Made by a program: the position numbers and the translations under genes
Notes under the pieces: generated by a model
Told to the model about the DNA's origin: nothing
The model's input: the letters and a program-made list of their open reading frames with translations, nothing else
Databases searched by the model: none
IMG/VR virus record: IMGVR_UViG_2778260994_000003
Location: 1 to 26,772 of that record
Length of the DNA: 26,772 nucleotides
Source: a virus
Taxonomy: Duplodnaviria; Heunggongvirae; Uroviricota; Caudoviricetes
Direction: 5' to 3' (one strand)
Part shown: positions 1 to 26,772 of the stretch, one piece after another
How positions within the stretch are numbered: position 1 is the stretch's first letter
How the letters are laid out: each line of letters begins with the position of its first letter

Positions 1-1284
1 TTACAGACTTCTGGAAGGTTGCGCAGCTCTTACAACACGCGGTTGATCTTCCGCAGCGTCTTCCAGCGCACTTAAATCACGGTCTTTCACTTCTGGCATT
101 TTCAGCGCAGAGATTAAACCAATCACTGAATATGCCATGATCATAATGGCGATCGGATACCAGGATTCCGTCATGGTGCAGAAAATACCCGCCAGGATAG
201 GACCAAAACCGGAAGCGATAAGACCACCAATTTCTTTAGAAATGGCCATCCGGGTAAAGCGGTTTTTACAGCCGAACATTTCTGCCATGGTAATGTTTTC
301 CAGAGCAAATAATCCCAGCACCGCACAGTTATGAATCACAATCAGTGCAACCATAATGGTGCTCGGGGCATAGCTTTTATCTACAATGATAGAAAGCATT
401 GGCCATGCCAGCACAATCGCGGAGGTATTCATAATAATATACGGGATCCGGCGACCAATTTTATCGGATAACCAACCAAGGAACGGAATGGTCATAAAGC
501 CGAGAATCGAACTAATCATCAATGCATCTGTTGGAATTGCTTTGTTAAACAATAACGTCTGCACTAAATAGCCTGCAAGGAAAGTCTGAATTAACCCGGA
601 GTTACCCGCCTGACCAAAACGCAGCCCTGTTGCCAGCCAGAAGGATTTGCTCTGGAACATGCTACCAGCAGGTGCAGGTTTTGCTGTGGGTTGGTTGCTG
701 TCATTAACCTTCTCAAAGACCGGGCTTTCTTTCAGATTCATACGTAACCAGATAGCAAAGACCATCACGACAACGCTCGCCAGGAACGGTATACGCCATC
801 CCCACGCCAGCAGTTCCTCTTTACTGAGAATGAAGAACATAAAGGCCCAGATTGCCGTTGCGCTCAAGGTTCCGCAGTTAGTTCCCATAGCTACAAATGA
901 GGAGATAATTCCGCGCTTACCTTTTGGTGCATATTCCGCCAGCATCGTACCGGCACCGGAAATTTCCGCACCTGCACCCAACCCCTGAATAATACGCAGC
1001 GTCACCAGCAAGATGGGGGCAAAAACACCAATCTGTGCATAGGTCGGTAACACACCAATTAAGGTGGTACAGATCCCCATCATGGTGATGGTAATAAAGA
1101 GCACTTTTTTACGCCCTATTCTGTCGCCCATTTTGCCGAAAATAAATGCTCCGACAATACGCGCCACATAACCTGCACCGTAGGTTCCCATTGCCAAAAT
1201 TAACGCCATTGCCGTTGATGATTCAGGAAAAAATATTTCATGAAACACCAACGCTGCGCCGAGCGAATATAACTGGAAATCCAT
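1..1284 (-). CDS. ydfJ: MHS-family MFS transporter (YdfJ-like), apparently lacking its 5' end
   Basis: 427-aa ORF with MFS motifs (GKMGDRIGRKK, 12 predicted TM segments). The ORF begins MDFQLY, i.e. inside the conserved TM1 motif (E-W-F-D-F) of ProP/KgtP-type transporters, so about 25-30 N-terminal residues appear missing. Prophage tail-fibre remnants follow immediately. Symbol from remembered similarity to the E. coli Qin-flanking ydfJ. Confidence 0.75.
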   Translation of the reverse strand: MDFQLYSLGAALVFHEIFFPESSTAMALILAMGTYGAGYVARIVGAFIFGKMGDRIGRKKVLFITITMMGICTTLIGVLPTYAQIGVFAPILLVTLRIIQGLGAGAEISGAGTMLAEYAPKGKRGIISSFVAMGTNCGTLSATAIWAFMFFILSKEELLAWGWRIPFLASVVVMVFAIWLRMNLKESPVFEKVNDSNQPTAKPAPAGSMFQSKSFWLATGLRFGQAGNSGLIQTFLAGYLVQTLLFNKAIPTDALMISSILGFMTIPFLGWLSDKIGRRIPYIIMNTSAIVLAWPMLSIIVDKSYAPSTIMVALIVIHNCAVLGLFALENITMAEMFGCKNRFTRMAISKEIGGLIASGFGPILAGIFCTMTESWYPIAIMIMAYSVIGLISALKMPEVKDRDLSALEDAAEDQPRVVRAAQPSRSL

Positions 1285-1503
1285 AATTCATAGATATTTT
1301 TTACCATCCTATGGATTTTTGGGCGTTTTCTAAGTTTTTTCAGATGGTTGTATTTTTTCTAAAAACTCCTGATCTCGATTTTGCTGTTTGTCTGAGACCT
1401 TTTTATGTCCCATATATGCCCCAAGGTGCCCCATGTAAATCCAATTCAACTCAAAGCATCCCTGTTCAATATTTTTACAAGGGGCTTGCATATCAGTGTT
1501 TTT

Positions 1504-2070
1504 TTATTGCGTAACGTCAAACGCTCGGATTGAGCGTAAATCATCAAGATTATTCAGCTCTTCCTTCATCTCCCGCTGACGACGATAAATCTCGTCATTG
1601 CGATCGGCCTGTGCCCGTGCCATTACTGCCGCAAGTTCTTCCAGTTCCTGCATCGTCAGGAGGATTGGCGTATTCTCTCCATCTCCCCAAACAATTGTTT
1701 CTCTGCCAGCTCCTGATTTCGCCGCCATTACCACTGGTAAGAGGCGGGACAGCGAAACCGGACCAGCATTCCATTTGTGACCTTTCCATTCCAGCATGAA
1801 CGACATGGACTCCTGTTCCTGACGCCATACTTCGATCTCACACACTTTAGCCTCTTTTTCTGCGGCAATAAGTTCAGGCGTAACGGTAAACCGGGCTATT
1901 CCGCCCCACTTCCCGCTTTGCAGTTCCTGCCAGACCTGTTTACCCATTTCCGCAACATCATTCTCAACAGCGGTATAAGGTAGATGTACCTCCTGCCCCT
2001 CCAAAAGCACTTCACAATATACAGCACCATCCTCCAGAAACATGGCATTTCTTATATTTTTTATCTGCAT
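1504..2070 (-). CDS. Putative tail-fibre assembly/chaperone protein
   Basis: 188-aa ORF starting 7 nt after the tail-fibre fragment stop, the position where lambdoid phages carry tfa. No canonical Tfa C-terminal motif was recognised, so the function is positional inference. Confidence 0.4.
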   Translation of the reverse strand: MQIKNIRNAMFLEDGAVYCEVLLEGQEVHLPYTAVENDVAEMGKQVWQELQSGKWGGIARFTVTPELIAAEKEAKVCEIEVWRQEQESMSFMLEWKGHKWNAGPVSLSRLLPVVMAAKSGAGRETIVWGDGENTPILLTMQELEELAAVMARAQADRNDEIYRRQREMKEELNNLDDLRSIRAFDVTQ

Positions 2071-2076
2071 ACTCTG

Positions 2077-2670
2077 TCACCCGACCCGCACAAATAATCC
2101 TATATACGCTTCCTTTCCGTTGGTGGTATAAAGACCATCTCCCCCCAGAGACTGATACACTCCGGGAAATGCCGATGTATTCGTTCTGCCAATGACAAAC
2201 GTTGCCTCCCCTTTCATTGTGCCTGCTCCTGTCACGCCTCCCACTACTATTTCCACCGGCGCAAGTGCTTTTCCCGGGCATGGTTGTCCACGACTCAGGC
2301 GCATTAAAACTCCACCTTCCGCTACTCCCAAAAAAGCTGCCATAACCACACTGCCGATATCCGGTTTCGGCGAACTGATACTTCTTAAAAATTCATCCTT
2401 TGATAATTTGCTCTGAGCCTCATCCATTACCACTTTGACCGCTTTTGGGGTTGCCGCCAGTGACTCGGAAGTGCTGTTTGTCGCACTACTGAGTTGTACT
2501 ATCCCTTTCTGTGCTGTCGTTGCATTCTGTGCGGTGTATTTCCCGTTAGCCAGGTCATACGCGGCCTTAACTGCTTTTGGCGTTGCCGCCAGTGACTCGG
2601 AAGTACTGTTTGTCGCACTGCTGAGTTGTACTATCCCCTTTTTCGTCGTGCTCGCATCCTCAAGCGCCAC
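2077..2670 (-). pseudogene. Side tail-fibre gene, C-terminal fragment (stf remnant)
   Basis: Encodes two copies of the tail-fibre repeat peptide KGIVQLSSATNSTSESLAATPKAVK. It has no plausible start and its 5' end overlaps the Nu1 remnant in another frame, indicating a deletion junction near 2670-2690. Confidence 0.7.
2441..2637. repeat. Two near-identical ~65-bp copies at a 132-bp (44-codon) period inside the tail-fibre fragment
   Basis: Copy 1 about 2441..2505 and copy 2 about 2573..2637 (gcttttggSgttgccgccagtgactcggaagtRctgtttgtcgcactRctgagttgtactatccc). They encode the repeated tail-fibre peptide. Confidence 0.8.
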
Positions 2671-2900
2671 GGCGTATGCAATATCCTCTGCCGCAGTTCT
2701 TCAACTTCCCGGCGCAGCTTTTCGTTCTCAATTTCAGCATCCCTTTCGGCATACCATCTTATAACGGCGGCAGAGTCATAAAGCACCTCATTACCCTTGC
2801 CACCGCCTCGCAGAACGGGCATTCCCTGTTCCTGCCAGTTCTGAATGGTACGGATACTCGCACCGAAAATGTCAGCCAGCTGCTTTTTGTTGACTTCCAT
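2631..2900 (-). pseudogene. Terminase small subunit Nu1, N-terminal ~71 codons only (nohA/nohD-type remnant)
   Basis: N-terminus MEVNKKQLADIFGASIRTIQNWQEQGMPVLRGGGKGNEVLYDSAAV matches phage lambda Nu1 as I recall it. After about residue 71 the frame diverges into unrelated sequence and stops. Confidence 0.85.
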
Positions 2901-3077
2901 TGTTCATTCCACGGCCAAAAACAGAGAAAGGAAACGACAGAGGCCCAAAAGCTCGTTTTCAGCACCTGTCGTTTCCTTTCTTTTTAGGGGGTGTTTTAAA
3001 TAAAAACATGAAGTTACGGCGAAGAAGAACGGAAACGCCTTAAGCCGGAAAATTTTCATAAATAGCGAAAACCCGCG

Positions 3078-3089
3078 AGGTCGCCGCCC
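3078..3089 (-). other. cosN cohesive-end sequence (GGGCGGCGACCT on the minus strand) with flanking lambda-like cos region
   Basis: The minus strand reads CCGATCCGACAGGTTACG-GGGCGGCGACCTCGCGGGTTTTCGCTATTTATGAAAATTTTCCGG, which matches the lambda right-end/left-end junction as remembered. The cosB-like region lies between 2901 and 3077, upstream of the Nu1 remnant. Confidence 0.75.
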
Positions 3090-3288
3090 CGTAACCTGTC
3101 GGATCGCCGGAAAGGACCCGCAAAATGATAATAATTATCATCTACATGTCACAACGTGCATCTACGCCATCAAACCACGTCAAATAATCAATTATGACGC
3201 AGGTATCGTATTAATTGATCTGCATCAACTTAACGTAAAAACAACTTCAGACAATACAAATCAGCGACACTGAATACGGGGCAACCTC

Positions 3289-3483
3289 ATGTCAACTAAG
3301 AACAGAACCCGCAGAACAACAACCCGCAACATCCGCTTTCCTAACCAAATGATTGAACAAATTAACATCGCTCTTGAGCAAAAAGGGTCTGGGAATTTCT
3401 CAGCCTGGGTCATTGAAGCCTGCCGTCGGAGACTAACGTCAGAAAAGAGAGCATATACATCAATCCAAAGTGATGATGAATAA
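3289..3483 (+). CDS. Small prophage protein, YlcI/YnfO-like (DUF3950-type)
   Basis: 64-aa basic ORF between the cos/Nu1 remnant and bor, the same position ylcI occupies in DLP12. Family assignment is from memory only. Confidence 0.5.
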   Translation: MSTKNRTRRTTTRNIRFPNQMIEQINIALEQKGSGNFSAWVIEACRRRLTSEKRAYTSIQSDDE

Positions 3484-3843
3484 ACATCCCGGTTTCTTCC
3501 ACCATCGCACCGGAAAAGCGACTATGAGGGTAACCCTGCGTCTGTCAGCACAGTAAAACCCGGTGTGCATCGTTTTTGATTATTCCCGCACACTCACGCA
3601 GAAGGAATTCCCCGTCGGGCTACGGTCATGGTTAATGCGGGAATACGGCGACGATACAGCGCAGCTAAAAGGGTAATGGACAGATAGAGCGGTTTATTTC
3701 ATTCCACAGGATTCTGAGTGCCCCCCCTCCTCCAATAGGCTGAGCATCCACCTATATAGTTTTAATTTTCATCAATCCATTTAACTATCGTTTAATTGTT
3801 GTCACATAGGATTCTGCCGTTTTTAACAATGCAGGATAATAAG

Positions 3844-4137
3844 ATGAAAAAAATGTTGTTTTCTGCCGCTCTGGCAATGCTTATTACAGGATGTGCTCAA
3901 CAGACGTTTACTGTTGGAAACAAACCGACAGCAGTAACACCAAAGGAAACCATCACCCATCATTTCTTCGTTTCGGGAATTGGACAGGAGAAAACTGTTG
4001 ATGCAGCCAAAATTTGTGGCGGCGCAGAAAATGTTGTTAAAACAGAAACCCAGCAAACATTCGTAAATGGATTTCTCGGTTTTATTACTTTAGGCATTTA
4101 TACTCCGCTGGAAGCGCGTGTGTATTGCTCACAATAA
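3844..4137 (+). CDS. bor: Bor/Iss-family outer-membrane lipoprotein
   Basis: MKKMLFSAALAMLITGCAQQTFTV...TPLEARVYCSQ with lipobox LITGC, near-identical to lambda Bor as recalled. AGGA motif upstream of the ATG at 3844. The track ORF beginning at 3796 is an N-terminal over-extension. Confidence 0.9.
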   Translation: MKKMLFSAALAMLITGCAQQTFTVGNKPTAVTPKETITHHFFVSGIGQEKTVDAAKICGGAENVVKTETQQTFVNGFLGFITLGIYTPLEARVYCSQ

Positions 4138-4309
4138 CTGCATGAGTTGCCCATCAAACGGGCAACTCTTTCTACTTTGTTCCTCCCCCCCCGGAAACGG
4201 CGGAAGTAAGAAATTATGTCATCGAATGATCACAAACATAGAATTTCATGCTTTCCGGACGCAAGTGACCCCTTCATTTTTCAGCAAAATATTCTGCTCT
4301 TACAGGCGA

Positions 4310-4492
4310 TCAATTCTGCATACACTGCCGAACACCGTCGACAATTTCACAGACCTGAGAAGCCGTATCGAAAAGCTGGCGCGCTTTATCCAGGCTGACG
4401 CATCCCACCAAGAAAAAAGGCACCAGTATCGCTACCAGTGCCCATTTCGCCGCCGTTCGCGGCATTCTGTGTGTCCAGTGTTTTCGCGTCAT
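4310..4492 (-). CDS. Small predicted lipoprotein (lipobox LVGC), function unknown
   Basis: 60-aa ORF with a signal-peptide-like N-terminus (KWALVAILVPFFLVGC). Its start is coupled (TGATATG) to an upstream 36-aa single-TM ORF at about 4497..4607 that has a GAGG Shine-Dalgarno. Confidence 0.4.
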   Translation of the reverse strand: MTRKHWTHRMPRTAAKWALVAILVPFFLVGCVSLDKARQLFDTASQVCEIVDGVRQCMQN

Positions 4493-4703
4493 ATCACCAC
4501 CAACGCACAGCCCAAATCAGAACAGCGACCGCCACAAGGCGAATTGCAAAGGCCGCAGCCCTTGTCAAATCAAGGCTCGCGGGAGTTTCCACTTCAATAC
4601 CTTTCATAATGGACAACCTCAAAAAGAATCTTTTATACTTTCCCACGAGGATTTTCTCCGTACTCACTACTCACAATTTCCTCTTTGACGTGAAAACTAA
4701 AAA

Positions 4704-4728
4704 CCCCGGACTGTTCCAGCAGCCGGGG
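4704..4728. terminator. Bidirectional intrinsic terminator-like hairpin downstream of the endolysin
   Basis: CCCCGG-13 nt-CCGGGG stem with T-runs following it on both strands. Confidence 0.55.
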
Positions 4729-4826
4729 TTTTTGCTATCTGATGCTGTACCCCTTACTTTCGCTCATCGTAACCCCAGAAAAGAGCCTGCGTGAGTTGAG
4801 GGTGTTCAGCACTTCAGCGTCAGTTT

Positions 4827-5372
4827 TTAAACTGCTACGCGCTCTTTCATCCAGCCGTAGACAAACGACTCGTTGGCCTCGCGTTTTTCTGCCAGCTCCA
4901 GATAGCGGTCGCCCTGCGTGCAATTCAGCGCCTTCAGCATCACCAGTTCGCCGTCTTTGCCGCGTTTTTGCAGATAAGTCCGTAGTGCATTAATCGTGCG
5001 GGGGCCGATACGCCCGTCTGCGTCCATATCCGGGAACAATTTGCCTTGCAGGTTGAAAACGTTCAGCCAGCGTTGGAGCATTTTCGATGCTACGGACGGC
5101 CCCATATTCACACCGGTATCACACAACTCTGCAGCAATATCAGAGGATAATGCGGCCACCTGATCAAAGCGTGGTCCGAACCAGTAATCCGCCTCAAGGA
5201 TTTCCAGTGCCTGTTCGCGTGTCAGGTCACGCATATCGCCCTGATATCCGTGAGCGCGGGCGACTTTTTCCGTAATACCCCATTTTGTCGGTCCGCCTTT
5301 ATCATCCGGGTGATTGACGTAACCGCCCTCTTTTCCCAGAACTTCGTCAAAAATTTCATCTTTCGACTTCAT
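4827..5372 (-). CDS. Endolysin, GH108-type muramidase with C-terminal peptidoglycan-binding domain
   Basis: Motif EGGYVNHPDDKGGPTKWGIT near the N-terminus and DADGRIGPRT near the C-terminus. The ATG at 5372 is coupled to the upstream stop (TGATATG). The track start at 5393 is probably an over-extension. Confidence 0.8.
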   Translation of the reverse strand: MKSKDEIFDEVLGKEGGYVNHPDDKGGPTKWGITEKVARAHGYQGDMRDLTREQALEILEADYWFGPRFDQVAALSSDIAAELCDTGVNMGPSVASKMLQRWLNVFNLQGKLFPDMDADGRIGPRTINALRTYLQKRGKDGELVMLKALNCTQGDRYLELAEKREANESFVYGWMKERVAV

Positions 5373-5373
5373 A

Positions 5374-5652
5374 TCAGCGTCTTCGTAATACAAAGATTTT
5401 TGAAACGTTCCCGCGTGCGCGAATAACCAACACGCAGAACAGCAGATTAAGCCCCACCGCCAGCCAGTTCGCCGCTAACGGGCGACCGCACAGATAACTG
5501 AGTGGTGCAAAGGCATAAAGCAGCATCAGCAGCCAGGCCAGCCATGACATCAACGGTTTATGTCTGGAATCACGACGACGATAAAAAAAGAGCGTCAGCA
5601 CGATAACCGTGCATAACGCCACATTCAGCAATCCGGGAAGGTTACTTAACAT
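5374..5652 (-). CDS. Lysis-cassette membrane protein (holin or antiholin-like, 3 predicted TM)
   Basis: 92-aa hydrophobic protein with GGAGG upstream of the ATG at 5652. It overlaps the upstream ORF's stop and abuts the endolysin start. Confidence 0.5.
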   Translation of the reverse strand: MLSNLPGLLNVALCTVIVLTLFFYRRRDSRHKPLMSWLAWLLMLLYAFAPLSYLCGRPLAANWLAVGLNLLFCVLVIRARGNVSKIFVLRRR

Positions 5653-6034
5653 TGCCGCCTCCTCCGCCCCGCAGACGGGAGAACAGACCGGACACCAGTG
5701 ATGCAATATCCTGCTGGTGGATGAACGAGAGAATCTTCACCGACACCACTGACACCAGTACTGCACACAATGCGTCGACAGGTGCACCGTCAAACTCTGT
5801 ATGCTTTACCAGCCAGGATGCCAGAACTTCTGCCCCCAGCACACCAACAATGAACGACACCAGAAAATGTGCCGCCACACGCCAGGCTGAAAGCGCCTGC
5901 GGCATCGTTGCCACAAATAACGCCCCGGCAAAGGCACCAAACACAATCCCGAAATCCGTTCCGGTAAACAGCCCGTACACCGTCGCCCCGCCGAGCGCTG
6001 CAGCCGTGCCGGAACCGGATAAGGGTTCAGACAT
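5642..6034 (-). CDS. Putative holin (Gly/Ala-rich multi-TM protein)
   Basis: 130-aa membrane protein starting MSEPLSG with AGGAG 7 nt upstream. It is the first gene of the lysis cassette. Confidence 0.5.
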   Translation of the reverse strand: MSEPLSGSGTAAALGGATVYGLFTGTDFGIVFGAFAGALFVATMPQALSAWRVAAHFLVSFIVGVLGAEVLASWLVKHTEFDGAPVDALCAVLVSVVSVKILSFIHQQDIASLVSGLFSRLRGGGGGNVK

Positions 6035-6051
6035 ACTTTTTCTCCTGTAAA

Positions 6052-6074
6052 TAAAAAAGGGCCACCAGCGGCCC
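6052..6074 (-). terminator. Short GC hairpin plus T-run on the minus strand, immediately upstream of the holin RBS (tR'-like position)
   Basis: GGGCC-6 nt-GGCCC followed on the minus strand by TTTTTTATTT. Confidence 0.4.
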
Positions 6075-6395
6075 GTAAAAAAACACCCCGTGAAAGGCAC
6101 CCGCAGATACCTTTTATGTGGTGTTATCTGATGTGATATGCGCCTGACGTGGCTCGGAGAAAATGAAATAAAGCTTATCTGAAATTAAGGTTAATCCGGG
6201 GGTTTAAACCATTTTTAAAGCTTAGTAATATCAAATCGTCTCCTGGAGGAGACTGATGCTTATTCTTCTTCACGGACTTTGTCCCGCGGCGTTAATCCGA
6301 CAGCCGCGCTTTTTTTGCGCTCAGTTCATTATTGGCTTTCATGGCCTTGCCACACGGGTAATATCAATGCCCGTGTATTCTTTTCTGAGTTCAGA

Positions 6396-6423
6396 ATAAA
6401 AAAAACCGCCCGGAACGGCGGTT
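6396..6423 (-). terminator. Intrinsic terminator (minus strand) downstream of the tRNA genes
   Basis: AACCGCC-6 nt-GGCGGTT stem followed on the minus strand by a 9-nt T-run. Confidence 0.65.
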
Positions 6424-6781
6424 GAAAAATGCCAGAGATGAATCATTTTTGTAGTAGAAAAACAGAGGTGTCGGGTGCCCCCCGAAGTATCCATCTCTCC
6501 ATGAATACTGTGGTTTCCCGCTAAACAGTTACATAAACCACCCTCGCACTGAGGAACACCTCTGTAGTGTTATTTACAACACCGGGATAGTGCATCATCG
6601 GCCCCTGTCAGGAAATGCTCAATTTCCACCGATAATGCACCATTCCAGTGGTGTAAAAAACAGCACTGTGGCTATAACCGACCTCAAATCACAGCCAGAA
6701 AACAGAATGCCTTTTAAAAACAACCTGCTCCCACGCAATAAAAAATACGCCAGTGCAACGATACAATAAGGCTTGTTTCTC

Positions 6782-6856
<75 letters not shown>

Positions 6857-6859
6857 ATA

Positions 6860-6935
<76 letters not shown>

Positions 6936-7103
6936 ACAGGTTCCTCAAGAGAAATAAAAATGACCGCGCTTACATCCCCTTCGGAACCGGGTACCGATAT
7001 TAATAATGCCAGCTCTCTTTTCAATGGAAAATCATATCAAGATTTGTAAATATACGTATATATTTTTATTTTTTATGAAATAAAGAAATTATTAAATGCA
7101 TAT

Positions 7104-8150
7104 TTAACGATTATTTTTTATTTCAGTTACAGTCTGATTAAATCTCTCTTCTTCCAGTTCCACGCCAATTGCGCGACGTCCCAGTGAAAGTGCTGCTTTT
7201 ATTGTTGAGCCAGACCCCATAAAAAAATCAGCGACCAAATCACCGGGGCGACTGCTGGCAGTAATTATCTGACGCAACATATCTGCCGGTTTTTCACAGG
7301 GATGTTTGCCTGGATAATACTGCACAGGCTTGTGCGTCCAGACATCCGTATACGGAACAGCAGCTGATACGGAAAAATAACGCCGCAGGGATTTATACTC
7401 CTCCTGCAGGCTGGCATATTGCCGGTTCAGTTCACTGTATGTGCTGACCAGCTGGTGGTGCGGCTTTTCCAGCTCCCCGCGCTGATGTTTTTCTGCTGCA
7501 ACACGCGCGAACAGCGCCTGAAGTTTTTTGTAATCAGCCTCGTTCGGCAACTGCCACTGACTGGCACCAAACCAGTGTGACGCCATGTTTTTCTTTCCGG
7601 TGGCTTCCGCTATCTGTTTTGATGTTATCCCCAGAGATTCTCGCGCATCACGAAAGTAAGAAATCAGCGGGGCCATGACGCACTGTTTAAGCTCGCGCCC
7701 CTTTGCCGCATAGCCGTCATTTTTGGGCTGGTATGGCCCCTGATAATGTTCAGCAAACAGAATGCGCTCTGTTGCCGGGAAATACGCCCGCAGGCTTTCC
7801 TTGTTGCATCCGTTCCAGCGTCCGGACGGCTTCGCCCAGATAATGTGGTTCAGCACATTAAAGCGTTCACGCATCATGATTTCGATATCAGATGCCAGGC
7901 GATGCCCACAGAACAGGTAAAGGCTTCCGGCAGGTTTCAACACCCGCCAGAACTGGGCCAGACAGTGGTCCAGCCACTTAAGGTAATCTTCGTCCCCTTT
8001 CCACTGATTGTCCCAACCGTTGGGTTTCACCTTGAAGTAAGGCGGATCGGTAACAATCAGGTCAATGGAATCATCAGGCAGGGACTGAATAAAATGCAGG
8101 CAATCAGCGTTGATTAAATCAACACTGTTTATTTTTACAGTATTTTTCAT
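7104..8150 (-). CDS. DNA methyltransferase, beta-class N6-adenine/N4-cytosine type (orphan, phage late region)
   Basis: N-terminal DPPY motif (SIDLIVTDPPYF) and C-terminal SAM-binding motif (DFFMGSGST), the permuted order typical of beta-class amino-MTases. No cognate nuclease is adjacent. Confidence 0.85.
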   Translation of the reverse strand: MKNTVKINSVDLINADCLHFIQSLPDDSIDLIVTDPPYFKVKPNGWDNQWKGDEDYLKWLDHCLAQFWRVLKPAGSLYLFCGHRLASDIEIMMRERFNVLNHIIWAKPSGRWNGCNKESLRAYFPATERILFAEHYQGPYQPKNDGYAAKGRELKQCVMAPLISYFRDARESLGITSKQIAEATGKKNMASHWFGASQWQLPNEADYKKLQALFARVAAEKHQRGELEKPHHQLVSTYSELNRQYASLQEEYKSLRRYFSVSAAVPYTDVWTHKPVQYYPGKHPCEKPADMLRQIITASSRPGDLVADFFMGSGSTIKAALSLGRRAIGVELEEERFNQTVTEIKNNR

Positions 8151-8299
8151 GGATCAGTAAGCGTAACTCTGGTAGGCTCACTCTGCTTTTGCGCTAAAGC
8201 AGTGGGCCGTGGTTCGCTTGTGACCAGTAAGCATGAGCGAATGGCTGGCAGGTGCTACCAACACCCACCAGCCGCCCATTTTCACAAATTAAAAGCCCT

Positions 8300-8518
8300 T
8301 CATTGCTGAAGACGTCTGTAACAGCCGAACTGGTAATCTGCCAGCCCCGCCATAACCAACTGGGTCAGTATTAACTGACAGCGTTCGCGTGAAAGGTATG
8401 TGTTTTGTGCAATCTCCCCGACTGTTGCCGGTTCGATGCTTAATTCATTAAAAACAACTTTCGCCGTTTCTGTCATATCTTGCTGTTTTAGCATGTCTTT
8501 TTCCCTTCTGGTTAACAT
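8300..8518 (-). CDS. Hypothetical small protein, possible winged-helix fold
   Basis: 72-aa ORF with a weak RBS at the first ATG; an internal ATG at about 8494 has a better AAGGGA. Function unknown. Confidence 0.35.
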   Translation of the reverse strand: MLTRREKDMLKQQDMTETAKVVFNELSIEPATVGEIAQNTYLSRERCQLILTQLVMAGLADYQFGCYRRLQQ

Positions 8519-8616
8519 GACATACCAATAACTCTTGTCTAAAAAGCCAGCAAGATAAAAAGTCAGTATTCACTACCACCAGCGTGTTTACCGTACTGCA
8601 CCAAGTTTACAGGTAC

Positions 8617-8642
8617 AAAAAAACCCGCTCGACGGCGGGTTT
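8617..8642 (-). terminator. Intrinsic terminator on the minus strand
   Basis: AAACCCGC-6 nt-GCGGGTTT stem followed on the minus strand by a 7-nt T-run, in the divergent intergenic region upstream of the HslV-like gene. Confidence 0.65.
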
Positions 8643-8707
8643 AAGCTGTGTGGCGAAGTAACCACTCTTAACAGATTACAAGAATTTTTGCGTACGCGTT
8701 AATTTTT

Positions 8708-8737
8708 TTGTATTTTTCTCATTACACAACATATAAA
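8708..8737 (+). promoter_or_regulatory. Candidate sigma70 promoter for the HslV-like gene
   Basis: TTGTAT (8708..8713), 18-nt spacer, TATAAA (8732..8737). This would give a near-leaderless transcript; there is no obvious Shine-Dalgarno before the ATG at 8751. Confidence 0.3.
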
Positions 8738-8750
8738 CCCTATGTAAAAA

Positions 8751-10034
8751 ATGACAGCAGAAATAGCCGTATTTAACAAGACCGCAGTAGCTTTAGCCGC
8801 AGATTCAGCTGTAACGATTTCTGGAGGCGGCAAACATAAAATCTATAATGGCGCTGAAAAGCTTTTCGCTCTCACTAAACATCATCCTGTAGGTTTGATG
8901 GTATATGGAACTGGTGATCTCTGCACAGCTCCATGGGAGCTTATCATTAAGGCTTATAGAAAGGATTTAGGCTCTAAATGTTTTGACTCTTTGGAGGAAT
9001 ATGCTGAGGATTTCTTCAATTATCTACAGTCAGCTAAATCAATCATCACACCAGGTATGCGTGAGGCTCATCTTTATCACTTCCTGAGCGAGATTGTATT
9101 CAGCATGCTTGTTGATGCTTTTTCTGAAGGTCTCGAACCAACATATCTCGTTAACTTCGATAAGAATCAATTTGTTACAGACCTCACGAATTATTGCAAC
9201 GATCTCCTTACAAAATTATCTGATATTAATTACTTTGATGGTTTTACTCCGGATGATGAACAAGCAGCCCAAACCTATGCTTCATCAATTACCCAACGCA
9301 TCATTGCTCAAAAGTTTAGTGACTTTGATTCAATATCCATAACTCCACAGTTGACAAAAGCAGTTAGTGATGTATTGGCAGCTATGATATGCAAGCAAAG
9401 TGATATTGGTTCCGTCTCTGGGATTGTGATTGCAGGTTATGGCGATAAAGACTATTACCCTAAAGTATTATCATATGAAGTTTGTGGCTTCTTTAATGAT
9501 AAAATAAGGAAAACCACAGATGCTGACAAGTGCTGCATCACTCCTAATTGCGGCGTGACTCCCTTTGCGCAAGAGGATGAAGTTTCTGCTTTCATGCAAG
9601 GAGCTAGTTCACATCTTATCCAAAATCTTCATGCTGAGTATCAACGTTCTATCGGCGATTTACTTGATGGTATTGATTCAGTAATCACAGATTTGGTGCC
9701 CACTTCAGATATCGAAGGAGCCAAGGATGCTATAGTTGATGTAGTGCGCAGAACTGTTTCCGATTGCAAGGGGCGTATTGATAGCTTTGTCCGAGAAAAC
9801 TATGTTGACAAAGTCGTAAATATGATCGAGTTTTTACCCAAGCAAGATTTAGCTTATATGGCTGAATCATTAGTAAATTTAACCGCTTTCAAGCGCAAGG
9901 TCTCCGATGATACTGAAACAGTGGGAGGCCCCATAGATGTTGCAATCATTTCTAAAGCTGATGGTTTTATCTGGGTTAAACGTAAGCACTATTTTGCAAA
10001 AGAACTGAACCATCACTACTTTTCACGGTCATAG
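8751..10034 (+). CDS. HslV/proteasome-beta-like N-terminal-nucleophile hydrolase homologue (427 aa), function unknown
   Basis: After Met removal the protein starts T1-A-E-I-A-V and carries D17 (VALAADS), lysines at 27/29/36 and a VGLMVYGTGDLCTAPWELI segment. These align gaplessly with remembered HslV [21 protein letters not shown]...VIAGFAGGTADAFTLFELF. Low GC, and on the strand opposite the late operon. Confidence 0.5.
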   Translation: MTAEIAVFNKTAVALAADSAVTISGGGKHKIYNGAEKLFALTKHHPVGLMVYGTGDLCTAPWELIIKAYRKDLGSKCFDSLEEYAEDFFNYLQSAKSIITPGMREAHLYHFLSEIVFSMLVDAFSEGLEPTYLVNFDKNQFVTDLTNYCNDLLTKLSDINYFDGFTPDDEQAAQTYASSITQRIIAQKFSDFDSISITPQLTKAVSDVLAAMICKQSDIGSVSGIVIAGYGDKDYYPKVLSYEVCGFFNDKIRKTTDADKCCITPNCGVTPFAQEDEVSAFMQGASSHLIQNLHAEYQRSIGDLLDGIDSVITDLVPTSDIEGAKDAIVDVVRRTVSDCKGRIDSFVRENYVDKVVNMIEFLPKQDLAYMAESLVNLTAFKRKVSDDTETVGGPIDVAIISKADGFIWVKRKHYFAKELNHHYFSRS

Positions 10035-10057
10035 CAACAAATAGACAAGGGGAACAC

Positions 10058-10207
10058 ATGTCACTTAAGCAAGCCTATGAAAGAACTCAACCCAAAAGCA
10101 TCAATGATTTCTTTCAGTTGAGTACTTCTGGAAAGAGTCGACGTACTGTAACAAGCCAATCTAACTTCTTTACTAAATTGAACAAAACATTACCTGCACA
10201 ATCCTAA
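10058..10207 (+). CDS. Small 49-aa Ser/Thr-rich ORF co-oriented with and 23 nt downstream of the HslV-like gene
   Basis: AAGGGGAA Shine-Dalgarno 5 nt before the ATG. Peptide MSLKQAYERTQPKSINDFFQLSTSGKSRRTVTSQSNFFTKLNKTLPAQS. Ends 6 nt before a terminator hairpin. Too short for the ORF track. Confidence 0.35.
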   Translation: MSLKQAYERTQPKSINDFFQLSTSGKSRRTVTSQSNFFTKLNKTLPAQS

Positions 10208-10213
10208 AATGCT

Positions 10214-10235
10214 AAAAGCCACTACGGTGGCTTTT
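10214..10235. terminator. Bidirectional terminator hairpin between the HslV-like cassette and Q
   Basis: AAAAGCCAC-TACG-GTGGCTTTT, T-rich on both sides. Confidence 0.6.
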
Positions 10236-10240
10236 AGCTT

Positions 10241-10594
10241 TTATTTACATGCAATAACGCTCGTAATACCCTCTACAAAACCAATTGCAGTTTGTAATTC
10301 CTTTCTAATCGTGCCATCTGAACACCTTCTCTTTTTGGCAATAGTGCGTAATGAGATACCAATAACAAAGTGGGCTATGATGAGCTCATATTCCTCTGGT
10401 TTATACCTTCTCAACCGAGCCACACAACTGTCTATCATAATGCCTTCGTCATCATCACACTGAATCCGTGACTTTTTGCCATGAGGTAAAAGCCCCTTGA
10501 AGCCCGCTGCTATCGGTTGCCAATCGACACCACTATTTTCTGCTGCAGCCCATGCCCCCCAGCGGTCTAAAACCTCATACATATCACGCCCCAT
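10241..10594 (-). CDS. Late antiterminator Q (QuuD/QuuQ-type)
   Basis: LDRWGAWAA...DWQPIAAGFKGL...KSRIQCDDDEG matches the remembered QuuD pattern. The probable start is the ATG at 10594; the track ORF begins with GTG at 10603. Confidence 0.8.
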   Translation of the reverse strand: MGRDMYEVLDRWGAWAAAENSGVDWQPIAAGFKGLLPHGKKSRIQCDDDEGIMIDSCVARLRRYKPEEYELIIAHFVIGISLRTIAKKRRCSDGTIRKELQTAIGFVEGITSVIACK

Positions 10595-10955
10595 TACTAT
10601 CACCTCTAATTTCGCAAATCTTCACGCCCAGCCGACCACCAGGAACGAGCTTACCGCGCACAATATTGATTTCATCAAACTGCTCGTCGTCTATGAGAAG
10701 CCCCGCATGCGTCAGTGCATCCAGCGGTGCTTTCAGGATATTGTCCAGGTCCCGACGGCGCTTATCCGGCGGCTCTGCAGTAATTTTTATTGCCAGCCTT
10801 CCGGACAGGTTTAATTTCAGCCGCTGCTGGCGGACAATAAGTGCCACATCCCGGCGATAACGCTCACCGGCTTTTGATACAAAATATGTGCTGCCACGAC
10901 GACGCCAGTAGGTGTTCACCGTCGGCGGGTAAGGCAAAACAAACTCTATACGCAT
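10584..10955 (-). CDS. rusA: Holliday-junction resolvase RusA
   Basis: LPYPPTVNTYW...DKRRRDLDNILKAPLDALTHAGLLIDDEQ, the RusA catalytic-Asp pattern. Overlaps the start of Q. Confidence 0.85.
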   Translation of the reverse strand: MRIEFVLPYPPTVNTYWRRRGSTYFVSKAGERYRRDVALIVRQQRLKLNLSGRLAIKITAEPPDKRRRDLDNILKAPLDALTHAGLLIDDEQFDEINIVRGKLVPGGRLGVKICEIRGDSNGA

Positions 10956-10967
10956 CAGTAACCTCTT

Positions 10968-12014
10968 TTACCCGAGCACGCCGGTTGCAAAGGCGCGATC
11001 AAGAAAACGAAAAATTAAATCAATCTGGGAACCATGCTTTTCTTCAAATGCCAGCGGATCAGCATGAAGTTCGTTGTGATGCTCCCGGCACAACGGTAGC
11101 GTGAAAATATCGTGGGCTTTTGTCCCTATTCCGCCCTGACCATGACCAATCAGGTGATGGGGATCGTCGGCTGGCTTACCACAACACGCACACGGCTGTG
11201 TCTTTACCCAGCGCGTATATTTCTCATTTACCCAACGGCGACGTTTAGGTCGCTTCATGAAAGATTCCGGAGACTCCGGATCAACAGCAATGCTGACCAC
11301 CGTCTTTTCCTGTGGCGGGTTTTGCTGGTGGGCGTGAGGCAGCGGCGCAAGATTTTTTGTGCGCTGCTTCAGTATGCTGGTGGCGGTCTGCTCTCCCGGT
11401 ACGATGTCGCTTTCGCGGTACACCGAGCGAATTTTTTCCGCACGTAACCCCAGAGAACGACGTAATACTACCTCCGGTAGTGCGTCCGCCACCTGATTGC
11501 AGACAGCCCACCAGGATAATTCAGCCAGCGATAATTCCCGCTCCTGTGTGCCATTCATTGCATGGCGCATGACGTCAATCATCCATGCTGACAGGTTTTG
11601 GTGAGCAAGTTGCTCAAGTGATTCGGAGGACTGGTCACGCAACTGGTTGTCACAGTGCCAGCACAACACCATCGCGCCAGCACCGTAACGATGTATGACG
11701 GTTTCGCTGTGATGGTAATCACCATGAGGCCACTGGCAGGATTTAACATGACGCAGGAGCCAGTCAGACAGTGCACCAGCGCCGCCGGCAGCACGAATCA
11801 CCCGCTCGTTACTGAAAAACGGCAGTAATGATTTATCCTCCGCCAACGGCTGGCGAACGGCAGGAACGACTCCGGACGGCAGACTGCGCATGCTTTTCGG
11901 TTCAGGCTCCACCAGCACCCGGGGATTGTAAAATACCTGCATGGATTCACGACCAGGCTTAACGATCACCAGCCCGAGTTCCGGTACCGGAACAGGTCTA
12001 AGTAATACCCGCAC
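10968..12014 (-). CDS. DUF968-family prophage protein (YdfU-like) with C-terminal Cys/His motif
   Basis: 348 aa with C-terminal CACCGKPADDPHHLIGHGQGG...CREHHNELH. GTG start preceded by GGAGG. Same position relative to Q as ydfU in Qin, as recalled. Confidence 0.7.
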   Translation of the reverse strand: MRVLLRPVPVPELGLVIVKPGRESMQVFYNPRVLVEPEPKSMRSLPSGVVPAVRQPLAEDKSLLPFFSNERVIRAAGGAGALSDWLLRHVKSCQWPHGDYHHSETVIHRYGAGAMVLCWHCDNQLRDQSSESLEQLAHQNLSAWMIDVMRHAMNGTQERELSLAELSWWAVCNQVADALPEVVLRRSLGLRAEKIRSVYRESDIVPGEQTATSILKQRTKNLAPLPHAHQQNPPQEKTVVSIAVDPESPESFMKRPKRRRWVNEKYTRWVKTQPCACCGKPADDPHHLIGHGQGGIGTKAHDIFTLPLCREHHNELHADPLAFEEKHGSQIDLIFRFLDRAFATGVLG

Positions 12015-12015
12015 G

Positions 12016-12294
12016 TTACCTCCAGATCCGTTGTTGGTATGTGCGGGATGAACGCGGTGGGCGTTCGGAGTAAGGAAGTCTGACTGAGATTATCCAGTGA
12101 CGGTAGTCGAGGCTAAGGGTTTTCTTAACCTCGTATCCGCGCCTGCGGTAACACTGAATTAGCCACTCGGCCTGTTCTTCAGTGCATGGGGGATGCTGGA
12201 ACCAGTCAGATTTGAAAGTGCGGGAACGCCGCCCGTGCCTGCTGGCAAAGACGGCAGAATCATCAGAATTGTGTAATTTGGTATCGTGCGCCAT
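12016..12294 (-). CDS. Hypothetical small prophage protein (Rem-like position)
   Basis: 92-aa ORF from the ATG at 12294 (MAHDTKLH...). The longer track ORF to 12423 would run through a terminator hairpin and is rejected. Confidence 0.45.
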   Translation of the reverse strand: MAHDTKLHNSDDSAVFASRHGRRSRTFKSDWFQHPPCTEEQAEWLIQCYRRRGYEVKKTLSLDYRHWIISVRLPYSERPPRSSRTYQQRIWR

Positions 12295-12365
12295 CGGTTG
12301 TCTCTGCTGGCGCAGCAGGTGCCAGTTGTTCAAGCTGGCGTGCGAATTGTAAACCAGAATGCCAG

Positions 12366-12393
12366 GAAAAAACAAAACCCGCCGAAGCGGGTT
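12366..12393 (-). terminator. Intrinsic terminator (minus strand) downstream of hok
   Basis: AACCCGC-CGAA-GCGGGTT stem followed on the minus strand by TTTGTTTTTT. Confidence 0.7.
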
Positions 12394-12461
12394 AAGTGCG
12401 GGTGCGTTGAGAATGCCTGCCACATCAGAGGTGGCGAGGGATTTCTCCCTCGCCGGGTCTC

Positions 12462-12617
12462 TTACTCCTCAGGTTCGTAAGCTGTGAAGACAGCGACCTC
12501 CGTCTGGCCGGTTCGGATTCGTACCTCGCAGAGGTCTTTCCTCGTTACCAGTGCCGTCACTATGGCGGTTAAACAGATGACGATCAGGGCGATTAACATC
12601 GCCTTTTGCTGCTTCAT
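12462..12617 (-). CDS. hokD: Hok-family type I toxin (51 aa)
   Basis: Hand translation gives MKQQKAMLIALIVICLTAIVTALVTRKDLCEVRIRTGQTEVAVFTAYEPEE, essentially the HokD/RelF sequence as I remember it. GGAG upstream. A 19-codon upstream ORF (about 12614..12675) overlaps the hok ATG. Too short for the ORF track. Confidence 0.85.
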   Translation of the reverse strand: MKQQKAMLIALIVICLTAIVTALVTRKDLCEVRIRTGQTEVAVFTAYEPEE

Positions 12618-12828
12618 AGCCTGCTTCTCCTTGACCTTTCGGTCCGTAAGAGGCTAATCTCTATGTGTCGCATAGATATGGCCTCAGATTAATGTTAAGC
12701 GTCTTGCAGGACGCGTAATGTTAACTGGGGCTTTTCTCTATCTGCCTTTTGGTGTTCATGCCTGAGACAGATAGCCTCAAGCACCCGCAGCCATTCTACT
12801 TAACTCCCGTTACCTCGCCAATATAAAA

Positions 12829-12918
12829 TCAATCAGAAAGGCGATCCATAAGAACAACAGCAAGACAATAAATTGCCATTACAGCTGCAATAGCCAGCGC
12901 ACATTTGAGAACCAGCAC
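12829..12918 (-). CDS. Candidate 29-aa hydrophobic peptide gene
   Basis: GTG start with a perfect AGGAGG 5 nt upstream. Peptide MLVLKCALAIAAVMAIYCLAVVLMDRLSD (one TM helix). Not in the ORF track because of its length. Confidence 0.3.
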   Translation of the reverse strand: MLVLKCALAIAAVMAIYCLAVVLMDRLSD

Positions 12919-13148
12919 GACAACCTCCTGTATTGGACGTACACCAGTCCTGATAAATATGAGGCTGTCTCATCATTGATGAGATACAACTATTGGGTAT
13001 AGTTTCTGTGATTTTGTTCTGTAGAAATGGAACACAACAACCAGTCACCACCAGTACTTCTTTAAATACGCCAAGTCCGACGCAAGCTAACCTTCTAGTC
13101 CGCTTTGAGCGAAATGCGGACATGCGGGAGCATGGTTTATGTATGAAA

Positions 13149-13985
13149 CTAATGATGATAAATACCATCGTCTAAAGGGGGACCTTCAGCCGTAACCCCC
13201 GTGATACTACTTGGCGGTTCAAAGATGGCCCGACCAAATATTGCATCAAACTCTGCTTTTGTGACTGATAAGTATTGCAAGATGAGCTCTAGCAGCTCTC
13301 TGTACGTATCACAATGCCATTCAATGTGAGGACATATTCGGGAGAGAACTCTGTTCTTAAAATCATCCAGATTATTTGGGACTTCCAGCAAGTTACCAGT
13401 GTTTAATGCTTTCGACATAAACTTGTAATTGAGCATAGAGAGAACCACTACTGATACACCTTTCTCTTGCCTTAACTGATCGAACTTCTCTTGTGCTTGA
13501 AGGCTTAGCTTGGCGTATTCGCGATCTCGTTTAGAGTTGATTGGTTCGACGTACTGAAGCGGTTCGTCTGCAGCATCACCGATACGTGGACAAAAGTATC
13601 TATTCCACCAAGCCTCAAAATACCTTTTTTGGAACTCAAGGTATGTCATCCCAATAATATTGGTGTTTTGAGTGTACTGTTTAGCACCCTGCTGAAGCCC
13701 GTGCTTTGAAATAATAAATCCAATATTAGCCCCGGTTTCATGCATTACCGTGGTGAACGAATGGACCACCGTCTGTGGTATAGAACTACCCCAGTTTTTG
13801 CATTCCACAATGTATCTGATTTTGTCCACGCTCCTAACATCTGTAGCAAGAACATCCACATTCACCGAGCCACGCGGGGTTTCTAAATCGACCTCGACTT
13901 CTGCAAACAAGCCAACATTACGGAATATACGTTGGACCCCTGTCTGGAGGTCTTGCCAGTTTTCTGGTAGTGGGTCATCGATCAC
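13149..13985 (-). CDS. Mrr-like (PD-(D/E)xK restriction-endonuclease fold) N-terminal domain protein with unknown C-terminal domain
   Basis: VDVLATD...IRYIVECKNWGSS...GFIISKHG pattern (D...E-C-K) typical of Mrr/restriction-endonuclease catalytic cores. GTG start with AGGAAAAG upstream. GC content lower than the host-like genes. Confidence 0.55.
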   Translation of the reverse strand: MIDDPLPENWQDLQTGVQRIFRNVGLFAEVEVDLETPRGSVNVDVLATDVRSVDKIRYIVECKNWGSSIPQTVVHSFTTVMHETGANIGFIISKHGLQQGAKQYTQNTNIIGMTYLEFQKRYFEAWWNRYFCPRIGDAADEPLQYVEPINSKRDREYAKLSLQAQEKFDQLRQEKGVSVVVLSMLNYKFMSKALNTGNLLEVPNNLDDFKNRVLSRICPHIEWHCDTYRELLELILQYLSVTKAEFDAIFGRAIFEPPSSITGVTAEGPPLDDGIYHH

Positions 13986-14279
13986 TTCTGCTTTTCCTAT
14001 GCACTATCCGCATGCTTTTAAGACTACTTGAAGACACAAACGTCGTCATCCACTAAAAGGTTCAAATTTGAGATAAAAGTTCGTTTCTGGTACGAAGCGG
14101 ATCGTTTGAAGAACCGTGTGATCTGCTAAGAGCGAGGAGTGGACGTTCTCAAGGGATTGCTTACATCGAGGATGTATGAATCAACGGGGTGCAGGTCACA
14201 ATATATGCTATCACTTGGTTGTTGAAACGAATGCCAAAGCCTGTGACGAGCGAGGAGTAGACTTTGGCACAAAAAAAAT

Positions 14280-15233
14280 TTAAGTGTCCGATGACTTTGT
14301 TTCAGCCGCTTTATCCTCAACCAATACCCAATCTCCGGAGCTAACCTTTGTCATAAGACAAAATGGAAAGTTGTTAAAAAAATGTTCAATATCACTTGAG
14401 GGTATTTTCTCAATTTTATTTAAACAACCATCAGCTATTTGTAGGGAAATCATTTCTCTTGTAATTTTCATAAATTGATCAACATCAGATAACAACCATG
14501 TTTCATGATGAGCACCAAACAATTTGTGCGGTATATCATCAAGAATAAGATTGTCTAAATCATGTGATTTATCTTTGTTTAGCTCAAGAAGTACAAAATC
14601 AAAAAAATCAAAAAGATATGAATAGAGAAGATGAGTATAAAAGGTAAAATAGTAATCAGCAAAATTAATATTGTTATTGAATCTATTTGAATACATCATA
14701 TGAGGTTGAATCAGATCGTTTAGATCAGAGTCATATGCTTGGAAACAAATCTTTGTTTTAATATTATCATCGTTGACATAATAAGGATTTACTGTTATCC
14801 CTCCATGAACTATCTTATTTCTTATTTTATTAAAGTCCTTATACCATTTTAAATTCAAATCTGGAAATTCCTGTGCATATTGCTGGAAATGATTTTCAAG
14901 GTAATCATATTTGTTGCCATTTTTTTTAGTTGGAAAAATTAATTTATCAGCTATCTGATATGCAATATCCCATATCGTGCTGATTTTATAATAGCAATAC
15001 TCAATAGCACTAATGCTGACAATTGATGTTGCATCATGTTTTCTGATGAACTCAGCATCTTTTTGAATTTTATTAATGTAAGTAATCATATAAAACAGTT
15101 TCTTGAAATGAGTTTTTAAATTTTTTAAAAGAAACTGAAGTTTTATGTCTTCCAGTGTATCTTCTTCATACTTATTTAAGTACATAATAATTTTATAAAG
15201 TGGACTGCCAACTCTTTTTGCATGTACATCCAT
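14280..15233 (-). CDS. AT-rich hypothetical protein with a HEPN-like R-N-x3-H motif (Abi-like candidate)
   Basis: 317 aa at roughly 30% GC. Contains KIRNKIVHGG (R-x4-H with a polar residue after the Arg). GGAG RBS and its own TTGACT-17-TTAAAT promoter. Confidence 0.45.
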   Translation of the reverse strand: MDVHAKRVGSPLYKIIMYLNKYEEDTLEDIKLQFLLKNLKTHFKKLFYMITYINKIQKDAEFIRKHDATSIVSISAIEYCYYKISTIWDIAYQIADKLIFPTKKNGNKYDYLENHFQQYAQEFPDLNLKWYKDFNKIRNKIVHGGITVNPYYVNDDNIKTKICFQAYDSDLNDLIQPHMMYSNRFNNNINFADYYFTFYTHLLYSYLFDFFDFVLLELNKDKSHDLDNLILDDIPHKLFGAHHETWLLSDVDQFMKITREMISLQIADGCLNKIEKIPSSDIEHFFNNFPFCLMTKVSSGDWVLVEDKAAETKSSDT

Positions 15234-15273
15234 TATTTACTCCAATAAATCAATGCGAACATTTTAATTGAAA

Positions 15274-15302
15274 ATTTAATGCCAAAAACTTTAGTTAGTC
15301 AA
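15274..15302 (-). promoter_or_regulatory. Candidate sigma70 promoter for the HEPN-like gene
   Basis: On the minus strand: TTGACT (15297..15302), 17-nt spacer, TTAAAT (15274..15279), about 40 nt upstream of the ATG at 15233. Confidence 0.4.
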
Positions 15303-15402
15303 TAATTTATTCAAACGTCCGCTACTGGCACAAAGCAGACGCCCACTCTCACGCGAATGCTTTGCCCTTGACTTGCCAACAACCGTATCGCTTGCTCCGC
15401 AA

Positions 15403-16695
15403 CTATGGTTTTTTATTAGAATCTTCGCCACTAAATAAATTATAATAAATTGATTTTATTAGATATCTGTCAGAATCTATATGGTCAGCACGAGTAGCAT
15501 GCTCTAATGTTTCAAATGCTAGGGTTTGTGCGGCTTCAGCAAAAATTCCAGGCCAACCCTTACTCAGCATCGACAGTCCTTTAAGGACCCTTATCTGAAT
15601 TTCCCTCATACTGGCACCATCGCGCGCAACAGGTGAGAAAAAGTCTTCAAGTAGATCGTTATTCTGAAGTGGTGCAACATGTACAGAAGGATATTTCACT
15701 TCTATTTCATCAGATTTATTCTGCGCGTAAGCGGAAAGTATACGTACACCTCTGCCAATGACATCAATGGCGGTTCCAGGATCGTTCACTGCGGGGGAAA
15801 GGGCTCGGCAGGCTATTTCGGCCATGACGCTAAGACAAAATCGGGGGTCCTGAGCAAATGAACGTACATCCGAGACAATAATCGTCTCAAGTAAATCGGT
15901 GCTGATTGATGACTCCTGGCCCTGACTCAGGTACAAAACTGGCGTGGACGGATGTATGAAACTGCCCGGCTGCGCCACGAGGTATACATGACGGGGATCA
16001 TTGGTCAGCAGCTTGCTGAGTTTCACCATATCAACATATTCAACATAGCCAATCTTTTTCGGATAAACTGCAACCGTTCCTTTCGGCTGTTCATTGTTCT
16101 CAAGCCATGGATATCCGCCGAGACAGGGATTTCTTGCTCTCGCAATAAATGTTTCGATGGCCGCCTGTTCTACTTTTGCCGTTGTCTCACCAACCCTCCC
16201 CAGAGAGGTCAAATGCTGTATCCAGCGAAGCAATGTGATGAGGATTAAGGCAATGACAACCAGTGTTACAATGAATAAAATGACTCTCCCCCTTTCTCCA
16301 TAAGCTCCCATATTGAGGGCAATAATCCCTACCAGACTGAAGAGAAAAGAACCGATGAAGGTGGCCAGTACATTTTGTGTGGTGACGTCTTCAACAACTA
16401 AACGAGTAGCTCTGGGAGTCACATTAGTAGTGGCTGAACCGTAGGCTGTGACCATGATGCTCAGCGAAAATGTGGTCACTGCCAGCATACTCGATGCCAG
16501 TATGTTCAGAATGTTATCGACTGCTTCCGCACCAACCTTCACGGAAACCGACTCAGGTATCATTGATTTAAAAAGAATTGATAAAAGGGCCGTTATTATT
16601 GCGACAATTGCGAATAACGTTGCCCTGAACCATAGTTTTTTAAATGTCTGCTTCAGCATCCATTTCCAGCGTGAAATCATTCTGCATTCCCTCAT
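15403..16695 (-). CDS. Membrane protein, DUF2254-like (N-terminal TM helices plus soluble domain)
   Basis: 430-aa ORF with 4-5 hydrophobic helices in the first ~150 residues. Family name from memory. An alternative start at 16680 has a better RBS (GAGGGA). Confidence 0.55.
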   Translation of the reverse strand: MRECRMISRWKWMLKQTFKKLWFRATLFAIVAIITALLSILFKSMIPESVSVKVGAEAVDNILNILASSMLAVTTFSLSIMVTAYGSATTNVTPRATRLVVEDVTTQNVLATFIGSFLFSLVGIIALNMGAYGERGRVILFIVTLVVIALILITLLRWIQHLTSLGRVGETTAKVEQAAIETFIARARNPCLGGYPWLENNEQPKGTVAVYPKKIGYVEYVDMVKLSKLLTNDPRHVYLVAQPGSFIHPSTPVLYLSQGQESSISTDLLETIIVSDVRSFAQDPRFCLSVMAEIACRALSPAVNDPGTAIDVIGRGVRILSAYAQNKSDEIEVKYPSVHVAPLQNNDLLEDFFSPVARDGASMREIQIRVLKGLSMLSKGWPGIFAEAAQTLAFETLEHATRADHIDSDRYLIKSIYYNLFSGEDSNKKP

Positions 16696-16715
16696 ATTGC
16701 AGCCGGGATAAATAA

Positions 16716-16736
16716 ATGCCGCCTCTGTGGCGGCAT
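16716..16736 (-). terminator. Hairpin with T-rich tail 8 nt after the betT-like stop
   Basis: ATGCCGCC-TCTGT-GGCGGCAT perfect inverted repeat followed on the minus strand by TTATTTAT. Confidence 0.5.
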
Positions 16737-16743
16737 GTTGCTG

Positions 16744-25136: not shown

Positions 25137-25205
25137 TGTTCAACCATCGCCGGTTGTGACTGGTATTCTGCAACCGGCGCTCATCTGAAGTAAGAGATAA
25201 AAGCG

Positions 25206-25457
25206 ATGAGCGAAGTAATCATGATTGTCTCTCCCGGTAAATGGGTATCCGAAGAACAGCTAATTGCGCTGAAAGGAATAAAAAAGGGAACGCTAAAAAA
25301 AGCCAGGGAAAAATCGTTTATGGAAGGAAGGGAATATAAGCATGTAGCCCATGACGGTATGCCATGGGATAACAGCCCATGCTTTTACAACCTGGAAGAA
25401 ATTGATCGCTGGATTGAACGTCAGGCATCAGCAAGACCAAGACGTCATCTTACTTGA
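25206..25457 (+). CDS. Excisionase-like protein
   Basis: 83 aa immediately upstream of int, with W...NSPCFYNLEEIDRWIE resembling small phage excisionases. Confidence 0.5.
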   Translation: MSEVIMIVSPGKWVSEEQLIALKGIKKGTLKKAREKSFMEGREYKHVAHDGMPWDNSPCFYNLEEIDRWIERQASARPRRHLT

Positions 25458-25491
25458 CTAAAAACAATACTAACCAATGAGAGAAGCTAAA

Positions 25492-26772
25492 ATGAAATAT
25501 CCGACAGGCGTGGAAAACCATGGAGGGAAATTACGTATCTGGTTTGTTTATAAAGGTGTAAGAGTCAGGGAAAATCTGGGGGTTCCTGACACGACAAAAA
25601 ACAGGCGCATTGCAGGTGAGCTGCGCGCCTCTGTTTGTTATGCAATAAAAACCGGCGTTTTCGACTATGCAAAACAGTTTCCCTCCTCACACAATCTGGA
25701 AAAATTTGGTGAGGCCCGACAAGATTTAACCATAAAGGAACTGGCTGAAAAATTTCTGGCACTGAAAGAAACGGAAGTCGCAAAAACGTCACTCAACACG
25801 TACCGTGCCGTCATCAAAAATATTATGAGCATAATCGGTGAAAAAAATCTTGCATCGTCGATTAATAAAGAAAAATTGCTGGCGGTACGTAAAGAGTTAC
25901 TTACTGGATACCAGATCCCCAAAAGTAATTATATTGTTACGCAACCGGGGAGATCGGCTGTCACCGTAAATAATTACATGACAAATCTTTACGCCGTGTT
26001 CCAGTTTGGTGTTGATAACGGTTACCTGGCAGATAATCCGTTTAAGGGGATCTCGCCATTAAAGGAATCAAGAACCATTCCTGATCCTCTTTCACGGGAG
26101 GAATTTATCCGTCTTATCGACGCCTGCAGAAATCAGCAGGCCAAAAATTTATGGTGTGTTTCTGTTTATACAGGCATTCGCCCTGGTGAACTGTGTGCGC
26201 TTGGGTGGGAGGACATAGATCTGAAAAATGGAACAATGATGATCAGGAGAAATTTAGCAAAAGATCGTTTTACGGTACCGAAAACACAGGCTGGTACCAA
26301 TCGGGTAATTCACCTTATCAAGCCTGCAATCGACGCTCTCAGGAGTCAGATGACACTAACGAGGCTGAGCAAAGAACATATTATTGACGTTCACCTCAGA
26401 GAGTTCGGCAGAACAGAAAAACAAAAATGCACCTTTGTTTTTCAACCTGAAGTGTCAGCGAGAGTAAAAAATTATGGTGACCATTTTACCGTTGACTCAA
26501 TAAGGCAGATGTGGGACGCAGCGATAAAGCGCGCTGGCCTCCGCCACCGCAAATCATATCAGTCGAGACATACTTATGCCTGCTGGTCGCTGACAGCCGG
26601 TGCCAACCCGGCATTCATAGCAAACCAGATGGGACATGCAGATGCGCAAATGGTGTTTCAGGTATACGGGAAATGGATGTCTGAAAACAATAATGCACAG
26701 GTAGCCCTGCTAAATACACAGCTAAGCGAGTTTGCCCCAACCATGCCCCAAAACGAGGTGGCGCAAAATTAA
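25492..26772 (+). CDS. Tyrosine integrase (IntR/IntQ-like)
   Basis: N-terminus KYPTGVENHGGKLRIWF and C-terminus HRKSYQSRHTYACWSLTAGANPAFIANQMGH...VYGKWM match remembered Rac IntR. Probable start at 25492; the track ORF begins at 25477. Confidence 0.9.
   Translation: MKYPTGVENHGGKLRIWFVYKGVRVRENLGVPDTTKNRRIAGELRASVCYAIKTGVFDYAKQFPSSHNLEKFGEARQDLTIKELAEKFLALKETEVAKTSLNTYRAVIKNIMSIIGEKNLASSINKEKLLAVRKELLTGYQIPKSNYIVTQPGRSAVTVNNYMTNLYAVFQFGVDNGYLADNPFKGISPLKESRTIPDPLSREEFIRLIDACRNQQAKNLWCVSVYTGIRPGELCALGWEDIDLKNGTMMIRRNLAKDRFTVPKTQAGTNRVIHLIKPAIDALRSQMTLTRLSKEHIIDVHLREFGRTEKQKCTFVFQPEVSARVKNYGDHFTVDSIRQMWDAAIKRAGLRHRKSYQSRHTYACWSLTAGANPAFIANQMGHADAQMVFQVYGKWMSENNNAQVALLNTQLSEFAPTMPQNEVAQN

Follow-up and report, generated by a model that had tools for sequence, protein, structure and literature searches.

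A lambda-type cos site at the edge of a 20.5-kb deletion in a defective lambdoid prophage at the Qin site of Escherichia coli

The window (the whole stretch of viral DNA analysed here, 26,772 nucleotides) carries a defective lambdoid prophage of about 25.5 kb, located at the Qin site (ydfJ/rspB) of E. coli. The gene order is lambdoid (int-xis...cI-cro-rep...Q-lysis-cos-Nu1, at a known attachment site), and the genes retained include int, xis, an S24-type (SOS-type) repressor, cro, a CII-like protein, a full-length replication initiator, Q and the lysis genes, among them holins and a GH108 endolysin. No TerL, portal, capsid or tail gene was found in the window (ORF list and domain annotation), indicating that the element is unable to package itself; the loss of the terminase and structural genes had already been proposed in a first-pass annotation made from the letters alone, and it was confirmed. 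The replication module consists of an initiator with a DnaD-like C-terminal part; a distinct gene for a DnaC/P-like loader is lacking, and cargo takes the place of the nin region. Consequently, autonomous replication of the element is uncertain.

The ydfJ end of the prophage is marked by the attachment-site core GAAATCCATAA (1276..1286), which is present at both K-12 Qin boundaries and occurs only once within the window; the site and the core are common to the element, K-12 Qin, ETEC-2265, H3 and MB06231. A second copy is predicted approximately 38 bp past the window end, based on the 11-bp direct repeat located 38 bp beyond the int stop codon in ETEC-2265, and these positions give the element a length of about 25,534 bp. 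Both int (25477-26772, plus strand; Pfam Arm-DNA-bind_2 and Phage_integrase) and xis (25206-25457, plus strand; Pfam DUF1233 excisionase), needed for any excision ahead of packaging, are full-length ORFs, as in ETEC-2265 and MB06231. At the ydfJ end, the last prophage gene before the attachment site encodes a DUF4376 protein in the position of a tail-fibre-assembly gene (1504..2070, minus strand; Pfam PF14301), and the same gene is found in ETEC-2265, H3 and MB06231.

A lambda-type cos site is encoded on the minus strand of the window, and its cosQ, cosN, R3, R2 and R1 subsites are all identical to those of lambda. Pairwise alignment to NC_001416 was collinear: lambda 48098, across the cos junction, to nucleotide 403 corresponds to window positions 3494 to 2688. 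The cosQ subsite (GGGTCCT, 3113..3119, minus strand), which we take to be lambda 48473-48479 after Wieczorek & Feiss 2001, is separated from cosN without any indel; it is described in the literature as a 7-bp subsite acting in packaging termination. The cosN nicking site CGGGGCGGCGACCTCG (3076..3091, minus strand; 16 bp as defined in PMC9026076) is an exact match that occurs only once in the window (chance expectation 0.01 even with two mismatches allowed), and it includes the 12-nt cohesive end GGGCGGCGACCT at 3078-3089; the resemblance of this 12-mer and its flanks to lambda, noted in the first-pass annotation, is real. The interval first given for the site, 2631-3089, does cover the cosB side, but ends at base 1 of the cohesive end; the upstream edge of cosN (2 bp in its 16-bp definition, 5 bp in the 22-bp symmetric one, at 3090-3094) falls outside it, as does the whole of cosQ.

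The I2 spacer between cosN and cosB (lambda bp 18-50; 3040..3072, minus strand) has a single substitution, T46C at 3044, and an unchanged length; its critical bp 30-35 are those of lambda, and the 42-47 segment is replaceable without a major effect on yield (Feiss-lab literature). R3 AGGCGTTTCCGTTCTT (lambda bp 50-65; 3025..3040, minus strand), the critical TerS binding site of cosB, is identical to lambda, including the contact bases 55-63 (defined in PMC9026076), and is placed at the lambda distance from cosN, with no indel. A cluster of substitutions is found in the I1 region between R3 and R2 (2990..3020, minus strand), which harbours the IHF site and an intrinsic bend: four positions differ (lambda 71, 73, 80 and 97), and the A/T tract is preserved. 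Through A80C, one candidate IHF core loses a conserved T and goes from one to two mismatches, and the other candidate is unaffected; this change may weaken the IHF site in I1. IHF is accessory (30% yield in its absence; Feiss-lab literature), and the complete-looking prophage of E. coli MB06231 carries the same I1 variant. The remaining TerS binding sites are the inverted R2 (16-mer CTGTCGTTTCCTTTCT, 2966..2981, plus strand), identical to lambda 109-124, and the accessory R1 (16-mer, 2925..2940, minus strand), identical to lambda 151-166; the spacing between them is 1 bp shorter than in lambda, due to a deletion at lambda 138 common to the 10 natural relatives examined (10/10), isolated phages included.

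Overall, there are 11 differences compared to lambda within nucleotides 46-176, all of them in spacers and in the accessory IHF region, and none in cosQ, cosN, R1-R3 or bp 30-35 of I2. The minimal functional cosmid cos (lambda 48442-178) corresponds to window positions 2913-3150. Judged by its sequence, the cos site is intact and has lambda specificity by every criterion of the Feiss-lab literature. The first-pass reading of an intact cos site holds for cosQ, cosN and the R sites; the IHF site, with the four I1 substitutions around it, may be weakened.

Beyond cosB lies a truncated Nu1 gene (Nu1'; 2631..2900, minus strand; ORF list, Pfam, PDB), whose product of 89 amino acids comprises residues 1-71 of the TerS DNA-binding domain, with one substitution (K48R), followed by 18 out-of-frame residues (RILHTPWRLRMRARRKRG). 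The first part, whose survival over some 71 codons had been correctly anticipated, matches positions 1-71 of the 164 of Pfam Phage_Nu1 (PF07471, E = 4e-43), residues 1-68 of the solved Nu1 DNA-binding domain (PDB 1J9I) and 6HN7_B; the 18-residue tail is unrelated to Nu1, very basic, and ends at a stop codon. A functional gpNu1 has an N-terminal DNA-binding wHTH, a central oligomerisation region and a C-terminal TerL-binding domain (literature), and the last two are missing from Nu1'.

Nu1' abuts the 3' remnant of a side-tail-fibre gene (stf'; 2077..2692, minus strand; Pfam Phage_fiber_2 repeats, E = 3e-41), which is 99.9% identical to the tail-fibre gene of ETEC-2265. The two are joined at a 5-bp microhomology, CTGCC (2688..2692), where the matches to ETEC-2265 and MB06231 overlap and where codon 71 of Nu1 meets the 3' part of stf. 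The first-pass annotation had described a deletion that fused the Nu1 reading frame to the end of the tail-fibre gene: the junction exists, but the fusion is not in frame. Nu1 continues for 18 unrelated codons before the stop, and the Nu1' ORF (2631-2900) shares 40 nt with the tail-fibre ORF (2077-2670), each reading them in its own frame. The sequence lost extends from codon 72 of Nu1 through most of stf, and amounts to 20,535 bp compared to E. coli MB06231, and to 23,252 bp compared to ETEC-2265, which has an extra IS66.

These features make it probable that the cos-Nu1' stub is the edge of a single, recent illegitimate deletion of 20.5 kb in a lambda-like prophage of about 46 kb, that the cos site left there is unselected while being apparently complete as a lambda-specificity signal, and that the element behaves as a defective prophage, not as a dedicated satellite. 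One 20,535-bp microhomology deletion in a prophage of about 46 kb at ydfJ/rspB would have produced the present element, and cos would owe its survival to a breakpoint that happened to lie 213 nt into Nu1, not to selection. The 438 bp comprising cos and the 5' end of Nu1 are 100% identical to the complete-looking 46-kb prophage present at the same site in E. coli MB06231; there are no differences between this prophage and the window over 2688-4312, and the deletion flanks are 99.85-100% identical to the intact relative. ETEC-2265 had been considered as the closest intact relative: 12 of the 16 SNPs between it and the window lie in 2706-3076, ending at cosN, a cluster that was read as a recombinant cosB-Nu1 patch in the window. 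This was rejected, since the identity with MB06231 over 2688-4312 indicates that the SNP patch belongs to the ETEC-2265 lineage.

The exact Nu1' protein was found in only three contigs and five samples (exact-protein look-up), and these contigs are 99.96-100% identical to the window. None of the 5,426 complete E. coli genomes has the exact junction, the junction 36-mer had no match in the GTDB representative genomes, and the junction 28-mer had none in the IMG/VR viral contigs or the JGI metagenome contigs; consequently, the viral and metagenome collections offer no virome evidence for packaging, and none for spread. An independent and different deletion removed cos in the sister lineage E. 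coli H3. On these comparisons the deletion is evidently recent, clonal and confined to few isolates, and nothing indicates that cos was retained by selection. A lambda-type cos is present in 4,592 of the 5,426 complete E. coli genomes (85%), and a cos-Nu1-A locus, a possible supply of terminase, in 62% of them; being almost universal in the species, cos by itself should not be taken as evidence of a satellite lifestyle in annotation. Cos and Nu1 adjoining a tail remnant are also found in K-12 Qin, in DLP12 and in many other junction types. The anatomy of the element is ordinary, like that of the K-12 cryptic prophages Qin and DLP12, and it does not constitute a new kind of phage satellite.

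Packaging of the element by a helper is physically plausible. The terminase of a co-resident or superinfecting phage with lambda or N15 cosB specificity should bind R3, R2 and R1 and nick cosN. In the integrated state, translocation would start at the cosB end, cross Nu1' and stf', pass the attachment site and enter host DNA at ydfJ, ydfI and beyond, moving away from the prophage body; as the integrated element has no second cos, no mature particle would be formed, and the main effect of the double-strand break at cos would be to promote recombination with the phage that enters. In the literature, a cos terminase completes packaging only at a second cos, and lateral transduction is not carried out by cos phages (PMC8575938, PMC12829572). 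If, upon SOS induction, Int and Xis excised a 25.5-kb circle and this formed concatemers, cutting at every second cos would give a dimer of about 51 kb, which would fit the lambda head (capacity of 38-52 kb), and the element could be transferred as a helper-dependent defective phage, a behaviour classical for defective lambdoid prophages. The dimer (51.07 kb) is 105% of the lambda length, near the upper limit. The size of the element (25.5 kb, 53% of lambda) was considered as a decisive objection to packaging and then dropped, given that cos replicons below unit length are packaged as multimers: a 25-kb cos plasmid was packaged in vitro as a 50-kb dimer (PMC9764419), and lambda transfers any plasmid to which its cos has been added (PMC6739421). 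The helper terminase, on the other hand, might be disturbed by the Nu1' fragment.

The alternative that survives best, possible as the chief significance of the site although we hold it to be doubtful, is that the retained cos works mainly as a recombination hotspot and gene reservoir: the terminase of an infecting phage would cut it, and the Q-lysis-bor and tail-fibre segments would be exchanged, as in the lambda hybrids of the qin/qsr' type. Recombinants between lambda and DLP12 are 100-fold more frequent than those with Qin or Rac, 10 of the 19 sequenced lambda x DLP12 junctions directly adjoin cos, and the hybrids are viable (PMC3945230). The SNP cluster at 2706-3076 compared to ETEC-2265 marks a mosaic boundary at cos, but the patch is on the terminase-protected cosB side, opposite to what the cited model predicts. 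Moreover, recombination of this kind would be a consequence and not a designed function, and is compatible with the deletion remnant.

It is unlikely that the element leads the life of a cos-type satellite, with lambdoid helpers mobilising it regularly and cos maintained by this lifestyle. Satellite-like behaviour was suggested in the first-pass annotation. In its favour are a cos that looks intact; the excision, immunity, replication-initiator and lysis genes kept; a dimer that fits the lambda head; the terminase that a cos-Nu1-A locus could provide in the majority of the genomes (the 62% above); and the defective O157 prophages, which are packaged in trans. Against this, the hallmarks of such satellites are lacking: cosB is of the helper type, with R sites identical to those of the helper, and neither an Rpp nor a gene for capsid size or helper interference was found, while the full lambdoid immunity, late-regulation and lysis set is retained. 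No Rpp-like ORF was detected among the annotated genes of the window, where the only wHTH match to RppC is the Nu1 fragment itself (E = 0.0065). Some five near-identical isolates carry the deletion, all at one chromosomal site, which argues for vertical descent rather than spread; the junction is missing from the viral and metagenome collections, and the sister lineage H3 lost cos. The satellite behaviour is consequently not sustained.

Very unlikely, in turn, is a cos that is inactive despite its looks, the I1 substitutions or the 1-bp change between R2 and R1 blocking productive terminase assembly. The conserved T lost through A80C and the 11 differences compared to lambda in nucleotides 46-176 would speak for it, but the identical sequence is present in the complete-looking MB06231 prophage, the 1-bp deletion is shared by all the natural relatives examined, including isolated phages, and the elements affected are either dispensable (IHF), replaceable (42-47) or accessory (R1). 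Finally, we give hardly any credit to Nu1' as the functional part (a free TerS DNA-binding domain acting on cosB, or forming heterodimers with the helper TerS, as a decoy/anti-phage factor or a nascent Rpp-like packaging manipulator), for although the whole dimeric wHTH domain is kept while the oligomerisation and TerL-binding parts are gone, TerS 1-98 gives soluble dimers and RppC works by heterodimerising with that domain (literature), and weak homology links Nu1' to RppC (E = 0.0065) and PADLOC mad1, a deletion that shifted the frame set both its truncation point and its 18-residue tail by accident, no more than a handful of isolates have the protein, and its expression would come only from the late operon after induction. 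The match to mad1 had also raised the possibility of a MADS defence system, which was discarded: apart from the shared wHTH, only a generic methyltransferase gave a match, and the rest of the mad genes are absent.

Under the preferred reading, a remnant left by deletion, the element is one further documented case, in which the 20,535-bp microhomology deletion could be mapped exactly and an intact sister prophage is at hand to compare it with. If correct, it illustrates how lambdoid prophages decay into Qin/DLP12-like remnants with a usable packaging signal, and little else changes. A helper-dependent 51-kb dimer could carry the cargo of the element (a BCCT transporter, DUF2254, an Mrr-like nuclease and Bor/Iss) between strains, and the chromosomal cos is a likely recombination hotspot, from which phages entering the cell would acquire lysis and tail-fibre modules; dimer transfer and the cos hotspot are already established for other elements. 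Were Nu1' an Rpp-like manipulator, it would indicate one route from truncated terminase small subunits to the Rpp proteins of PICIs.

Among the known systems, the nohA-stfQ-tfaQ region of K-12 Qin resembles the element in location (ydfJ on one side, rspB on the other, the same core and the same orientation), in gene order (ynfO/ylcI, cos, the Nu1 homologue, a side-tail-fibre remnant and a gene of the tail-fibre-assembly type) and in the loss of every head and tail gene. The Qin breakpoint is near the end of Nu1 (nohA, 189 amino acids), compared to codon 71 in the element; Qin has no functional int (intQ is a pseudogene), dicA/dicC immunity, other cargo and a length of 20.5 kb, whereas the element keeps int, xis, the S24 repressor and the replication initiator in 25.5 kb. 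DLP12 (nohD-aaaD'-tfaD), the source of the lambda qsr' hybrids, shares the block of lysis genes, bor, ylcI, cos and Nu1, with tail-fibre-assembly remnants directly after it; over the cos region DLP12 and lambda are about 98% identical, and experiments have shown that the two can exchange it. In DLP12, unlike the element, Nu1 (nohD) is full length and A survives as a stub; this prophage is integrated at argU.

The defective prophages of O157 Sakai are also terminase-defective lambdoid prophages: for Sp4 (nu1::IS), which is packaged, the enzyme at work is probably the Sp14 terminase, acting through a near-identical cos. Prophages of this type have a cos matching the one in a co-resident phage, and rely on other prophages to be packaged and, in some cases, transferred (PMC2669165). 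Sp4 keeps most of the morphogenetic genes in a genome of near unit length, whereas the element, known from sequence alone, has lost the whole module and is half that length, so that only multimers would fill a head. The E. coli cos-type PICIs (EcCICFT073 and relatives) are likewise integrated, without capsid genes, and have lambda-like cosQ and cosN with a dependence on helper TerS and TerL, which for the element is predicted. In contrast, PICIs have their own cosB, recognised only by the Rpp-TerS heterocomplex, and they are induced by specific helpers, block the packaging of the helper, possess neither lysis genes nor lambdoid immunity, measure about 10-15 kb, and use alpA regulation and pri-rep replication; the element measures 25.5 kb and has helper-identical R sites in cosB, a replication initiator of the lambdoid kind and a full set of lambdoid regulatory and lysis genes. 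The general principle is that of cosmids, where any replicon with a lambda cos is packaged by the helper terminase, those below unit length as multimers, and of lambda-dgal, a defective transducing phage that is also a cos replicon packaged by the helper terminase. Cosmids and lambda-dgal are products of the laboratory or of aberrant excision, whereas the element is a natural deletion derivative within the chromosome.

The prophage lies in lambda-map orientation on the minus strand of the window, and window 3494 to 2688 aligned collinearly with lambda (NC_001416) from nt 48098, across the cohesive-end junction, to nt 403. Following the subsite definitions of Feiss and colleagues, cosQ (3113-3119), the 16-bp cosN (3076-3091; PMC9026076) with its 12-nt cohesive end (3078-3089), R3 (3025-3040) and R1 (2925-2940), all on the minus strand, as well as the inverted R2 (2966-2981), were identical to lambda, with no indels among cosQ, cosN and R3 in the alignment. 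The cosN sequence occurs once in the window, with 0.01 matches expected by chance. The 11 differences from lambda nt 46-176 fall in spacers only; T46C lies within the replaceable segment 42-47 of I2, the I1 (IHF) region carries four substitutions, and the R2-R1 spacer is 1 bp shorter than in lambda, a deletion common to 10/10 natural relatives aligned, isolated phages included. Previous work defined R3 as bp 50-65, contacted at bp 55-63 (PMC9026076); Feiss and colleagues described a common 16-bp sequence in R2 and R1, a critical cosN-to-cosB spacing, an I2 (bp 18-50) in which only bp 30-35 are critical, an accessory role for IHF (30% yield without it) and a minimal cosmid cos of lambda 48442-178. 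The intact cos proposed in the first-pass annotation is borne out by this alignment, and the packaging signal is shown to be intact at the sequence level. The IHF site is the less secure part: A80C may weaken its core if the true core is the affected one of two candidates.

The original cos observation was largely correct, its coordinates and reading frame needing correction. The truncated terminase small subunit (TerS) gene, Nu1' (2631-2900, minus strand), encodes Nu1 residues 1-71, with the single change K48R, followed by 18 unrelated basic residues and a stop. It spans the entire solved DNA-binding domain (1J9I, residues 1-68) and lacks the oligomerisation and TerL-binding parts of TerS. 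The tail-fibre remnant ORF (stf', 2077-2670) is in a different frame, so the supposed in-frame fusion is a joining of DNA and not of reading frames. The segments matching intact relatives share 2688-2692 (CTGCC), which makes this a 5-bp microhomology junction. Two near-identical direct repeats of ~60 bp in the remnant (about 2445-2510 and about 2575-2640) correspond to Phage_fiber_2 repeats and account for ambiguous BLAST placements in strain H3. A free TerS DNA-binding domain might, speculatively, interfere with a helper terminase. Residues 1-55 of the domain also hit the PADLOC profile for mad1, from the MADS defence system (E = 4e-12), which suggests that mad1 is a wHTH protein of the TerS/Nu1 type; the window holds no other mad genes.

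The element is a lambdoid prophage at the site of the K-12 cryptic prophage Qin, with ydfJ' at 1-1284 and, in relatives, int adjoining rspB on the other side. The 11-bp attachment core GAAATCCATAA (1276-1286) recurs 38 bp past the int stop in the related prophage of E. coli ETEC-2265 and at both Qin ends; with the second copy taken from relatives, the element measures ~25,534 bp. It carries int, xis and exonuclease genes; an S24-type repressor, cro and a CII-like YdaT protein; a full-length replication initiator (phrog_3729) and a Ren-like protein; DUF968, RusA, Q, a DNA methyltransferase and two tRNAs; two holins, a GH108 endolysin, Bor and YlcI; and next cos, Nu1', stf' and a DUF4376 protein. 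Gene annotation found no terminase large subunit (TerL), portal, capsid or tail genes in the window, confirming the earlier statement that these were deleted and showing that the element is unable to make particles.

The cargo occupies the nin-region position (12800-18750): an Mrr_cat-like nuclease (13149-13985), a 317-aa ORF without family match or known function (14280-15233), a DUF2254 membrane protein (15403-16695) and a BCCT transporter (16744-18747). The slot beside hokD/DUF2254 differs in each relative, holding ParA and two hypotheticals in ETEC-2265 and a 447-aa hypothetical in H3; MB06231 has an ATP-dependent nuclease at a comparable position (replication module to hokD), without the DUF2254/BCCT cargo. 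This slot looks like a variable hotspot, possibly for defence. A 427-aa ORF (8751-10034, plus strand) runs antisense to the late operon in the interval separating Q from the methyltransferase, where Stx phages carry stx. It is kept in ETEC-2265 and H3; its sole match is phrog_5990 (function not known), with no Pfam or PADLOC match. Genes for tRNA-Gly(tcc) and tRNA-Thr(tgt) (6782-6935, minus strand), between the methyltransferase and holins, are kept in ETEC-2265, H3 and MB06231. From bor to the endolysin (4140-4830), the L014 gene calls give two tiny ORFs only (37 and 51 aa), and no Rz/Rz1-type spanin was recognised there.

At the Qin site, E. coli MB06231 carries a complete-looking prophage of ~46 kb, in which Nu1, A, portal and onwards through J, lom and stf are uninterrupted. 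Its cos and Nu1 5' end (438 bp) match the window at 100% identity, with 0 differences across window 2688-4312; compared with this prophage, the window is short of exactly 20,535 bp. ETEC-2265 and seven similar ETEC genomes have the same prophage with IS66 within gene A; 12 of the 16 differences that separate ETEC-2265 from the window between 2688 and 6925 lie together in the cosB-Nu1 5' segment (2706-3076) and end at cosN, which marks a mosaic boundary at cos belonging to the ETEC-2265 lineage. The exact Nu1' protein was found in three contigs from five samples only (one being NCBI assembly GCA_002460775.1), all 99.96-100% identical to the window, and the junction was not found in GTDB representative genomes, IMG/VR, JGI metagenomes or 5,426 complete E. 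coli genomes. The element is thereby shown to be a recent deletion derivative. In H3 (NZ_CP010167.1, 3123-3522 of L013) the tail-fibre remnant is joined to a 5' stub of the endolysin gene; this deletion, which arose independently in the same prophage lineage, took cos, Nu1, bor and ylcI, and the int end is missing too. Retention of cos is therefore not constant in the lineage, and is best explained by the deletion having happened to end there.

A lambda-type cos with the Nu1 5' end is present in 4,592/5,426 complete E. coli genomes (median two copies), with the 5' part of gene A also attached somewhere in 3,363 of the 5,426. The remaining genomes have a range of truncated junctions (Nu1|tail fibre, Nu1|J, A'|tfa or cos alone). 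Counting Nu1|'phage tail protein' as well, at least five kinds of junction set cos-Nu1, either without A or followed by an A stub, directly against tail genes; A'|tfa is the arrangement of the K-12 prophage DLP12, and ~1,240 genomes carry lambda-type cos in truncated contexts only.

From established lambda biology, a trans-acting terminase with lambda (or N15) specificity is expected to bind R3, R2 and R1 and nick cosN. It would keep to the cosB-containing end and translocate from there, so packaging from the integrated site would run toward lower window coordinates, away from the prophage body, through Nu1', stf', the attachment site, ydfJ, ydfI and beyond. Without a second cos, a cos terminase cannot complete packaging, and lateral transduction is not a property of cos phages (PMC8575938, PMC12829572). 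The likely outcome in situ would be a double-strand break stimulating recombination with an incoming phage, as documented for DLP12 (PMC3945230). For the element itself to be transferred, it would have to be induced, excised by Int/Xis and joined into concatemers; cleavage at alternate cos sites would then yield 51.07 kb, inside the 38-52 kb capacity. A 25-kb cos plasmid is packaged as a 50-kb dimer (PMC9764419), lambda transfers any plasmid given lambda cos (PMC6739421), and trans-packaging via a shared cos was reported for the terminase-defective lambdoid prophage Sp4 of O157 (PMC2669165).

The satellite lifestyle suggested in the first-pass annotation is not supported, except in the weak sense of helper packaging being open to any defective lambdoid prophage that bears a cos. 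In E. coli cos PICIs (phage-inducible chromosomal islands), cosQ and cosN are lambda-like but cosB differs, and is read by an Rpp-TerS heterocomplex that also blocks helper packaging; the cosB of the element is helper-identical, and no Rpp was found among its annotated genes, the sole RppC similarity being the Nu1 wHTH itself (E = 0.0065). PICIs lack lysis genes, whereas this element appears to have complete lambdoid modules for immunity, Q and lysis. As in K-12 Qin (nohA-stfQ) and DLP12 (nohD-aaaD'-tfaD), cos and Nu1 sit beside tail-fibre remnants. Judged by its gene and site content, the element does not fit a PICI; it fits a defective lambdoid prophage of the Qin/DLP12 type, and is an ordinary addition to this well-known kind.

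Follow-up and report, generated by a model that had tools for sequence, protein, structure and literature searches.

A candidate o-spanin-derived lipoprotein and a separate small membrane protein in the spanin position of phiP27-type lysis cassettes

Introduction

No spanin can be recognised in about 13% of phages that infect Gram-negative hosts, and the only characterised alternative for breaching the outer membrane is the disruptin of phage phiKT. A prophage of E. coli brings up the question of how such phages complete lysis. In the stretch analysed here (the window, all 26,772 nt of IMG/VR record IMGVR_UViG_2778260994_000003, Caudoviricetes), the endolysin gene is followed, beyond a terminator, by a gene for a single-TM protein of a few dozen residues (mini-TM) and a gene for a very short lipoprotein, all three on the minus strand. 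A sequence-only reading of this DNA had suggested that the two small genes encode a non-canonical two-component spanin or, failing that, an unrelated envelope module such as exclusion, read from its own promoter. We asked what these genes are, with which other genes they travel, and whether they belong together.

Results

Layout of the lysis region

The features of the lysis region are listed in Table 1. The sequence-only reading had seen no nested Rz/Rz1 pair after the endolysin, and this was borne out: tblastn with Rz gave no match at the window's lysis locus, a scan of all frames of the lysis region yielded no second lipobox ORF, and no i-spanin-like type-II membrane protein was found in that region. 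The same reading was correct about the bidirectional terminator, which has an A-tract on one side of the hairpin and a U-tract on the other and can therefore act in both directions (RNA fold -24.7 kcal/mol, z = -2.7); this hairpin is kept ahead of every mini-TM gene in the loci compared. The GAGG Shine-Dalgarno sequence, 9 nt ahead of the mini-TM ATG, and the 60-aa lipoprotein ORF with its lipobox were likewise confirmed. The mini-TM ORF has the single TM segment and the sense-codon span (4497..4607) first described, which hold 37 codons and not 36 (ATG 4605-4607, stop TGA 4494-4496). The promoter postulated for the pair did not appear, as a simple scan of the minus strand from the terminator to the mini-TM ORF detected no sigma-70 promoter.

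Table 1. Lysis-region features in window coordinates
Feature	Coordinates	Strand	Basis and remarks
First lysis-cassette membrane protein, 130 aa	5642..6034	-	PF16931 Phage_holin_8, E 3e-22; phrog_198 holin, E 3e-43
Second lysis-cassette membrane protein, 92 aa	5374..5652	-	PF05449 Phage_holin_3_7; phrog_217 holin
Endolysin, 181 aa	4827..5372	-	Glyco_hydro_108, E 1.7e-26, and PG_binding_3, E 1.2e-25; RefSeq annotation of identical locus
Bidirectional intrinsic terminator hairpin, A5-CCCCGG...CCGGGG-U5	~4695..4736	both	Between endolysin and mini-TM gene
Candidate sigma-70 promoter, TGGACA-18-TATACT, 10/12	4610..4639	+	Opposite strand, within 39 nt upstream of mini-TM ATG
Mini-TM gene, 37 aa, MKGIEVETPASLDLTRAAAFAIRLVAVAVLIWAVRWW	4494..4607	-	phrog_4493; acidic 16-residue N-tail and C-terminal TMD
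Lipoprotein gene, 60-aa precursor, lipobox LVGC	4310..4492	-	phrog_7528; mature part 30 residues, CVSLDKARQLFDTASQVCEIVDGVRQCMQN

As had been pointed out, the sequence TGATATG joins both the mini-TM stop to the lipoprotein start (4490-4496) and the PF05449 holin stop to the endolysin start (5370-5376). The window has 11 copies versus 4.05 +/- 1.9 expected; TGATATG is a common junction type in this DNA and no special signal. Just downstream of the lipoprotein gene lies bor/iss.

The lipoprotein family

The lipoprotein precursor reads MTRKHWTHRMPRTAAKWALVAILVPFFLVG up to the predicted cleavage site and C directly after it, with the L-V-G-C lipobox at residues 28-31 and Cys31 as the lipidation residue. 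The lipobox does not vary among family members, and Val follows it at position +2 and Ser at position +3; a lipobox with no Asp at +2 is the combination by which o-spanins are predicted. The mature part has two more conserved Cys residues, Cys18 and Cys27; these and the length of about 60 aa persist in a subfamily from other genera and metagenomes whose mature sequence is clearly different. Only the lipoprotein frame was open in all 48 of 48 distinct DNA versions, with pN/pS of 0.18 for the whole precursor and 0.12 for its mature part. For the mini-TM frame, pS was 0.60 and pN 0.078 (ratio 0.13). Both ORFs are real genes under purifying selection.

Both families are represented among PHROGs by profiles of 'unknown function': the lipoprotein matched phrog_7528 (E 5.7e-39), and the mini-TM protein matched phrog_4493 (E 7.4e-16, and 3.3e-23 for a 57-aa form). 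Pfam searches gave no match for the window lipoprotein at E<=1 or for 15 aligned members, the window's included, at E<=10. NCBIfam at E<=10 gave none for the lipoprotein, the mini-TM protein was likewise without a Pfam or NCBIfam match, and PADLOC-DB at E<=10 matched neither protein; a PDB sequence search returned chance-level matches only. An AlphaFold2 model of the lipoprotein precursor consisted of one long helix at low confidence (pLDDT 66). The mature peptide is slightly anionic (net charge -1) and moderately amphipathic, to a degree that 9% of shuffled sequences equalled (p about 0.09). Two structural candidates were rejected. One was a Cys18-Cys27 disulfide-stapled hairpin around 'DG', as the diverged subfamily has an i+10 Cys spacing and no turn motif, and the other a unimolecular spanin of the T1 gp11 type, as the chain ends 29 residues past the lipidated Cys and has no hydrophobic segment. 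The RefSeq start of the lipoprotein is nine codons too late, and the phiP27 record annotates the wrong frame at this gene.

Relationship to LysC-type o-spanins

Residues 2-34 of the lipoprotein were homologous to the signal peptide of LysC (PF23793; hhalign 97.3%, E 2.3e-11), a relationship also seen in pairwise BLASTP (E 1e-8). Both signal peptides have the motif R.HW[ST]HR.PR...KW, and DNA homology reaches across the Rz/LysC overlap region. The mature parts had no detectable similarity in hhalign (E 0.72), and the signal peptide is thus the sole tie of the lipoprotein to spanins; a likeness by eye between the mature peptide and the C-terminal segment of LysC (SLD...L[LF]...C) was dropped on the same value. 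Over the mature domain of PF23793, which comprises a proline-rich spacer and SLDLNVSLLSAL.QCN.DK, the lipoprotein does not align as a member; the signal peptide alone does.

The mini-TM gene

The TMD of the mini-TM protein is C-terminal (residues ~17-37), leaving 16 extramembrane residues at most. Translation could also begin at GTG 4646, giving 50 aa, instead of at ATG 4607, giving 37 aa. The 39 nt between these codons diverge by 6.6%, versus 20% in the coding region, a conservation that fits coding, a ribosome-binding region or an opposite-strand promoter equally well. The sigma-70-like promoter on the opposite strand was invariant in 17 of 17 distinct mini-TM upstream regions and faces the bidirectional terminator; it would give a putative RNA of ~90 nt (about 4646-4736) that ends at the terminator. 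The upstream region also matched the P22 antisense RNA sar (RF00262) at 23.3 bits, well below the gathering score of 43 bits. A literature search on sRNAs at this position, RefSeq accessions and orphan o-spanins found nothing relevant, and the anti-sRNAs that Tree et al. 2014 described map ahead of the lysis cassette and not to the mini-TM site.

We detected the mini-TM gene in 867 of 5426 complete E. coli genomes (16%), compared to 355 (about 6%) for the lipoprotein gene. Most mini-TM genes precede complete canonical Rz/Rz1 genes, mostly via TGATATG coupling. The same TGATATGA junction occurs ahead of the lipoprotein and of three diverged Rz types, and the Rz-linked and lipoprotein-linked variants of the mini-TM protein differ by conservative changes only. 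The gene was always found inside lysis cassettes, directly before the gene for the outer-membrane step.

Cassette context across relatives

We examined 94 related loci. In every locus (80/80 in IMG/VR, as well as phage records and genomes), the lipoprotein gene comes after the endolysin of a phiP27-type cassette, as the last gene of holin and endolysin cassettes. Conservation in non-lysis contexts, which the sequence-only reading had named as evidence against a lysis role, was seen in none of the 94. The commonest arrangement, found in 30 of the 80 IMG/VR loci, has the lipoprotein gene 14 nt after an M15 peptidase endolysin and no mini-TM gene. The lipoprotein without the mini-TM gene was also present in Yersinia, Logan and JGI loci, and in Yersinia loci, the Logan metagenome assembly L100 and L072 the lipoprotein start lies at or overlaps the GH108 stop (ATGA). 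Besides the window, about a quarter of the related loci have the pair joined by TGATATG.

The endolysin before the lipoprotein is of the M15 or GH108 type, and the holins are PF16931 and PF05449, replaced by PF05106 in a divergent subfamily (L110/L111). In several cassettes, one or two other small TM genes (phrog_1115, phrog_4906) precede the lipoprotein. Together, the lipoprotein and mini-TM genes are found in free combination with members of three holin and three endolysin families, and the lipoprotein cassettes sit with unrelated terminase and virion (head, tail) modules.

In some of the same cassettes, the mini-TM gene is followed by Rz/Rz1 instead, both in E. coli (L101-103, with M15) and in Yersinia (L106-108, with GH108). 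No intact lipoprotein gene occurred together with Rz among the loci examined, a mutual exclusion that comes from a biased sample, as these very genes were the queries with which the loci were collected. GER2 and FORC_043 have Rz and a lipoprotein pseudogene with four stops, and lipoprotein pseudogenes were found only beside Rz. A scan for a consistent type-II i-spanin candidate, which recovered Rz in 8 of 8 control loci, found none within 4 kb in the 94 lipoprotein loci and none in the whole phiP27 genome. Because the post-endolysin slot also takes cargo, such as the LT-IIa toxin genes directly after the GH108 endolysin in Rac-SA53, occupancy of this slot is no proof of a lysis function.

The lipoprotein family is present in inducible toxin-converting E. 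coli phages (phiP27, phiSTEC1575-Stx2k), and its hosts include Stx2e/Stx2k and LT-II toxin phages. Among 279 Stx phages, Rz has been reported in 277, and the metallopeptidase endolysin, which is the phiP27-type enzyme, in two phages of cluster C (PMC8136144). We infer that the two Rz-less phages are these two members of cluster C.

For phiP27, Kongari et al. 2018 (BMC Bioinformatics 19:326) proposed a 'separated' spanin pair and, at 62 periplasmic residues, flagged it as the shortest known. Its o-spanin (20706..20861) is a 95%-identical homologue of the window lipoprotein. Its i-spanin (20348..20542, TTG start, 64 aa) lies opposite a conserved gene of 90 aa (phrog_36812), in antisense orientation; it matches no PHROG, and nearly all relatives lack it. 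Most likely, the i-spanin of this 'shortest spanin pair' is false.

Discussion

A proposed function

We favour, with a probability of about one half, a lysis lipoprotein derived from an o-spanin that acts without an i-spanin, accompanied by an independent accessory membrane protein, mini-TM. Here, two separate genes would have been put side by side in the spanin slot by recombination, and the lipoprotein would be the conserved terminal gene of phiP27-type cassettes, after holin and endolysin. It may be transcribed with the late genes through Q-antiterminated read-through of the terminator. By sequence rules, the precursor would be exported by Sec, lipidated at Cys31 and cleaved by signal peptidase II. 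Since Val and not Asp stands at +2, Lol would then sort the product to the outer membrane, where it would sit in the inner leaflet. Homology of the signal peptides suggests that the gene arose from a LysC-type o-spanin gene, with the overlapping i-spanin and the proline-rich spacer presumably lost by deletion. At 30 residues, the mature lipoprotein cannot span the periplasm. Its replacement of Rz/Rz1 in the slot suggests that this probably helical, two-Cys peptide most likely carries out the outer-membrane step alone: after wall removal by the endolysin, the outer membrane would be weakened or ruptured by this peptide, with no bridge to the inner membrane. Mini-TM would be an inner-membrane protein normally encoded just upstream of Rz/Rz1 in lambdoid prophages, probably modulating the last lysis step or its timing.

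We know of no lipoprotein that disrupts the outer membrane in phage lysis independently of an i-spanin. It is possible, and we put it forward tentatively, that the 30-residue lipoprotein is sufficient for this step, in which case it would add a third kind of outer-membrane disruptor to spanins and disruptin, one that about 6% of complete E. coli genomes encode, and that mini-TM is an unrecognised lysis component under a conserved antisense promoter. The mini-TM gene is very common and belongs to the lysis cassettes that have been studied best, the S-R-Rz/Rz1 type of Stx phages. The lipoprotein family occurs in inducible E. coli toxin phages, and natural 'isogenic' cassettes have Rz/Rz1 in its place, which makes the proposal directly testable. 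In addition, three entries call for correction: the phiP27 i-spanin, the RefSeq start of the lipoprotein and its frame in the phiP27 record.

Alternative explanations

The pairing proposed in the sequence-only reading would make mini-TM an inner-membrane anchor of unusual, type-I topology, with the lipoprotein as its outer-membrane partner. It draws on the TGATATG-joined adjacency of the two genes in the window and about a quarter of relatives and on the purifying selection on both. We consider it very unlikely. The components of such a spanin should always co-occur, and here most lipoprotein cassettes lack mini-TM, including the 14-nt and ATGA-overlap arrangements, most mini-TM genes stand ahead of complete Rz/Rz1, and the mini-TM variants hardly change with the partner. 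The topology is also wrong: an i-spanin needs an N-terminal TMD and a periplasmic, mostly helical domain of tens to ~100 residues, and the combined extramembrane length here is at most 46 residues (30 plus at most 16), versus a published range of 62-300. What stands of the original assignment to the spanin position is that the lipoprotein is lysis-linked and swaps with Rz/Rz1; a dedicated pair with mini-TM it does not form. It could instead be a strict o-spanin whose inner-membrane partner has gone unrecognised, be it a holin-like protein, a host protein or a varying small TM protein. The LysC-like signal peptide, conserved periplasmic Cys as in Rz1, the classification of the phiP27 homologue as a separated o-spanin and the different small TM genes inserted before the lipoprotein are in line with this idea. 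It is nonetheless unlikely, as the partner proposed in phiP27 is an antisense TTG ORF absent from relatives, the cassette holins are exchanged for PF05106 in L110/L111, the periplasm is too wide for thirty residues, and no conserved type-II protein was encoded within 4 kb in the 94 loci. That the ORF is merely a non-functional o-spanin fossil left after Rz deletion is highly improbable: LysC likeness is confined to the 5' third and clear pseudogene copies exist, but the frame is open in every distinct sequence at pN/pS of 0.12-0.18, length and Cys residues are kept in the diverged subfamily, and the pseudogenes occur only beside Rz.

Two other explanations move one or both genes away from the outer-membrane step. 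The lipoprotein, with or without mini-TM, may be lysis-unrelated cargo of the envelope-modifying, superinfection-exclusion or serum-resistance type, in phages that have no spanin. Spanins are dispensable in shaken cultures, as lambda Rz/Rz1 mutants demonstrate, a sizeable minority of phages has none that can be recognised, the post-endolysin site does accept LT-IIa genes, and bor/iss is a neighbour in the window; we regard this explanation as unlikely. Against it, the lipoprotein gene has neither its own promoter nor its own terminator, overlaps or is translationally coupled to the endolysin in diverged members, and decays where Rz/Rz1 is present. Moreover, it stays with the lysis cassette in the company of unrelated tail and head modules, whereas a receptor blocker should travel with the tail genes, and it has no PADLOC match; these two grounds, the lack of a minus-strand promoter in the simple scan and the lack of any non-lysis context among the 94 loci disfavour the exclusion module of the sequence-only reading. 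Alternatively, either protein or both may tune lysis, as an antiholin-like timer or in the manner of a releasin or LambdaSo Lcc6, or mini-TM may be a small toxin under antisense control. Small TM proteins that are needed for lysis or modulate it do exist (Lcc6, 65 aa, acts at the level of the holin), the mini-TM gene is confined to lysis cassettes, and the invariant opposite-strand promoter and the weak sar match would suit antisense control. However, that match is far below the gathering score, and the free combination with holin and endolysin families argues against a specific partner among them, leaving this option quite unlikely.

Comparison with known systems

The lambda Rz/Rz1 proteins (PF03245/PF06085) are encoded at the same late-operon position and are interchangeable with the lipoprotein after the same mini-TM gene and TGATATG. 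Rz1 and, by prediction, the lipoprotein are both outer-membrane lipoproteins with periplasmic Cys. Unlike Rz/Rz1, the lipoprotein has no Rz-like partner, embedded architecture or proline-rich sequence, and its length falls far short of what bridging the periplasm requires. The LysC o-spanins (Shigella phage SfII Rz1, Salmonella phage 118970_sal3) are likewise outer-membrane lipoprotein precursors encoded after the endolysin, and the n-region motif, h-region and lipobox of their first 33 residues are homologous to those of the lipoprotein. In 118970_sal3, a distantly related PF16931/PF05449 cassette has Rz and LysC in the lipoprotein's slot. However, the mature part of LysC has ~70 residues with a proline-rich spacer and works with an i-spanin, whereas the lipoprotein has 30 residues, no spacer and no overlapping or adjacent i-spanin.

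For mini-TM, the closest parallel is LambdaSo Lcc6, also a protein with one TMD and a few dozen residues that is encoded with lysis genes and belongs to no known family. The gene for Lcc6 stands apart from the cassette, and its product works at the holin step, in contrast to the constant position of mini-TM before the outer-membrane-step gene.

Small lipoproteins that compromise the envelope alone are known outside phage lysis. Colicin lysis or bacteriocin release proteins (PF02402) and entericidin B (PF08085) have mature parts of 27-33 residues, and the lipobox of ColE1 Kil is also LVGC. These proteins are Gly/Ser-rich or lack the two Cys residues and have no sequence similarity to the lipoprotein, which matched neither family in the Pfam searches described above. 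Disruptin (gp28 of the spanin-less coliphage phiKT) is likewise a single small protein that has been proposed to do the outer-membrane step in place of spanins. It is cationic, non-lipidated and leaves the cytoplasm through holin lesions, whereas the lipoprotein is slightly anionic and is predicted to be exported by Sec and Lol and lipidated.

Lysis region and coding status

The sequence-only reading had described an endolysin, a bidirectional terminator, a mini-TM ORF preceded by GAGG and a 60-aa lipoprotein ORF with an LVGC lipobox. All were present on the minus strand, except that the mini-TM ORF has 37 rather than 36 codons. The absence of an Rz/Rz1-type pair also held: neither an Rz homologue, an i-spanin-like protein nor a second lipobox ORF was detected in the lysis region of the window. 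TGATATG was found at both gene junctions for which it had been reported. This heptamer occurs 11 times in the window (4.05 +/- 1.9 expected; sites include 1489, 4490, 5370 and 10580), and at least three copies (4490, 5370, 10580-10586) link the stop of one minus-strand gene to the start of the next through a single T; this phage uses the junction habitually. A terminator-like hairpin with a T-run was also noted at 4418-4443 (-), within signal-peptide codons of the lipoprotein (WALVAILVPFF). Synonymous variation there is not lowered (pS 0.145 versus 0.159 in the mature part), and the hairpin is therefore probably incidental.

Features of the lysis region and related loci (window positions unless an L-number, denoting an individual fetched locus, is given)
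Feature	Location	Strand	Remarks
Endolysin, GH108 + PG_binding_3	4827..5372	-	domain matches
Hairpin with A and U runs either side	~4695..4736	bidirectional	-24.7 kcal/mol, z -2.7
Candidate sigma-70-like promoter TGGACA-18-TATACT	within 4610-4736	+	10/12 to consensus
Mini-TM ORF, 37 codons	4497..4607, stop 4494-4496	-	GAGG upstream
Lipoprotein ORF, 60 codons, lipobox LVGC	4310..4492	-	ORF reading
Rz/LysC-overlap DNA homology	4400-4492; L115 880-1000; L094 4020-4100	- (window)	
iss/bor serum-survival lipoprotein gene	3845-4137	+	just downstream of lipoprotein gene, opposite strand
ylcI/ynfO-family gene	3289-3483	+	just downstream of lipoprotein gene, opposite strand
tRNA-Gly(tcc) + tRNA-Thr(tgt)	6782-6935	-	upstream of lysis cassette
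phrog_1115 + phrog_4906 insertion sites	L017 3662-3996; L099 3662-3996; L113 2157-2496		
PF02917 pertussis-like genes beside cassette	L099 1489-2217; L093 1276-2507		
Lipoprotein pseudogene (GER2; FORC_043)	L004 4279-4494; L112 2480-2700		four in-frame stops
LT-IIa genes (Rac-SA53)	L093 3663-5438		directly after GH108 endolysin

Both small ORFs are genuine genes. The lipoprotein frame is the only one open throughout 48 distinct DNA versions; its pN/pS is 0.18 for the whole gene and 0.12 for the mature part. For the mini-TM gene, seven distinct coding sequences gave pN/pS of 0.13 (pS 0.60) despite 20% base divergence. Neither protein had a match in Pfam, NCBIfam or PADLOC, and PHROG placed them in families of unknown function (lipoprotein, phrog_7528; mini-TM, phrog_4493). 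In RefSeq/PGAP the lipoprotein begins only at the second ATG (51 aa; L003 5336-5491), an annotation error; residues 1-9 (M.RKHWTHR) are kept across subfamilies and in LysC, an Rz1-like o-spanin family. The phiP27 record is also in error, placing L32 in the fossil frame discussed below, not the lipoprotein frame (L002 4940-5095).

The window belongs to a lambdoid E. coli prophage. The surrounding 651 bases are 99.5-99.8% identical to several E. coli chromosomes, many of them ETEC, and parts also have matches in phiP27 and phiSTEC1575-Stx2k, both Shiga-toxin phages. For an identical locus the RefSeq annotation gives, in this order, a DNA methyltransferase, genes for tRNA-Thr and tRNA-Gly, a 'putative holin', a 'phage holin family protein', a 'glycoside hydrolase family 108 protein', two 'hypothetical proteins' (37 and 51 aa), then iss/bor with ylcI, both on the opposite strand, and lambda-type packaging and head genes. 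The tRNAs lie where tRNAs and stx2e sit in phiP27.

Occurrence of the lipoprotein gene

With the lipoprotein as query, 80 IMG/VR loci were collected, on which the cassette genes were mapped. Every locus with upstream sequence had the order PF16931 holin, PF05449 holin, endolysin (M15 peptidase or GH108), lipoprotein. In 30 of the 80 the lipoprotein starts 14 nt past the M15 gene with nothing between, and in about one quarter the mini-TM gene intervenes, as in the window. Some GH108 cassettes carry two small TM genes between terminator and lipoprotein: phrog_1115, which has 48-60 aa and at its N-terminus is related to the mini-TM protein, and the 44-aa phrog_4906; a reverse-strand gene in phiP27 and a KilA-N gene in vB_Apl-pPE4 are inserted ahead of the lipoprotein. 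In Yersinia enterocolitica and one Logan metagenome assembly, the GH108 stop is overlapped by the lipoprotein start (ATGA); these lipoproteins are among the most diverged members and keep the same post-endolysin position. When 1.84 billion representatives were searched with a profile, only 22 relatives came up, including a subfamily with a clearly different mature sequence, located 3-6 nt past an M15 endolysin and once behind another holin family, PF05106. The lipoprotein-bearing cassette is found alongside terminase, head and tail modules that are unrelated to one another. Of 5426 complete E. coli genomes, 355 carry the gene. Conservation in non-lysis contexts was not seen among the loci examined. 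Judged by gene order, the lipoprotein gene is part of the lysis cassette and is not tied to the mini-TM gene.

In prophages of Cronobacter and E. coli, pertussis-toxin-like subunit genes (PF02917; eplA/eplB) were observed directly upstream of cassettes of this type. Stx2e and Stx2k genes also lie upstream and LT-II straight after the endolysin; several toxin families thus adjoin the cassette type.

Exchange with Rz/Rz1

The key comparison involved cassettes of one type that differ in the content of the spanin slot after the endolysin. E. coli loci L101-L103 have PF16931, PF05449, M15, mini-TM and Rz/Rz1; Yersinia loci L106-L108 have PF16931, PF05449, GH108, mini-TM and Rz; Yersinia loci L096-L098 have the same holins and GH108 followed by the lipoprotein; and the window has mini-TM and then the lipoprotein. 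No locus retrieved with these genes as queries contained both Rz and an intact lipoprotein. Phage GER2 and E. coli FORC_043 have intact mini-TM and Rz/Rz1 genes, and 1.2 kb downstream a lipoprotein pseudogene, separated from them by a reverse-strand gene for an LPS heptose-phosphate phosphatase. In a survey of 279 Stx phages, Rz was found in 277 and a metallopeptidase endolysin (phiP27-type enzyme) in two cluster-C phages (PMC8136144); we infer that these two are the ones without Rz. In the more distant PF16931/PF05449 cassettes of HK639 and 118970_sal3, ordinary spanin pairs occupy the slot.

The mini-TM gene and a putative promoter on the opposite strand

The mini-TM gene is present in 867 of 5426 E. 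coli genomes, and most copies (80-90% identical to that of the window) belong to Stx-type prophages, where the S holin and R lysozyme genes are followed by a terminator, the mini-TM gene, TGATATG and an Rz gene in which Rz1 is embedded. The junction TGATATGA is identical ahead of the lipoprotein, two E. coli Rz types and one Yersinia Rz. By this arrangement the mini-TM gene is a general companion upstream of spanin genes. In its product an acidic N-tail of 16 residues is followed by a C-terminal TMD that ends in RWW, a topology that is not that of an i-spanin.

The 39 nt ahead of the mini-TM ATG diverge by 6.6%, versus 20% in the coding region, and on their plus strand contain the candidate promoter. 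Their conservation may instead stem from the mini-TM ribosome-binding region, or from a coding extension at the N-terminus that starts at GTG 4646. Both hexamers of the candidate promoter are invariant in all 17 distinct upstream regions, which come from E. coli, Yersinia and Cronobacter, and the sequence past it is of three unrelated types, each ending at a bidirectional terminator. The putative promoter would yield a ~90-nt RNA antisense to the mini-TM leader. In Rfam the only match was to sar, the antisense RNA of P22, and fell below the threshold (23.3 bits versus 43, E 0.19); the predicted transcript may be a regulatory antisense RNA.

Search for an i-spanin and descent from an o-spanin

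A crude scan for i-spanins (one TMD, at the N-terminus, with 50 or more hydrophilic residues after it) found Rz in 8/8 control loci. It gave no consistent candidate within 4 kb in 94 lipoprotein loci, no credible one in the whole phiP27 genome and none in the lysis region of the window. Kongari et al. 2018 assigned phiP27 a spanin pair of the 'separated' kind, at 62 periplasmic residues the shortest of their set. Their o-spanin is the lipoprotein. As i-spanin they list a 64-aa TTG ORF that lies antisense to a 90-aa ORF, itself a member of a genuine family (phrog_36812, E 5e-20); the 64-aa ORF has no family match and is missing from almost all relatives. We regard this i-spanin call as spurious.

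By tblastn, lipoprotein residues 2-31 weakly matched the Rz1 genes of SfII, SfV and SfIV. The SfII Rz1 begins MQNSRSHWSHREPRLISKW...LNGC and the window lipoprotein MTRKHWTHRMPRTAAKW...LVGC (pairwise BLASTP E 1e-8). Compared profile to profile, the lipoprotein family matched 20 sequences named 'Rz1-like lysis system protein LysC' (PF23793) with 97.3% probability (E 2.3e-11, 33 columns). Over the first ~100 nt of the gene, the DNA is homologous to the stretch of SfII-type spanin genes in which Rz and LysC overlap. The second frame of the gene (K-T-L-D-T-Q-N-A-A; Rz counterpart I-A-L-E-S-Q-R-T-Q) resembles the C-terminal frame of Rz, a fossil of an i-spanin since lost. The mature parts of lipoprotein and LysC have no similarity (E 0.72). 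The gene thus keeps an o-spanin export signal and carries its own short mature peptide, and it appears to have lost the overlapping i-spanin and a ~36-residue proline-rich spacer.

Proposed function

The mature peptide, CVSLDKARQLFDTASQVCEIVDGVRQCMQN, is proline-free, with a net charge of -1 and moderate amphipathicity. Published secondary-structure prediction gave 83% helix, and AlphaFold2 gave one helix at low confidence. Two cysteines beyond the lipobox Cys are nearly invariant in both subfamilies, which may suggest periplasmic disulfide bonding, possibly intermolecular as in Rz1. Q-antiterminated late transcription from pR' would pass through the terminator after the endolysin, because the packaging genes downstream must be reached. 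The lipoprotein would then be exported, lipidated and sorted to the outer membrane. Since it is freely combined with either of two endolysin families, with two or more holin sets and with virions of many types, its target is probably a host envelope component, not a phage protein. The 30-residue lipopeptide might destabilise the membrane like bacteriocin release proteins or entericidin B, or might instead interfere with an outer-membrane tether.

Alternation with Rz/Rz1, and decay beside them, makes the outer-membrane step of lysis the most economical assignment, to which we give a probability of about one half; the evidence is comparative throughout, from loci retrieved with the genes themselves. 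The main caveat, however, is that the slot also takes cargo: in Rac-SA53, LT-IIa enterotoxin genes follow the GH108 endolysin, and neither the lipoprotein nor a spanin was found in this cassette, so the post-endolysin site accepts toxin genes too. An independent exclusion module, also proposed from sequence, left no sign.

The original observation thus stood and its interpretation was half right. The lipoprotein does occupy the spanin position and is an o-spanin relative by signal-peptide homology, but it does not form a two-component system with the mini-TM protein: it follows the cassette, and mini-TM precedes Rz/Rz1 elsewhere. Its entry as a predicted o-spanin dates from 2018 (Kongari et al. 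2018). What is new is evidence on three points: no i-spanin goes with the lipoprotein; cassettes identical in other respects carry either it or Rz/Rz1; and spanin genes have a widespread but unstudied companion in the neighbouring mini-TM gene. Compared with LysC-type o-spanins, the window lipoprotein shares the export signal but differs in its short mature peptide, which has no proline-rich spacer.

Follow-up and report, generated by a model that had tools for sequence, protein, structure and literature searches.

What does a DNA methyltransferase gene do in the late region of a lambdoid prophage, what does it modify, and what keeps it in check? These questions are raised by a gene in the window, i.e. 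the whole analyzed stretch of 26,772 nucleotides (positions 1 to 26,772 of the IMG/VR record IMGVR_UViG_2778260994_000003). An earlier reading of the nucleotide sequence without database searches (hereafter the sequence-only reading) described its product as an orphan beta-class enzyme, expressed late and protecting phage DNA from restriction. The gene and its two catalytic motifs are located as follows.

7104..8150, minus strand: methyltransferase coding sequence, 348 aa, ATG start (open reading frame and PF01555)
8037..8048, minus strand: catalytic motif IV, DPPY, residues 35-38 (DPPY is kept in all 15 of the 15 full-length relatives translated)
7209..7223, minus strand: AdoMet-binding motif I, FxGxG in the form FMGSG, residues 310-314 (alignment)

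The gene is real and intact, and it encodes a beta-class N6/N4 DNA methyltransferase. The Pfam search matched the protein to PF01555 (N6_N4_Mtase; E=5.2e-45, 154.5 bits against a cut-off of 26.7 bits) over residues 29-340, which correspond to profile positions 1-219 of 221. The order of its motifs, with motif IV followed by a central TRD and a C-terminal motif I, places it in the beta class. The PDB sequence matches are all to beta-class enzymes, including M.RsrI, M.MboIIA, CcrM, DpnA and PvuII, and both DPPY and FMGSG (the latter within FFMGSGST, residues 309-316, window 7203-7226) align with the equivalent motifs in the solved structures of M.RsrI, M.MboIIA, CcrM and others. The sequence-only reading had assigned the class from the DPPY...FxGxG pattern and had named degeneracy of these motifs on alignment as the way in which it could fail; both motifs are intact in the alignment with beta-class relatives, and the assignment stands. 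In strain H3 the protein carries the RefSeq name DNA-methyltransferase (WP_000799652.1). Comparison of the window gene with 8 relatives for which dS is unsaturated gave dN/dS values of 0.03-0.115 (0.09-0.115 for the six closest), i.e. the family is under purifying selection. The protein is ~83% identical to M.EcoGII over the full length, without internal indels (348 versus 349 aa), and ~89%, ~88% and 74% identical to the reconstructed ancestors Anc291, Anc289 and SUPREM, respectively; these identities are approximate, as the sequences of M.EcoGII and five ancestors were machine-read, with a few OCR errors, from Supplementary Table S1 of PMC11551740, and the assignment to the M.EcoGII type is one of pairwise identity and not of a formal tree.

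Of 5426 complete E. coli genomes, 2618 contain homologues of the gene, and a single genome may have as many as 8 copies; the nucleotide search identified the gene in 50 phage records, including phiP27, SfV (orf48) and mEp460, with identities of 92.5% in SerU-LTIIb and 88.9% in Stx2c phages. The methyltransferase itself is therefore already known and the finding is ordinary: it adds a further allele to the M.EcoGII family, which is available as a commercial enzyme and is common as a prophage gene.

The window represents a lambdoid prophage inserted at the E. coli ydfJ (Qin) site. Its best whole-window matches among complete E. coli genomes are ETEC strains (80% coverage at 99.4%). Strain H3 matches it at 100% over positions 6000-11000, and several ETEC genomes are 99.4-99.9% identical to it. 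The right end carries int, xis, exo and cI (S24 peptidase) on the plus strand, followed leftward on the minus strand by cro, a ydaT-like gene, a replication gene and DUF977. Next come a low-GC cargo block (BCCT transporter, DUF2254, a 317-aa ORF and an ORF with an Mrr_cat domain) and then DUF968, RusA, Q, a plus-strand 427-aa ORF, a terminator, a 64-aa ORF, a leader and the methyltransferase. To the left of the methyltransferase lie tRNA-Thr and tRNA-Gly (Rfam tRNA scores of 69.8 and 65.6 bits), two holins, an endolysin and Bor, and the left end is formed by a fragment of Nu1 (71 of 164 profile positions), an overlapping tail-fibre remnant, DUF4376 and a truncated ydfJ. The features that define the neighborhood of the methyltransferase are:

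13149-13985, ~5 kb upstream of the methyltransferase: Mrr_cat-domain ORF, the only nuclease-fold ORF, in the separate low-GC block
10968-12014, minus strand: DUF968, upstream of the methyltransferase
10584-10955, minus strand: RusA, upstream of the methyltransferase
10241..10603, minus strand: antiterminator Q of the PF06530 type (E=1.3e-43)
8751-10034, plus strand: 427-aa ORF between Q and the methyltransferase, modeled by AF2 with a proteasome/Ntn-hydrolase-like fold
6860-6935, minus strand: tRNA-Thr(TGT) (ARAGORN; Rfam tRNA)
6782-6856, minus strand: tRNA-Gly(TCC) (ARAGORN; Rfam tRNA)
4827..6100, minus strand: lysis cassette of two holins (Phage_holin_8 and a 3TM holin) and a GH108 endolysin (Pfam)
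5642-6100 and 5374-5706, minus strand: the holins (Pfam)
4827-5393, minus strand: the GH108 endolysin (Pfam)

The methyltransferase lies on the strand of Q, 3' of Q and of a tR'-type terminator and 5' of the lysis genes, which agrees with the late-strand position given by the sequence-only reading and with the annotation of SfV; between it and Q there are an opposite-strand moron, the terminator, a small winged-helix gene and a structured leader. The claim that it is an orphan has likewise held up. The locus is not a type II restriction-modification system, with no endonuclease adjoining the methyltransferase (its neighbors are the winged-helix ORF, the ORF with the predicted proteasome fold and the tRNAs). 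In PADLOC, the gene had methyltransferase hits only and its neighbors had no hits, and no nuclease neighbor is conserved across 80 related loci. The 427-aa protein is a member of a large, uncharacterised gammaproteobacterial family with an invariant N-terminal Met-Thr, a conserved Asp18 and conserved lysines; it has no match in Pfam, NCBIfam or PADLOC, and its AF2 model (pLDDT 84, pTM 0.79) matches 20S proteasome subunits, i.e. the model indicates an Ntn-hydrolase fold and not a nuclease. A restriction-modification pair composed of the methyltransferase and this ORF was rejected because of the proteasome-like fold and because the slot between Q and the methyltransferase module is variable, being occupied by unrelated genes in other genomes. 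PDB and NCBIfam searches with the Mrr_cat ORF and its neighbors added nothing.

Two elements upstream of the 64-aa ORF bear on the timing of expression:

8621..8642, minus strand: intrinsic terminator, AAACCCGCCGTCGAGCGGGTTT followed by a T-run, conserved, likely the tR' of the late operon
8643..8700, minus strand: candidate late promoter/qut block, AAAAAT..TGTAAT..CTGTTAAGAGTGGTTACTTCGCCACACAGCTT, shared with phiP27 and PEC422

The terminator is conserved in phiP27, PEC422 and SfV, in the last of which it has been annotated as rho-independent. The ~50 nt upstream of it are common only to phages with a related Q (phiP27 and PEC422, whose Q is 43-44% identical) and are absent from SfV, whose Q is unrelated; the block thus fits a cognate late promoter/qut site, and the scan for consensus promoters called no late promoter upstream of the terminator. 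The late promoter of Stx phages is constitutively active, and during lysogeny its transcripts end at tR' (PMC7547250). Judging by its position, the methyltransferase would be expressed late and in a Q-dependent manner.

We consider it likely that the gene encodes a non-specific enzyme of the M.EcoGII type, which in intact phages is made late, under the control of Q, and counteracts restriction, and that the copy in the window is probably a silent passenger of a prophage that cannot make particles. In intact lambdoid phages the methyltransferase, its leader and usually the winged-helix gene would be the cargo carried first on the late, Q-dependent transcript. In the lysogen, transcription from the late promoter would end at the terminator 8621-8642, and any read-through mRNA would be poorly translated, with the leader pairing to bases 5' of the AUG and keeping the toxic enzyme off; the leader would in this way provide a further lock on translation or transcription. 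Upon induction, the Q-modified RNA polymerase would pass the terminator, and the enzyme would heavily methylate replicating, concatemeric phage DNA at most adenines before packaging, making the progeny resistant to many m6A-sensitive restriction systems of the next host. The window copy could be active only with Q expressed, its substrates then being the host chromosome or co-resident phages. A late anti-restriction role has been proposed for the M.EcoGII family by Murray et al. and in later reviews (PMC5778455, PMC12707154), and to this extent the function suggested by the sequence-only reading is in agreement with the literature; protection of the phage's own progeny, however, does not apply here, since without head, tail and packaging genes the window copy has no progeny of its own to protect. 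In the literature searched, no report of hypermethylated virion DNA or of an effect on the efficiency of plating was found for a phage carrying the M.EcoGII family. In keeping with the proposed mechanism, family members have been found silent in lysogens, including by RT-PCR in ST131 (PMC4659465), and toxic upon expression, and alpha-class non-specific methyltransferases fill the mom slot of Mu-like prophages (PMC3299994).

A quite possible alternative, which we nevertheless doubt, is that in this prophage the gene is inert, a relic without expression or consequence for the cell, spared by chance in the deletion that crippled the element. Everything from residue 71 of Nu1 to the C-terminus of the tail fibre is missing, with the loss of all head, tail and packaging genes, and the prophage is therefore defective; in strain H3 the decay has gone further (the holin is frameshifted and the endolysin truncated), the family is transcriptionally silent in lysogens, as mentioned above, and alleles at least 99% identical to the window gene occur in 10 records only, so that selection within this lineage is not assessable. 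Against this, the ORF, its motifs, the leader, Q, cI and the lysis genes are all intact in the window, so that induction could express the gene, and the family-wide dN/dS of ~0.1 indicates that the gene is functional where the phages are intact.

The second gene of the module raises the question of a possible partner of the methyltransferase:

8300..8494, minus strand: gene of a 64-aa stand-alone winged-helix protein (phrog_331, E=5e-35)

NCBI names this protein either "TrmB family transcriptional regulator" or "DprA-like winged helix". Its AF2 model (pLDDT 89.7) exhibits an H-H-H-beta-hairpin topology and was matched by Foldseek to winged-helix domains of IclR, OhrR, O-methyltransferases and SelB (TMq 0.7-0.83). 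Of 80 related loci, 73 of them with 600 nt or more of sequence on the upstream side, 61 have the ORF in front of the methyltransferase, and these range from Escherichia to Proteus and Xenorhabdus. The search of phage records revealed it in 57; wherever a listed record could be paired with a methyltransferase hit, the ORF lies ~150-180 nt upstream of the methyltransferase. This conserved association would be expected if the methyltransferase did not act alone on DNA but, together with the winged-helix protein or the leader RNA, were directed to a specific nucleic acid (rRNA or mRNA) and thereby regulated phage development. The MT-A70 enzyme of phiPA8, which requires the wHTH protein PNB-2 to target 16S rRNA (PMC10810198), provides a precedent; the winged-helix model is clean, with the RNA-binding winged-helix domains of SelB among its matches, RNA is methylated by M.EcoGII in vitro (PMC5778455), and in the literature consulted M.EcoGII was characterised as a single protein. 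Nonetheless, we regard such targeting as unlikely: M.EcoGII on its own is highly active on DNA, the phiPA8 enzyme (gp5) is a member of another family (DPPW, MT-A70), and ~14 related loci keep the methyltransferase and the leader in the absence of the winged-helix ORF, for which reason the winged-helix protein was rejected as an obligate partner or subunit.

The preferred reading, of an enzyme that methylates adenines regardless of context, draws on what is known of the M.EcoGII family. In vitro, M.EcoGII itself modifies as many as 99% of adenines irrespective of context and accepts ssDNA and RNA as substrates (PMC5778455). All of the reconstructed ancestors amenable to purification acted on both DNA and RNA. 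Tests of M.EcoGII, Anc291 and SUPREM confirmed their lack of sequence specificity, and this property was kept in ancestors as distant as 71% from M.EcoGII (SUPREM) (PMC11551740). Among site-specific enzymes, the nearest known relative is M.PflMI, which shares only ~27% identity with M.EcoGII and is devoid of the highly charged interdomain linker (PMC11551740). The window protein possesses such a charged linker (residues ~200-265), which aligns without gaps to that of M.EcoGII. Because it is 83-89% identical to enzymes that methylate adenine in any context, the window enzyme most likely methylates adenine in DNA without sequence specificity, and the statement of the sequence-only reading that the target sequence is unknown is out of date: given ~83% identity to M.EcoGII and 88-89% to Anc289 and Anc291, the likely target is any adenine. 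The ~17% of residues that differ from M.EcoGII are scattered over the N-terminus, TRD, linker and C-terminus, and this divergence, falling partly in the TRD and the linker, could alter the activity. An E. albertii locus (L008) with the same upstream module as the window (winged-helix ORF and leader) encodes an enzyme that is 95% identical to M.EcoGII (OCR copy) and 84.5% identical to the window protein. The sequence search of the PDB found no solved structure of M.EcoGII.

That the enzyme is instead a sequence-specific orphan methyltransferase with a short recognition motif, as the sequence-only reading had it, now appears very improbable. Such an activity would be in keeping with the majority of PF01555 enzymes, which are site-specific, with the name "site-specific DNA-methyltransferase" given to relatives by RefSeq and NCBI, and with the location of some of the differences from M.EcoGII in the TRD region; but the similarity to three enzymes of demonstrated non-specificity extends over the full length with no TRD swap or indel, non-specificity persisted in ancestors as far removed as SUPREM, and the closest site-specific enzyme is as remote from M.EcoGII as stated above. 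The label "site-specific" attached by annotation pipelines to M.EcoGII-family genes is probably wrong. The methylome expected of an active enzyme is a blanket, motif-free m6A, and the absence of a motif must not be taken to mean inactivity; the sequence-only reading, which proposed to regard its claim as refuted if expression yielded no new methylated motif, would thereby wrongly reject an active non-specific enzyme.

Host take-over or toxicity as the main function, with blanket methylation of the chromosome disturbing host replication, repair and transcription, is more improbable still: producing the enzyme does harm E. coli, and heavy methylation lowers the transformation of plasmids by 4-5 orders of magnitude (PMC5778455), but lysis soon follows the switch-on of the late genes, leaving little to gain, and the phage's own DNA would be equally affected.

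If the enzyme is a non-specific and harmful one, it becomes important how its synthesis is controlled, and the control region is the only part of the locus that is possibly new. The spacer between the 64-aa ORF and the methyltransferase (~150 nt) is highly conserved and non-coding, and contains the following elements:

8151..8285, minus strand: conserved non-coding structured 5' leader of the methyltransferase, ~135 nt (helix pairing and covariation)
8233-8279, minus strand: P1+P2 hairpin (leader alignments)
8236-8241 with 8213-8218, minus strand: helix P3 (leader alignments)
8183-8202, minus strand: helix P4 (leader alignments)
8216-8225 with 8152-8162, minus strand: long-range helix P5/P6 (leader alignments)

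The structure of the leader is well supported. Its predicted fold (-56.9 kcal/mol, z=-3.98) is well below that of shuffled controls, and in the helix alignments A3, A4 and A6, which comprise 21-29 distinct sequences, 91-96% of cells in the named helices are paired, versus 31-47% with the partners slid. Compensatory changes were identified in P2 (five pairs), P3 and P6, e.g. the P3 pair 51-75 occurs as CG in 15 sequences, AU in 6, UA in 4 and UG in 1; the covariation is modest and comes partly from one clade (Proteus/Morganella). In P5/P6, GGUCAcAAGC (8216-8225) pairs with GCUUacUGAUC (8152-8162), ending one base before the AUG, and the methyltransferase gene has no evident Shine-Dalgarno sequence. 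P3 has bases in common with both P1 and P6, so that two folds which exclude each other are each supported. Loci of Xenorhabdus and Photorhabdus have a shorter spacer, and many of them carry a U-run behind the hairpin, which turns it into a terminator. Assignment of the leader or the pR' transcript to a known RNA family was rejected, as Rfam gave no match to the leader and none beyond chance to either. Likewise, a small peptide encoded in the spacer (ATG GGC GGC TGG...) was rejected because of a TAG at codon 8 in most relatives and of frame-shifting indels. No description of the leader was found in the literature consulted.

We tentatively suggest, with considerable reservation, that the leader could be a cis-regulatory RNA switch, in which the fold with P1 and P5/P6 hides the start codon, the exclusive fold with P3 frees it, and a trans-acting factor throws the switch late in infection. 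Candidates for this factor are the 64-aa winged-helix protein (in a Com-like role), RNase III, the methyltransferase itself, or a small ligand of the SAM/SAH type. Such a control region may explain how phages silence a dangerous enzyme in lysogens.

Among the closest known systems are lambdoid phages with orthologous genes: SfV orf48, phiP27 L24, the Stx2a/2c/2d methylases, mEp460 and SerU-LTIIb exhibit 83-92% nucleotide identity. SfV, phiP27 and E. coli prophages share the same order (Q, terminator, small ORF, methyltransferase, tRNA or toxin genes where present, lysis), and SerU-LTIIb matches the downstream half (methylase, tRNAs, holins/endolysin). In SfV the terminator, the small ORF and the leader are nearly identical to those of the window, according to the alignment. 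These phages, however, are complete, with stx or elt cargo following the tRNAs, whereas the window has no toxin genes and its morphogenesis genes are deleted. M.EcoGII and M.EcoGI from prophages of E. coli O104:H4 C227-11, as well as M.EcoMV from ST131, are of the same family and have the same motif order. M.EcoGII shares with the window gene the charged linker and the status of a prophage-borne orphan; it differs in that the window allele resides in a defective prophage at the Qin site. The alpha-class enzymes Hia5, Hin1523, Nma1821 and M.HaeV of Mu-like prophages are also non-specific m6A methyltransferases in a late, mom-equivalent slot, with a presumed anti-restriction function (PMC3299994), but they have the reversed order of FxGxG, TRD and DPPY and no detectable close sequence relationship to the window protein. 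In the Stx phage phiPA8, the methyltransferase M.EcoPA8orf6770P is co-transcribed with upstream winged-HTH genes, and the partner protein PNB-2 alters the choice of substrate (PMC10810198). This rRNA methyltransferase was rejected as a homologue and serves as an analogy only, being an MT-A70 enzyme with DPPW, not a member of PF01555, and encoded in the early-left region and not between Q and the lysis genes.

A further parallel is the com-mom module of phage Mu, which produces a late, toxic, adenine-modifying anti-restriction enzyme. The mom gene is preceded by a gene of a small nucleic-acid-binding protein and by an mRNA structure that occludes the start, and Com activates translation (PMC6483171). 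The layout in the window, with the 64-aa winged-helix gene, a leader pairing just before the AUG and the methyltransferase, resembles that of Mu as an analogy only: the Mu proteins are unrelated to those of the window (Com is a zinc finger and Mom an enzyme of the acetyltransferase fold), and the winged-helix gene, the counterpart of Com by analogy alone, is missing from the ~14 related loci mentioned above. If the leader does act as a switch, it would represent a second, independent translational gate of the com-mom kind, one that controls a DNA-modifying anti-restriction enzyme and occurs in roughly half of E. coli genomes.

The methyltransferase gene of this prophage is preceded on its 5' side by a conserved, structured non-coding leader, and further upstream by a small protein gene:

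8151-8285, minus strand: structured non-coding leader, directly abutting the methyltransferase AUG
8300-8494, minus strand: gene for a stand-alone winged-helix protein of 64 aa (phrog_331)

The leader folds with a z-score of -3.98 and comprises the hairpins P1/P2, P3 and P4 together with a long-range helix (P5/P6) that closes onto the bases immediately preceding the start codon; covariation was found within P2, P3 and P6, and an Rfam search with the leader returned no match. P3 is mutually exclusive with P1 and P6, and the leader therefore has alternative folds. In the Xenorhabdus and Photorhabdus members of the set of 80 related methyltransferase loci (L050-L076) the leader is present in a short form of 76-107 nt, and at many of these loci a U-run follows the main leader hairpin, so that an intrinsic terminator separates the winged-helix ORF from the methyltransferase.

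The phrog_331 winged-helix gene occurs in 57 phage records and is conserved 5' of M.EcoGII-family genes in 61 of the 80 related loci, and its product could regulate the methyltransferase or act as its partner. The leader is retained also at loci that lack this gene. Some of the loci without the winged-helix ORF have other small genes before the leader, as in L012 and L013 at 203-443 nt on the 5' side of the methyltransferase ATG. One such substitute encodes a Cys-rich protein of 79 aa that carries CxxC motifs, looks like a zinc ribbon and recalls Com, the zinc-finger protein of Mu.

The region further upstream (8621-8700, minus strand), which ends at the late terminator, is conserved with the comparison elements phiP27 and PEC422 and likely corresponds to a short pR'-to-tR' transcript of ~50-60 nt; the sRNA StxS of Stx phages arises by processing of the corresponding terminated transcript (PMC7547250). 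Alignment of window positions 8130-8700 with SfV (L004:3480-4020) revealed that the terminator, the winged-helix ORF, the leader and the first ~20 nt of the methyltransferase gene are nearly identical, whereas the remainder of the gene is only 83% identical. This mosaic boundary implies recombination at the 5' end of the methyltransferase gene.

Between Q and the late terminator a gene of low GC content has been inserted on the opposite strand:

8751-10034, plus strand: 427-aa gene, GC 0.39
10211-10238: terminator of this plus-strand gene

Its product belongs to a gammaproteobacterial family of >6000 uncharacterised members with an invariant N-terminal Met-Thr, and the AF2 model matched proteasome subunits, with large helical inserts. 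It may represent a novel moron or defence gene of the Ntn-hydrolase type.

Another low-GC region lies elsewhere in the prophage:

12400-18750, minus strand: low-GC cargo block, also containing a DUF2254 gene and a BCCT transporter gene (both minus strand)
13149-13985, minus strand: Mrr_cat ORF with a restriction-endonuclease fold (PF04471, E=4e-11)
14280-15233, minus strand: 317-aa ORF, GC ~0.30

If the Mrr-like nuclease were m6A-dependent, it would conflict with a blanket adenine methyltransferase in the same element.

The prophage is defective, and in the window none of the terminase, portal, capsid or tail genes is present. Its left end (within 1-4200) retains the following:

2631-2900: Nu1 fragment, covering 71 of 164 profile positions
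2077-2670: tail-fibre remnant, overlapping the Nu1 fragment and directly after it
1-1284: truncated host ydfJ, separated from the tail-fibre remnant by DUF4376

Finally, a stretch of ~680 nt between the tRNAs and the holin is non-coding:

6100-6780, minus strand: tRNA-holin gap
6404-6423, minus strand: strong terminator-like hairpin inside the gap

No ORF of at least 60 aa and no significant Rfam match were found in 6100-6780. In Stx phages such as phiP27 the equivalent slot is occupied by stx; in SerU-LTIIb the elt genes are placed after the lysis genes.

What the first reader, a model, noticed from the sequence alone, without database searches (positions are those of the whole stretch)
8617..10235. 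Opposite-strand HslV/proteasome-like protease cassette in the Q-to-lysis moron slot
Seen: a 427-aa ORF (8751..10034, plus strand, low GC) sits antisense to the late operon between Q and the lysis genes. It has its own promoter-like hexamers and is closed by a bidirectional terminator. After Met removal it begins T1-A-E-I-A-V-F...V-A-L-A-A-D17...K, and VGLMVYGTGDLCTAPWELI follows; this aligns without gaps to the catalytic N-terminus of HslV as I remember it (T1, D17, K33, GxxGGTAD). A 49-aa Ser/Thr-rich ORF with a strong Shine-Dalgarno (10058..10207) follows 23 nt downstream. Established: the Q-to-holin interval is the classic moron site of lambdoid phages, where Stx phages carry stx. Inference: this could be an undescribed prophage-borne threonine-protease module with a small partner protein, acting in defence or lysogenic conversion.
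Basis: partly seen in the sequence, partly recalled or inferred. Interest (0 to 1): 0.8.

Follow-up and report, generated by a model that had tools for sequence, protein, structure and literature searches.

The report
Proteasome-like enzyme with small partner gene
A prophage in this E. coli window carries a 1.5-kb two-gene insert encoding a proteasome-fold threonine enzyme and a tiny partner protein; this uncharacterised pair is found across bacteria and archaea, often on mobile elements, and may be a new kind of phage-exclusion module.

Summary

It is not specifically HslV: there is no HslU, two large helical insertions are present, and the fold is closer to 20S/Anbu. It is not prophage-specific either: the family has about 6,000 clusters at 50% identity across bacteria and archaea. 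It probably corresponds to 'PMI-4' in a 2021 catalogue of proteasome homologues, which reported no function and no informative gene context.

What appears new is the pairing. A 45-75 aa ORF abuts the gene almost everywhere. The window's 49-aa copy is under purifying selection. The pair is self-contained and sits in prophage moron sites, at the ends of phage satellites, beside R-M systems and directly after a CI-type repressor.

Here it is a ~1.5-kb antisense cargo between Q and a conserved junction. Other E. coli prophages carry a PifA-like KAP NTPase (a PADLOC candidate defence gene) in that slot.

The best reading is a lysogen-expressed conflict module, with the protease as effector and the small protein as its regulator or substrate. 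That function is inferred and has not been shown.

The parts
8714..10240 (.). Cargo insert of ~1.5 kb (low GC) between the conserved Q-junction backbone and the Q stop codon
   Evidence: Homology to the empty-site phage PhiR5_1 and to phage cdtI ends at about window 8713. The Q ORF ends at 10241. GC is 0.37-0.41. Only 9 of 5,426 complete E. coli genomes carry the insert, whereas 2,503 carry the junction.
8751..10034 (+). 427-aa proteasome-like Ntn (Thr1) enzyme with two helical insertions (about residues 100-215 and 287-360)
10058..10207 (+). 49-aa partner protein, with Shine-Dalgarno AAGGGG at 10047-10052
   Evidence: The ORF is kept in all close relatives, with dN 0.05-0.29 against dS of 0.9 or more (saturated); dN/dS is 0.05-0.2 where computable. 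Gene callers call it independently in several loci. A 45-75 aa ORF occupies the same position in 81 of 84 loci. 47 of these form a sequence family with no hit elsewhere among 8,043 decoy ORFs. Low-confidence model with three short helices.
10211..10238 (.). Palindromic (bidirectional) intrinsic terminator closing the cassette and abutting the Q stop codon
   Evidence: 12-bp stem, 6 GC pairs, T-run. Every relative has a hairpin terminator here, but the stem sequences differ.
8560..8713 (.). Conserved lambdoid backbone junction that directly follows Q where the slot is empty. It contains a minus-strand terminator (8642->8621) and the palindrome GCGTACGC (8690-8697).
   Evidence: Matches of 91-96% in 2,503 E. 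coli genomes and 48 phage records. Alignment to PhiR5_1 and cdtI. Terminator scan. Upstream alignment of relatives.
10241..10603 (-). Antiterminator Q gene (120 aa), the right-hand neighbour of the slot
   Evidence: PF06530, E 1.3e-43. A PF06530 Q gene is the neighbour in all enterobacterial relatives.
8300..8518 (-). 72-aa ORF (phrog_331), the first backbone gene to the left of the junction
   Evidence: phrog_331, E 5e-35. Weak winged-helix hits only. Annotated as hypothetical protein WP_001355891.1 at the same place in all five E. coli prophages examined.
7104..8150 (-). Phage DNA N6/N4 methyltransferase, a backbone gene between the slot and the tRNA and lysis genes
   Evidence: PF01555, E 5e-45. 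PADLOC MTase_II, E 2.5e-151.

Best explanation
The cassette is a self-contained two-gene accessory module carried as cargo by a lambdoid prophage.

Gene 1 encodes a proteasome-fold N-terminal-nucleophile enzyme. After methionine removal, Thr1, with Asp17 (D18) and Lys33 (K37), would form the catalytic centre. Two helical insertions of about 115 and 75 residues sit at positions that, in 20S/HslV-type proteins, line the ring cavity and the ring-ring interface. The enzyme therefore probably does not form a classical barrel, and the insertions probably act as a cap or specificity domain.

Gene 2 is tightly spaced behind gene 1 (23 nt here; abutting or overlapping its stop codon in most other lineages). 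It encodes a 49-aa, largely helical or disordered protein that is the enzyme's dedicated partner.

The most likely role is a lysogen-expressed conflict module: phage exclusion, abortive infection or a toxin-antitoxin-like system. The protease would be the effector. The small protein would hold it in check or be processed by it, as a pseudo-substrate inhibitor, antitoxin or pro-peptide, until an incoming phage perturbs the pair.

Shown: the fold, the invariant catalytic residues, the conserved gene pair, purifying selection on the small ORF, and the hotspot and mobile contexts. Inferred: Met removal, catalytic activity, oligomeric state, the partner's role, and the defence function.

For: Catalytic residues: the sub-threshold HMMER alignment to T. 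acidophilum beta pairs Glu17 with D18 and Lys33-Leu-Phe with K37-L38-F39, and 'SGGMIDVAVITRKDGYV' with 'VGGPIDVAIISKADGFI'. T2, D18 and K37 are 100% conserved in 78 sequences at 30-67% identity. Profile matches begin at residue 1 in nearly all of the best 150 family members, so there is no propeptide.

Pair: a small ORF abuts the gene in 81 of 84 loci, against 45% of control stop codons. 47 of them form a family with zero off-position hits among 8,043 decoys. The window-clade ORF has dN/dS of 0.05-0.2 with saturated dS, and keeps a Shine-Dalgarno sequence and a terminator.

Autonomy: no Pfam family occurs in more than 4 of the 150 nearest neighbour ORFs.

Conflict-type contexts: the last two genes of seven Streptococcus satellite phages. 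After integrase-AlpA-primase in a Serratia island. Beside a type I R-M system and an integrase in Vibrio. Directly after a CI-type repressor on the same strand in a Gilliamella prophage. Between Q and the holin in a Providencia phage.

Hotspot: in E. coli the same slot holds a KAP NTPase matching PADLOC PDC-S20 (E 5e-177) and PifA (E 6e-18), or other antisense cargo. R-M, Zeta-toxin and Fic/SoFic genes recur among neighbours.
Against: There is no PADLOC hit for either protein and no experimental report.

Many loci, especially archaeal ones, lie beside ordinary housekeeping genes such as CO dehydrogenase. I could not compute a proper defence-association score against a genomic background.

The equivalents of proteasome Ser129, Asp166 and Ser169 are not evident: V391 aligns with Ser169. 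The catalytic chemistry may therefore differ.

The window-clade 49-aa protein cannot be shown by sequence to be homologous to the pan-family partner (hhalign E 0.08; 22 of 200 shuffles reach the score).

No convincing promoter was found, so expression in the lysogen is assumed.
Confidence: 0.45

Rival explanations
1. Connectase-like, sequence-specific transpeptidase or ligase. The enzyme is monomeric and acts on one dedicated substrate, the small partner, which it cleaves or ligates at its conserved aromatic motif (E-F-x-x-x-F-F-P in most lineages; N-D-F-F and N-F-F in the window clade). The product could be a tag or a matured peptide.
Against: Connectase ranks well below 20S beta and Anbu structurally. 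Connectase lacks helices H1/H2 and carries an insertion between S3 and S4, whereas this protein has H1/H2. Nothing shows that the partner is a substrate rather than a regulator. This reading also does not explain the mobile-element contexts.
Confidence: 0.15
2. A plain toxin-antitoxin or addiction module that stabilises the mobile elements carrying it. The protease is the toxin and the small labile protein is the antitoxin. There is no specific anti-phage role.
For: Compact two-gene architecture with overlapping or abutting ORFs in most lineages. Autonomy and patchy, horizontally spread distribution. Presence on plasmids, satellites and prophages. Neighbouring TA genes such as HicAB, Zeta toxin and hok/sok.
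Against: The order large gene first, small gene second, and a small protein with no DNA-binding domain detected, are not typical of type II TA systems. The position in a hotspot shared with a PifA-like candidate defence gene, and directly after a CI-type repressor, points to an exclusion function. TA and defence roles are not mutually exclusive.
Confidence: 0.15
3. A housekeeping or stress-related regulatory protease of cellular origin. The copies on phages and islands are incidental hitch-hikers or serve the element's own biology, for example processing of a phage or host protein, or counter-defence.
For: The family is ancient and uniform, with 6,025 clusters across many bacterial phyla and archaea. 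Many loci have housekeeping neighbours. In the Providencia phage the pair is co-oriented with the late genes. The 2021 catalogue reports that proteasome homologues frequently co-occur in genomes and infers diverse or complementary functions.
Against: Distribution is very patchy within species: 9 of 5,426 E. coli genomes. There is no conserved cellular neighbour or AAA+ unfoldase (PMC8665760). The GC content is foreign to the flanks. The gene repeatedly occupies cargo positions of mobile elements.
Confidence: 0.15
4. An HslV-type ATP-dependent protease subunit. It would assemble into rings and work with an unfoldase.
Against: No HslU or any AAA+ gene is adjacent in any locus. The protein is 427 aa with two insertions at the sites of ring contacts. 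20S beta and alpha subunits, Anbu and BPH all rank above HslV. HslV chains do not appear in the PDB profile search up to E = 10.
Confidence: 0.03

Closest known systems
PMI-4 ('Proteasome homolog with Multiple Insertions', group II) of Fuchs, Alva & Lupas 2021 (PMC8665760)
   Same: Proteasome-like core with the catalytic triad and no propeptide. Long insertions both after H1/H2 and between H3 and H4. It is the largest of the newly described groups. The reported distribution (Proteobacteria, Firmicutes, Actinobacteria, Bacteroidetes, PVC, other bacteria, Euryarchaeota and phages, but not Crenarchaeota) matches what I found.
   Different: Identity with PMI-4 is not verified. The representative HDY66466.1 could not be retrieved and did not appear among cluster members. 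The paper reports no informative gene context. Here a conserved small partner ORF and recurrent mobile-element and hotspot contexts are documented.
20S proteasome beta subunit / Anbu (peptidase family T1)
   Different: No significant sequence-profile match (Pfam none; PDB E 1.3). About 190 extra residues in two helical insertions. Ser129, Asp166 and Ser169 equivalents are not evident. No alpha subunit and no ring partner. A dedicated ~50-aa partner gene.
HslV (ClpQ)
   Same: A bacterial Thr1 protease of the same superfamily; N-terminal Thr with Asp17 and a Lys33-equivalent.
Connectase (DUF2121, MJ0548)
   Same: A proteasome homologue that does not form a barrel and has one dedicated protein substrate. 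It is a precedent for a specific, non-degradative function.
Cargo of prophage and satellite defence hotspots (for example the PifA-like KAP NTPase, PADLOC PDC-S20, in the same Q-junction slot)
   Same: Same insertion slot, same antisense orientation, similar size and low GC, and sporadic distribution among E. coli prophages.
   Different: No sequence or fold relationship. PDC-S20 is itself only a candidate. No defence phenotype is known for the proteasome-like pair.

Membership tests
Proteasome-like Ntn hydrolases (peptidase family T1, sensu Fuchs et al. 2021) | Alpha-beta-beta-alpha Ntn sandwich with a proteasome-type core | tested here: met
Proteasome-like Ntn hydrolases (peptidase family T1, sensu Fuchs et al. 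2021) | Thr (or Ser) as the N-terminal nucleophile of the mature chain | tested here: met
   M1-T2 is invariant in 78 of 78 sequences. Profile matches start at residue 1. Exposure of Thr by methionine aminopeptidase is inferred from the known preference for small penultimate residues; it was not tested.
Proteasome-like Ntn hydrolases (peptidase family T1, sensu Fuchs et al. 2021) | Asp/Glu17 and Lys33 completing the catalytic triad | tested here: met
   D18 and K37 are 100% conserved. The HMMER alignment to T. acidophilum beta pairs Glu17 with D18 and K33-L-F with K37-L-F (that alignment is itself sub-threshold, E 1.3).
Proteasome-like Ntn hydrolases (peptidase family T1, sensu Fuchs et al. 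2021) | Gly47 oxyanion hole | tested here: inconclusive
   The likely equivalent, G53, is Gly in 82% of sequences (Asn, Ser or Asp in others). The equivalence rests on a manual alignment of 'GMTIAG' with 'GLMVYG'.
Proteasome-like Ntn hydrolases (peptidase family T1, sensu Fuchs et al. 2021) | Ser129, Asp166 and Ser169 supporting residues of active 20S beta subunits | tested here: not met
   V391 aligns with Ser169. Thr388 falls at the Asp166 position, with near-invariant Glu389 one residue later. Conserved A273-Q274 sits where Ser129 would be. These are not required in all proteasome homologues.
Proteasome-like Ntn hydrolases (peptidase family T1, sensu Fuchs et al. 2021) | Significant sequence-profile match to proteasome models | tested here: not met
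   No Pfam or NCBIfam hit. The best PDB profile hit to proteasome beta has E 1.3. Membership rests on the fold and the active-site residues, as for the 22 families in PMC8665760.
Proteasome-like Ntn hydrolases (peptidase family T1, sensu Fuchs et al. 2021) | Amide-bond hydrolase or transferase activity | not testable with these tools
   Requires biochemistry.
HslV | Encoded and functioning with the HslU AAA+ unfoldase | tested here: not met
   No AAA+ or HslU gene is adjacent in the window or in any examined locus.
HslV | Compact subunit of about 175 aa without insertions, compatible with a double hexameric ring | tested here: not met
   427 aa, with insertions of about 115 and 75 residues after H1/H2 and between H3 and H4. 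PMC8665760 states that these sites clash with ring and double-ring assembly.
HslV | HslV as the nearest structural or sequence relative | tested here: not met
PMI-4 (Fuchs et al. 2021) | Long insertions both after H1/H2 and between H3 and H4 | tested here: met
   Order of secondary-structure elements in the model, compared with the paper's description.
PMI-4 (Fuchs et al. 2021) | Broad distribution: most bacterial phyla, Euryarchaeota and phages; a large family | tested here: met
   compared with Table 1 of the paper.
PMI-4 (Fuchs et al. 2021) | Sequence clustering with the PMI-4 representative HDY66466.1 | not testable with these tools
   The sequence is not in the paper's text or its held supplement. 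The accession was not among cluster members of the ten most consensus-like homologues.
Connectase | No H1/H2 helices; a two-helix insertion between S3 and S4 covering the active site | tested here: not met
   The model has H62-73 and H81-94 at the H1/H2 position and no S3/S4 insertion. Connectase features are taken from PMC8665760.
Known anti-phage defence systems (PADLOC-DB 2.0) | Match to a model of a known or candidate defence protein | tested here: not met
   0 families for both proteins at E up to 1.
Known anti-phage defence systems (PADLOC-DB 2.0) | Protection against phage on expression | not testable with these tools
   Requires experiment.
Toxin-antitoxin module | Compact bicistronic pair with a small second protein | tested here: met
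   Offsets of -38 to +31 nt in 81 of 84 loci. This is architectural resemblance only.
Toxin-antitoxin module | Toxicity of one product neutralised by the other | not testable with these tools
   Requires experiment.

The most novel reading that the evidence does not exclude
The pair is a previously unrecognised immune or conflict system found across prokaryotes. A non-barrel, proteasome-fold Thr1 enzyme would be the effector, and a dedicated ~50-aa protein would gate it or be processed or ligated by it. It would be the first proteasome-fold defence effector in bacteria and archaea. It would also assign a function to one of the largest orphan families of proteasome homologues.
Probability: 0.3. 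Interest if true: 0.85.

Novelty: new variant of a known kind. Interest (0 to 1): 0.65.

Why it matters
Proteasome homologues beyond HslV, Anbu, BPH and connectase are a large set of orphan enzymes. The 2021 catalogue found no gene context that hinted at function.

This analysis shows that one of the biggest of these families (about 6,000 clusters at 50% identity) almost always travels with a tiny partner gene that annotation often misses. It also shows that the pair repeatedly occupies cargo positions of prophages, phage satellites and islands, including a slot shared with a PifA-like candidate defence gene.

That turns an orphan family into a directly testable two-gene system. If it excludes phages, it would add a new catalytic class, a threonine N-terminal nucleophile, to prokaryotic immunity. 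If the enzyme proves to be a connectase-like specific ligase or protease with a built-in substrate, it could also be useful as a tool.

Tried and rejected
1. Pfam, NCBIfam and PADLOC profile scans of both proteins gave nothing. Only phrog_5990 and phrog_11309 (both of unknown function) matched.

2. The PDB sequence-profile search gave only sub-threshold proteasome hits, E 1.3. The structure comparison was needed.

3. The BFVD viral fold search gave no significant match. The AFDB library was unavailable.

4. A larger conserved operon was considered, because a ~150-aa plus ~800-aa pair recurs upstream in some archaeal loci. It was rejected: these are CO-dehydrogenase subunits conserved by synteny among related methanogens, and no family occurs in more than 4 of 150 neighbours.

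5. I tried to link the window-clade 49-aa protein to the pan-family partner by HMM iteration and hhalign, adding Pectobacterium and Yersinia intermediates. The link is not significant: E 0.08, and 22 of 200 shuffles reach the score. The wider gamma-proteobacterial partners do align at the motif (E 0.003).

6. The simple presence test for a downstream ORF has a high background (45% of control stop codons), so I did not rely on it alone.

7. I tried to confirm PMI-4 identity through cluster accessions. HDY66466.1 was not seen.

8. The promoter search found no convincing sigma-70 site.

9. Five literature searches and one targeted look-up found no functional study.

10. The reading that the small ORF is spurious was rejected on dN/dS, the conserved Shine-Dalgarno and terminator, and independent gene calls.
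Full report
**1. What is in the sequence.**

The 427-aa ORF at 8751..10034 (+) and the 49-aa ORF at 10058..10207 (+) exist as described. The small ORF has AAGGGG 5 nt before its ATG. It is followed by a palindromic 12-bp-stem terminator at 10211-10238 that abuts the stop codon of the minus-strand Q gene (10241..10603; PF06530, E 1.3e-43).

GC is 0.37-0.41 across the cassette and 0.53-0.55 just to the right. To the left, on the minus strand, lie a 72-aa ORF (phrog_331), a DNA methyltransferase and two tRNAs. Beyond them, by comparison with an annotated ETEC genome carrying an identical cassette, lie the holins and the endolysin.

The consensus scan finds no promoter of 9/12 or better upstream of 8751. 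A weak TTGCGT-N17-TATTTT (7/12) is conserved among relatives. It lies in backbone sequence that is also present where the cassette is absent.

**2. Boundaries and the slot.**

Window 8560-8713 is a junction sequence present in 2,503 of 5,426 complete E. coli genomes. The full cassette occurs in only 9, several from the ETEC genome series.

In phage PhiR5_1 this junction directly abuts the Q stop codon, so that is an empty site. In phage cdtI a different opposite-strand pair fills the gap: a DUF6731 protein and a 147-aa protein.

All four other E. coli prophages I sampled also have antisense cargo there. Three carry a KAP-family NTPase that matches PADLOC candidate PDC-S20 full-length (E 5e-177) and is related to PifA (E 6e-18). 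The fourth carries an 87-aa plus 246-aa pair.

The cassette is therefore a ~1.5-kb cargo (about 8714-10240) in a recurrent insertion hotspot between Q and the junction. In Klebsiella, Enterobacter and other enterobacterial relatives (63-89% identity) it occupies the same slot in the same orientation, while other cargo and the lysis genes vary.

**3. What the large protein is.**

Sequence profiles give nothing in Pfam, NCBIfam or PADLOC. The only match is phrog_5990, of unknown function.

A profile search of PDB sequences gives only sub-threshold hits (E 1.3). They are to T. acidophilum beta and are collinear. Glu17 pairs with D18, and K33-L-F pairs with K37-L-F. 'SGGMIDVAVITRKDGYV' pairs with 'VGGPIDVAIISKADGFI'.

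Across 78 non-identical homologues (30-67% identity; bacteria, archaea, phages and satellites) T2, D18, S19, K37, G229, G231, G393, P394, D396 and G405 are 100% conserved. Profile matches start at residue 1, so there is no propeptide. Thr1 would be exposed by methionine aminopeptidase; this step is inferred from established knowledge.

The core is interrupted by helical insertions after H1/H2 (about residues 100-215) and between H3 and H4 (about 287-360). Equivalents of Ser129, Asp166 and Ser169 are not evident.

**4. Relation to known families.**

It is not HslV. No HslU is present, it is not compact, and HslV is not its nearest relative.

Fuchs, Alva and Lupas (2021; PMC8665760) catalogued 22 new proteasome homologues. 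Their PMI-3 and PMI-4 have insertions at exactly these two sites. The size of PMI-4 and its distribution, including phages and Euryarchaeota, match this family.

I could not verify identity with the representative HDY66466.1. The authors state that they found no genomic contexts or co-occurrence patterns suggestive of function, and that such insertions should prevent ring or double-ring assembly.

**5. Size and spread.**

There are 6,025 clusters at 50% identity with E of 1e-3 or better, and 3,338 at 1e-30 or better. All of the best 150 are 417-457 aa with a single matched stretch.

At least 348 species representatives carry a full-length copy. They span Proteobacteria, Firmicutes, Bacteroidota, Actinobacteria, Planctomycetota, Chloroflexota, Acidobacteriota, Methanosarcinales, ANME and DPANN archaea, among others. 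All of the names that public sources give are 'hypothetical' or 'uncharacterised' protein.

**6. The small partner.**

In 81 of 84 loci an ORF of 35-100 aa starts within -45 to +60 nt of the stop codon. Mere presence has a high background: 45% of control stop codons have one too.

Sequence evidence is stronger. An HMM built from these ORFs retrieves 47 hits at E below 0.01 among 8,043 small decoy ORFs, and every hit lies directly downstream of the proteasome homologue. The motif is roughly Y-[KR]-S-x-x-E-F-E-x-x-[FY]-F-P-K, followed by an amphipathic helix L-G-x-x-L-A-x-E-x-L. Gamma-proteobacterial versions (L-x-E-W-x-x-x-F-x-P) align to it at E 0.003.

The window's clade has the consensus M-S-L-K-Q-x-[YF]...K-S-[IV]-N-D-F-F...N-F-F-T-K-L. 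Its ORF is conserved through Klebsiella, Enterobacter, Serratia, Pectobacterium and Yersinia. Its dN is 0.05-0.29 against dS of 0.9 or more (saturated), giving dN/dS of 0.05-0.2. A Shine-Dalgarno sequence is retained, and so is a terminator whose stem sequence differs between lineages.

Homology of this clade to the pan-family partner is not statistically demonstrable: E 0.08, and 22 of 200 shuffles reach the score. It may be a fast-diverged orthologue or a replacement.

The 49-aa protein is predicted at low confidence as three short helices. It is not annotated in the RefSeq ETEC genome. It is annotated in the Providencia phage and in the Javan satellite.

**7. Context and inferred function.**

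The two genes are autonomous: no Pfam family occurs in more than 4 of the 150 nearest neighbour ORFs. The recurrent settings are cargo positions of mobile elements:

- the last two genes of seven Streptococcus satellite phages;
- after integrase-AlpA-Toprim/VapE primase in a Serratia island;
- an integrase plus Phage_GPA island in Alteromonas;
- beside a type I R-M system and an integrase in Vibrio;
- between Q and the holin in a Providencia phage;
- after the tail-fibre genes in Yersinia;
- immediately after a CI-type repressor on the same strand in Gilliamella. By my own recollection of phage lambda, not checked here, this is the position of rexAB.

Plasmids also carry it. R-M components, Zeta toxin and Fic/SoFic recur among neighbours, but so do housekeeping genes.

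Together with the hotspot shared with a PifA-like candidate, this makes a lysogen-expressed conflict module the best-supported reading. It would act in exclusion, abortive infection or as a TA-like system, with a Thr1 protease as effector and a small regulator or substrate. I give this about 0.45.

The rivals are a connectase-like specific ligase or protease acting on the partner (0.15), a pure addiction module (0.15) and a cellular or other role (0.15). A true HslV is effectively excluded.

No experimental or computational paper in the library links this family to any function.

**8. Verdict.**

Three corrections apply:

- It is not HslV-like in particular.
- It is not a prophage speciality. 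It is a very large family found across prokaryotes, probably already catalogued as PMI-4.
- The defence role is still an inference.

The conserved partner gene and the hotspot, satellite and repressor-adjacent contexts appear to be new. They make the family experimentally tractable.

Noticed in passing
window 8560-8713 and the slot up to 10240; L110-L113, L109: The gap between the Q stop codon and a conserved ~155-nt junction is a cargo hotspot in E. coli lambdoid prophages. It holds a KAP NTPase (PADLOC PDC-S20, E 5e-177; PifA-like) in 3 of 4 sampled genomes, an 87-aa plus 246-aa pair in one, and a DUF6731 plus 147-aa pair in phage cdtI. All are on the strand opposite to Q.
   Followed up: partly
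window 8690-8697 (within 8669-8717): The block TTTTTGCGTACGCGTTAATTTTTTTGTATTTT, with the palindrome GCGTACGC flanked by T-runs, is nearly invariant upstream of the cassette in six relatives. A variant (GCGGACCGC) is present in phages without the cassette. It may be part of the Q-dependent late promoter or qut region, or a small terminator. Its role and the position of the late promoter were not resolved.
   Followed up: partly
window 13149-13985 (-) and 14280-15233 (-): A 278-aa protein with an Mrr_cat restriction-endonuclease domain (Pfam E 4e-11) sits next to a 317-aa ORF of very low GC (27-31%) with no Pfam or PADLOC hit, near the prophage edge. The annotated ETEC-2265 genome has a ParA-family gene plus two hypothetical genes at the equivalent place, so this is another variable cargo spot.
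   Followed up: partly
window 12615-12786 (-): Rfam finds a sok antitoxin RNA (RF01794, 106.7 bits), which indicates a hok/sok type I toxin-antitoxin locus in the prophage early region.
   Followed up: no
window 6782-6856 and 6860-6935 (-): tRNA-Gly(TCC) and tRNA-Thr(TGT) genes lie between the phage methyltransferase and the lysis genes.
   Followed up: no
window 8740-8750: The 427-aa ORF has no recognisable Shine-Dalgarno sequence. Its start is preceded by an A-rich run (TAAAAAATG) that is conserved in relatives, whereas the small ORF has a strong Shine-Dalgarno sequence. The consequence for relative expression is unknown.
   Followed up: no
L116 3278-5462 (Gilliamella prophage): The proteasome-like gene lies 79 nt downstream of a CI-type repressor (HTH_3 plus Peptidase_S24) on the same strand, followed by a 52-aa ORF. 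This arrangement would give expression in the lysogen.
   Followed up: partly
L097-L099 4102-4733 (Klebsiella oxytoca prophage): In the K. oxytoca relative a HicA/HicB toxin-antitoxin pair lies between the cassette and the holin, where the window has the methyltransferase and tRNAs. The Q-to-lysis interval therefore stacks several accessory modules.
   Followed up: no

Follow-up and report, generated by a model that had tools for sequence, protein, structure and literature searches.

Two autonomous single-gene modules, one encoding a HEPN-type protein and one an Mrr-type nuclease, as candidate anti-phage cargo of a lambda-like prophage

What do the two minus-strand cargo genes near hokD in a lambda-like prophage encode, and do they work together or apart? 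An earlier note on this DNA had left them as either two independent effectors or a two-gene system. In the window, by which we mean the whole stretch of 26,772 nucleotides analysed here (IMG/VR record IMGVR_UViG_2778260994_000003), both genes lie in an inserted cargo ("moron") cassette of 2236 bp, at positions 13097-15332. We favour, with moderate confidence, a cassette assembled from two single-gene modules that are autonomous and differ in origin, and that most likely both encode anti-phage effectors expressed by the prophage. Module A (14199-15332) has 29.5% GC and module B (13097-14198) 44.3%, against a window mean of 46.8%. The earlier description of two low-GC genes was right in strand and coordinates, and its low GC holds for gene A but not for gene B. 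The principal features are as follows.

14280-15233, minus strand: gene A, a conserved open reading frame of 317 aa, ATG start, 28.6% GC
13149-13985, minus strand: gene B, 278 aa, GTG start, 44.1% GC
about 14198/14199: module junction; locus L004 (hit H9) matches window 13098-14198 only

The Rfam scan gave no match inside the cassette. Genes A and B are both absent from 50,697 sequenced phage genomes, and neither is therefore a core phage function.

The protein encoded by gene A is predicted to consist of three parts.

about residues 30-218 of gene A, minus strand: helical bundle, which holds R138-x4-H143
residues 147-191: beta insertion, after the motif
about residues 234-300: small C-terminal alpha/beta domain

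The stretch KIRNKIVHGG, in which a HEPN-type motif had been seen, spans residues 136-145, and its R138-N-K-I-V-H143 has the canonical R-N-x-x-x-H form. Its conservation goes beyond chance: none of 28 homologues departs from R138 and H143, and among 26 remote relatives (13-32% identity) these two residues, G145 and F164 are the only ones that never vary. Gene A itself reaches no HEPN threshold in Pfam (best HEPN_Apea, E 0.18, 12.6 bits vs a cut-off of 24.4), and within its family HEPN_Apea is the sole recurrent match (10 of 28 members, best E 0.004). The remote relatives match HEPN_Cthe2314 (five members, best 6.5e-6), HEPN_Apea (0.002) and HEPN_RiboL-PSP (1.6e-4), and one of their clusters carries the NCBI name "Cthe_2314 family HEPN". 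Among the profile families proposed earlier, HEPN is accordingly reached only via relatives, Mrr_cat is found in gene B, and Abi_2 (AbiD-AbiF) gives no match for gene A in Pfam at E <= 1 and none in PADLOC. No PADLOC 2.0 family matches gene A at E <= 1; these models presumably include ApeA, PD-T7-3/DARNA, PD-T4-2 and the RloC/PrrC type. NCBIfam holds no match for gene A or gene B, PHROGs no significant match for gene A, and a profile search of PDB sequences returned nothing for either family.

The AF2 model of gene A is confident (pLDDT 86.8). In Foldseek its most specific, highest-probability matches are HEPN toxins, with weak scores and with generic helical bundles ranking alongside; no match to the PDB was significant. 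Such scores, together with the sub-threshold Pfam matches and the empty PDB sequence search, would suit a generic helical bundle whose R-x4-H is kept for a structural or ligand-binding role, as in the non-catalytic HEPN-like MtlR domains. We regard this as very improbable, given that the motif takes the canonical form, that its R and H with G145 and F164 are all that stays invariant down to 13% identity, and that the remote relatives independently match profiles of three HEPN families, at up to 6.5e-6. Judged from its sequence relatives, gene A is a HEPN protein of a distinct and very small branch, with about 70 clusters at 90% identity and 53 representatives among 1.84 billion proteins.

Three further elements bear on the expression and integrity of gene A.

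15274-15302, minus strand: sigma-70-like promoter candidate for gene A, consensus match TTGACT-17-TTAAAT, inside the cassette
14920-14927, minus strand: A8 homopolymer within gene A, around codon 103
14231-14270, minus strand: terminator-like hairpin directly past the gene A stop, 12-bp stem and 16-nt loop (inverted repeat I19)

The promoter that had been assigned to gene A is present at 15302-15274, but does not rise above chance: the AT-rich stretch holds 15 promoter-like sites vs 8.8 +/- 2.7 in shuffles, and the gene A site is not distinctive. The hairpin past the stop codon folds with a dG of -15.6 kcal/mol (z -4.1), and none of 200 shuffles was as stable. At the homopolymer, an A7 allele frameshifts gene A in 5 of 8 complete E. 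coli genomes and 2 of 3 metagenome contigs, which leaves seven copies of the cassette (half of those known) with gene A frameshifted and gene B intact. These frequent frameshifts could mean decay and not usefulness; as a secondary possibility, the tract could make the HEPN toxin phase-variable.

Gene B is more readily classified as a nuclease, and its parts are listed here with the DNA that precedes it.

residues 9-111 of gene B: N-terminal Mrr_cat PD-(D/E)xK nuclease, with D44, E61 and K63
about residues 115-250: helical C-terminal domain, unclassified, conserved
13986-14198, minus strand: gene B upstream region, which travels with gene B where gene A is absent

The N-terminal Mrr-like D...E-C-K core recognised earlier is confirmed as D44 and E61-C62-K63, all four residues being invariant across 30 homologues. 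Gene B matches Pfam PF04471 (Mrr_cat) at 43.4 bits vs a gathering threshold of 21 (E 4.3e-11), and PF04471 is present in all 120 gene B homologues among those listed. Structure prediction, one of the checks suggested in advance, supports a restriction-endonuclease-like alpha/beta fold here (AF2 pLDDT 88.9) and, for gene A, gave the weaker HEPN matches described above. The family is widespread, with >360 clusters, and is labelled in databases only as "restriction endonuclease". Its conservation across many genera (>60% identity, 75% mean column identity) indicates strong purifying selection, and every gene B locus lies in accessory DNA, outside any replication or packaging module. PADLOC 2.0 yields a single match, a weak one (3e-5) of the nuclease core to the candidate PDC-S02, and in PHROGs the matches are sub-threshold, the best (E 8.7e-4) being to a family of unknown function.

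No DNA methyltransferase gene was found near gene B in the window, or next to it in the P2-type, lambdoid, island and plasmid contexts examined. In the island copy L011 an HsdM-type methyltransferase gene lies about 4.6 kb from gene B; the remaining copies of this gene B allele lack it. The last ~115 nt before the GTG of gene B are nearly invariant across contexts (alignment A3). A 25-aa open reading frame (MTTFVSSSSLKSMRIVHRKSRSDR) overlapping the start of gene B on its upstream side shows mostly synonymous changes among close relatives; homologues below ~90% identity lack it or have a different one, and it was for that reason rejected as a general feature.

Do the two genes form one system? 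Fourteen copies of the cassette are known, A and B being adjacent and in the same orientation in all of them, and the copies are at least 99.6% identical across P2-like and lambdoid prophages. Apart from these copies of one cassette the genes do not occur together, so that the co-occurrence across diverged genomes that would speak for a pair is lacking: gene B is present at none of seven diverged gene A loci, which share no neighbour family, and gene A at none of ~14 distinct contexts and none of 40 metagenome loci of diverged gene B (about 60 loci overall). Between the genes lie 294 bp, including the terminator-like hairpin. As far as their distribution tells, genes A and B are independent and not a co-evolved pair, which, of the alternatives left by the earlier note, favours independence.

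The alternative is that A and B make one cooperative system, as sensor and effector, as two effectors of one trigger or as a restrained toxin, with HEPN and Mrr as interchangeable modules. Besides the constant adjacency and orientation in the 14 copies, HEPN-type and Mrr-type proteins do recur as neighbours in other pairings. In Comamonas a different, 474-aa Mrr_cat protein precedes a gene A homologue; gene B homologues of ~70% identity have, 90 bp downstream of them, a 313-aa protein with a weak HEPN_RES_NTD1 match and the motif IIRNHLIHRGG; a Yersinia plasmid carries a 56%-identical copy of that protein, 3.7 kb away from a gene B homologue; and in L004 a HEPN-annotated gene is two genes from gene B. 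This recurrence near gene B relatives leaves some room for a functional link. In Comamonas, however, an attC-like site parts the Mrr_cat gene from the gene A homologue, which makes the former a separate cassette. Half of the copies combine a broken gene A with an intact gene B, and many genomes tolerate gene B by itself, so neither can be the obligatory antitoxin or partner of the other. The very different GC of the two genes and the hairpin-bearing gap also argue against cooperation, as does the absence of the pair outside one near-identical cassette, and we hold a joint system to be a slim prospect. Three neighbours were compared and set aside as relatives: the 258-aa protein preceding gene B in Enterobacteriaceae islands is not related to gene A (hhalign probability 0.1%), the 313-aa HEPN-like protein aligns with gene A in the motif region alone (probability 2%), and the Comamonas 474-aa protein is not a gene B homologue.

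With independence as the preferred reading, the relatives of gene A show how such a module may travel. Homologues in Comamonas, Lampropedia, Methylobacter, Aeromonas and one viral contig are units of one gene and ~1 kb, with attC-like inverted repeats, AGCTAAC...GTTAGCT, as their borders; they were compared with the integron-cassette pattern, a single open reading frame between attC sites (R''-L''...L'-R', core GTTRRRY). Both ends carry such a site in L005 and L018, one end does in L007, L008 and L041. In the window, the flanks of gene A hold at most degenerate attC remnants (GTTCGC 30 nt before the ATG). Conserved non-coding DNA around the homologues amounts to only ~25 nt, including the attC R' box and the ribosome-binding site, and TRF found no tandem repeats of the kind expected of a type III toxin-antitoxin-like RNA antitoxin.

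Where the cassette sits can be read from its borders and from the genes next to it.

15316-15341, minus strand: upstream boundary hairpin, CGTCTGC-TTTGTGCCAGTA-GCGGACG, fold dG -14.6 kcal/mol, z -2.2
13098-13134, minus strand: gene B 3' element, two hairpins, the downstream cassette boundary
13121-13134, minus strand: hairpin CATGCTCCCGCATG, part of the gene B 3' element
13098-13121, minus strand: hairpin GTCCGC-ATTTCGCTCAAA-GCGGAC, part of the gene B 3' element
12615-12786, minus strand: mok/sok regulatory RNA region, Rfam RF01794, 106.7 bits vs gathering 59
12462-12617, minus strand: hokD toxin gene, Pfam HOK_GEF 1.1e-23

The slot in the window lies between a DUF2254 membrane-protein gene and hokD, and is variable, with other cargo in other strains. 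A Hok gene directly downstream had been reported; hokD is there, but 531 bp off, in a prophage flank conserved in thousands of E. coli genomes and outside the cassette. The cargo setting likewise needs correction, the neighbours on the other side being the DUF2254 membrane protein and a BCCT transporter. The remaining 13 copies all lie in P2-like prophages, in the slot between genes G and FI (the Z/fun defence locus).

The upstream hairpin probably terminates transcription of the DUF2254 gene, which it flanks in ~500 E. coli genomes, and identity to the P2-type cassette copies stops inside its loop, at 15332/15333. In reference P2, as in P2-like prophages, its homologue comes after gene G. The gene B 3' element is kept downstream of all close gene B homologues in their differing contexts; in ~1436 E. 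coli genomes it also closes the hokD flank with no gene B beside it, and in reference P2 its homologue precedes FI. The slot hairpins are ~24 nt long, with an upstream form GTCYRC-(T)(Y)TGTGCCA...-GCGGAC and a downstream form (G/T)TCCGC-NTTCGCTCAAA-G(C/G)(G/A)(G/A)AC. The same two bracket fun(Z) in reference P2 and the A+B cassette in P2-like prophages; in lambdoid prophages they bracket the cassette and also an unrelated S1-peptidase gene.

In the favoured reading the cassette has moved between the P2-type Z/fun slot and the lambdoid slot, with the crossover most likely at the two short hairpins that bound both. A bolder proposal is that the cassette is interchangeable cargo of a portable, hairpin-delimited slot whose hairpins are recognised recombination sites, used by a phage recombinase for which very short homology suffices, or in a hairpin-directed exchange akin to attC recombination. 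If true, this would account for the movement of defence cargo among prophage families that are unrelated; we think it unlikely. An exact search of viral contigs for the downstream hairpin found only the two cassette-carrying contigs, and tracing the S1-peptidase cargo, the slot occupant of another strain, led to further genomic islands and not to P2-like prophages. A cassette and hairpins common to two kinds of slot nevertheless offer a concrete, testable handle on the swapping of hotspot cargo, a step that a large survey of P2/P4 defence loci leaves unexplained (PMC13586616).

What might the two proteins do? By analogy with single-protein HEPN defences, gene A would dimerise, two R138-x4-H143 motifs forming one composite active site of the metal-independent RNase type expected of the HEPN superfamily, and would be held inactive until the beta insertion and C-terminal domain sense an infection cue; once triggered, it would cleave tRNA or some other RNA, and the infected cell would be arrested. 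Gene B would be a solitary Mg-dependent PD-(D/E)xK DNA endonuclease (D44/E61/K63) whose helical C-terminal domain provides oligomerisation and/or target recognition. Because no methyltransferase accompanies it, it would be either a restriction enzyme of the modification-dependent (Type IV-like) kind or a nuclease triggered by infection. The G-FI slot is a P2 defence locus, a hotspot within the tail genes (PMC13586616), which in reference P2 holds the T5-blocking gene fun(Z). On this reading both genes are probably anti-phage effectors.

Some cargo at these hotspots is non-defensive (Rousset et al., PMC9122126), and neither gene matches a validated PADLOC 2.0 system. The genes might instead be selfish or addiction cargo, that is, toxins stabilising the element, or functionless remnants, and gene B might be a mobile element's own nuclease. 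The nearby hok/sok, a post-segregational killing locus, and the frequent frameshifts in gene A would suit such a reading, and toxin-antitoxin cassettes are the commonest "defence" matches in integrons (bioRxiv 10.1101/2024.07.02.601686). We nonetheless judge it unlikely: hok belongs to the conserved flank, no conserved antitoxin partner adjoins either gene, RNA-antitoxin-type repeats were not found, gene B appears to be under strong purifying selection and only in accessory regions, and both genes are missing from the sequenced phage genomes. Defence cargo in a prophage is an ordinary kind of find, the HEPN branch being rare and the Mrr-type family common. If the anti-phage reading is right, prophage-borne immunity would gain two candidate families, a very rare HEPN branch and a widespread solitary Mrr-type nuclease without a PADLOC 2.0 entry. 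Since both genes are small and clonable with their native promoters, they are easy targets for plaque assays.

Among known systems, gene A most resembles HepS, a single-protein HEPN defence of the Salmonella prophage Gifsy-1 (PMC13043305), DARNA/PD-T7-3, with an N-terminal HEPN and a C-terminal sensor domain (bioRxiv 10.64898/2026.02.22.705581), and ApeA. All are one protein carried as prophage or island cargo, with the canonical R-x4-H and non-catalytic parts that could sense infection, and DARNA shares the order of N-terminal HEPN and C-terminal domain. Gene A has no sequence relationship to them, and differs in its beta insertion after the motif and its different small C-terminal domain. 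The HEPN superfamily described by Anantharaman et al. in 2013 is said to include the Pfam families HEPN_Cthe2314 (PF18730) and HEPN_Apea (PF18739), which have the R-N-x3-H motif of gene A and whose models its remote relatives match, whereas gene A and its close family (~70 clusters) fall below the curated thresholds of both (best 0.004, Apea). Integron cassettes encode streamlined single-gene defences such as the HEPN-like "Esos" (bioRxiv 10.1101/2024.07.02.601686); gene A homologues resemble these in description, as small, single-gene and HEPN-like units, and window gene A departs from them in its own promoter-like site and its flanks with degenerate remnants at most.

Gene B shares the Mrr_cat core and the invariant D...E-x-K with Mrr/Type IV enzymes and with effectors of Lamassu, Avs and NLR-like systems, Cap4 and the integron cassette Epona, and like Mrr/Type IV enzymes it is solitary, without a methyltransferase, and found in defence hotspots. 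In E. coli Mrr, which cleaves modified DNA, a winged-helix DNA-binding domain (Mrr_N) forms the N-terminal part and Mrr_cat the C-terminal one; gene B reverses this arrangement, with the nuclease first and the unclassified helical domain after it. Unlike the other Mrr_cat defence effectors, it has no ATPase, SMC, SAVED or transmembrane partner or domain, and in PDC-S02 only the nuclease core corresponds, at a different position of a longer profile. The closest parallel for the cassette as a whole is fun(Z) of P2, a non-essential lysogenic-conversion gene that blocks T5. Its protein is unrelated to A and B, it is transcribed against the tail genes whereas A and B are co-oriented with them, and the window cassette, unlike it, lies in a lambdoid prophage; what fun(Z) shares with the A+B cassette is the G-FI slot, in the 13 other copies, and the same boundary hairpins.

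Two minus-strand open reading frames, which the earlier note had assigned to a candidate defence mini-island beside hok, lie where that note placed them. They are referred to here as gene A, a HEPN-type gene, and gene B, whose product carries an N-terminal Mrr_cat nuclease domain of the PD-(D/E)xK kind. Their upstream neighbours are a DUF2254 membrane protein and a BCCT transporter, and the features of the region are as follows.

12462-12617: hokD (Pfam HOK_GEF, 1e-23)
12615-12786: sok/mok RNA region of hokD (Rfam, 106.7 bits vs 59)
13149-13985, minus strand: gene B, 278 aa, GTG start; nuclease residues in VNVDVLAT (D44) and IVECKNW (E61-C62-K63)
14280-15233, minus strand: gene A, 317 aa, ATG start; KIRNKIVHGG at residues 136-145
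15302-15274: promoter-like TTGACT-17-TTAAAT

Both genes had been described as low in GC, which holds for gene A (28.6%) but not for gene B (44.1%), which is near the window mean of 46.8%. The promoter hexamers proposed for gene A are present and match the consensus, but carry no statistical weight in such an AT-rich stretch, and hokD with its sok/mok region is on the downstream side, though 531 bp away rather than directly adjoining. Just 3' of hokD, at 12372-12453 on the minus strand, Rfam gives a match below threshold to the Hfq-binding sRNA isrK (28.8 bits vs a gathering score of 50, E 0.0014). A 111-aa Cys-rich reading frame (12833-13168, minus strand), which runs across the end of gene B and the flank next to hok and has no annotation in related genomes, is probably spurious. 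The DUF2254 and BCCT-family (choline/betaine-type) genes (15403-18747) are further cargo of the lambdoid prophage, placed between the replication region and the nin-type genes, with the same layout in ETEC and other E. coli strains.

Gene A itself had no significant match in Pfam, PADLOC, NCBIfam or PHROGs, the best being HEPN_Apea (E 0.18). Its family is small, with 70 clusters among 5.8 billion proteins and 53 representatives among 1.84 billion in an exhaustive profile search, and is absent from 50,697 phage genomes and 72,556 plasmids. Across 28 homologues, R138 and H143 never vary and lie within IRN(K/R)I(V/T)HGG; when 26 remote relatives (13-32% identity) are aligned, just four positions stay invariant, these two plus G145 and F164. 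HEPN_Apea is the only Pfam family matched repeatedly by family members (10 of 28); the remote relatives match HEPN_Cthe2314 (best 6.5e-6), HEPN_Apea and HEPN_RiboL-PSP, and one cluster of them bears the NCBI label "Cthe_2314 family HEPN domain-containing protein". The HEPN call made earlier is thus well supported as a prediction, by the motif and transitive homology more than by fold scores.

An A8 tract lies within gene A at 14920-14927, and an A7 allele (a one-base deletion) splits the gene; in five of the eight complete E. coli genomes and two of the three metagenome contigs that carry the cassette, gene A is frameshifted here and gene B is intact. This allele could mean that a costly toxin is decaying, or that the gene undergoes phase variation by strand slippage, while sequencing error is an unlikely source because A7 was seen in independent assemblies and in metagenomes.

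Pfam Mrr_cat covers gene B residues 9-111 (43.4 bits vs 21), and D44, E61 and K63 are invariant among the homologues, in keeping with the Mrr-like nuclease first proposed. The family is large (>360 clusters) and exceeds 60% identity across Enterobacterales, Pseudomonas, Vibrio, Kangiella, Psychrobacter and Paraburkholderia, with a mean column identity of 75%. Gene B and 213 bp upstream (window 13098-14198) stand alone in another prophage of E. coli strain 210205630, and the last ~115 nt before its GTG are nearly invariant across contexts, which marks gene B out as a module with a control region of its own. A 25-codon upstream reading frame (MTTFVSSSSLKSMRIVHRKSRSDR; 13976-14053, minus strand) ends in a TGA overlapping codons 3-4 of gene B; four of six nucleotide changes between close relatives are synonymous, and the frame is shortened or missing in homologues below ~90% identity. 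In Enterobacteriaceae islands (comparison loci L010-L017, 4984-5760), a 258-aa protein with no Pfam match and unrelated to gene A is always encoded 240 bp upstream, on the same strand, of a 94%-identical gene B, and the flanks of this pair are of at least three kinds.

Co-occurrence of the two genes was assessed by tblastn and HMM searches over all fetched loci. Every locus that had both carries a gene B with at least 99% identity to the one in the window. At seven loci with a diverged gene A (46-69% identity), from Comamonas, Vibrio, Lampropedia, Methylobacter, Pseudomonas, Aeromonas and a viral contig, gene B is missing and no neighbour family is shared; gene A, for its part, is absent from ~14 distinct gene B contexts and 40 metagenome loci. 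Without gene A, gene B is found in lambdoid prophages, on genomic islands, on a phage-plasmid and on a Yersinia plasmid, among other places, beside changing neighbours such as a 258-aa unknown protein, SEC-C, DUF2971 and an HD-domain protein. Moreover, gene A is followed, right after its stop codon, by a strong terminator-like hairpin (dG -15.6, z -4.1), and module A (14199-15332) and module B (13097-14198) differ by 15 points in GC. Co-localisation in other genomes therefore does not extend beyond the near-identical cassette, and of the two readings initially offered, these results support two independent effectors, the effector role itself being predicted, and speak against a two-gene system. 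What could still suggest that gene A and gene B are functionally linked is that HEPN-type proteins of other families adjoin or neighbour some gene B relatives. One such family, of 313-314 aa, with a weak HEPN_RES_NTD1 match and a C-terminal IIRNHLIHRGG, is encoded beside or near gene B homologues of ~70% identity in E. coli and 45% on a Yersinia ruckeri plasmid, at the following comparison loci.

L019, 1002-1943: 313-314-aa HEPN-type neighbour
L020, 1388-2329: the same
L030, 5925-6866: the same
L059, 5925-6866: the same
L043, 9460-10404: the same

This family is a second, unrelated HEPN-type neighbour of the gene B nuclease family. Defence islands often contain HEPN domains, and the case for independence is stronger than this lead, leaving a cooperative two-gene system quite improbable.

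Elsewhere, attC-like inverted repeats whose cores read AGCTAAC...GTTAGCT border homologues of gene A.

Comamonas L005, 7905-7973 and 8922-8988: attC-like sites at both ends
Aeromonas L018, 5938-5980 and 6924-6980: attC-like sites at both ends
Aeromonas L018, 8078-8195: further attC-like site
L007, 940-1006; L008, 8930-9005; L041, 1489-1555 (Lampropedia, Methylobacter, a viral contig): attC-like site at one end each

Given these sites, the homologues can be read as single-gene integron-type cassettes of ~1 kb, a form that is independent evidence that gene A works alone. An Mrr_cat gene precedes the Comamonas homologue and, in view of the attC-like boundary, is simply a neighbouring cassette. 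In the window, only a degenerate GTTCGC is left, ~30 nt before the gene A ATG. Integron cassettes often encode streamlined single-gene defences, one of them HEPN-like (bioRxiv 10.1101/2024.07.02.601686).

Megablast against 5,426 complete E. coli genomes delimited a discrete cassette at window 13097-15332 (2236 bp), present in eight of them at 99.6-99.9% identity; the window flanks match thousands independently. Its site in all eight is a P2-like prophage, with the tail-fibre assembly gene G on one side and the sheath gene FI on the other; two IMG/VR contigs and three metagenome contigs have it at the same place. The occupant of this slot in reference P2 is fun(Z), a lysogenic-conversion gene that is not essential and blocks T5. 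Among the P2 defence loci catalogued in a 2026 survey are Z/fun and a hotspot inside the tail genes (PMC13586616). Over 80% of its length the window, which is a lambdoid prophage, matches prophages of ETEC strains at 99.4% identity. The position between DUF2254 and hokD holds an S1 peptidase, IS elements or other genes in other strains, and none of the 5,426 genomes has the cassette there. As the cassette elsewhere lies in P2-like prophages and the lambdoid slot is otherwise filled by different cargo, the window records a transfer of this cassette between two prophage families. The S1-family peptidase filling the lambdoid slot in strain JNEC-KY178 is present in 41 E. coli genomes at ≥99.5% identity, and some copies lie in other islands, beside degraded integrase genes and DUF4236, DUF2971 and BRO-N genes (L091 and L092; E. 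coli CP66-6_Sichuan and A32); it is another example of cargo moving between elements.

Both cassette ends are hairpins with the same kind of stem, and homologues of them border the fun(Z) slot of reference P2 (L090, AF063097) on either side.

15341-15316, gene orientation: upstream boundary hairpin, CGTCTGC-TTTGTGCCAGTA-GCGGACG
13121-13098, gene orientation: downstream boundary hairpin, GTCCGC-ATTTCGCTCAAA-GCGGAC
L090, ~851-874: P2 element after G, GTCCAC-TCTGTGCCAAAA-GCGGAC
L090, ~2947-2970: P2 element before FI, TTCCGC-TTCTCGCTCAAA-GGAAAC

Two unrelated prophage families thus have variable cargo bracketed by the same short hairpins. The downstream hairpin stands 3' of every close gene B homologue and also closes the hokD flank in ~1,436 E. 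coli genomes without gene B; identity between the window and the P2-type copies ends inside the upstream hairpin loop. At the lambdoid slot, the cargo between the hairpins is the cassette here and the S1 peptidase in JNEC-KY178. Altogether, two ~24-nt hairpins bound three variable slots (window, L090, L003 and L001), namely the lambdoid one, G-FI of P2-like prophages and fun(Z) of P2. They are obvious candidates for crossover sites in cargo swapping between unrelated prophages, and such a role is possible; the survey of P2/P4 defence loci left the swapping mechanism open and mentioned neither hairpins nor terminators (PMC13586616). This hairpin-bounded slot is the most interesting loose end of the cassette study. 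The region between genes A and B contains two copies of a 25-nt motif (plus strand, CTG..A.GAGCGAGGAGT.GAC.TT), at 14123-14147 and 14241-14265, on either side of the module junction, with a weaker third copy at the downstream boundary hairpin (13100-13124); all of them may be left over from cassette ends.

The domains and the location in hotspots give good grounds to infer an anti-phage role for both genes. By analogy, gene A most likely acts in the manner of HepS or DARNA/PD-T7-3 (PMC13043305; bioRxiv 10.64898/2026.02.22.705581): the HEPN oligomer would be made constitutively in an inactive form, its composite R/H site would open once a phage cue is sensed, and the active form would cut tRNA or other RNA, leading to cell arrest. 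Gene B is most likely a DNA cutter, which would act on modified phage DNA in a Type IV-like manner, or on DNA upon an infection trigger, its conserved C-terminal domain supplying specificity or assembly. So read, gene A is a further single-protein HEPN effector and gene B a further solitary Mrr-type nuclease, both of kinds already known.

Follow-up and report, generated by a model that had tools for sequence, protein, structure and literature searches.

Our analysis indicated that the region around hok probably comprises two adjoining, independent accessory units: a complete hok/mok/sok locus and, upstream of it, a free-standing 29-codon gene (mini-ORF; Table 1). In the window (the whole stretch of viral DNA analyzed, 26,772 nt), both units lie on the minus strand, the strand of the early-right operon, and the prophage region that holds them would be the early-right ("nin") one of a lambdoid phage. 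Positions 12380..13124 are 99.6% identical to an E. coli prophage, and the next gene upstream encodes an Mrr_cat nuclease (13149..13985). The hok/mok/sok part is an ordinary textbook locus of the hokW/hokD prophage subfamily and adds little; the more useful part is the upstream mini-gene.

The first-pass annotation had singled out four features: the hok gene, a leader ORF coupled to it, direct repeats flanking a palindrome, and a hydrophobic mini-ORF. When the sequence was re-read, all four were present at the coordinates given there, on the minus strand, and none of them is a chance feature. What was computed here covers the features of the sequence, matches to families, predicted folds, distribution, and substitution pattern; every transcript end and all statements on translation, coupling, toxicity, and function were inferred.

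Table 1. Features of the hok/mok/sok locus and the upstream mini-ORF (window coordinates)
Feature	Position	Strand	Description
hok CDS	12462..12617	-	51 aa, MKQQKAMLIALIVICLTAIVTALVTRKDLCEVRIRTGQTEVAVFTAYEPEE; Hok/Gef toxin; from the ORF list; PGAP name HokD
hok mRNA 5' leader	12615..12786	-	172 nt; tac, ucb, Sok target region, mok start; ends at the hok AUG
tac element	12775..12786	-	GGGUGCUUGAGG; putative hok mRNA 5' end; first Rfam model positions; pairs with fbi in the minimum-energy fold
hok promoter	12793..12821	-	TTGGCG (12816..12821), 17-nt spacer, TAGAAT (12793..12798); promoter scan
fbi element	12400..12411	-	CUCAACGCACCC; located in the 3' UTR of hok; tac complement apart from one bulge; kept in K-12 hokD
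hok intrinsic terminator	12366..12393	-	AACCCGC-TTCG-GCGGGTT, then T run; terminator scan
mok, short allele	12614..12673	-	19 codons, MRHIEISLLRTERSRRSRL; ATG 12671..12673; TGA 12614..12616
mok Shine-Dalgarno (SD)	12682..12685	-	GAGG, 8 nt ahead of the mok ATG; motif and position as in the R1 mok SD (PMC9841398)
Putative Sok promoter	12631..12660	+	TTGACC, 18-nt spacer, TAATCT; assigned by eye, absent from the promoter-scan output
Putative Sok antisense RNA	12666..12738	+	About 70 nt; spans the mok start codon and SD
Predicted Sok terminator hairpin	12680..12732	+	TAATGTTAA repeats form the lower stem via G-U pairs, GCGTC/GACGC the tip; then GGGGCUUUUCUCU
Mini-ORF	12829..12918	-	GTG start, 29 codons, MLVLKCALAIAAVMAIYCLAVVLMDRLSD; small hydrophobic peptide; from the ORF list
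Mini-ORF SD	12924..12929	-	AGGAGG, 5 nt ahead of the GTG
Mini-ORF promoter-like site	12956..12984	-	-10 CATATT (12956..12961); -35 position TCTCAT (12979..12984)

The hok/mok/sok locus

The hok product had been described as a near-canonical Hok peptide, and this was borne out by its match to Pfam PF01848 (HOK_GEF; 82.9 bits; cut-off, 22). It also matched PHROG 251 (1.2e-32) and scored 46.7 bits with the NCBIfam Hok subfamily model, below the cut-off of 73. Of 5426 complete E. coli genomes, 4961 gave matches, and under these the gene is annotated as HokD. The leader matched Rfam RF01794 at full length on the hok-sense strand (106.7 bits; gathering score, 59). Transcription of hok is predicted to start at about 12786, and the promoter stands 7 nt ahead of the Rfam model start; the positions agree. 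An mRNA of about 420 nt would begin near 12786 at the TTGGCG-17-TAGAAT promoter. In silico folding of the predicted 419-nt mRNA (12368..12786) gave -165.4 kcal/mol (z, -7.27), with 5' GGGUGCUUGAGG paired to 3' CUCAACGCACCC in the minimum-energy and centroid folds alike. The full-length mRNA would be kept translationally closed through this tac/fbi pairing, and 3' trimming would render it translatable from mok (GAGG and the AUG at 12673). An isrK-like Rfam match (12372..12453; 28.8 bits; gathering score, 50) was rejected, as it coincides with the hok 3' UTR hairpins and terminator.

On the plus strand, two copies of TAATGTTAA (12690..12698 and 12716..12724) flank GCGTC (12699..12703), TTGCAG, and GACGC (12710..12714), and each of the 142 related loci examined carries the repeats and palindrome, either unchanged or altered at single bases. 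The first-pass annotation was right about the presence of these elements, but its suggestion of a regulatory site, in the sense of a protein-binding one, did not hold up. On the modeled fold, they are best explained as the Sok terminator hairpin (and its complement in the hok leader): the predicted RNA structure has a free energy of -32.2 kcal/mol (z, -6.11) and is followed by a U-run. Conserved in the prophage hok subfamily, the hairpin shows as a 16-nt insertion against the Rfam consensus, in which the Sok terminator stem is shorter by that length. Hexamers homologous to the putative Sok promoter occur in 142 of 142 related loci, as TTGCCT-17-TAACCT in 135 and as TTGACC-18-TAATCT in 7. The extent of Sok was drawn from the promoter position, the U-run hairpin, and the paradigm of R1 and hokW-sokW; such an RNA would cover the mok SD and AUG and block translation. 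As a whole, the results support the proposal of a Hok locus in which coupling is of the mok type and control would be exerted by antisense Sok.

Among known systems, hokW-sokW of phage Sp5 is a close relative that has been shown experimentally to be a type I TA system aiding Sp5 release, with Hok toxicity and its neutralization by Sok demonstrated (PMC8621323); HokW itself shares only about 44% identity with the Hok of R1 (hokW paper, PMC8621323). By analogy with hokW-sokW, the locus in the window would be silent in the lysogen; on induction, Sok would be lost and Hok made, which may aid lysis and phage release. In a preprint on the Pas sRNA, hokW appears in the reference list only.

The locus of Stx2 phage I is about 91% identical at the DNA level from promoter to 3' UTR and has the same architecture, with the leader, the hairpin of palindrome plus repeats, and the position in a lambdoid prophage all shared; 45 of the 51 residues of the window Hok are identical to the Hok part of its ORF-33c. 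It differs in its mok, which begins 57 nt upstream in frame with hok (70 codons), whereas the window mok terminates on the hok AUG after 19 codons. It also differs in the putative Sok promoter (TTGCCT-17-TAACCT against TTGACC-18-TAATCT in the window) and in having no upstream mini-ORF. With hok/mok/sok (parB) of plasmid R1, the window shares the GAGG mok SD, the 19 mok codons ahead of the hok AUG, and, as predicted here, the 5'-3' pairing of tac and fbi and an antisense Sok spanning the mok start (PMC9841398). The R1 mok, however, overlaps hok out of frame (70 codons), and the role of the R1 locus is plasmid maintenance.

The leader ORF mok

The leader ORF reported in the first-pass annotation does have its GAGG, its 19 codons, and a TGA overlapping the hok ATG (12615..12617) as ATGA, and it would be coupled to hok in the mok manner, but it is not a separate feature. 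On alignment, it is mok itself in a rare frameshifted allele. The ORF is homologous to the annotated mok of Rac442, and comparison with Rac442 and HannyBb revealed a 2-nt deletion after ATGC, in a hairpin loop. This deletion puts mok in the third frame, and its stop (AUGA) therefore falls on the hok start. The same deletion also shortens the target hairpin loop and the Sok 5' end. The offset of mok is 57 nt (in frame) in 135 of the 142 related loci, 58 in one, and 56 with 19 codons in six; in the in-frame relatives, which make up most related loci, mok comprises 19 + 51 = 70 codons. The 19-codon allele is a single haplotype present in seven independent loci, namely, six database records and the window.

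In R1, mok translation is required only as far as the hok start region, and stops introduced past the hok AUG are harmless (PMC9841398). Ribosomes on the window mok would open the hok start, and the UGA overlapping the hok AUG should keep the coupling via termination-reinitiation. The frameshift can also be read in the opposite sense, namely, that it uncoupled or silenced hok translation and that this hok copy is decaying and non-functional because of it. Rarity of the allele (6 of 142; one haplotype) fits such decay, as do the location of the deletion in the loop of the hairpin bearing the mok AUG, the expected Sok recognition site, and the premature stops inside hok in other copies of the hok family. 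We nevertheless consider decay distinctly improbable. The CDS, SD, tac, fbi, both promoters, and both terminators are intact; the need for mok in R1 ends at the hok start (PMC9841398), and the window mok reads right up to the hok AUG; moreover, this one haplotype recurs in seven independent loci. Within this one prophage subfamily, each of the three possible mok frames is represented: 70 codons in the hok frame, 68 codons out of frame, and a 19-codon version that terminates on the hok AUG. This point of natural variation fits the experimental view that mok need be translated no further than the hok start.

Absence of relBE ahead of hok

The first-pass annotation stressed that hok occurs here without relBE. 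Among the window ORFs, no relBE-like gene precedes hok, where the mini-ORF and the Mrr_cat nuclease gene are found instead, and the relBE-hokD (relBEF) operon arrangement, with hok as third cistron, was not encountered in the window. That part of the observation stands, but it does not mark an anomaly. The Qin prophage of K-12 carries relB-relE-hokD (relF), which is nearly identical to the window in its hok SD, CDS (a single amino acid is changed), fbi-bearing 3' UTR, and terminator, and which has downstream neighbors of the same kind. Homology to K-12 starts only 17 nt ahead of the hok ATG, however; in K-12, relBE replaces tac, ucb, the mok start, and the Sok promoter, whereas the window has all of them. 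From this comparison, the relBE-less locus is the intact state and the K-12 relBE-hokD a truncated derivative.

The 29-codon mini-ORF

The useful outcome of this analysis is the mini-ORF, a coding-like gene for a membrane peptide that has no match in the three family libraries searched and that K-12, the strain of the known small-protein surveys, lacks. As the first-pass annotation had it, a hydrophobic 29-codon ORF with a perfect AGGAGG is present about 200 nt upstream of hok, its stop codon lying 212 nt from the hok ATG. All relatives carry an SD (AGGAGG, AGGAGA, GGGAGG, or AGGGGG). In most of them, the -35 hexamer is TTGAAT or TTGAAG, 17 nt from CATATT, and the -35/-10 hexamers are conserved across distant copies although the 17-nt spacers diverge. 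The gene has a strong SD and, in most relatives, would have its own TTGAAT-17-CATATT promoter; the predicted transcription start is at about 12950 on the minus strand. In the window, the -35 position reads TCTCAT, so this promoter may be weak here; the promoter scan of the window did not call the site. The terminator scan found no terminator between the mini-ORF and hok.

The annotation had allowed that this region might simply be the hok mRNA leader with no separate peptide. Instead, the ORF ends 7 nt short of the hok -35 hexamer, outside the predicted hok mRNA, and it also occurs without hok. In many phages, the match to the window begins only at about 12821-12803, and most phage hok loci have no mini-ORF. 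Conversely, although about 85-90% of mini-ORF copies stand directly upstream of hok, intact copies that lack hok occur on pWR100, a virulence plasmid of Shigella, upstream of icsP, and in a DUF1971-flanked context (12 of 113 viral copies and 10 of 63 from metagenomes). The mini-ORF is not part of the hok locus and is separable from it by recombination. It was found in 1958 of 5426 complete E. coli genomes (about 36%; roughly 2200 copies) and on 143 plasmids, 124 of which are Shigella plasmids. Its carriers include BL21/REL606, LF82, E. coli W/KO11FL, and S. flexneri M90T (pWR100).

Homologs were sought by tblastn, degenerate DNA patterns, exact-sequence look-up, and a stop-to-stop 46-aa query, and the family proved to be confined to Escherichia and Shigella. 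Deposited entries for the peptide read "hypothetical" or "membrane protein". The possibility that the mini-ORF is a remnant of a larger gene was rejected, since all database homologs have at most 78 aa and the longer ones are merely upstream-extended ORF calls. An overlapping 111-aa ORF (12833..13168) was likewise rejected, its upstream part not being conserved in relatives.

Selection was assessed in 70 loci (27 haplotypes) picked by flank anchoring, blind to coding. Flank anchoring was used since a search pattern fixing amino acids in codons 12-25 had biased the pattern-drawn sample. Across the 70 loci, the mini-ORF showed no indels and no stops, and its variants comprised 15 synonymous and 14 non-synonymous changes against an expected synonymous fraction of 0.27-0.31 (P = 0.003-0.017). 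These tests rest on about 30 variable sites because the family is confined to the two genera. Variant density per site was 0.37 in the mini-ORF versus 0.90 in the adjacent 31-nt leader. The dN/dS ratio was about 0.1-0.4 (pairwise, 0.10-0.26 at dS of 0.5-1.2), with a value of 0.85 for the closest pair, the window and HannyBb. The sole indel seen in the mini-ORF is a one-codon, in-frame deletion, and leader indels are of 1 nt. One diverged copy carries Arg and Ser within the hydrophobic helix. This substitution pattern is like that of a coding gene, and the mini-ORF, the second small membrane-peptide ORF of the first-pass annotation, is very probably a real gene under purifying selection.

An untranslated ORF, left open by chance within a conserved non-coding element (a promoter or leader, or a joint at which the phage mosaic recombined), would account for several observations. 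The entire module from about -200 to +16 is conserved rather than the ORF alone, and at the roughly 95% identity among most copies, a 29-codon frame easily stays open by chance. The peptide had no family match in Pfam, NCBIfam, or PHROGs, PGAP annotated nothing over the ORF in 60 RefSeq genomes (among the matches listed), and a full-text literature search with five peptide variants and the core motif found no paper containing it. A search of the literature on icsP with hok, or on hokD with small proteins, likewise found nothing relevant. This non-coding reading is nonetheless unlikely in view of the synonymous excess in the coding-blind sample, the low dN/dS between copies already diverged at synonymous sites, and non-synonymous changes that are nearly all conservative (A/V/T, V/I, D/E, L/F). 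A strong SD at ideal spacing in every copy, indels of 3 nt in the ORF against 1 nt in the leader, and a variability 2.4 times lower than that of the preceding 31 nt also argue for a coding gene.

Possible role of the 29-aa peptide

With a mean Kyte-Doolittle hydropathy of 2.7 over residues 6-24, the product of the mini-ORF is taken to be a single-helix inner-membrane peptide, presumably a "moron" expressed in the lysogen. It resembles small single-helix membrane proteins and prophage morons (e.g., YnfS) in its 29 aa, its one hydrophobic helix, its strong SD, the putative promoter that most copies have to themselves, and its insertion between phage early genes. YnfS, a small protein of the K-12 Qin prophage that also has 29 aa, was rejected as a relative, as there is no sequence similarity. 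The mini-ORF is a cheap and well-defined candidate for tagging and phenotype work.

The first-pass annotation also raised a toxin-like or immunity function for the peptide, and nothing found points that way. Like type I toxins, among which ZorO also has 29 aa, the peptide is hydrophobic; unlike them, the mini-ORF has no detected antisense or divergent sRNA and no terminator of its own. Neither a conserved antisense promoter nor a terminator, an Rfam match, or a complementary repeat was found for such an sRNA, and plus-strand promoter-like sites at 12800..12829 and 12976..13003 are allele-specific, without conserved partner elements. The mini-ORF mRNA (12800..12952) folded with no unusual structure (z, -0.31), and BLASTP revealed no similarity of the peptide to Hok.

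It is very improbable that the peptide acts as another type I toxin, or as an immunity factor or modulator related to Hok, in a two-peptide cassette with hok/sok, even though it is small, hydrophobic, and prophage-borne, with most of its copies directly upstream of hok. The weak plus-strand site at 12800..12829 would drive an antisense RNA, but its -10 TAAAAT is found only in the window-type allele, reads TGAAAT in the majority, and is absent in hok-less contexts. The ORF, moreover, has stayed intact on pINV and in the DUF1971 context, both of which lack hok. A membrane-active partnership with hok/sok, whether as second toxin, holin-like helper, or modulator of Hok insertion, is similarly a long shot. 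If it were true, the pair would constitute a two-peptide cassette for lysis timing or exclusion, of which the Shigella virulence plasmid kept the peptide alone beside icsP.

The hok/mok/sok locus is a close relative of hokW-sokW

The hok/mok/sok genes of the window form a complete, ordinary and already known system, close to hokW-sokW. The first-pass annotation had described hok as near-canonical and free of an upstream relBE pair, and both points were borne out by the Pfam match and by the gene content upstream (see the feature table). A match to Rfam RF01794 (labelled "sok"; 106.7 bits over 12615..12786, hok-sense strand) corresponds to the hok mRNA leader, because the end of the model is the hok AUG, and a promoter scan placed the hok promoter (TTGGCG-17-TAGAAT) 7 nt ahead of the first model position. 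In the predicted fold of the inferred 419-nt hok mRNA (-165.4 kcal/mol, z -7.27), the 5' tac element GGGUGCUUGAGG pairs with the 3' fbi element CUCAACGCACCC, as in the closed, full-length state reported for R1 hok mRNA (PMC9841398). Of 5426 complete E. coli genomes, 4961 had matches to the 781-nt hok region, with the region present as a whole in 1442; PGAP names the gene hokD.

The locus of Stx2 phages is about 91% identical in DNA to that of the window, with 45 of 51 residues shared in the Hok part. [quoted passage not shown] Homology with the K-12 relBE-hokD locus begins just 17 nt ahead of the hok ATG and extends across the 3' UTR, the fbi element and the terminator, and K-12 lacks the tac element, mok start and Sok promoter that are all found in the window. 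The K-12 relBE-hokD locus is therefore the truncated form and the window locus the intact one. Many non-mobilizable plasmids of E. coli, about 90-100 kb in length, also carry this hokD-type locus (88-91% identity), and their size leads us to suspect phage-plasmids. An isrK-like Rfam match below threshold (28.8 bits; gathering score 50) covered the hairpins of the hok 3' UTR together with the terminator, at 12372..12453 (-).

Features of the window discussed here
Feature	Coordinates	Strand	Remarks
hok intrinsic terminator	12376..12393	-	terminator scan
hok	12462..12617	-	Pfam HOK_GEF, 82.9 bits
mok, 19 codons	ATG at 12673 to TGA 12614..12616	-	TGA overlaps hok ATG (ATGA)
mini-ORF, 29 codons, GTG start	12829..12918	-	AGGAGG 5 nt upstream
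Mrr_cat restriction-endonuclease-like protein	13149..13985	-	cargo block
317-aa protein, no family	14280..15233	-	cargo block
DUF2254	15403..16695	-	cargo block
BCCT betaine/carnitine/choline transporter	16744..18747	-	cargo block
Replication gene	19545..20621	-	early-right operon
CI-like repressor	21317..22090	+	
RecE-like exonuclease	22656..25136	+	
Integrase	25477..26772	+	

The leader ORF coupled to hok is, by alignment, a rare allele of the known gene mok. Its GAGG Shine-Dalgarno sequence, 8 nt before the start, and the start itself match those of annotated mok genes, and plasmid R1 shows the same correspondence, with exactly 19 mok codons ahead of the hok AUG (PMC9841398). In the window allele, 2 nt are missing from the loop of the hairpin bearing the mok AUG, a deletion that also makes the Sok target loop and the Sok 5' end shorter. 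In a set of 142 related loci drawn from viral and metagenome contigs, the mok ATG lay 57 nt upstream and in frame with hok in 135, of which 120 kept all 70 codons (19+51) open; what phage annotations call "MokW" is thus a 70-aa Hok with an N-terminal extension. An offset of 56 with 19 codons, as in the window, was found in six loci, all of one haplotype, and an R1-like, out-of-frame offset of 58 in one. The idea of coupling itself stands: mok translation in R1 is required only as far as the hok start region (PMC9841398), and coupling would be kept in the window through termination-reinitiation at AUGA, because the ribosome still reads up to the hok AUG. The in-frame allele is the common one in prophage hokD/hokW loci (the related loci L002, L004 and L214 are examples), and frames +1 (the related locus Rac442) and +2 (window) occur besides it. 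About 10% of in-frame loci (offset 57) have a mok-hok frame of only 23-68 codons, implying premature stops inside hok and possible pseudogenes, with some cases perhaps being contig ends.

Copies of TAATGTTAA at 12690..12698 and 12716..12724 do flank a palindrome (GCGTC-TTGCAG-GACGC), as had been noted; the element is better read as the predicted Sok terminator hairpin than as a regulatory site. On the plus strand, 12680..12732 forms a long predicted hairpin with GCGTC/GACGC at its tip, in which one TAATGTTAA copy pairs with the other, as UUAAUGUUAA is complementary to itself once G-U pairs are allowed. GGGGCUUUUCUCU follows directly (predicted fold -32.2 kcal/mol, z -6.11). The repeat and palindrome were present in 142/142 related loci (111 exactly, the others with single-base changes), and the hairpin tip has 16 nt inserted compared with the Rfam consensus. 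Upstream of it, TTGACC-18-TAATCT at 12631..12660 (+) is a putative Sok promoter, with homologous hexamers (TTGCCT-17-TAACCT) in 135 relatives; the consensus promoter scan of the window did not report it. Together, the conserved hexamers and hairpin define a predicted antisense RNA of about 70 nt over the mok AUG and Shine-Dalgarno sequence, that is, Sok with its terminator.

A conserved, probable 29-codon gene upstream of hok

The second small hydrophobic ORF, with its AGGAGG, was found where it had been proposed, and its pattern of variation indicated that it probably encodes a real single-helix membrane peptide. In copies gathered by their non-coding flanks alone (70 homologous loci, 27 haplotypes), no indels or stops occurred in the ORF, and variants were 15 synonymous to 14 non-synonymous (expected synonymous 27-31%, P 0.003-0.017), distributed 7/6/16 over the codon positions, at a density of 0.37 per site versus 0.90 in the 31-nt leader. 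Nei-Gojobori dN/dS was 0.10-0.26 for diverged pairs (dS 0.5-1.2) and reached 0.85 only in the closest pair, where changes are very few. Replacements were conservative (A/V/T, V/I, D/E, L/F, R/H); the sole indel within the ORF is a whole codon, that of the leader 1 nt. The Shine-Dalgarno sequence was retained in every copy, and TTGAAT/TTGAAG/TTGAGT and CATATT were conserved at -66..-38 across copies with unrelated 17-nt spacers. The window has TCTCAT as its -35, so expression here may depend on read-through. In this allele, common to 12/76 haplotypes, a perfect 6-bp inverted repeat (CTCATC-AAT-GATGAG, 12970..12984 (-)) replaces the -35 TTGAAT and also creates a plus-strand promoter-like TTGATG-16-TATAGT at 12976..13003.

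The mini-ORF is a unit separate from the hok locus. It ends (stop codon 12829..12831) 7 nt ahead of the hok -35 and is therefore outside the hok mRNA. In most phage hok loci, the match to the window begins at about 12821-12803 and the mini-ORF is absent; one E. coli locus has its 3' half alone. Conversely, it was intact without hok in three settings: a DUF1971-flanked context (12/113 viral and 10/63 metagenome copies), the S. flexneri chromosome and E. coli 13TMH22, and Shigella pINV plasmids including pWR100, where it is located about 290 nt ahead of icsP with no hok CDS and is followed only by the hok promoter plus some 70 nt of hok leader in a decayed state. The arrangement looks like a prophage fragment lying upstream of icsP. 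The pWR100 copy (L005, S. flexneri M90T, 3001-3200) has an ATG start, AGGAGG and 79% amino acid identity, and homologues occur in 124 Shigella plasmids. Overall, the mini-ORF was present in 1958/5426 complete E. coli genomes, and carriers were Escherichia and Shigella only. In BL21 (L133, 2204-2616), a deletion joins the DUF977 gene to the mini-ORF, so that the annotated DUF977 CDS ends inside it in another frame, with the Shine-Dalgarno sequence and 29 codons retained.

The suggestion that this second peptide is toxin-like found no support, and a toxin or Hok modulator is improbable. The mini-ORF showed no conserved antisense promoter or terminator, no Rfam match, no complementary repeat and no unusual predicted mRNA structure (z -0.31); its peptide has no similarity to Hok, and it persists in contexts where hok has been lost. 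These observations argue for classing the product as an uncharacterised membrane peptide of the prophage accessory ("moron") kind. It is a "hypothetical protein" or "membrane protein" in GenBank/RefSeq (e.g., REL606), has no family in Pfam, NCBIfam or PHROG, and its sequence was not found in the literature searched. A membrane-peptide gene this widespread, conserved as coding, hok-independent and unstudied is worth following up.

Prophage setting

The window represents a prophage of the lambdoid (Rac/Qin-like) type. Its early-right operon (-) runs from a cII-like gene through the replication gene, DUF977 and the cargo block to the hok/mini-ORF region, followed by a DUF968/HNH gene, RusA, a DNA methylase, two tRNAs, holin and endolysin; hok, mok and the mini-ORF are all on the minus strand, the sense of early-right transcription. 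The cargo block (13149..18747 (-)) is an insertion separating DUF977 from the mini-ORF, and in the closest E. coli relative an S1 peptidase takes the place of the 317-aa protein and Mrr_cat nuclease. A conserved hairpin (GTCCGC...GCGGAC, 13098..13121 (-), without a T run) lies at the 5' edge of a conserved module of about 200 nt preceding the mini-ORF and may mark a mosaic joint.
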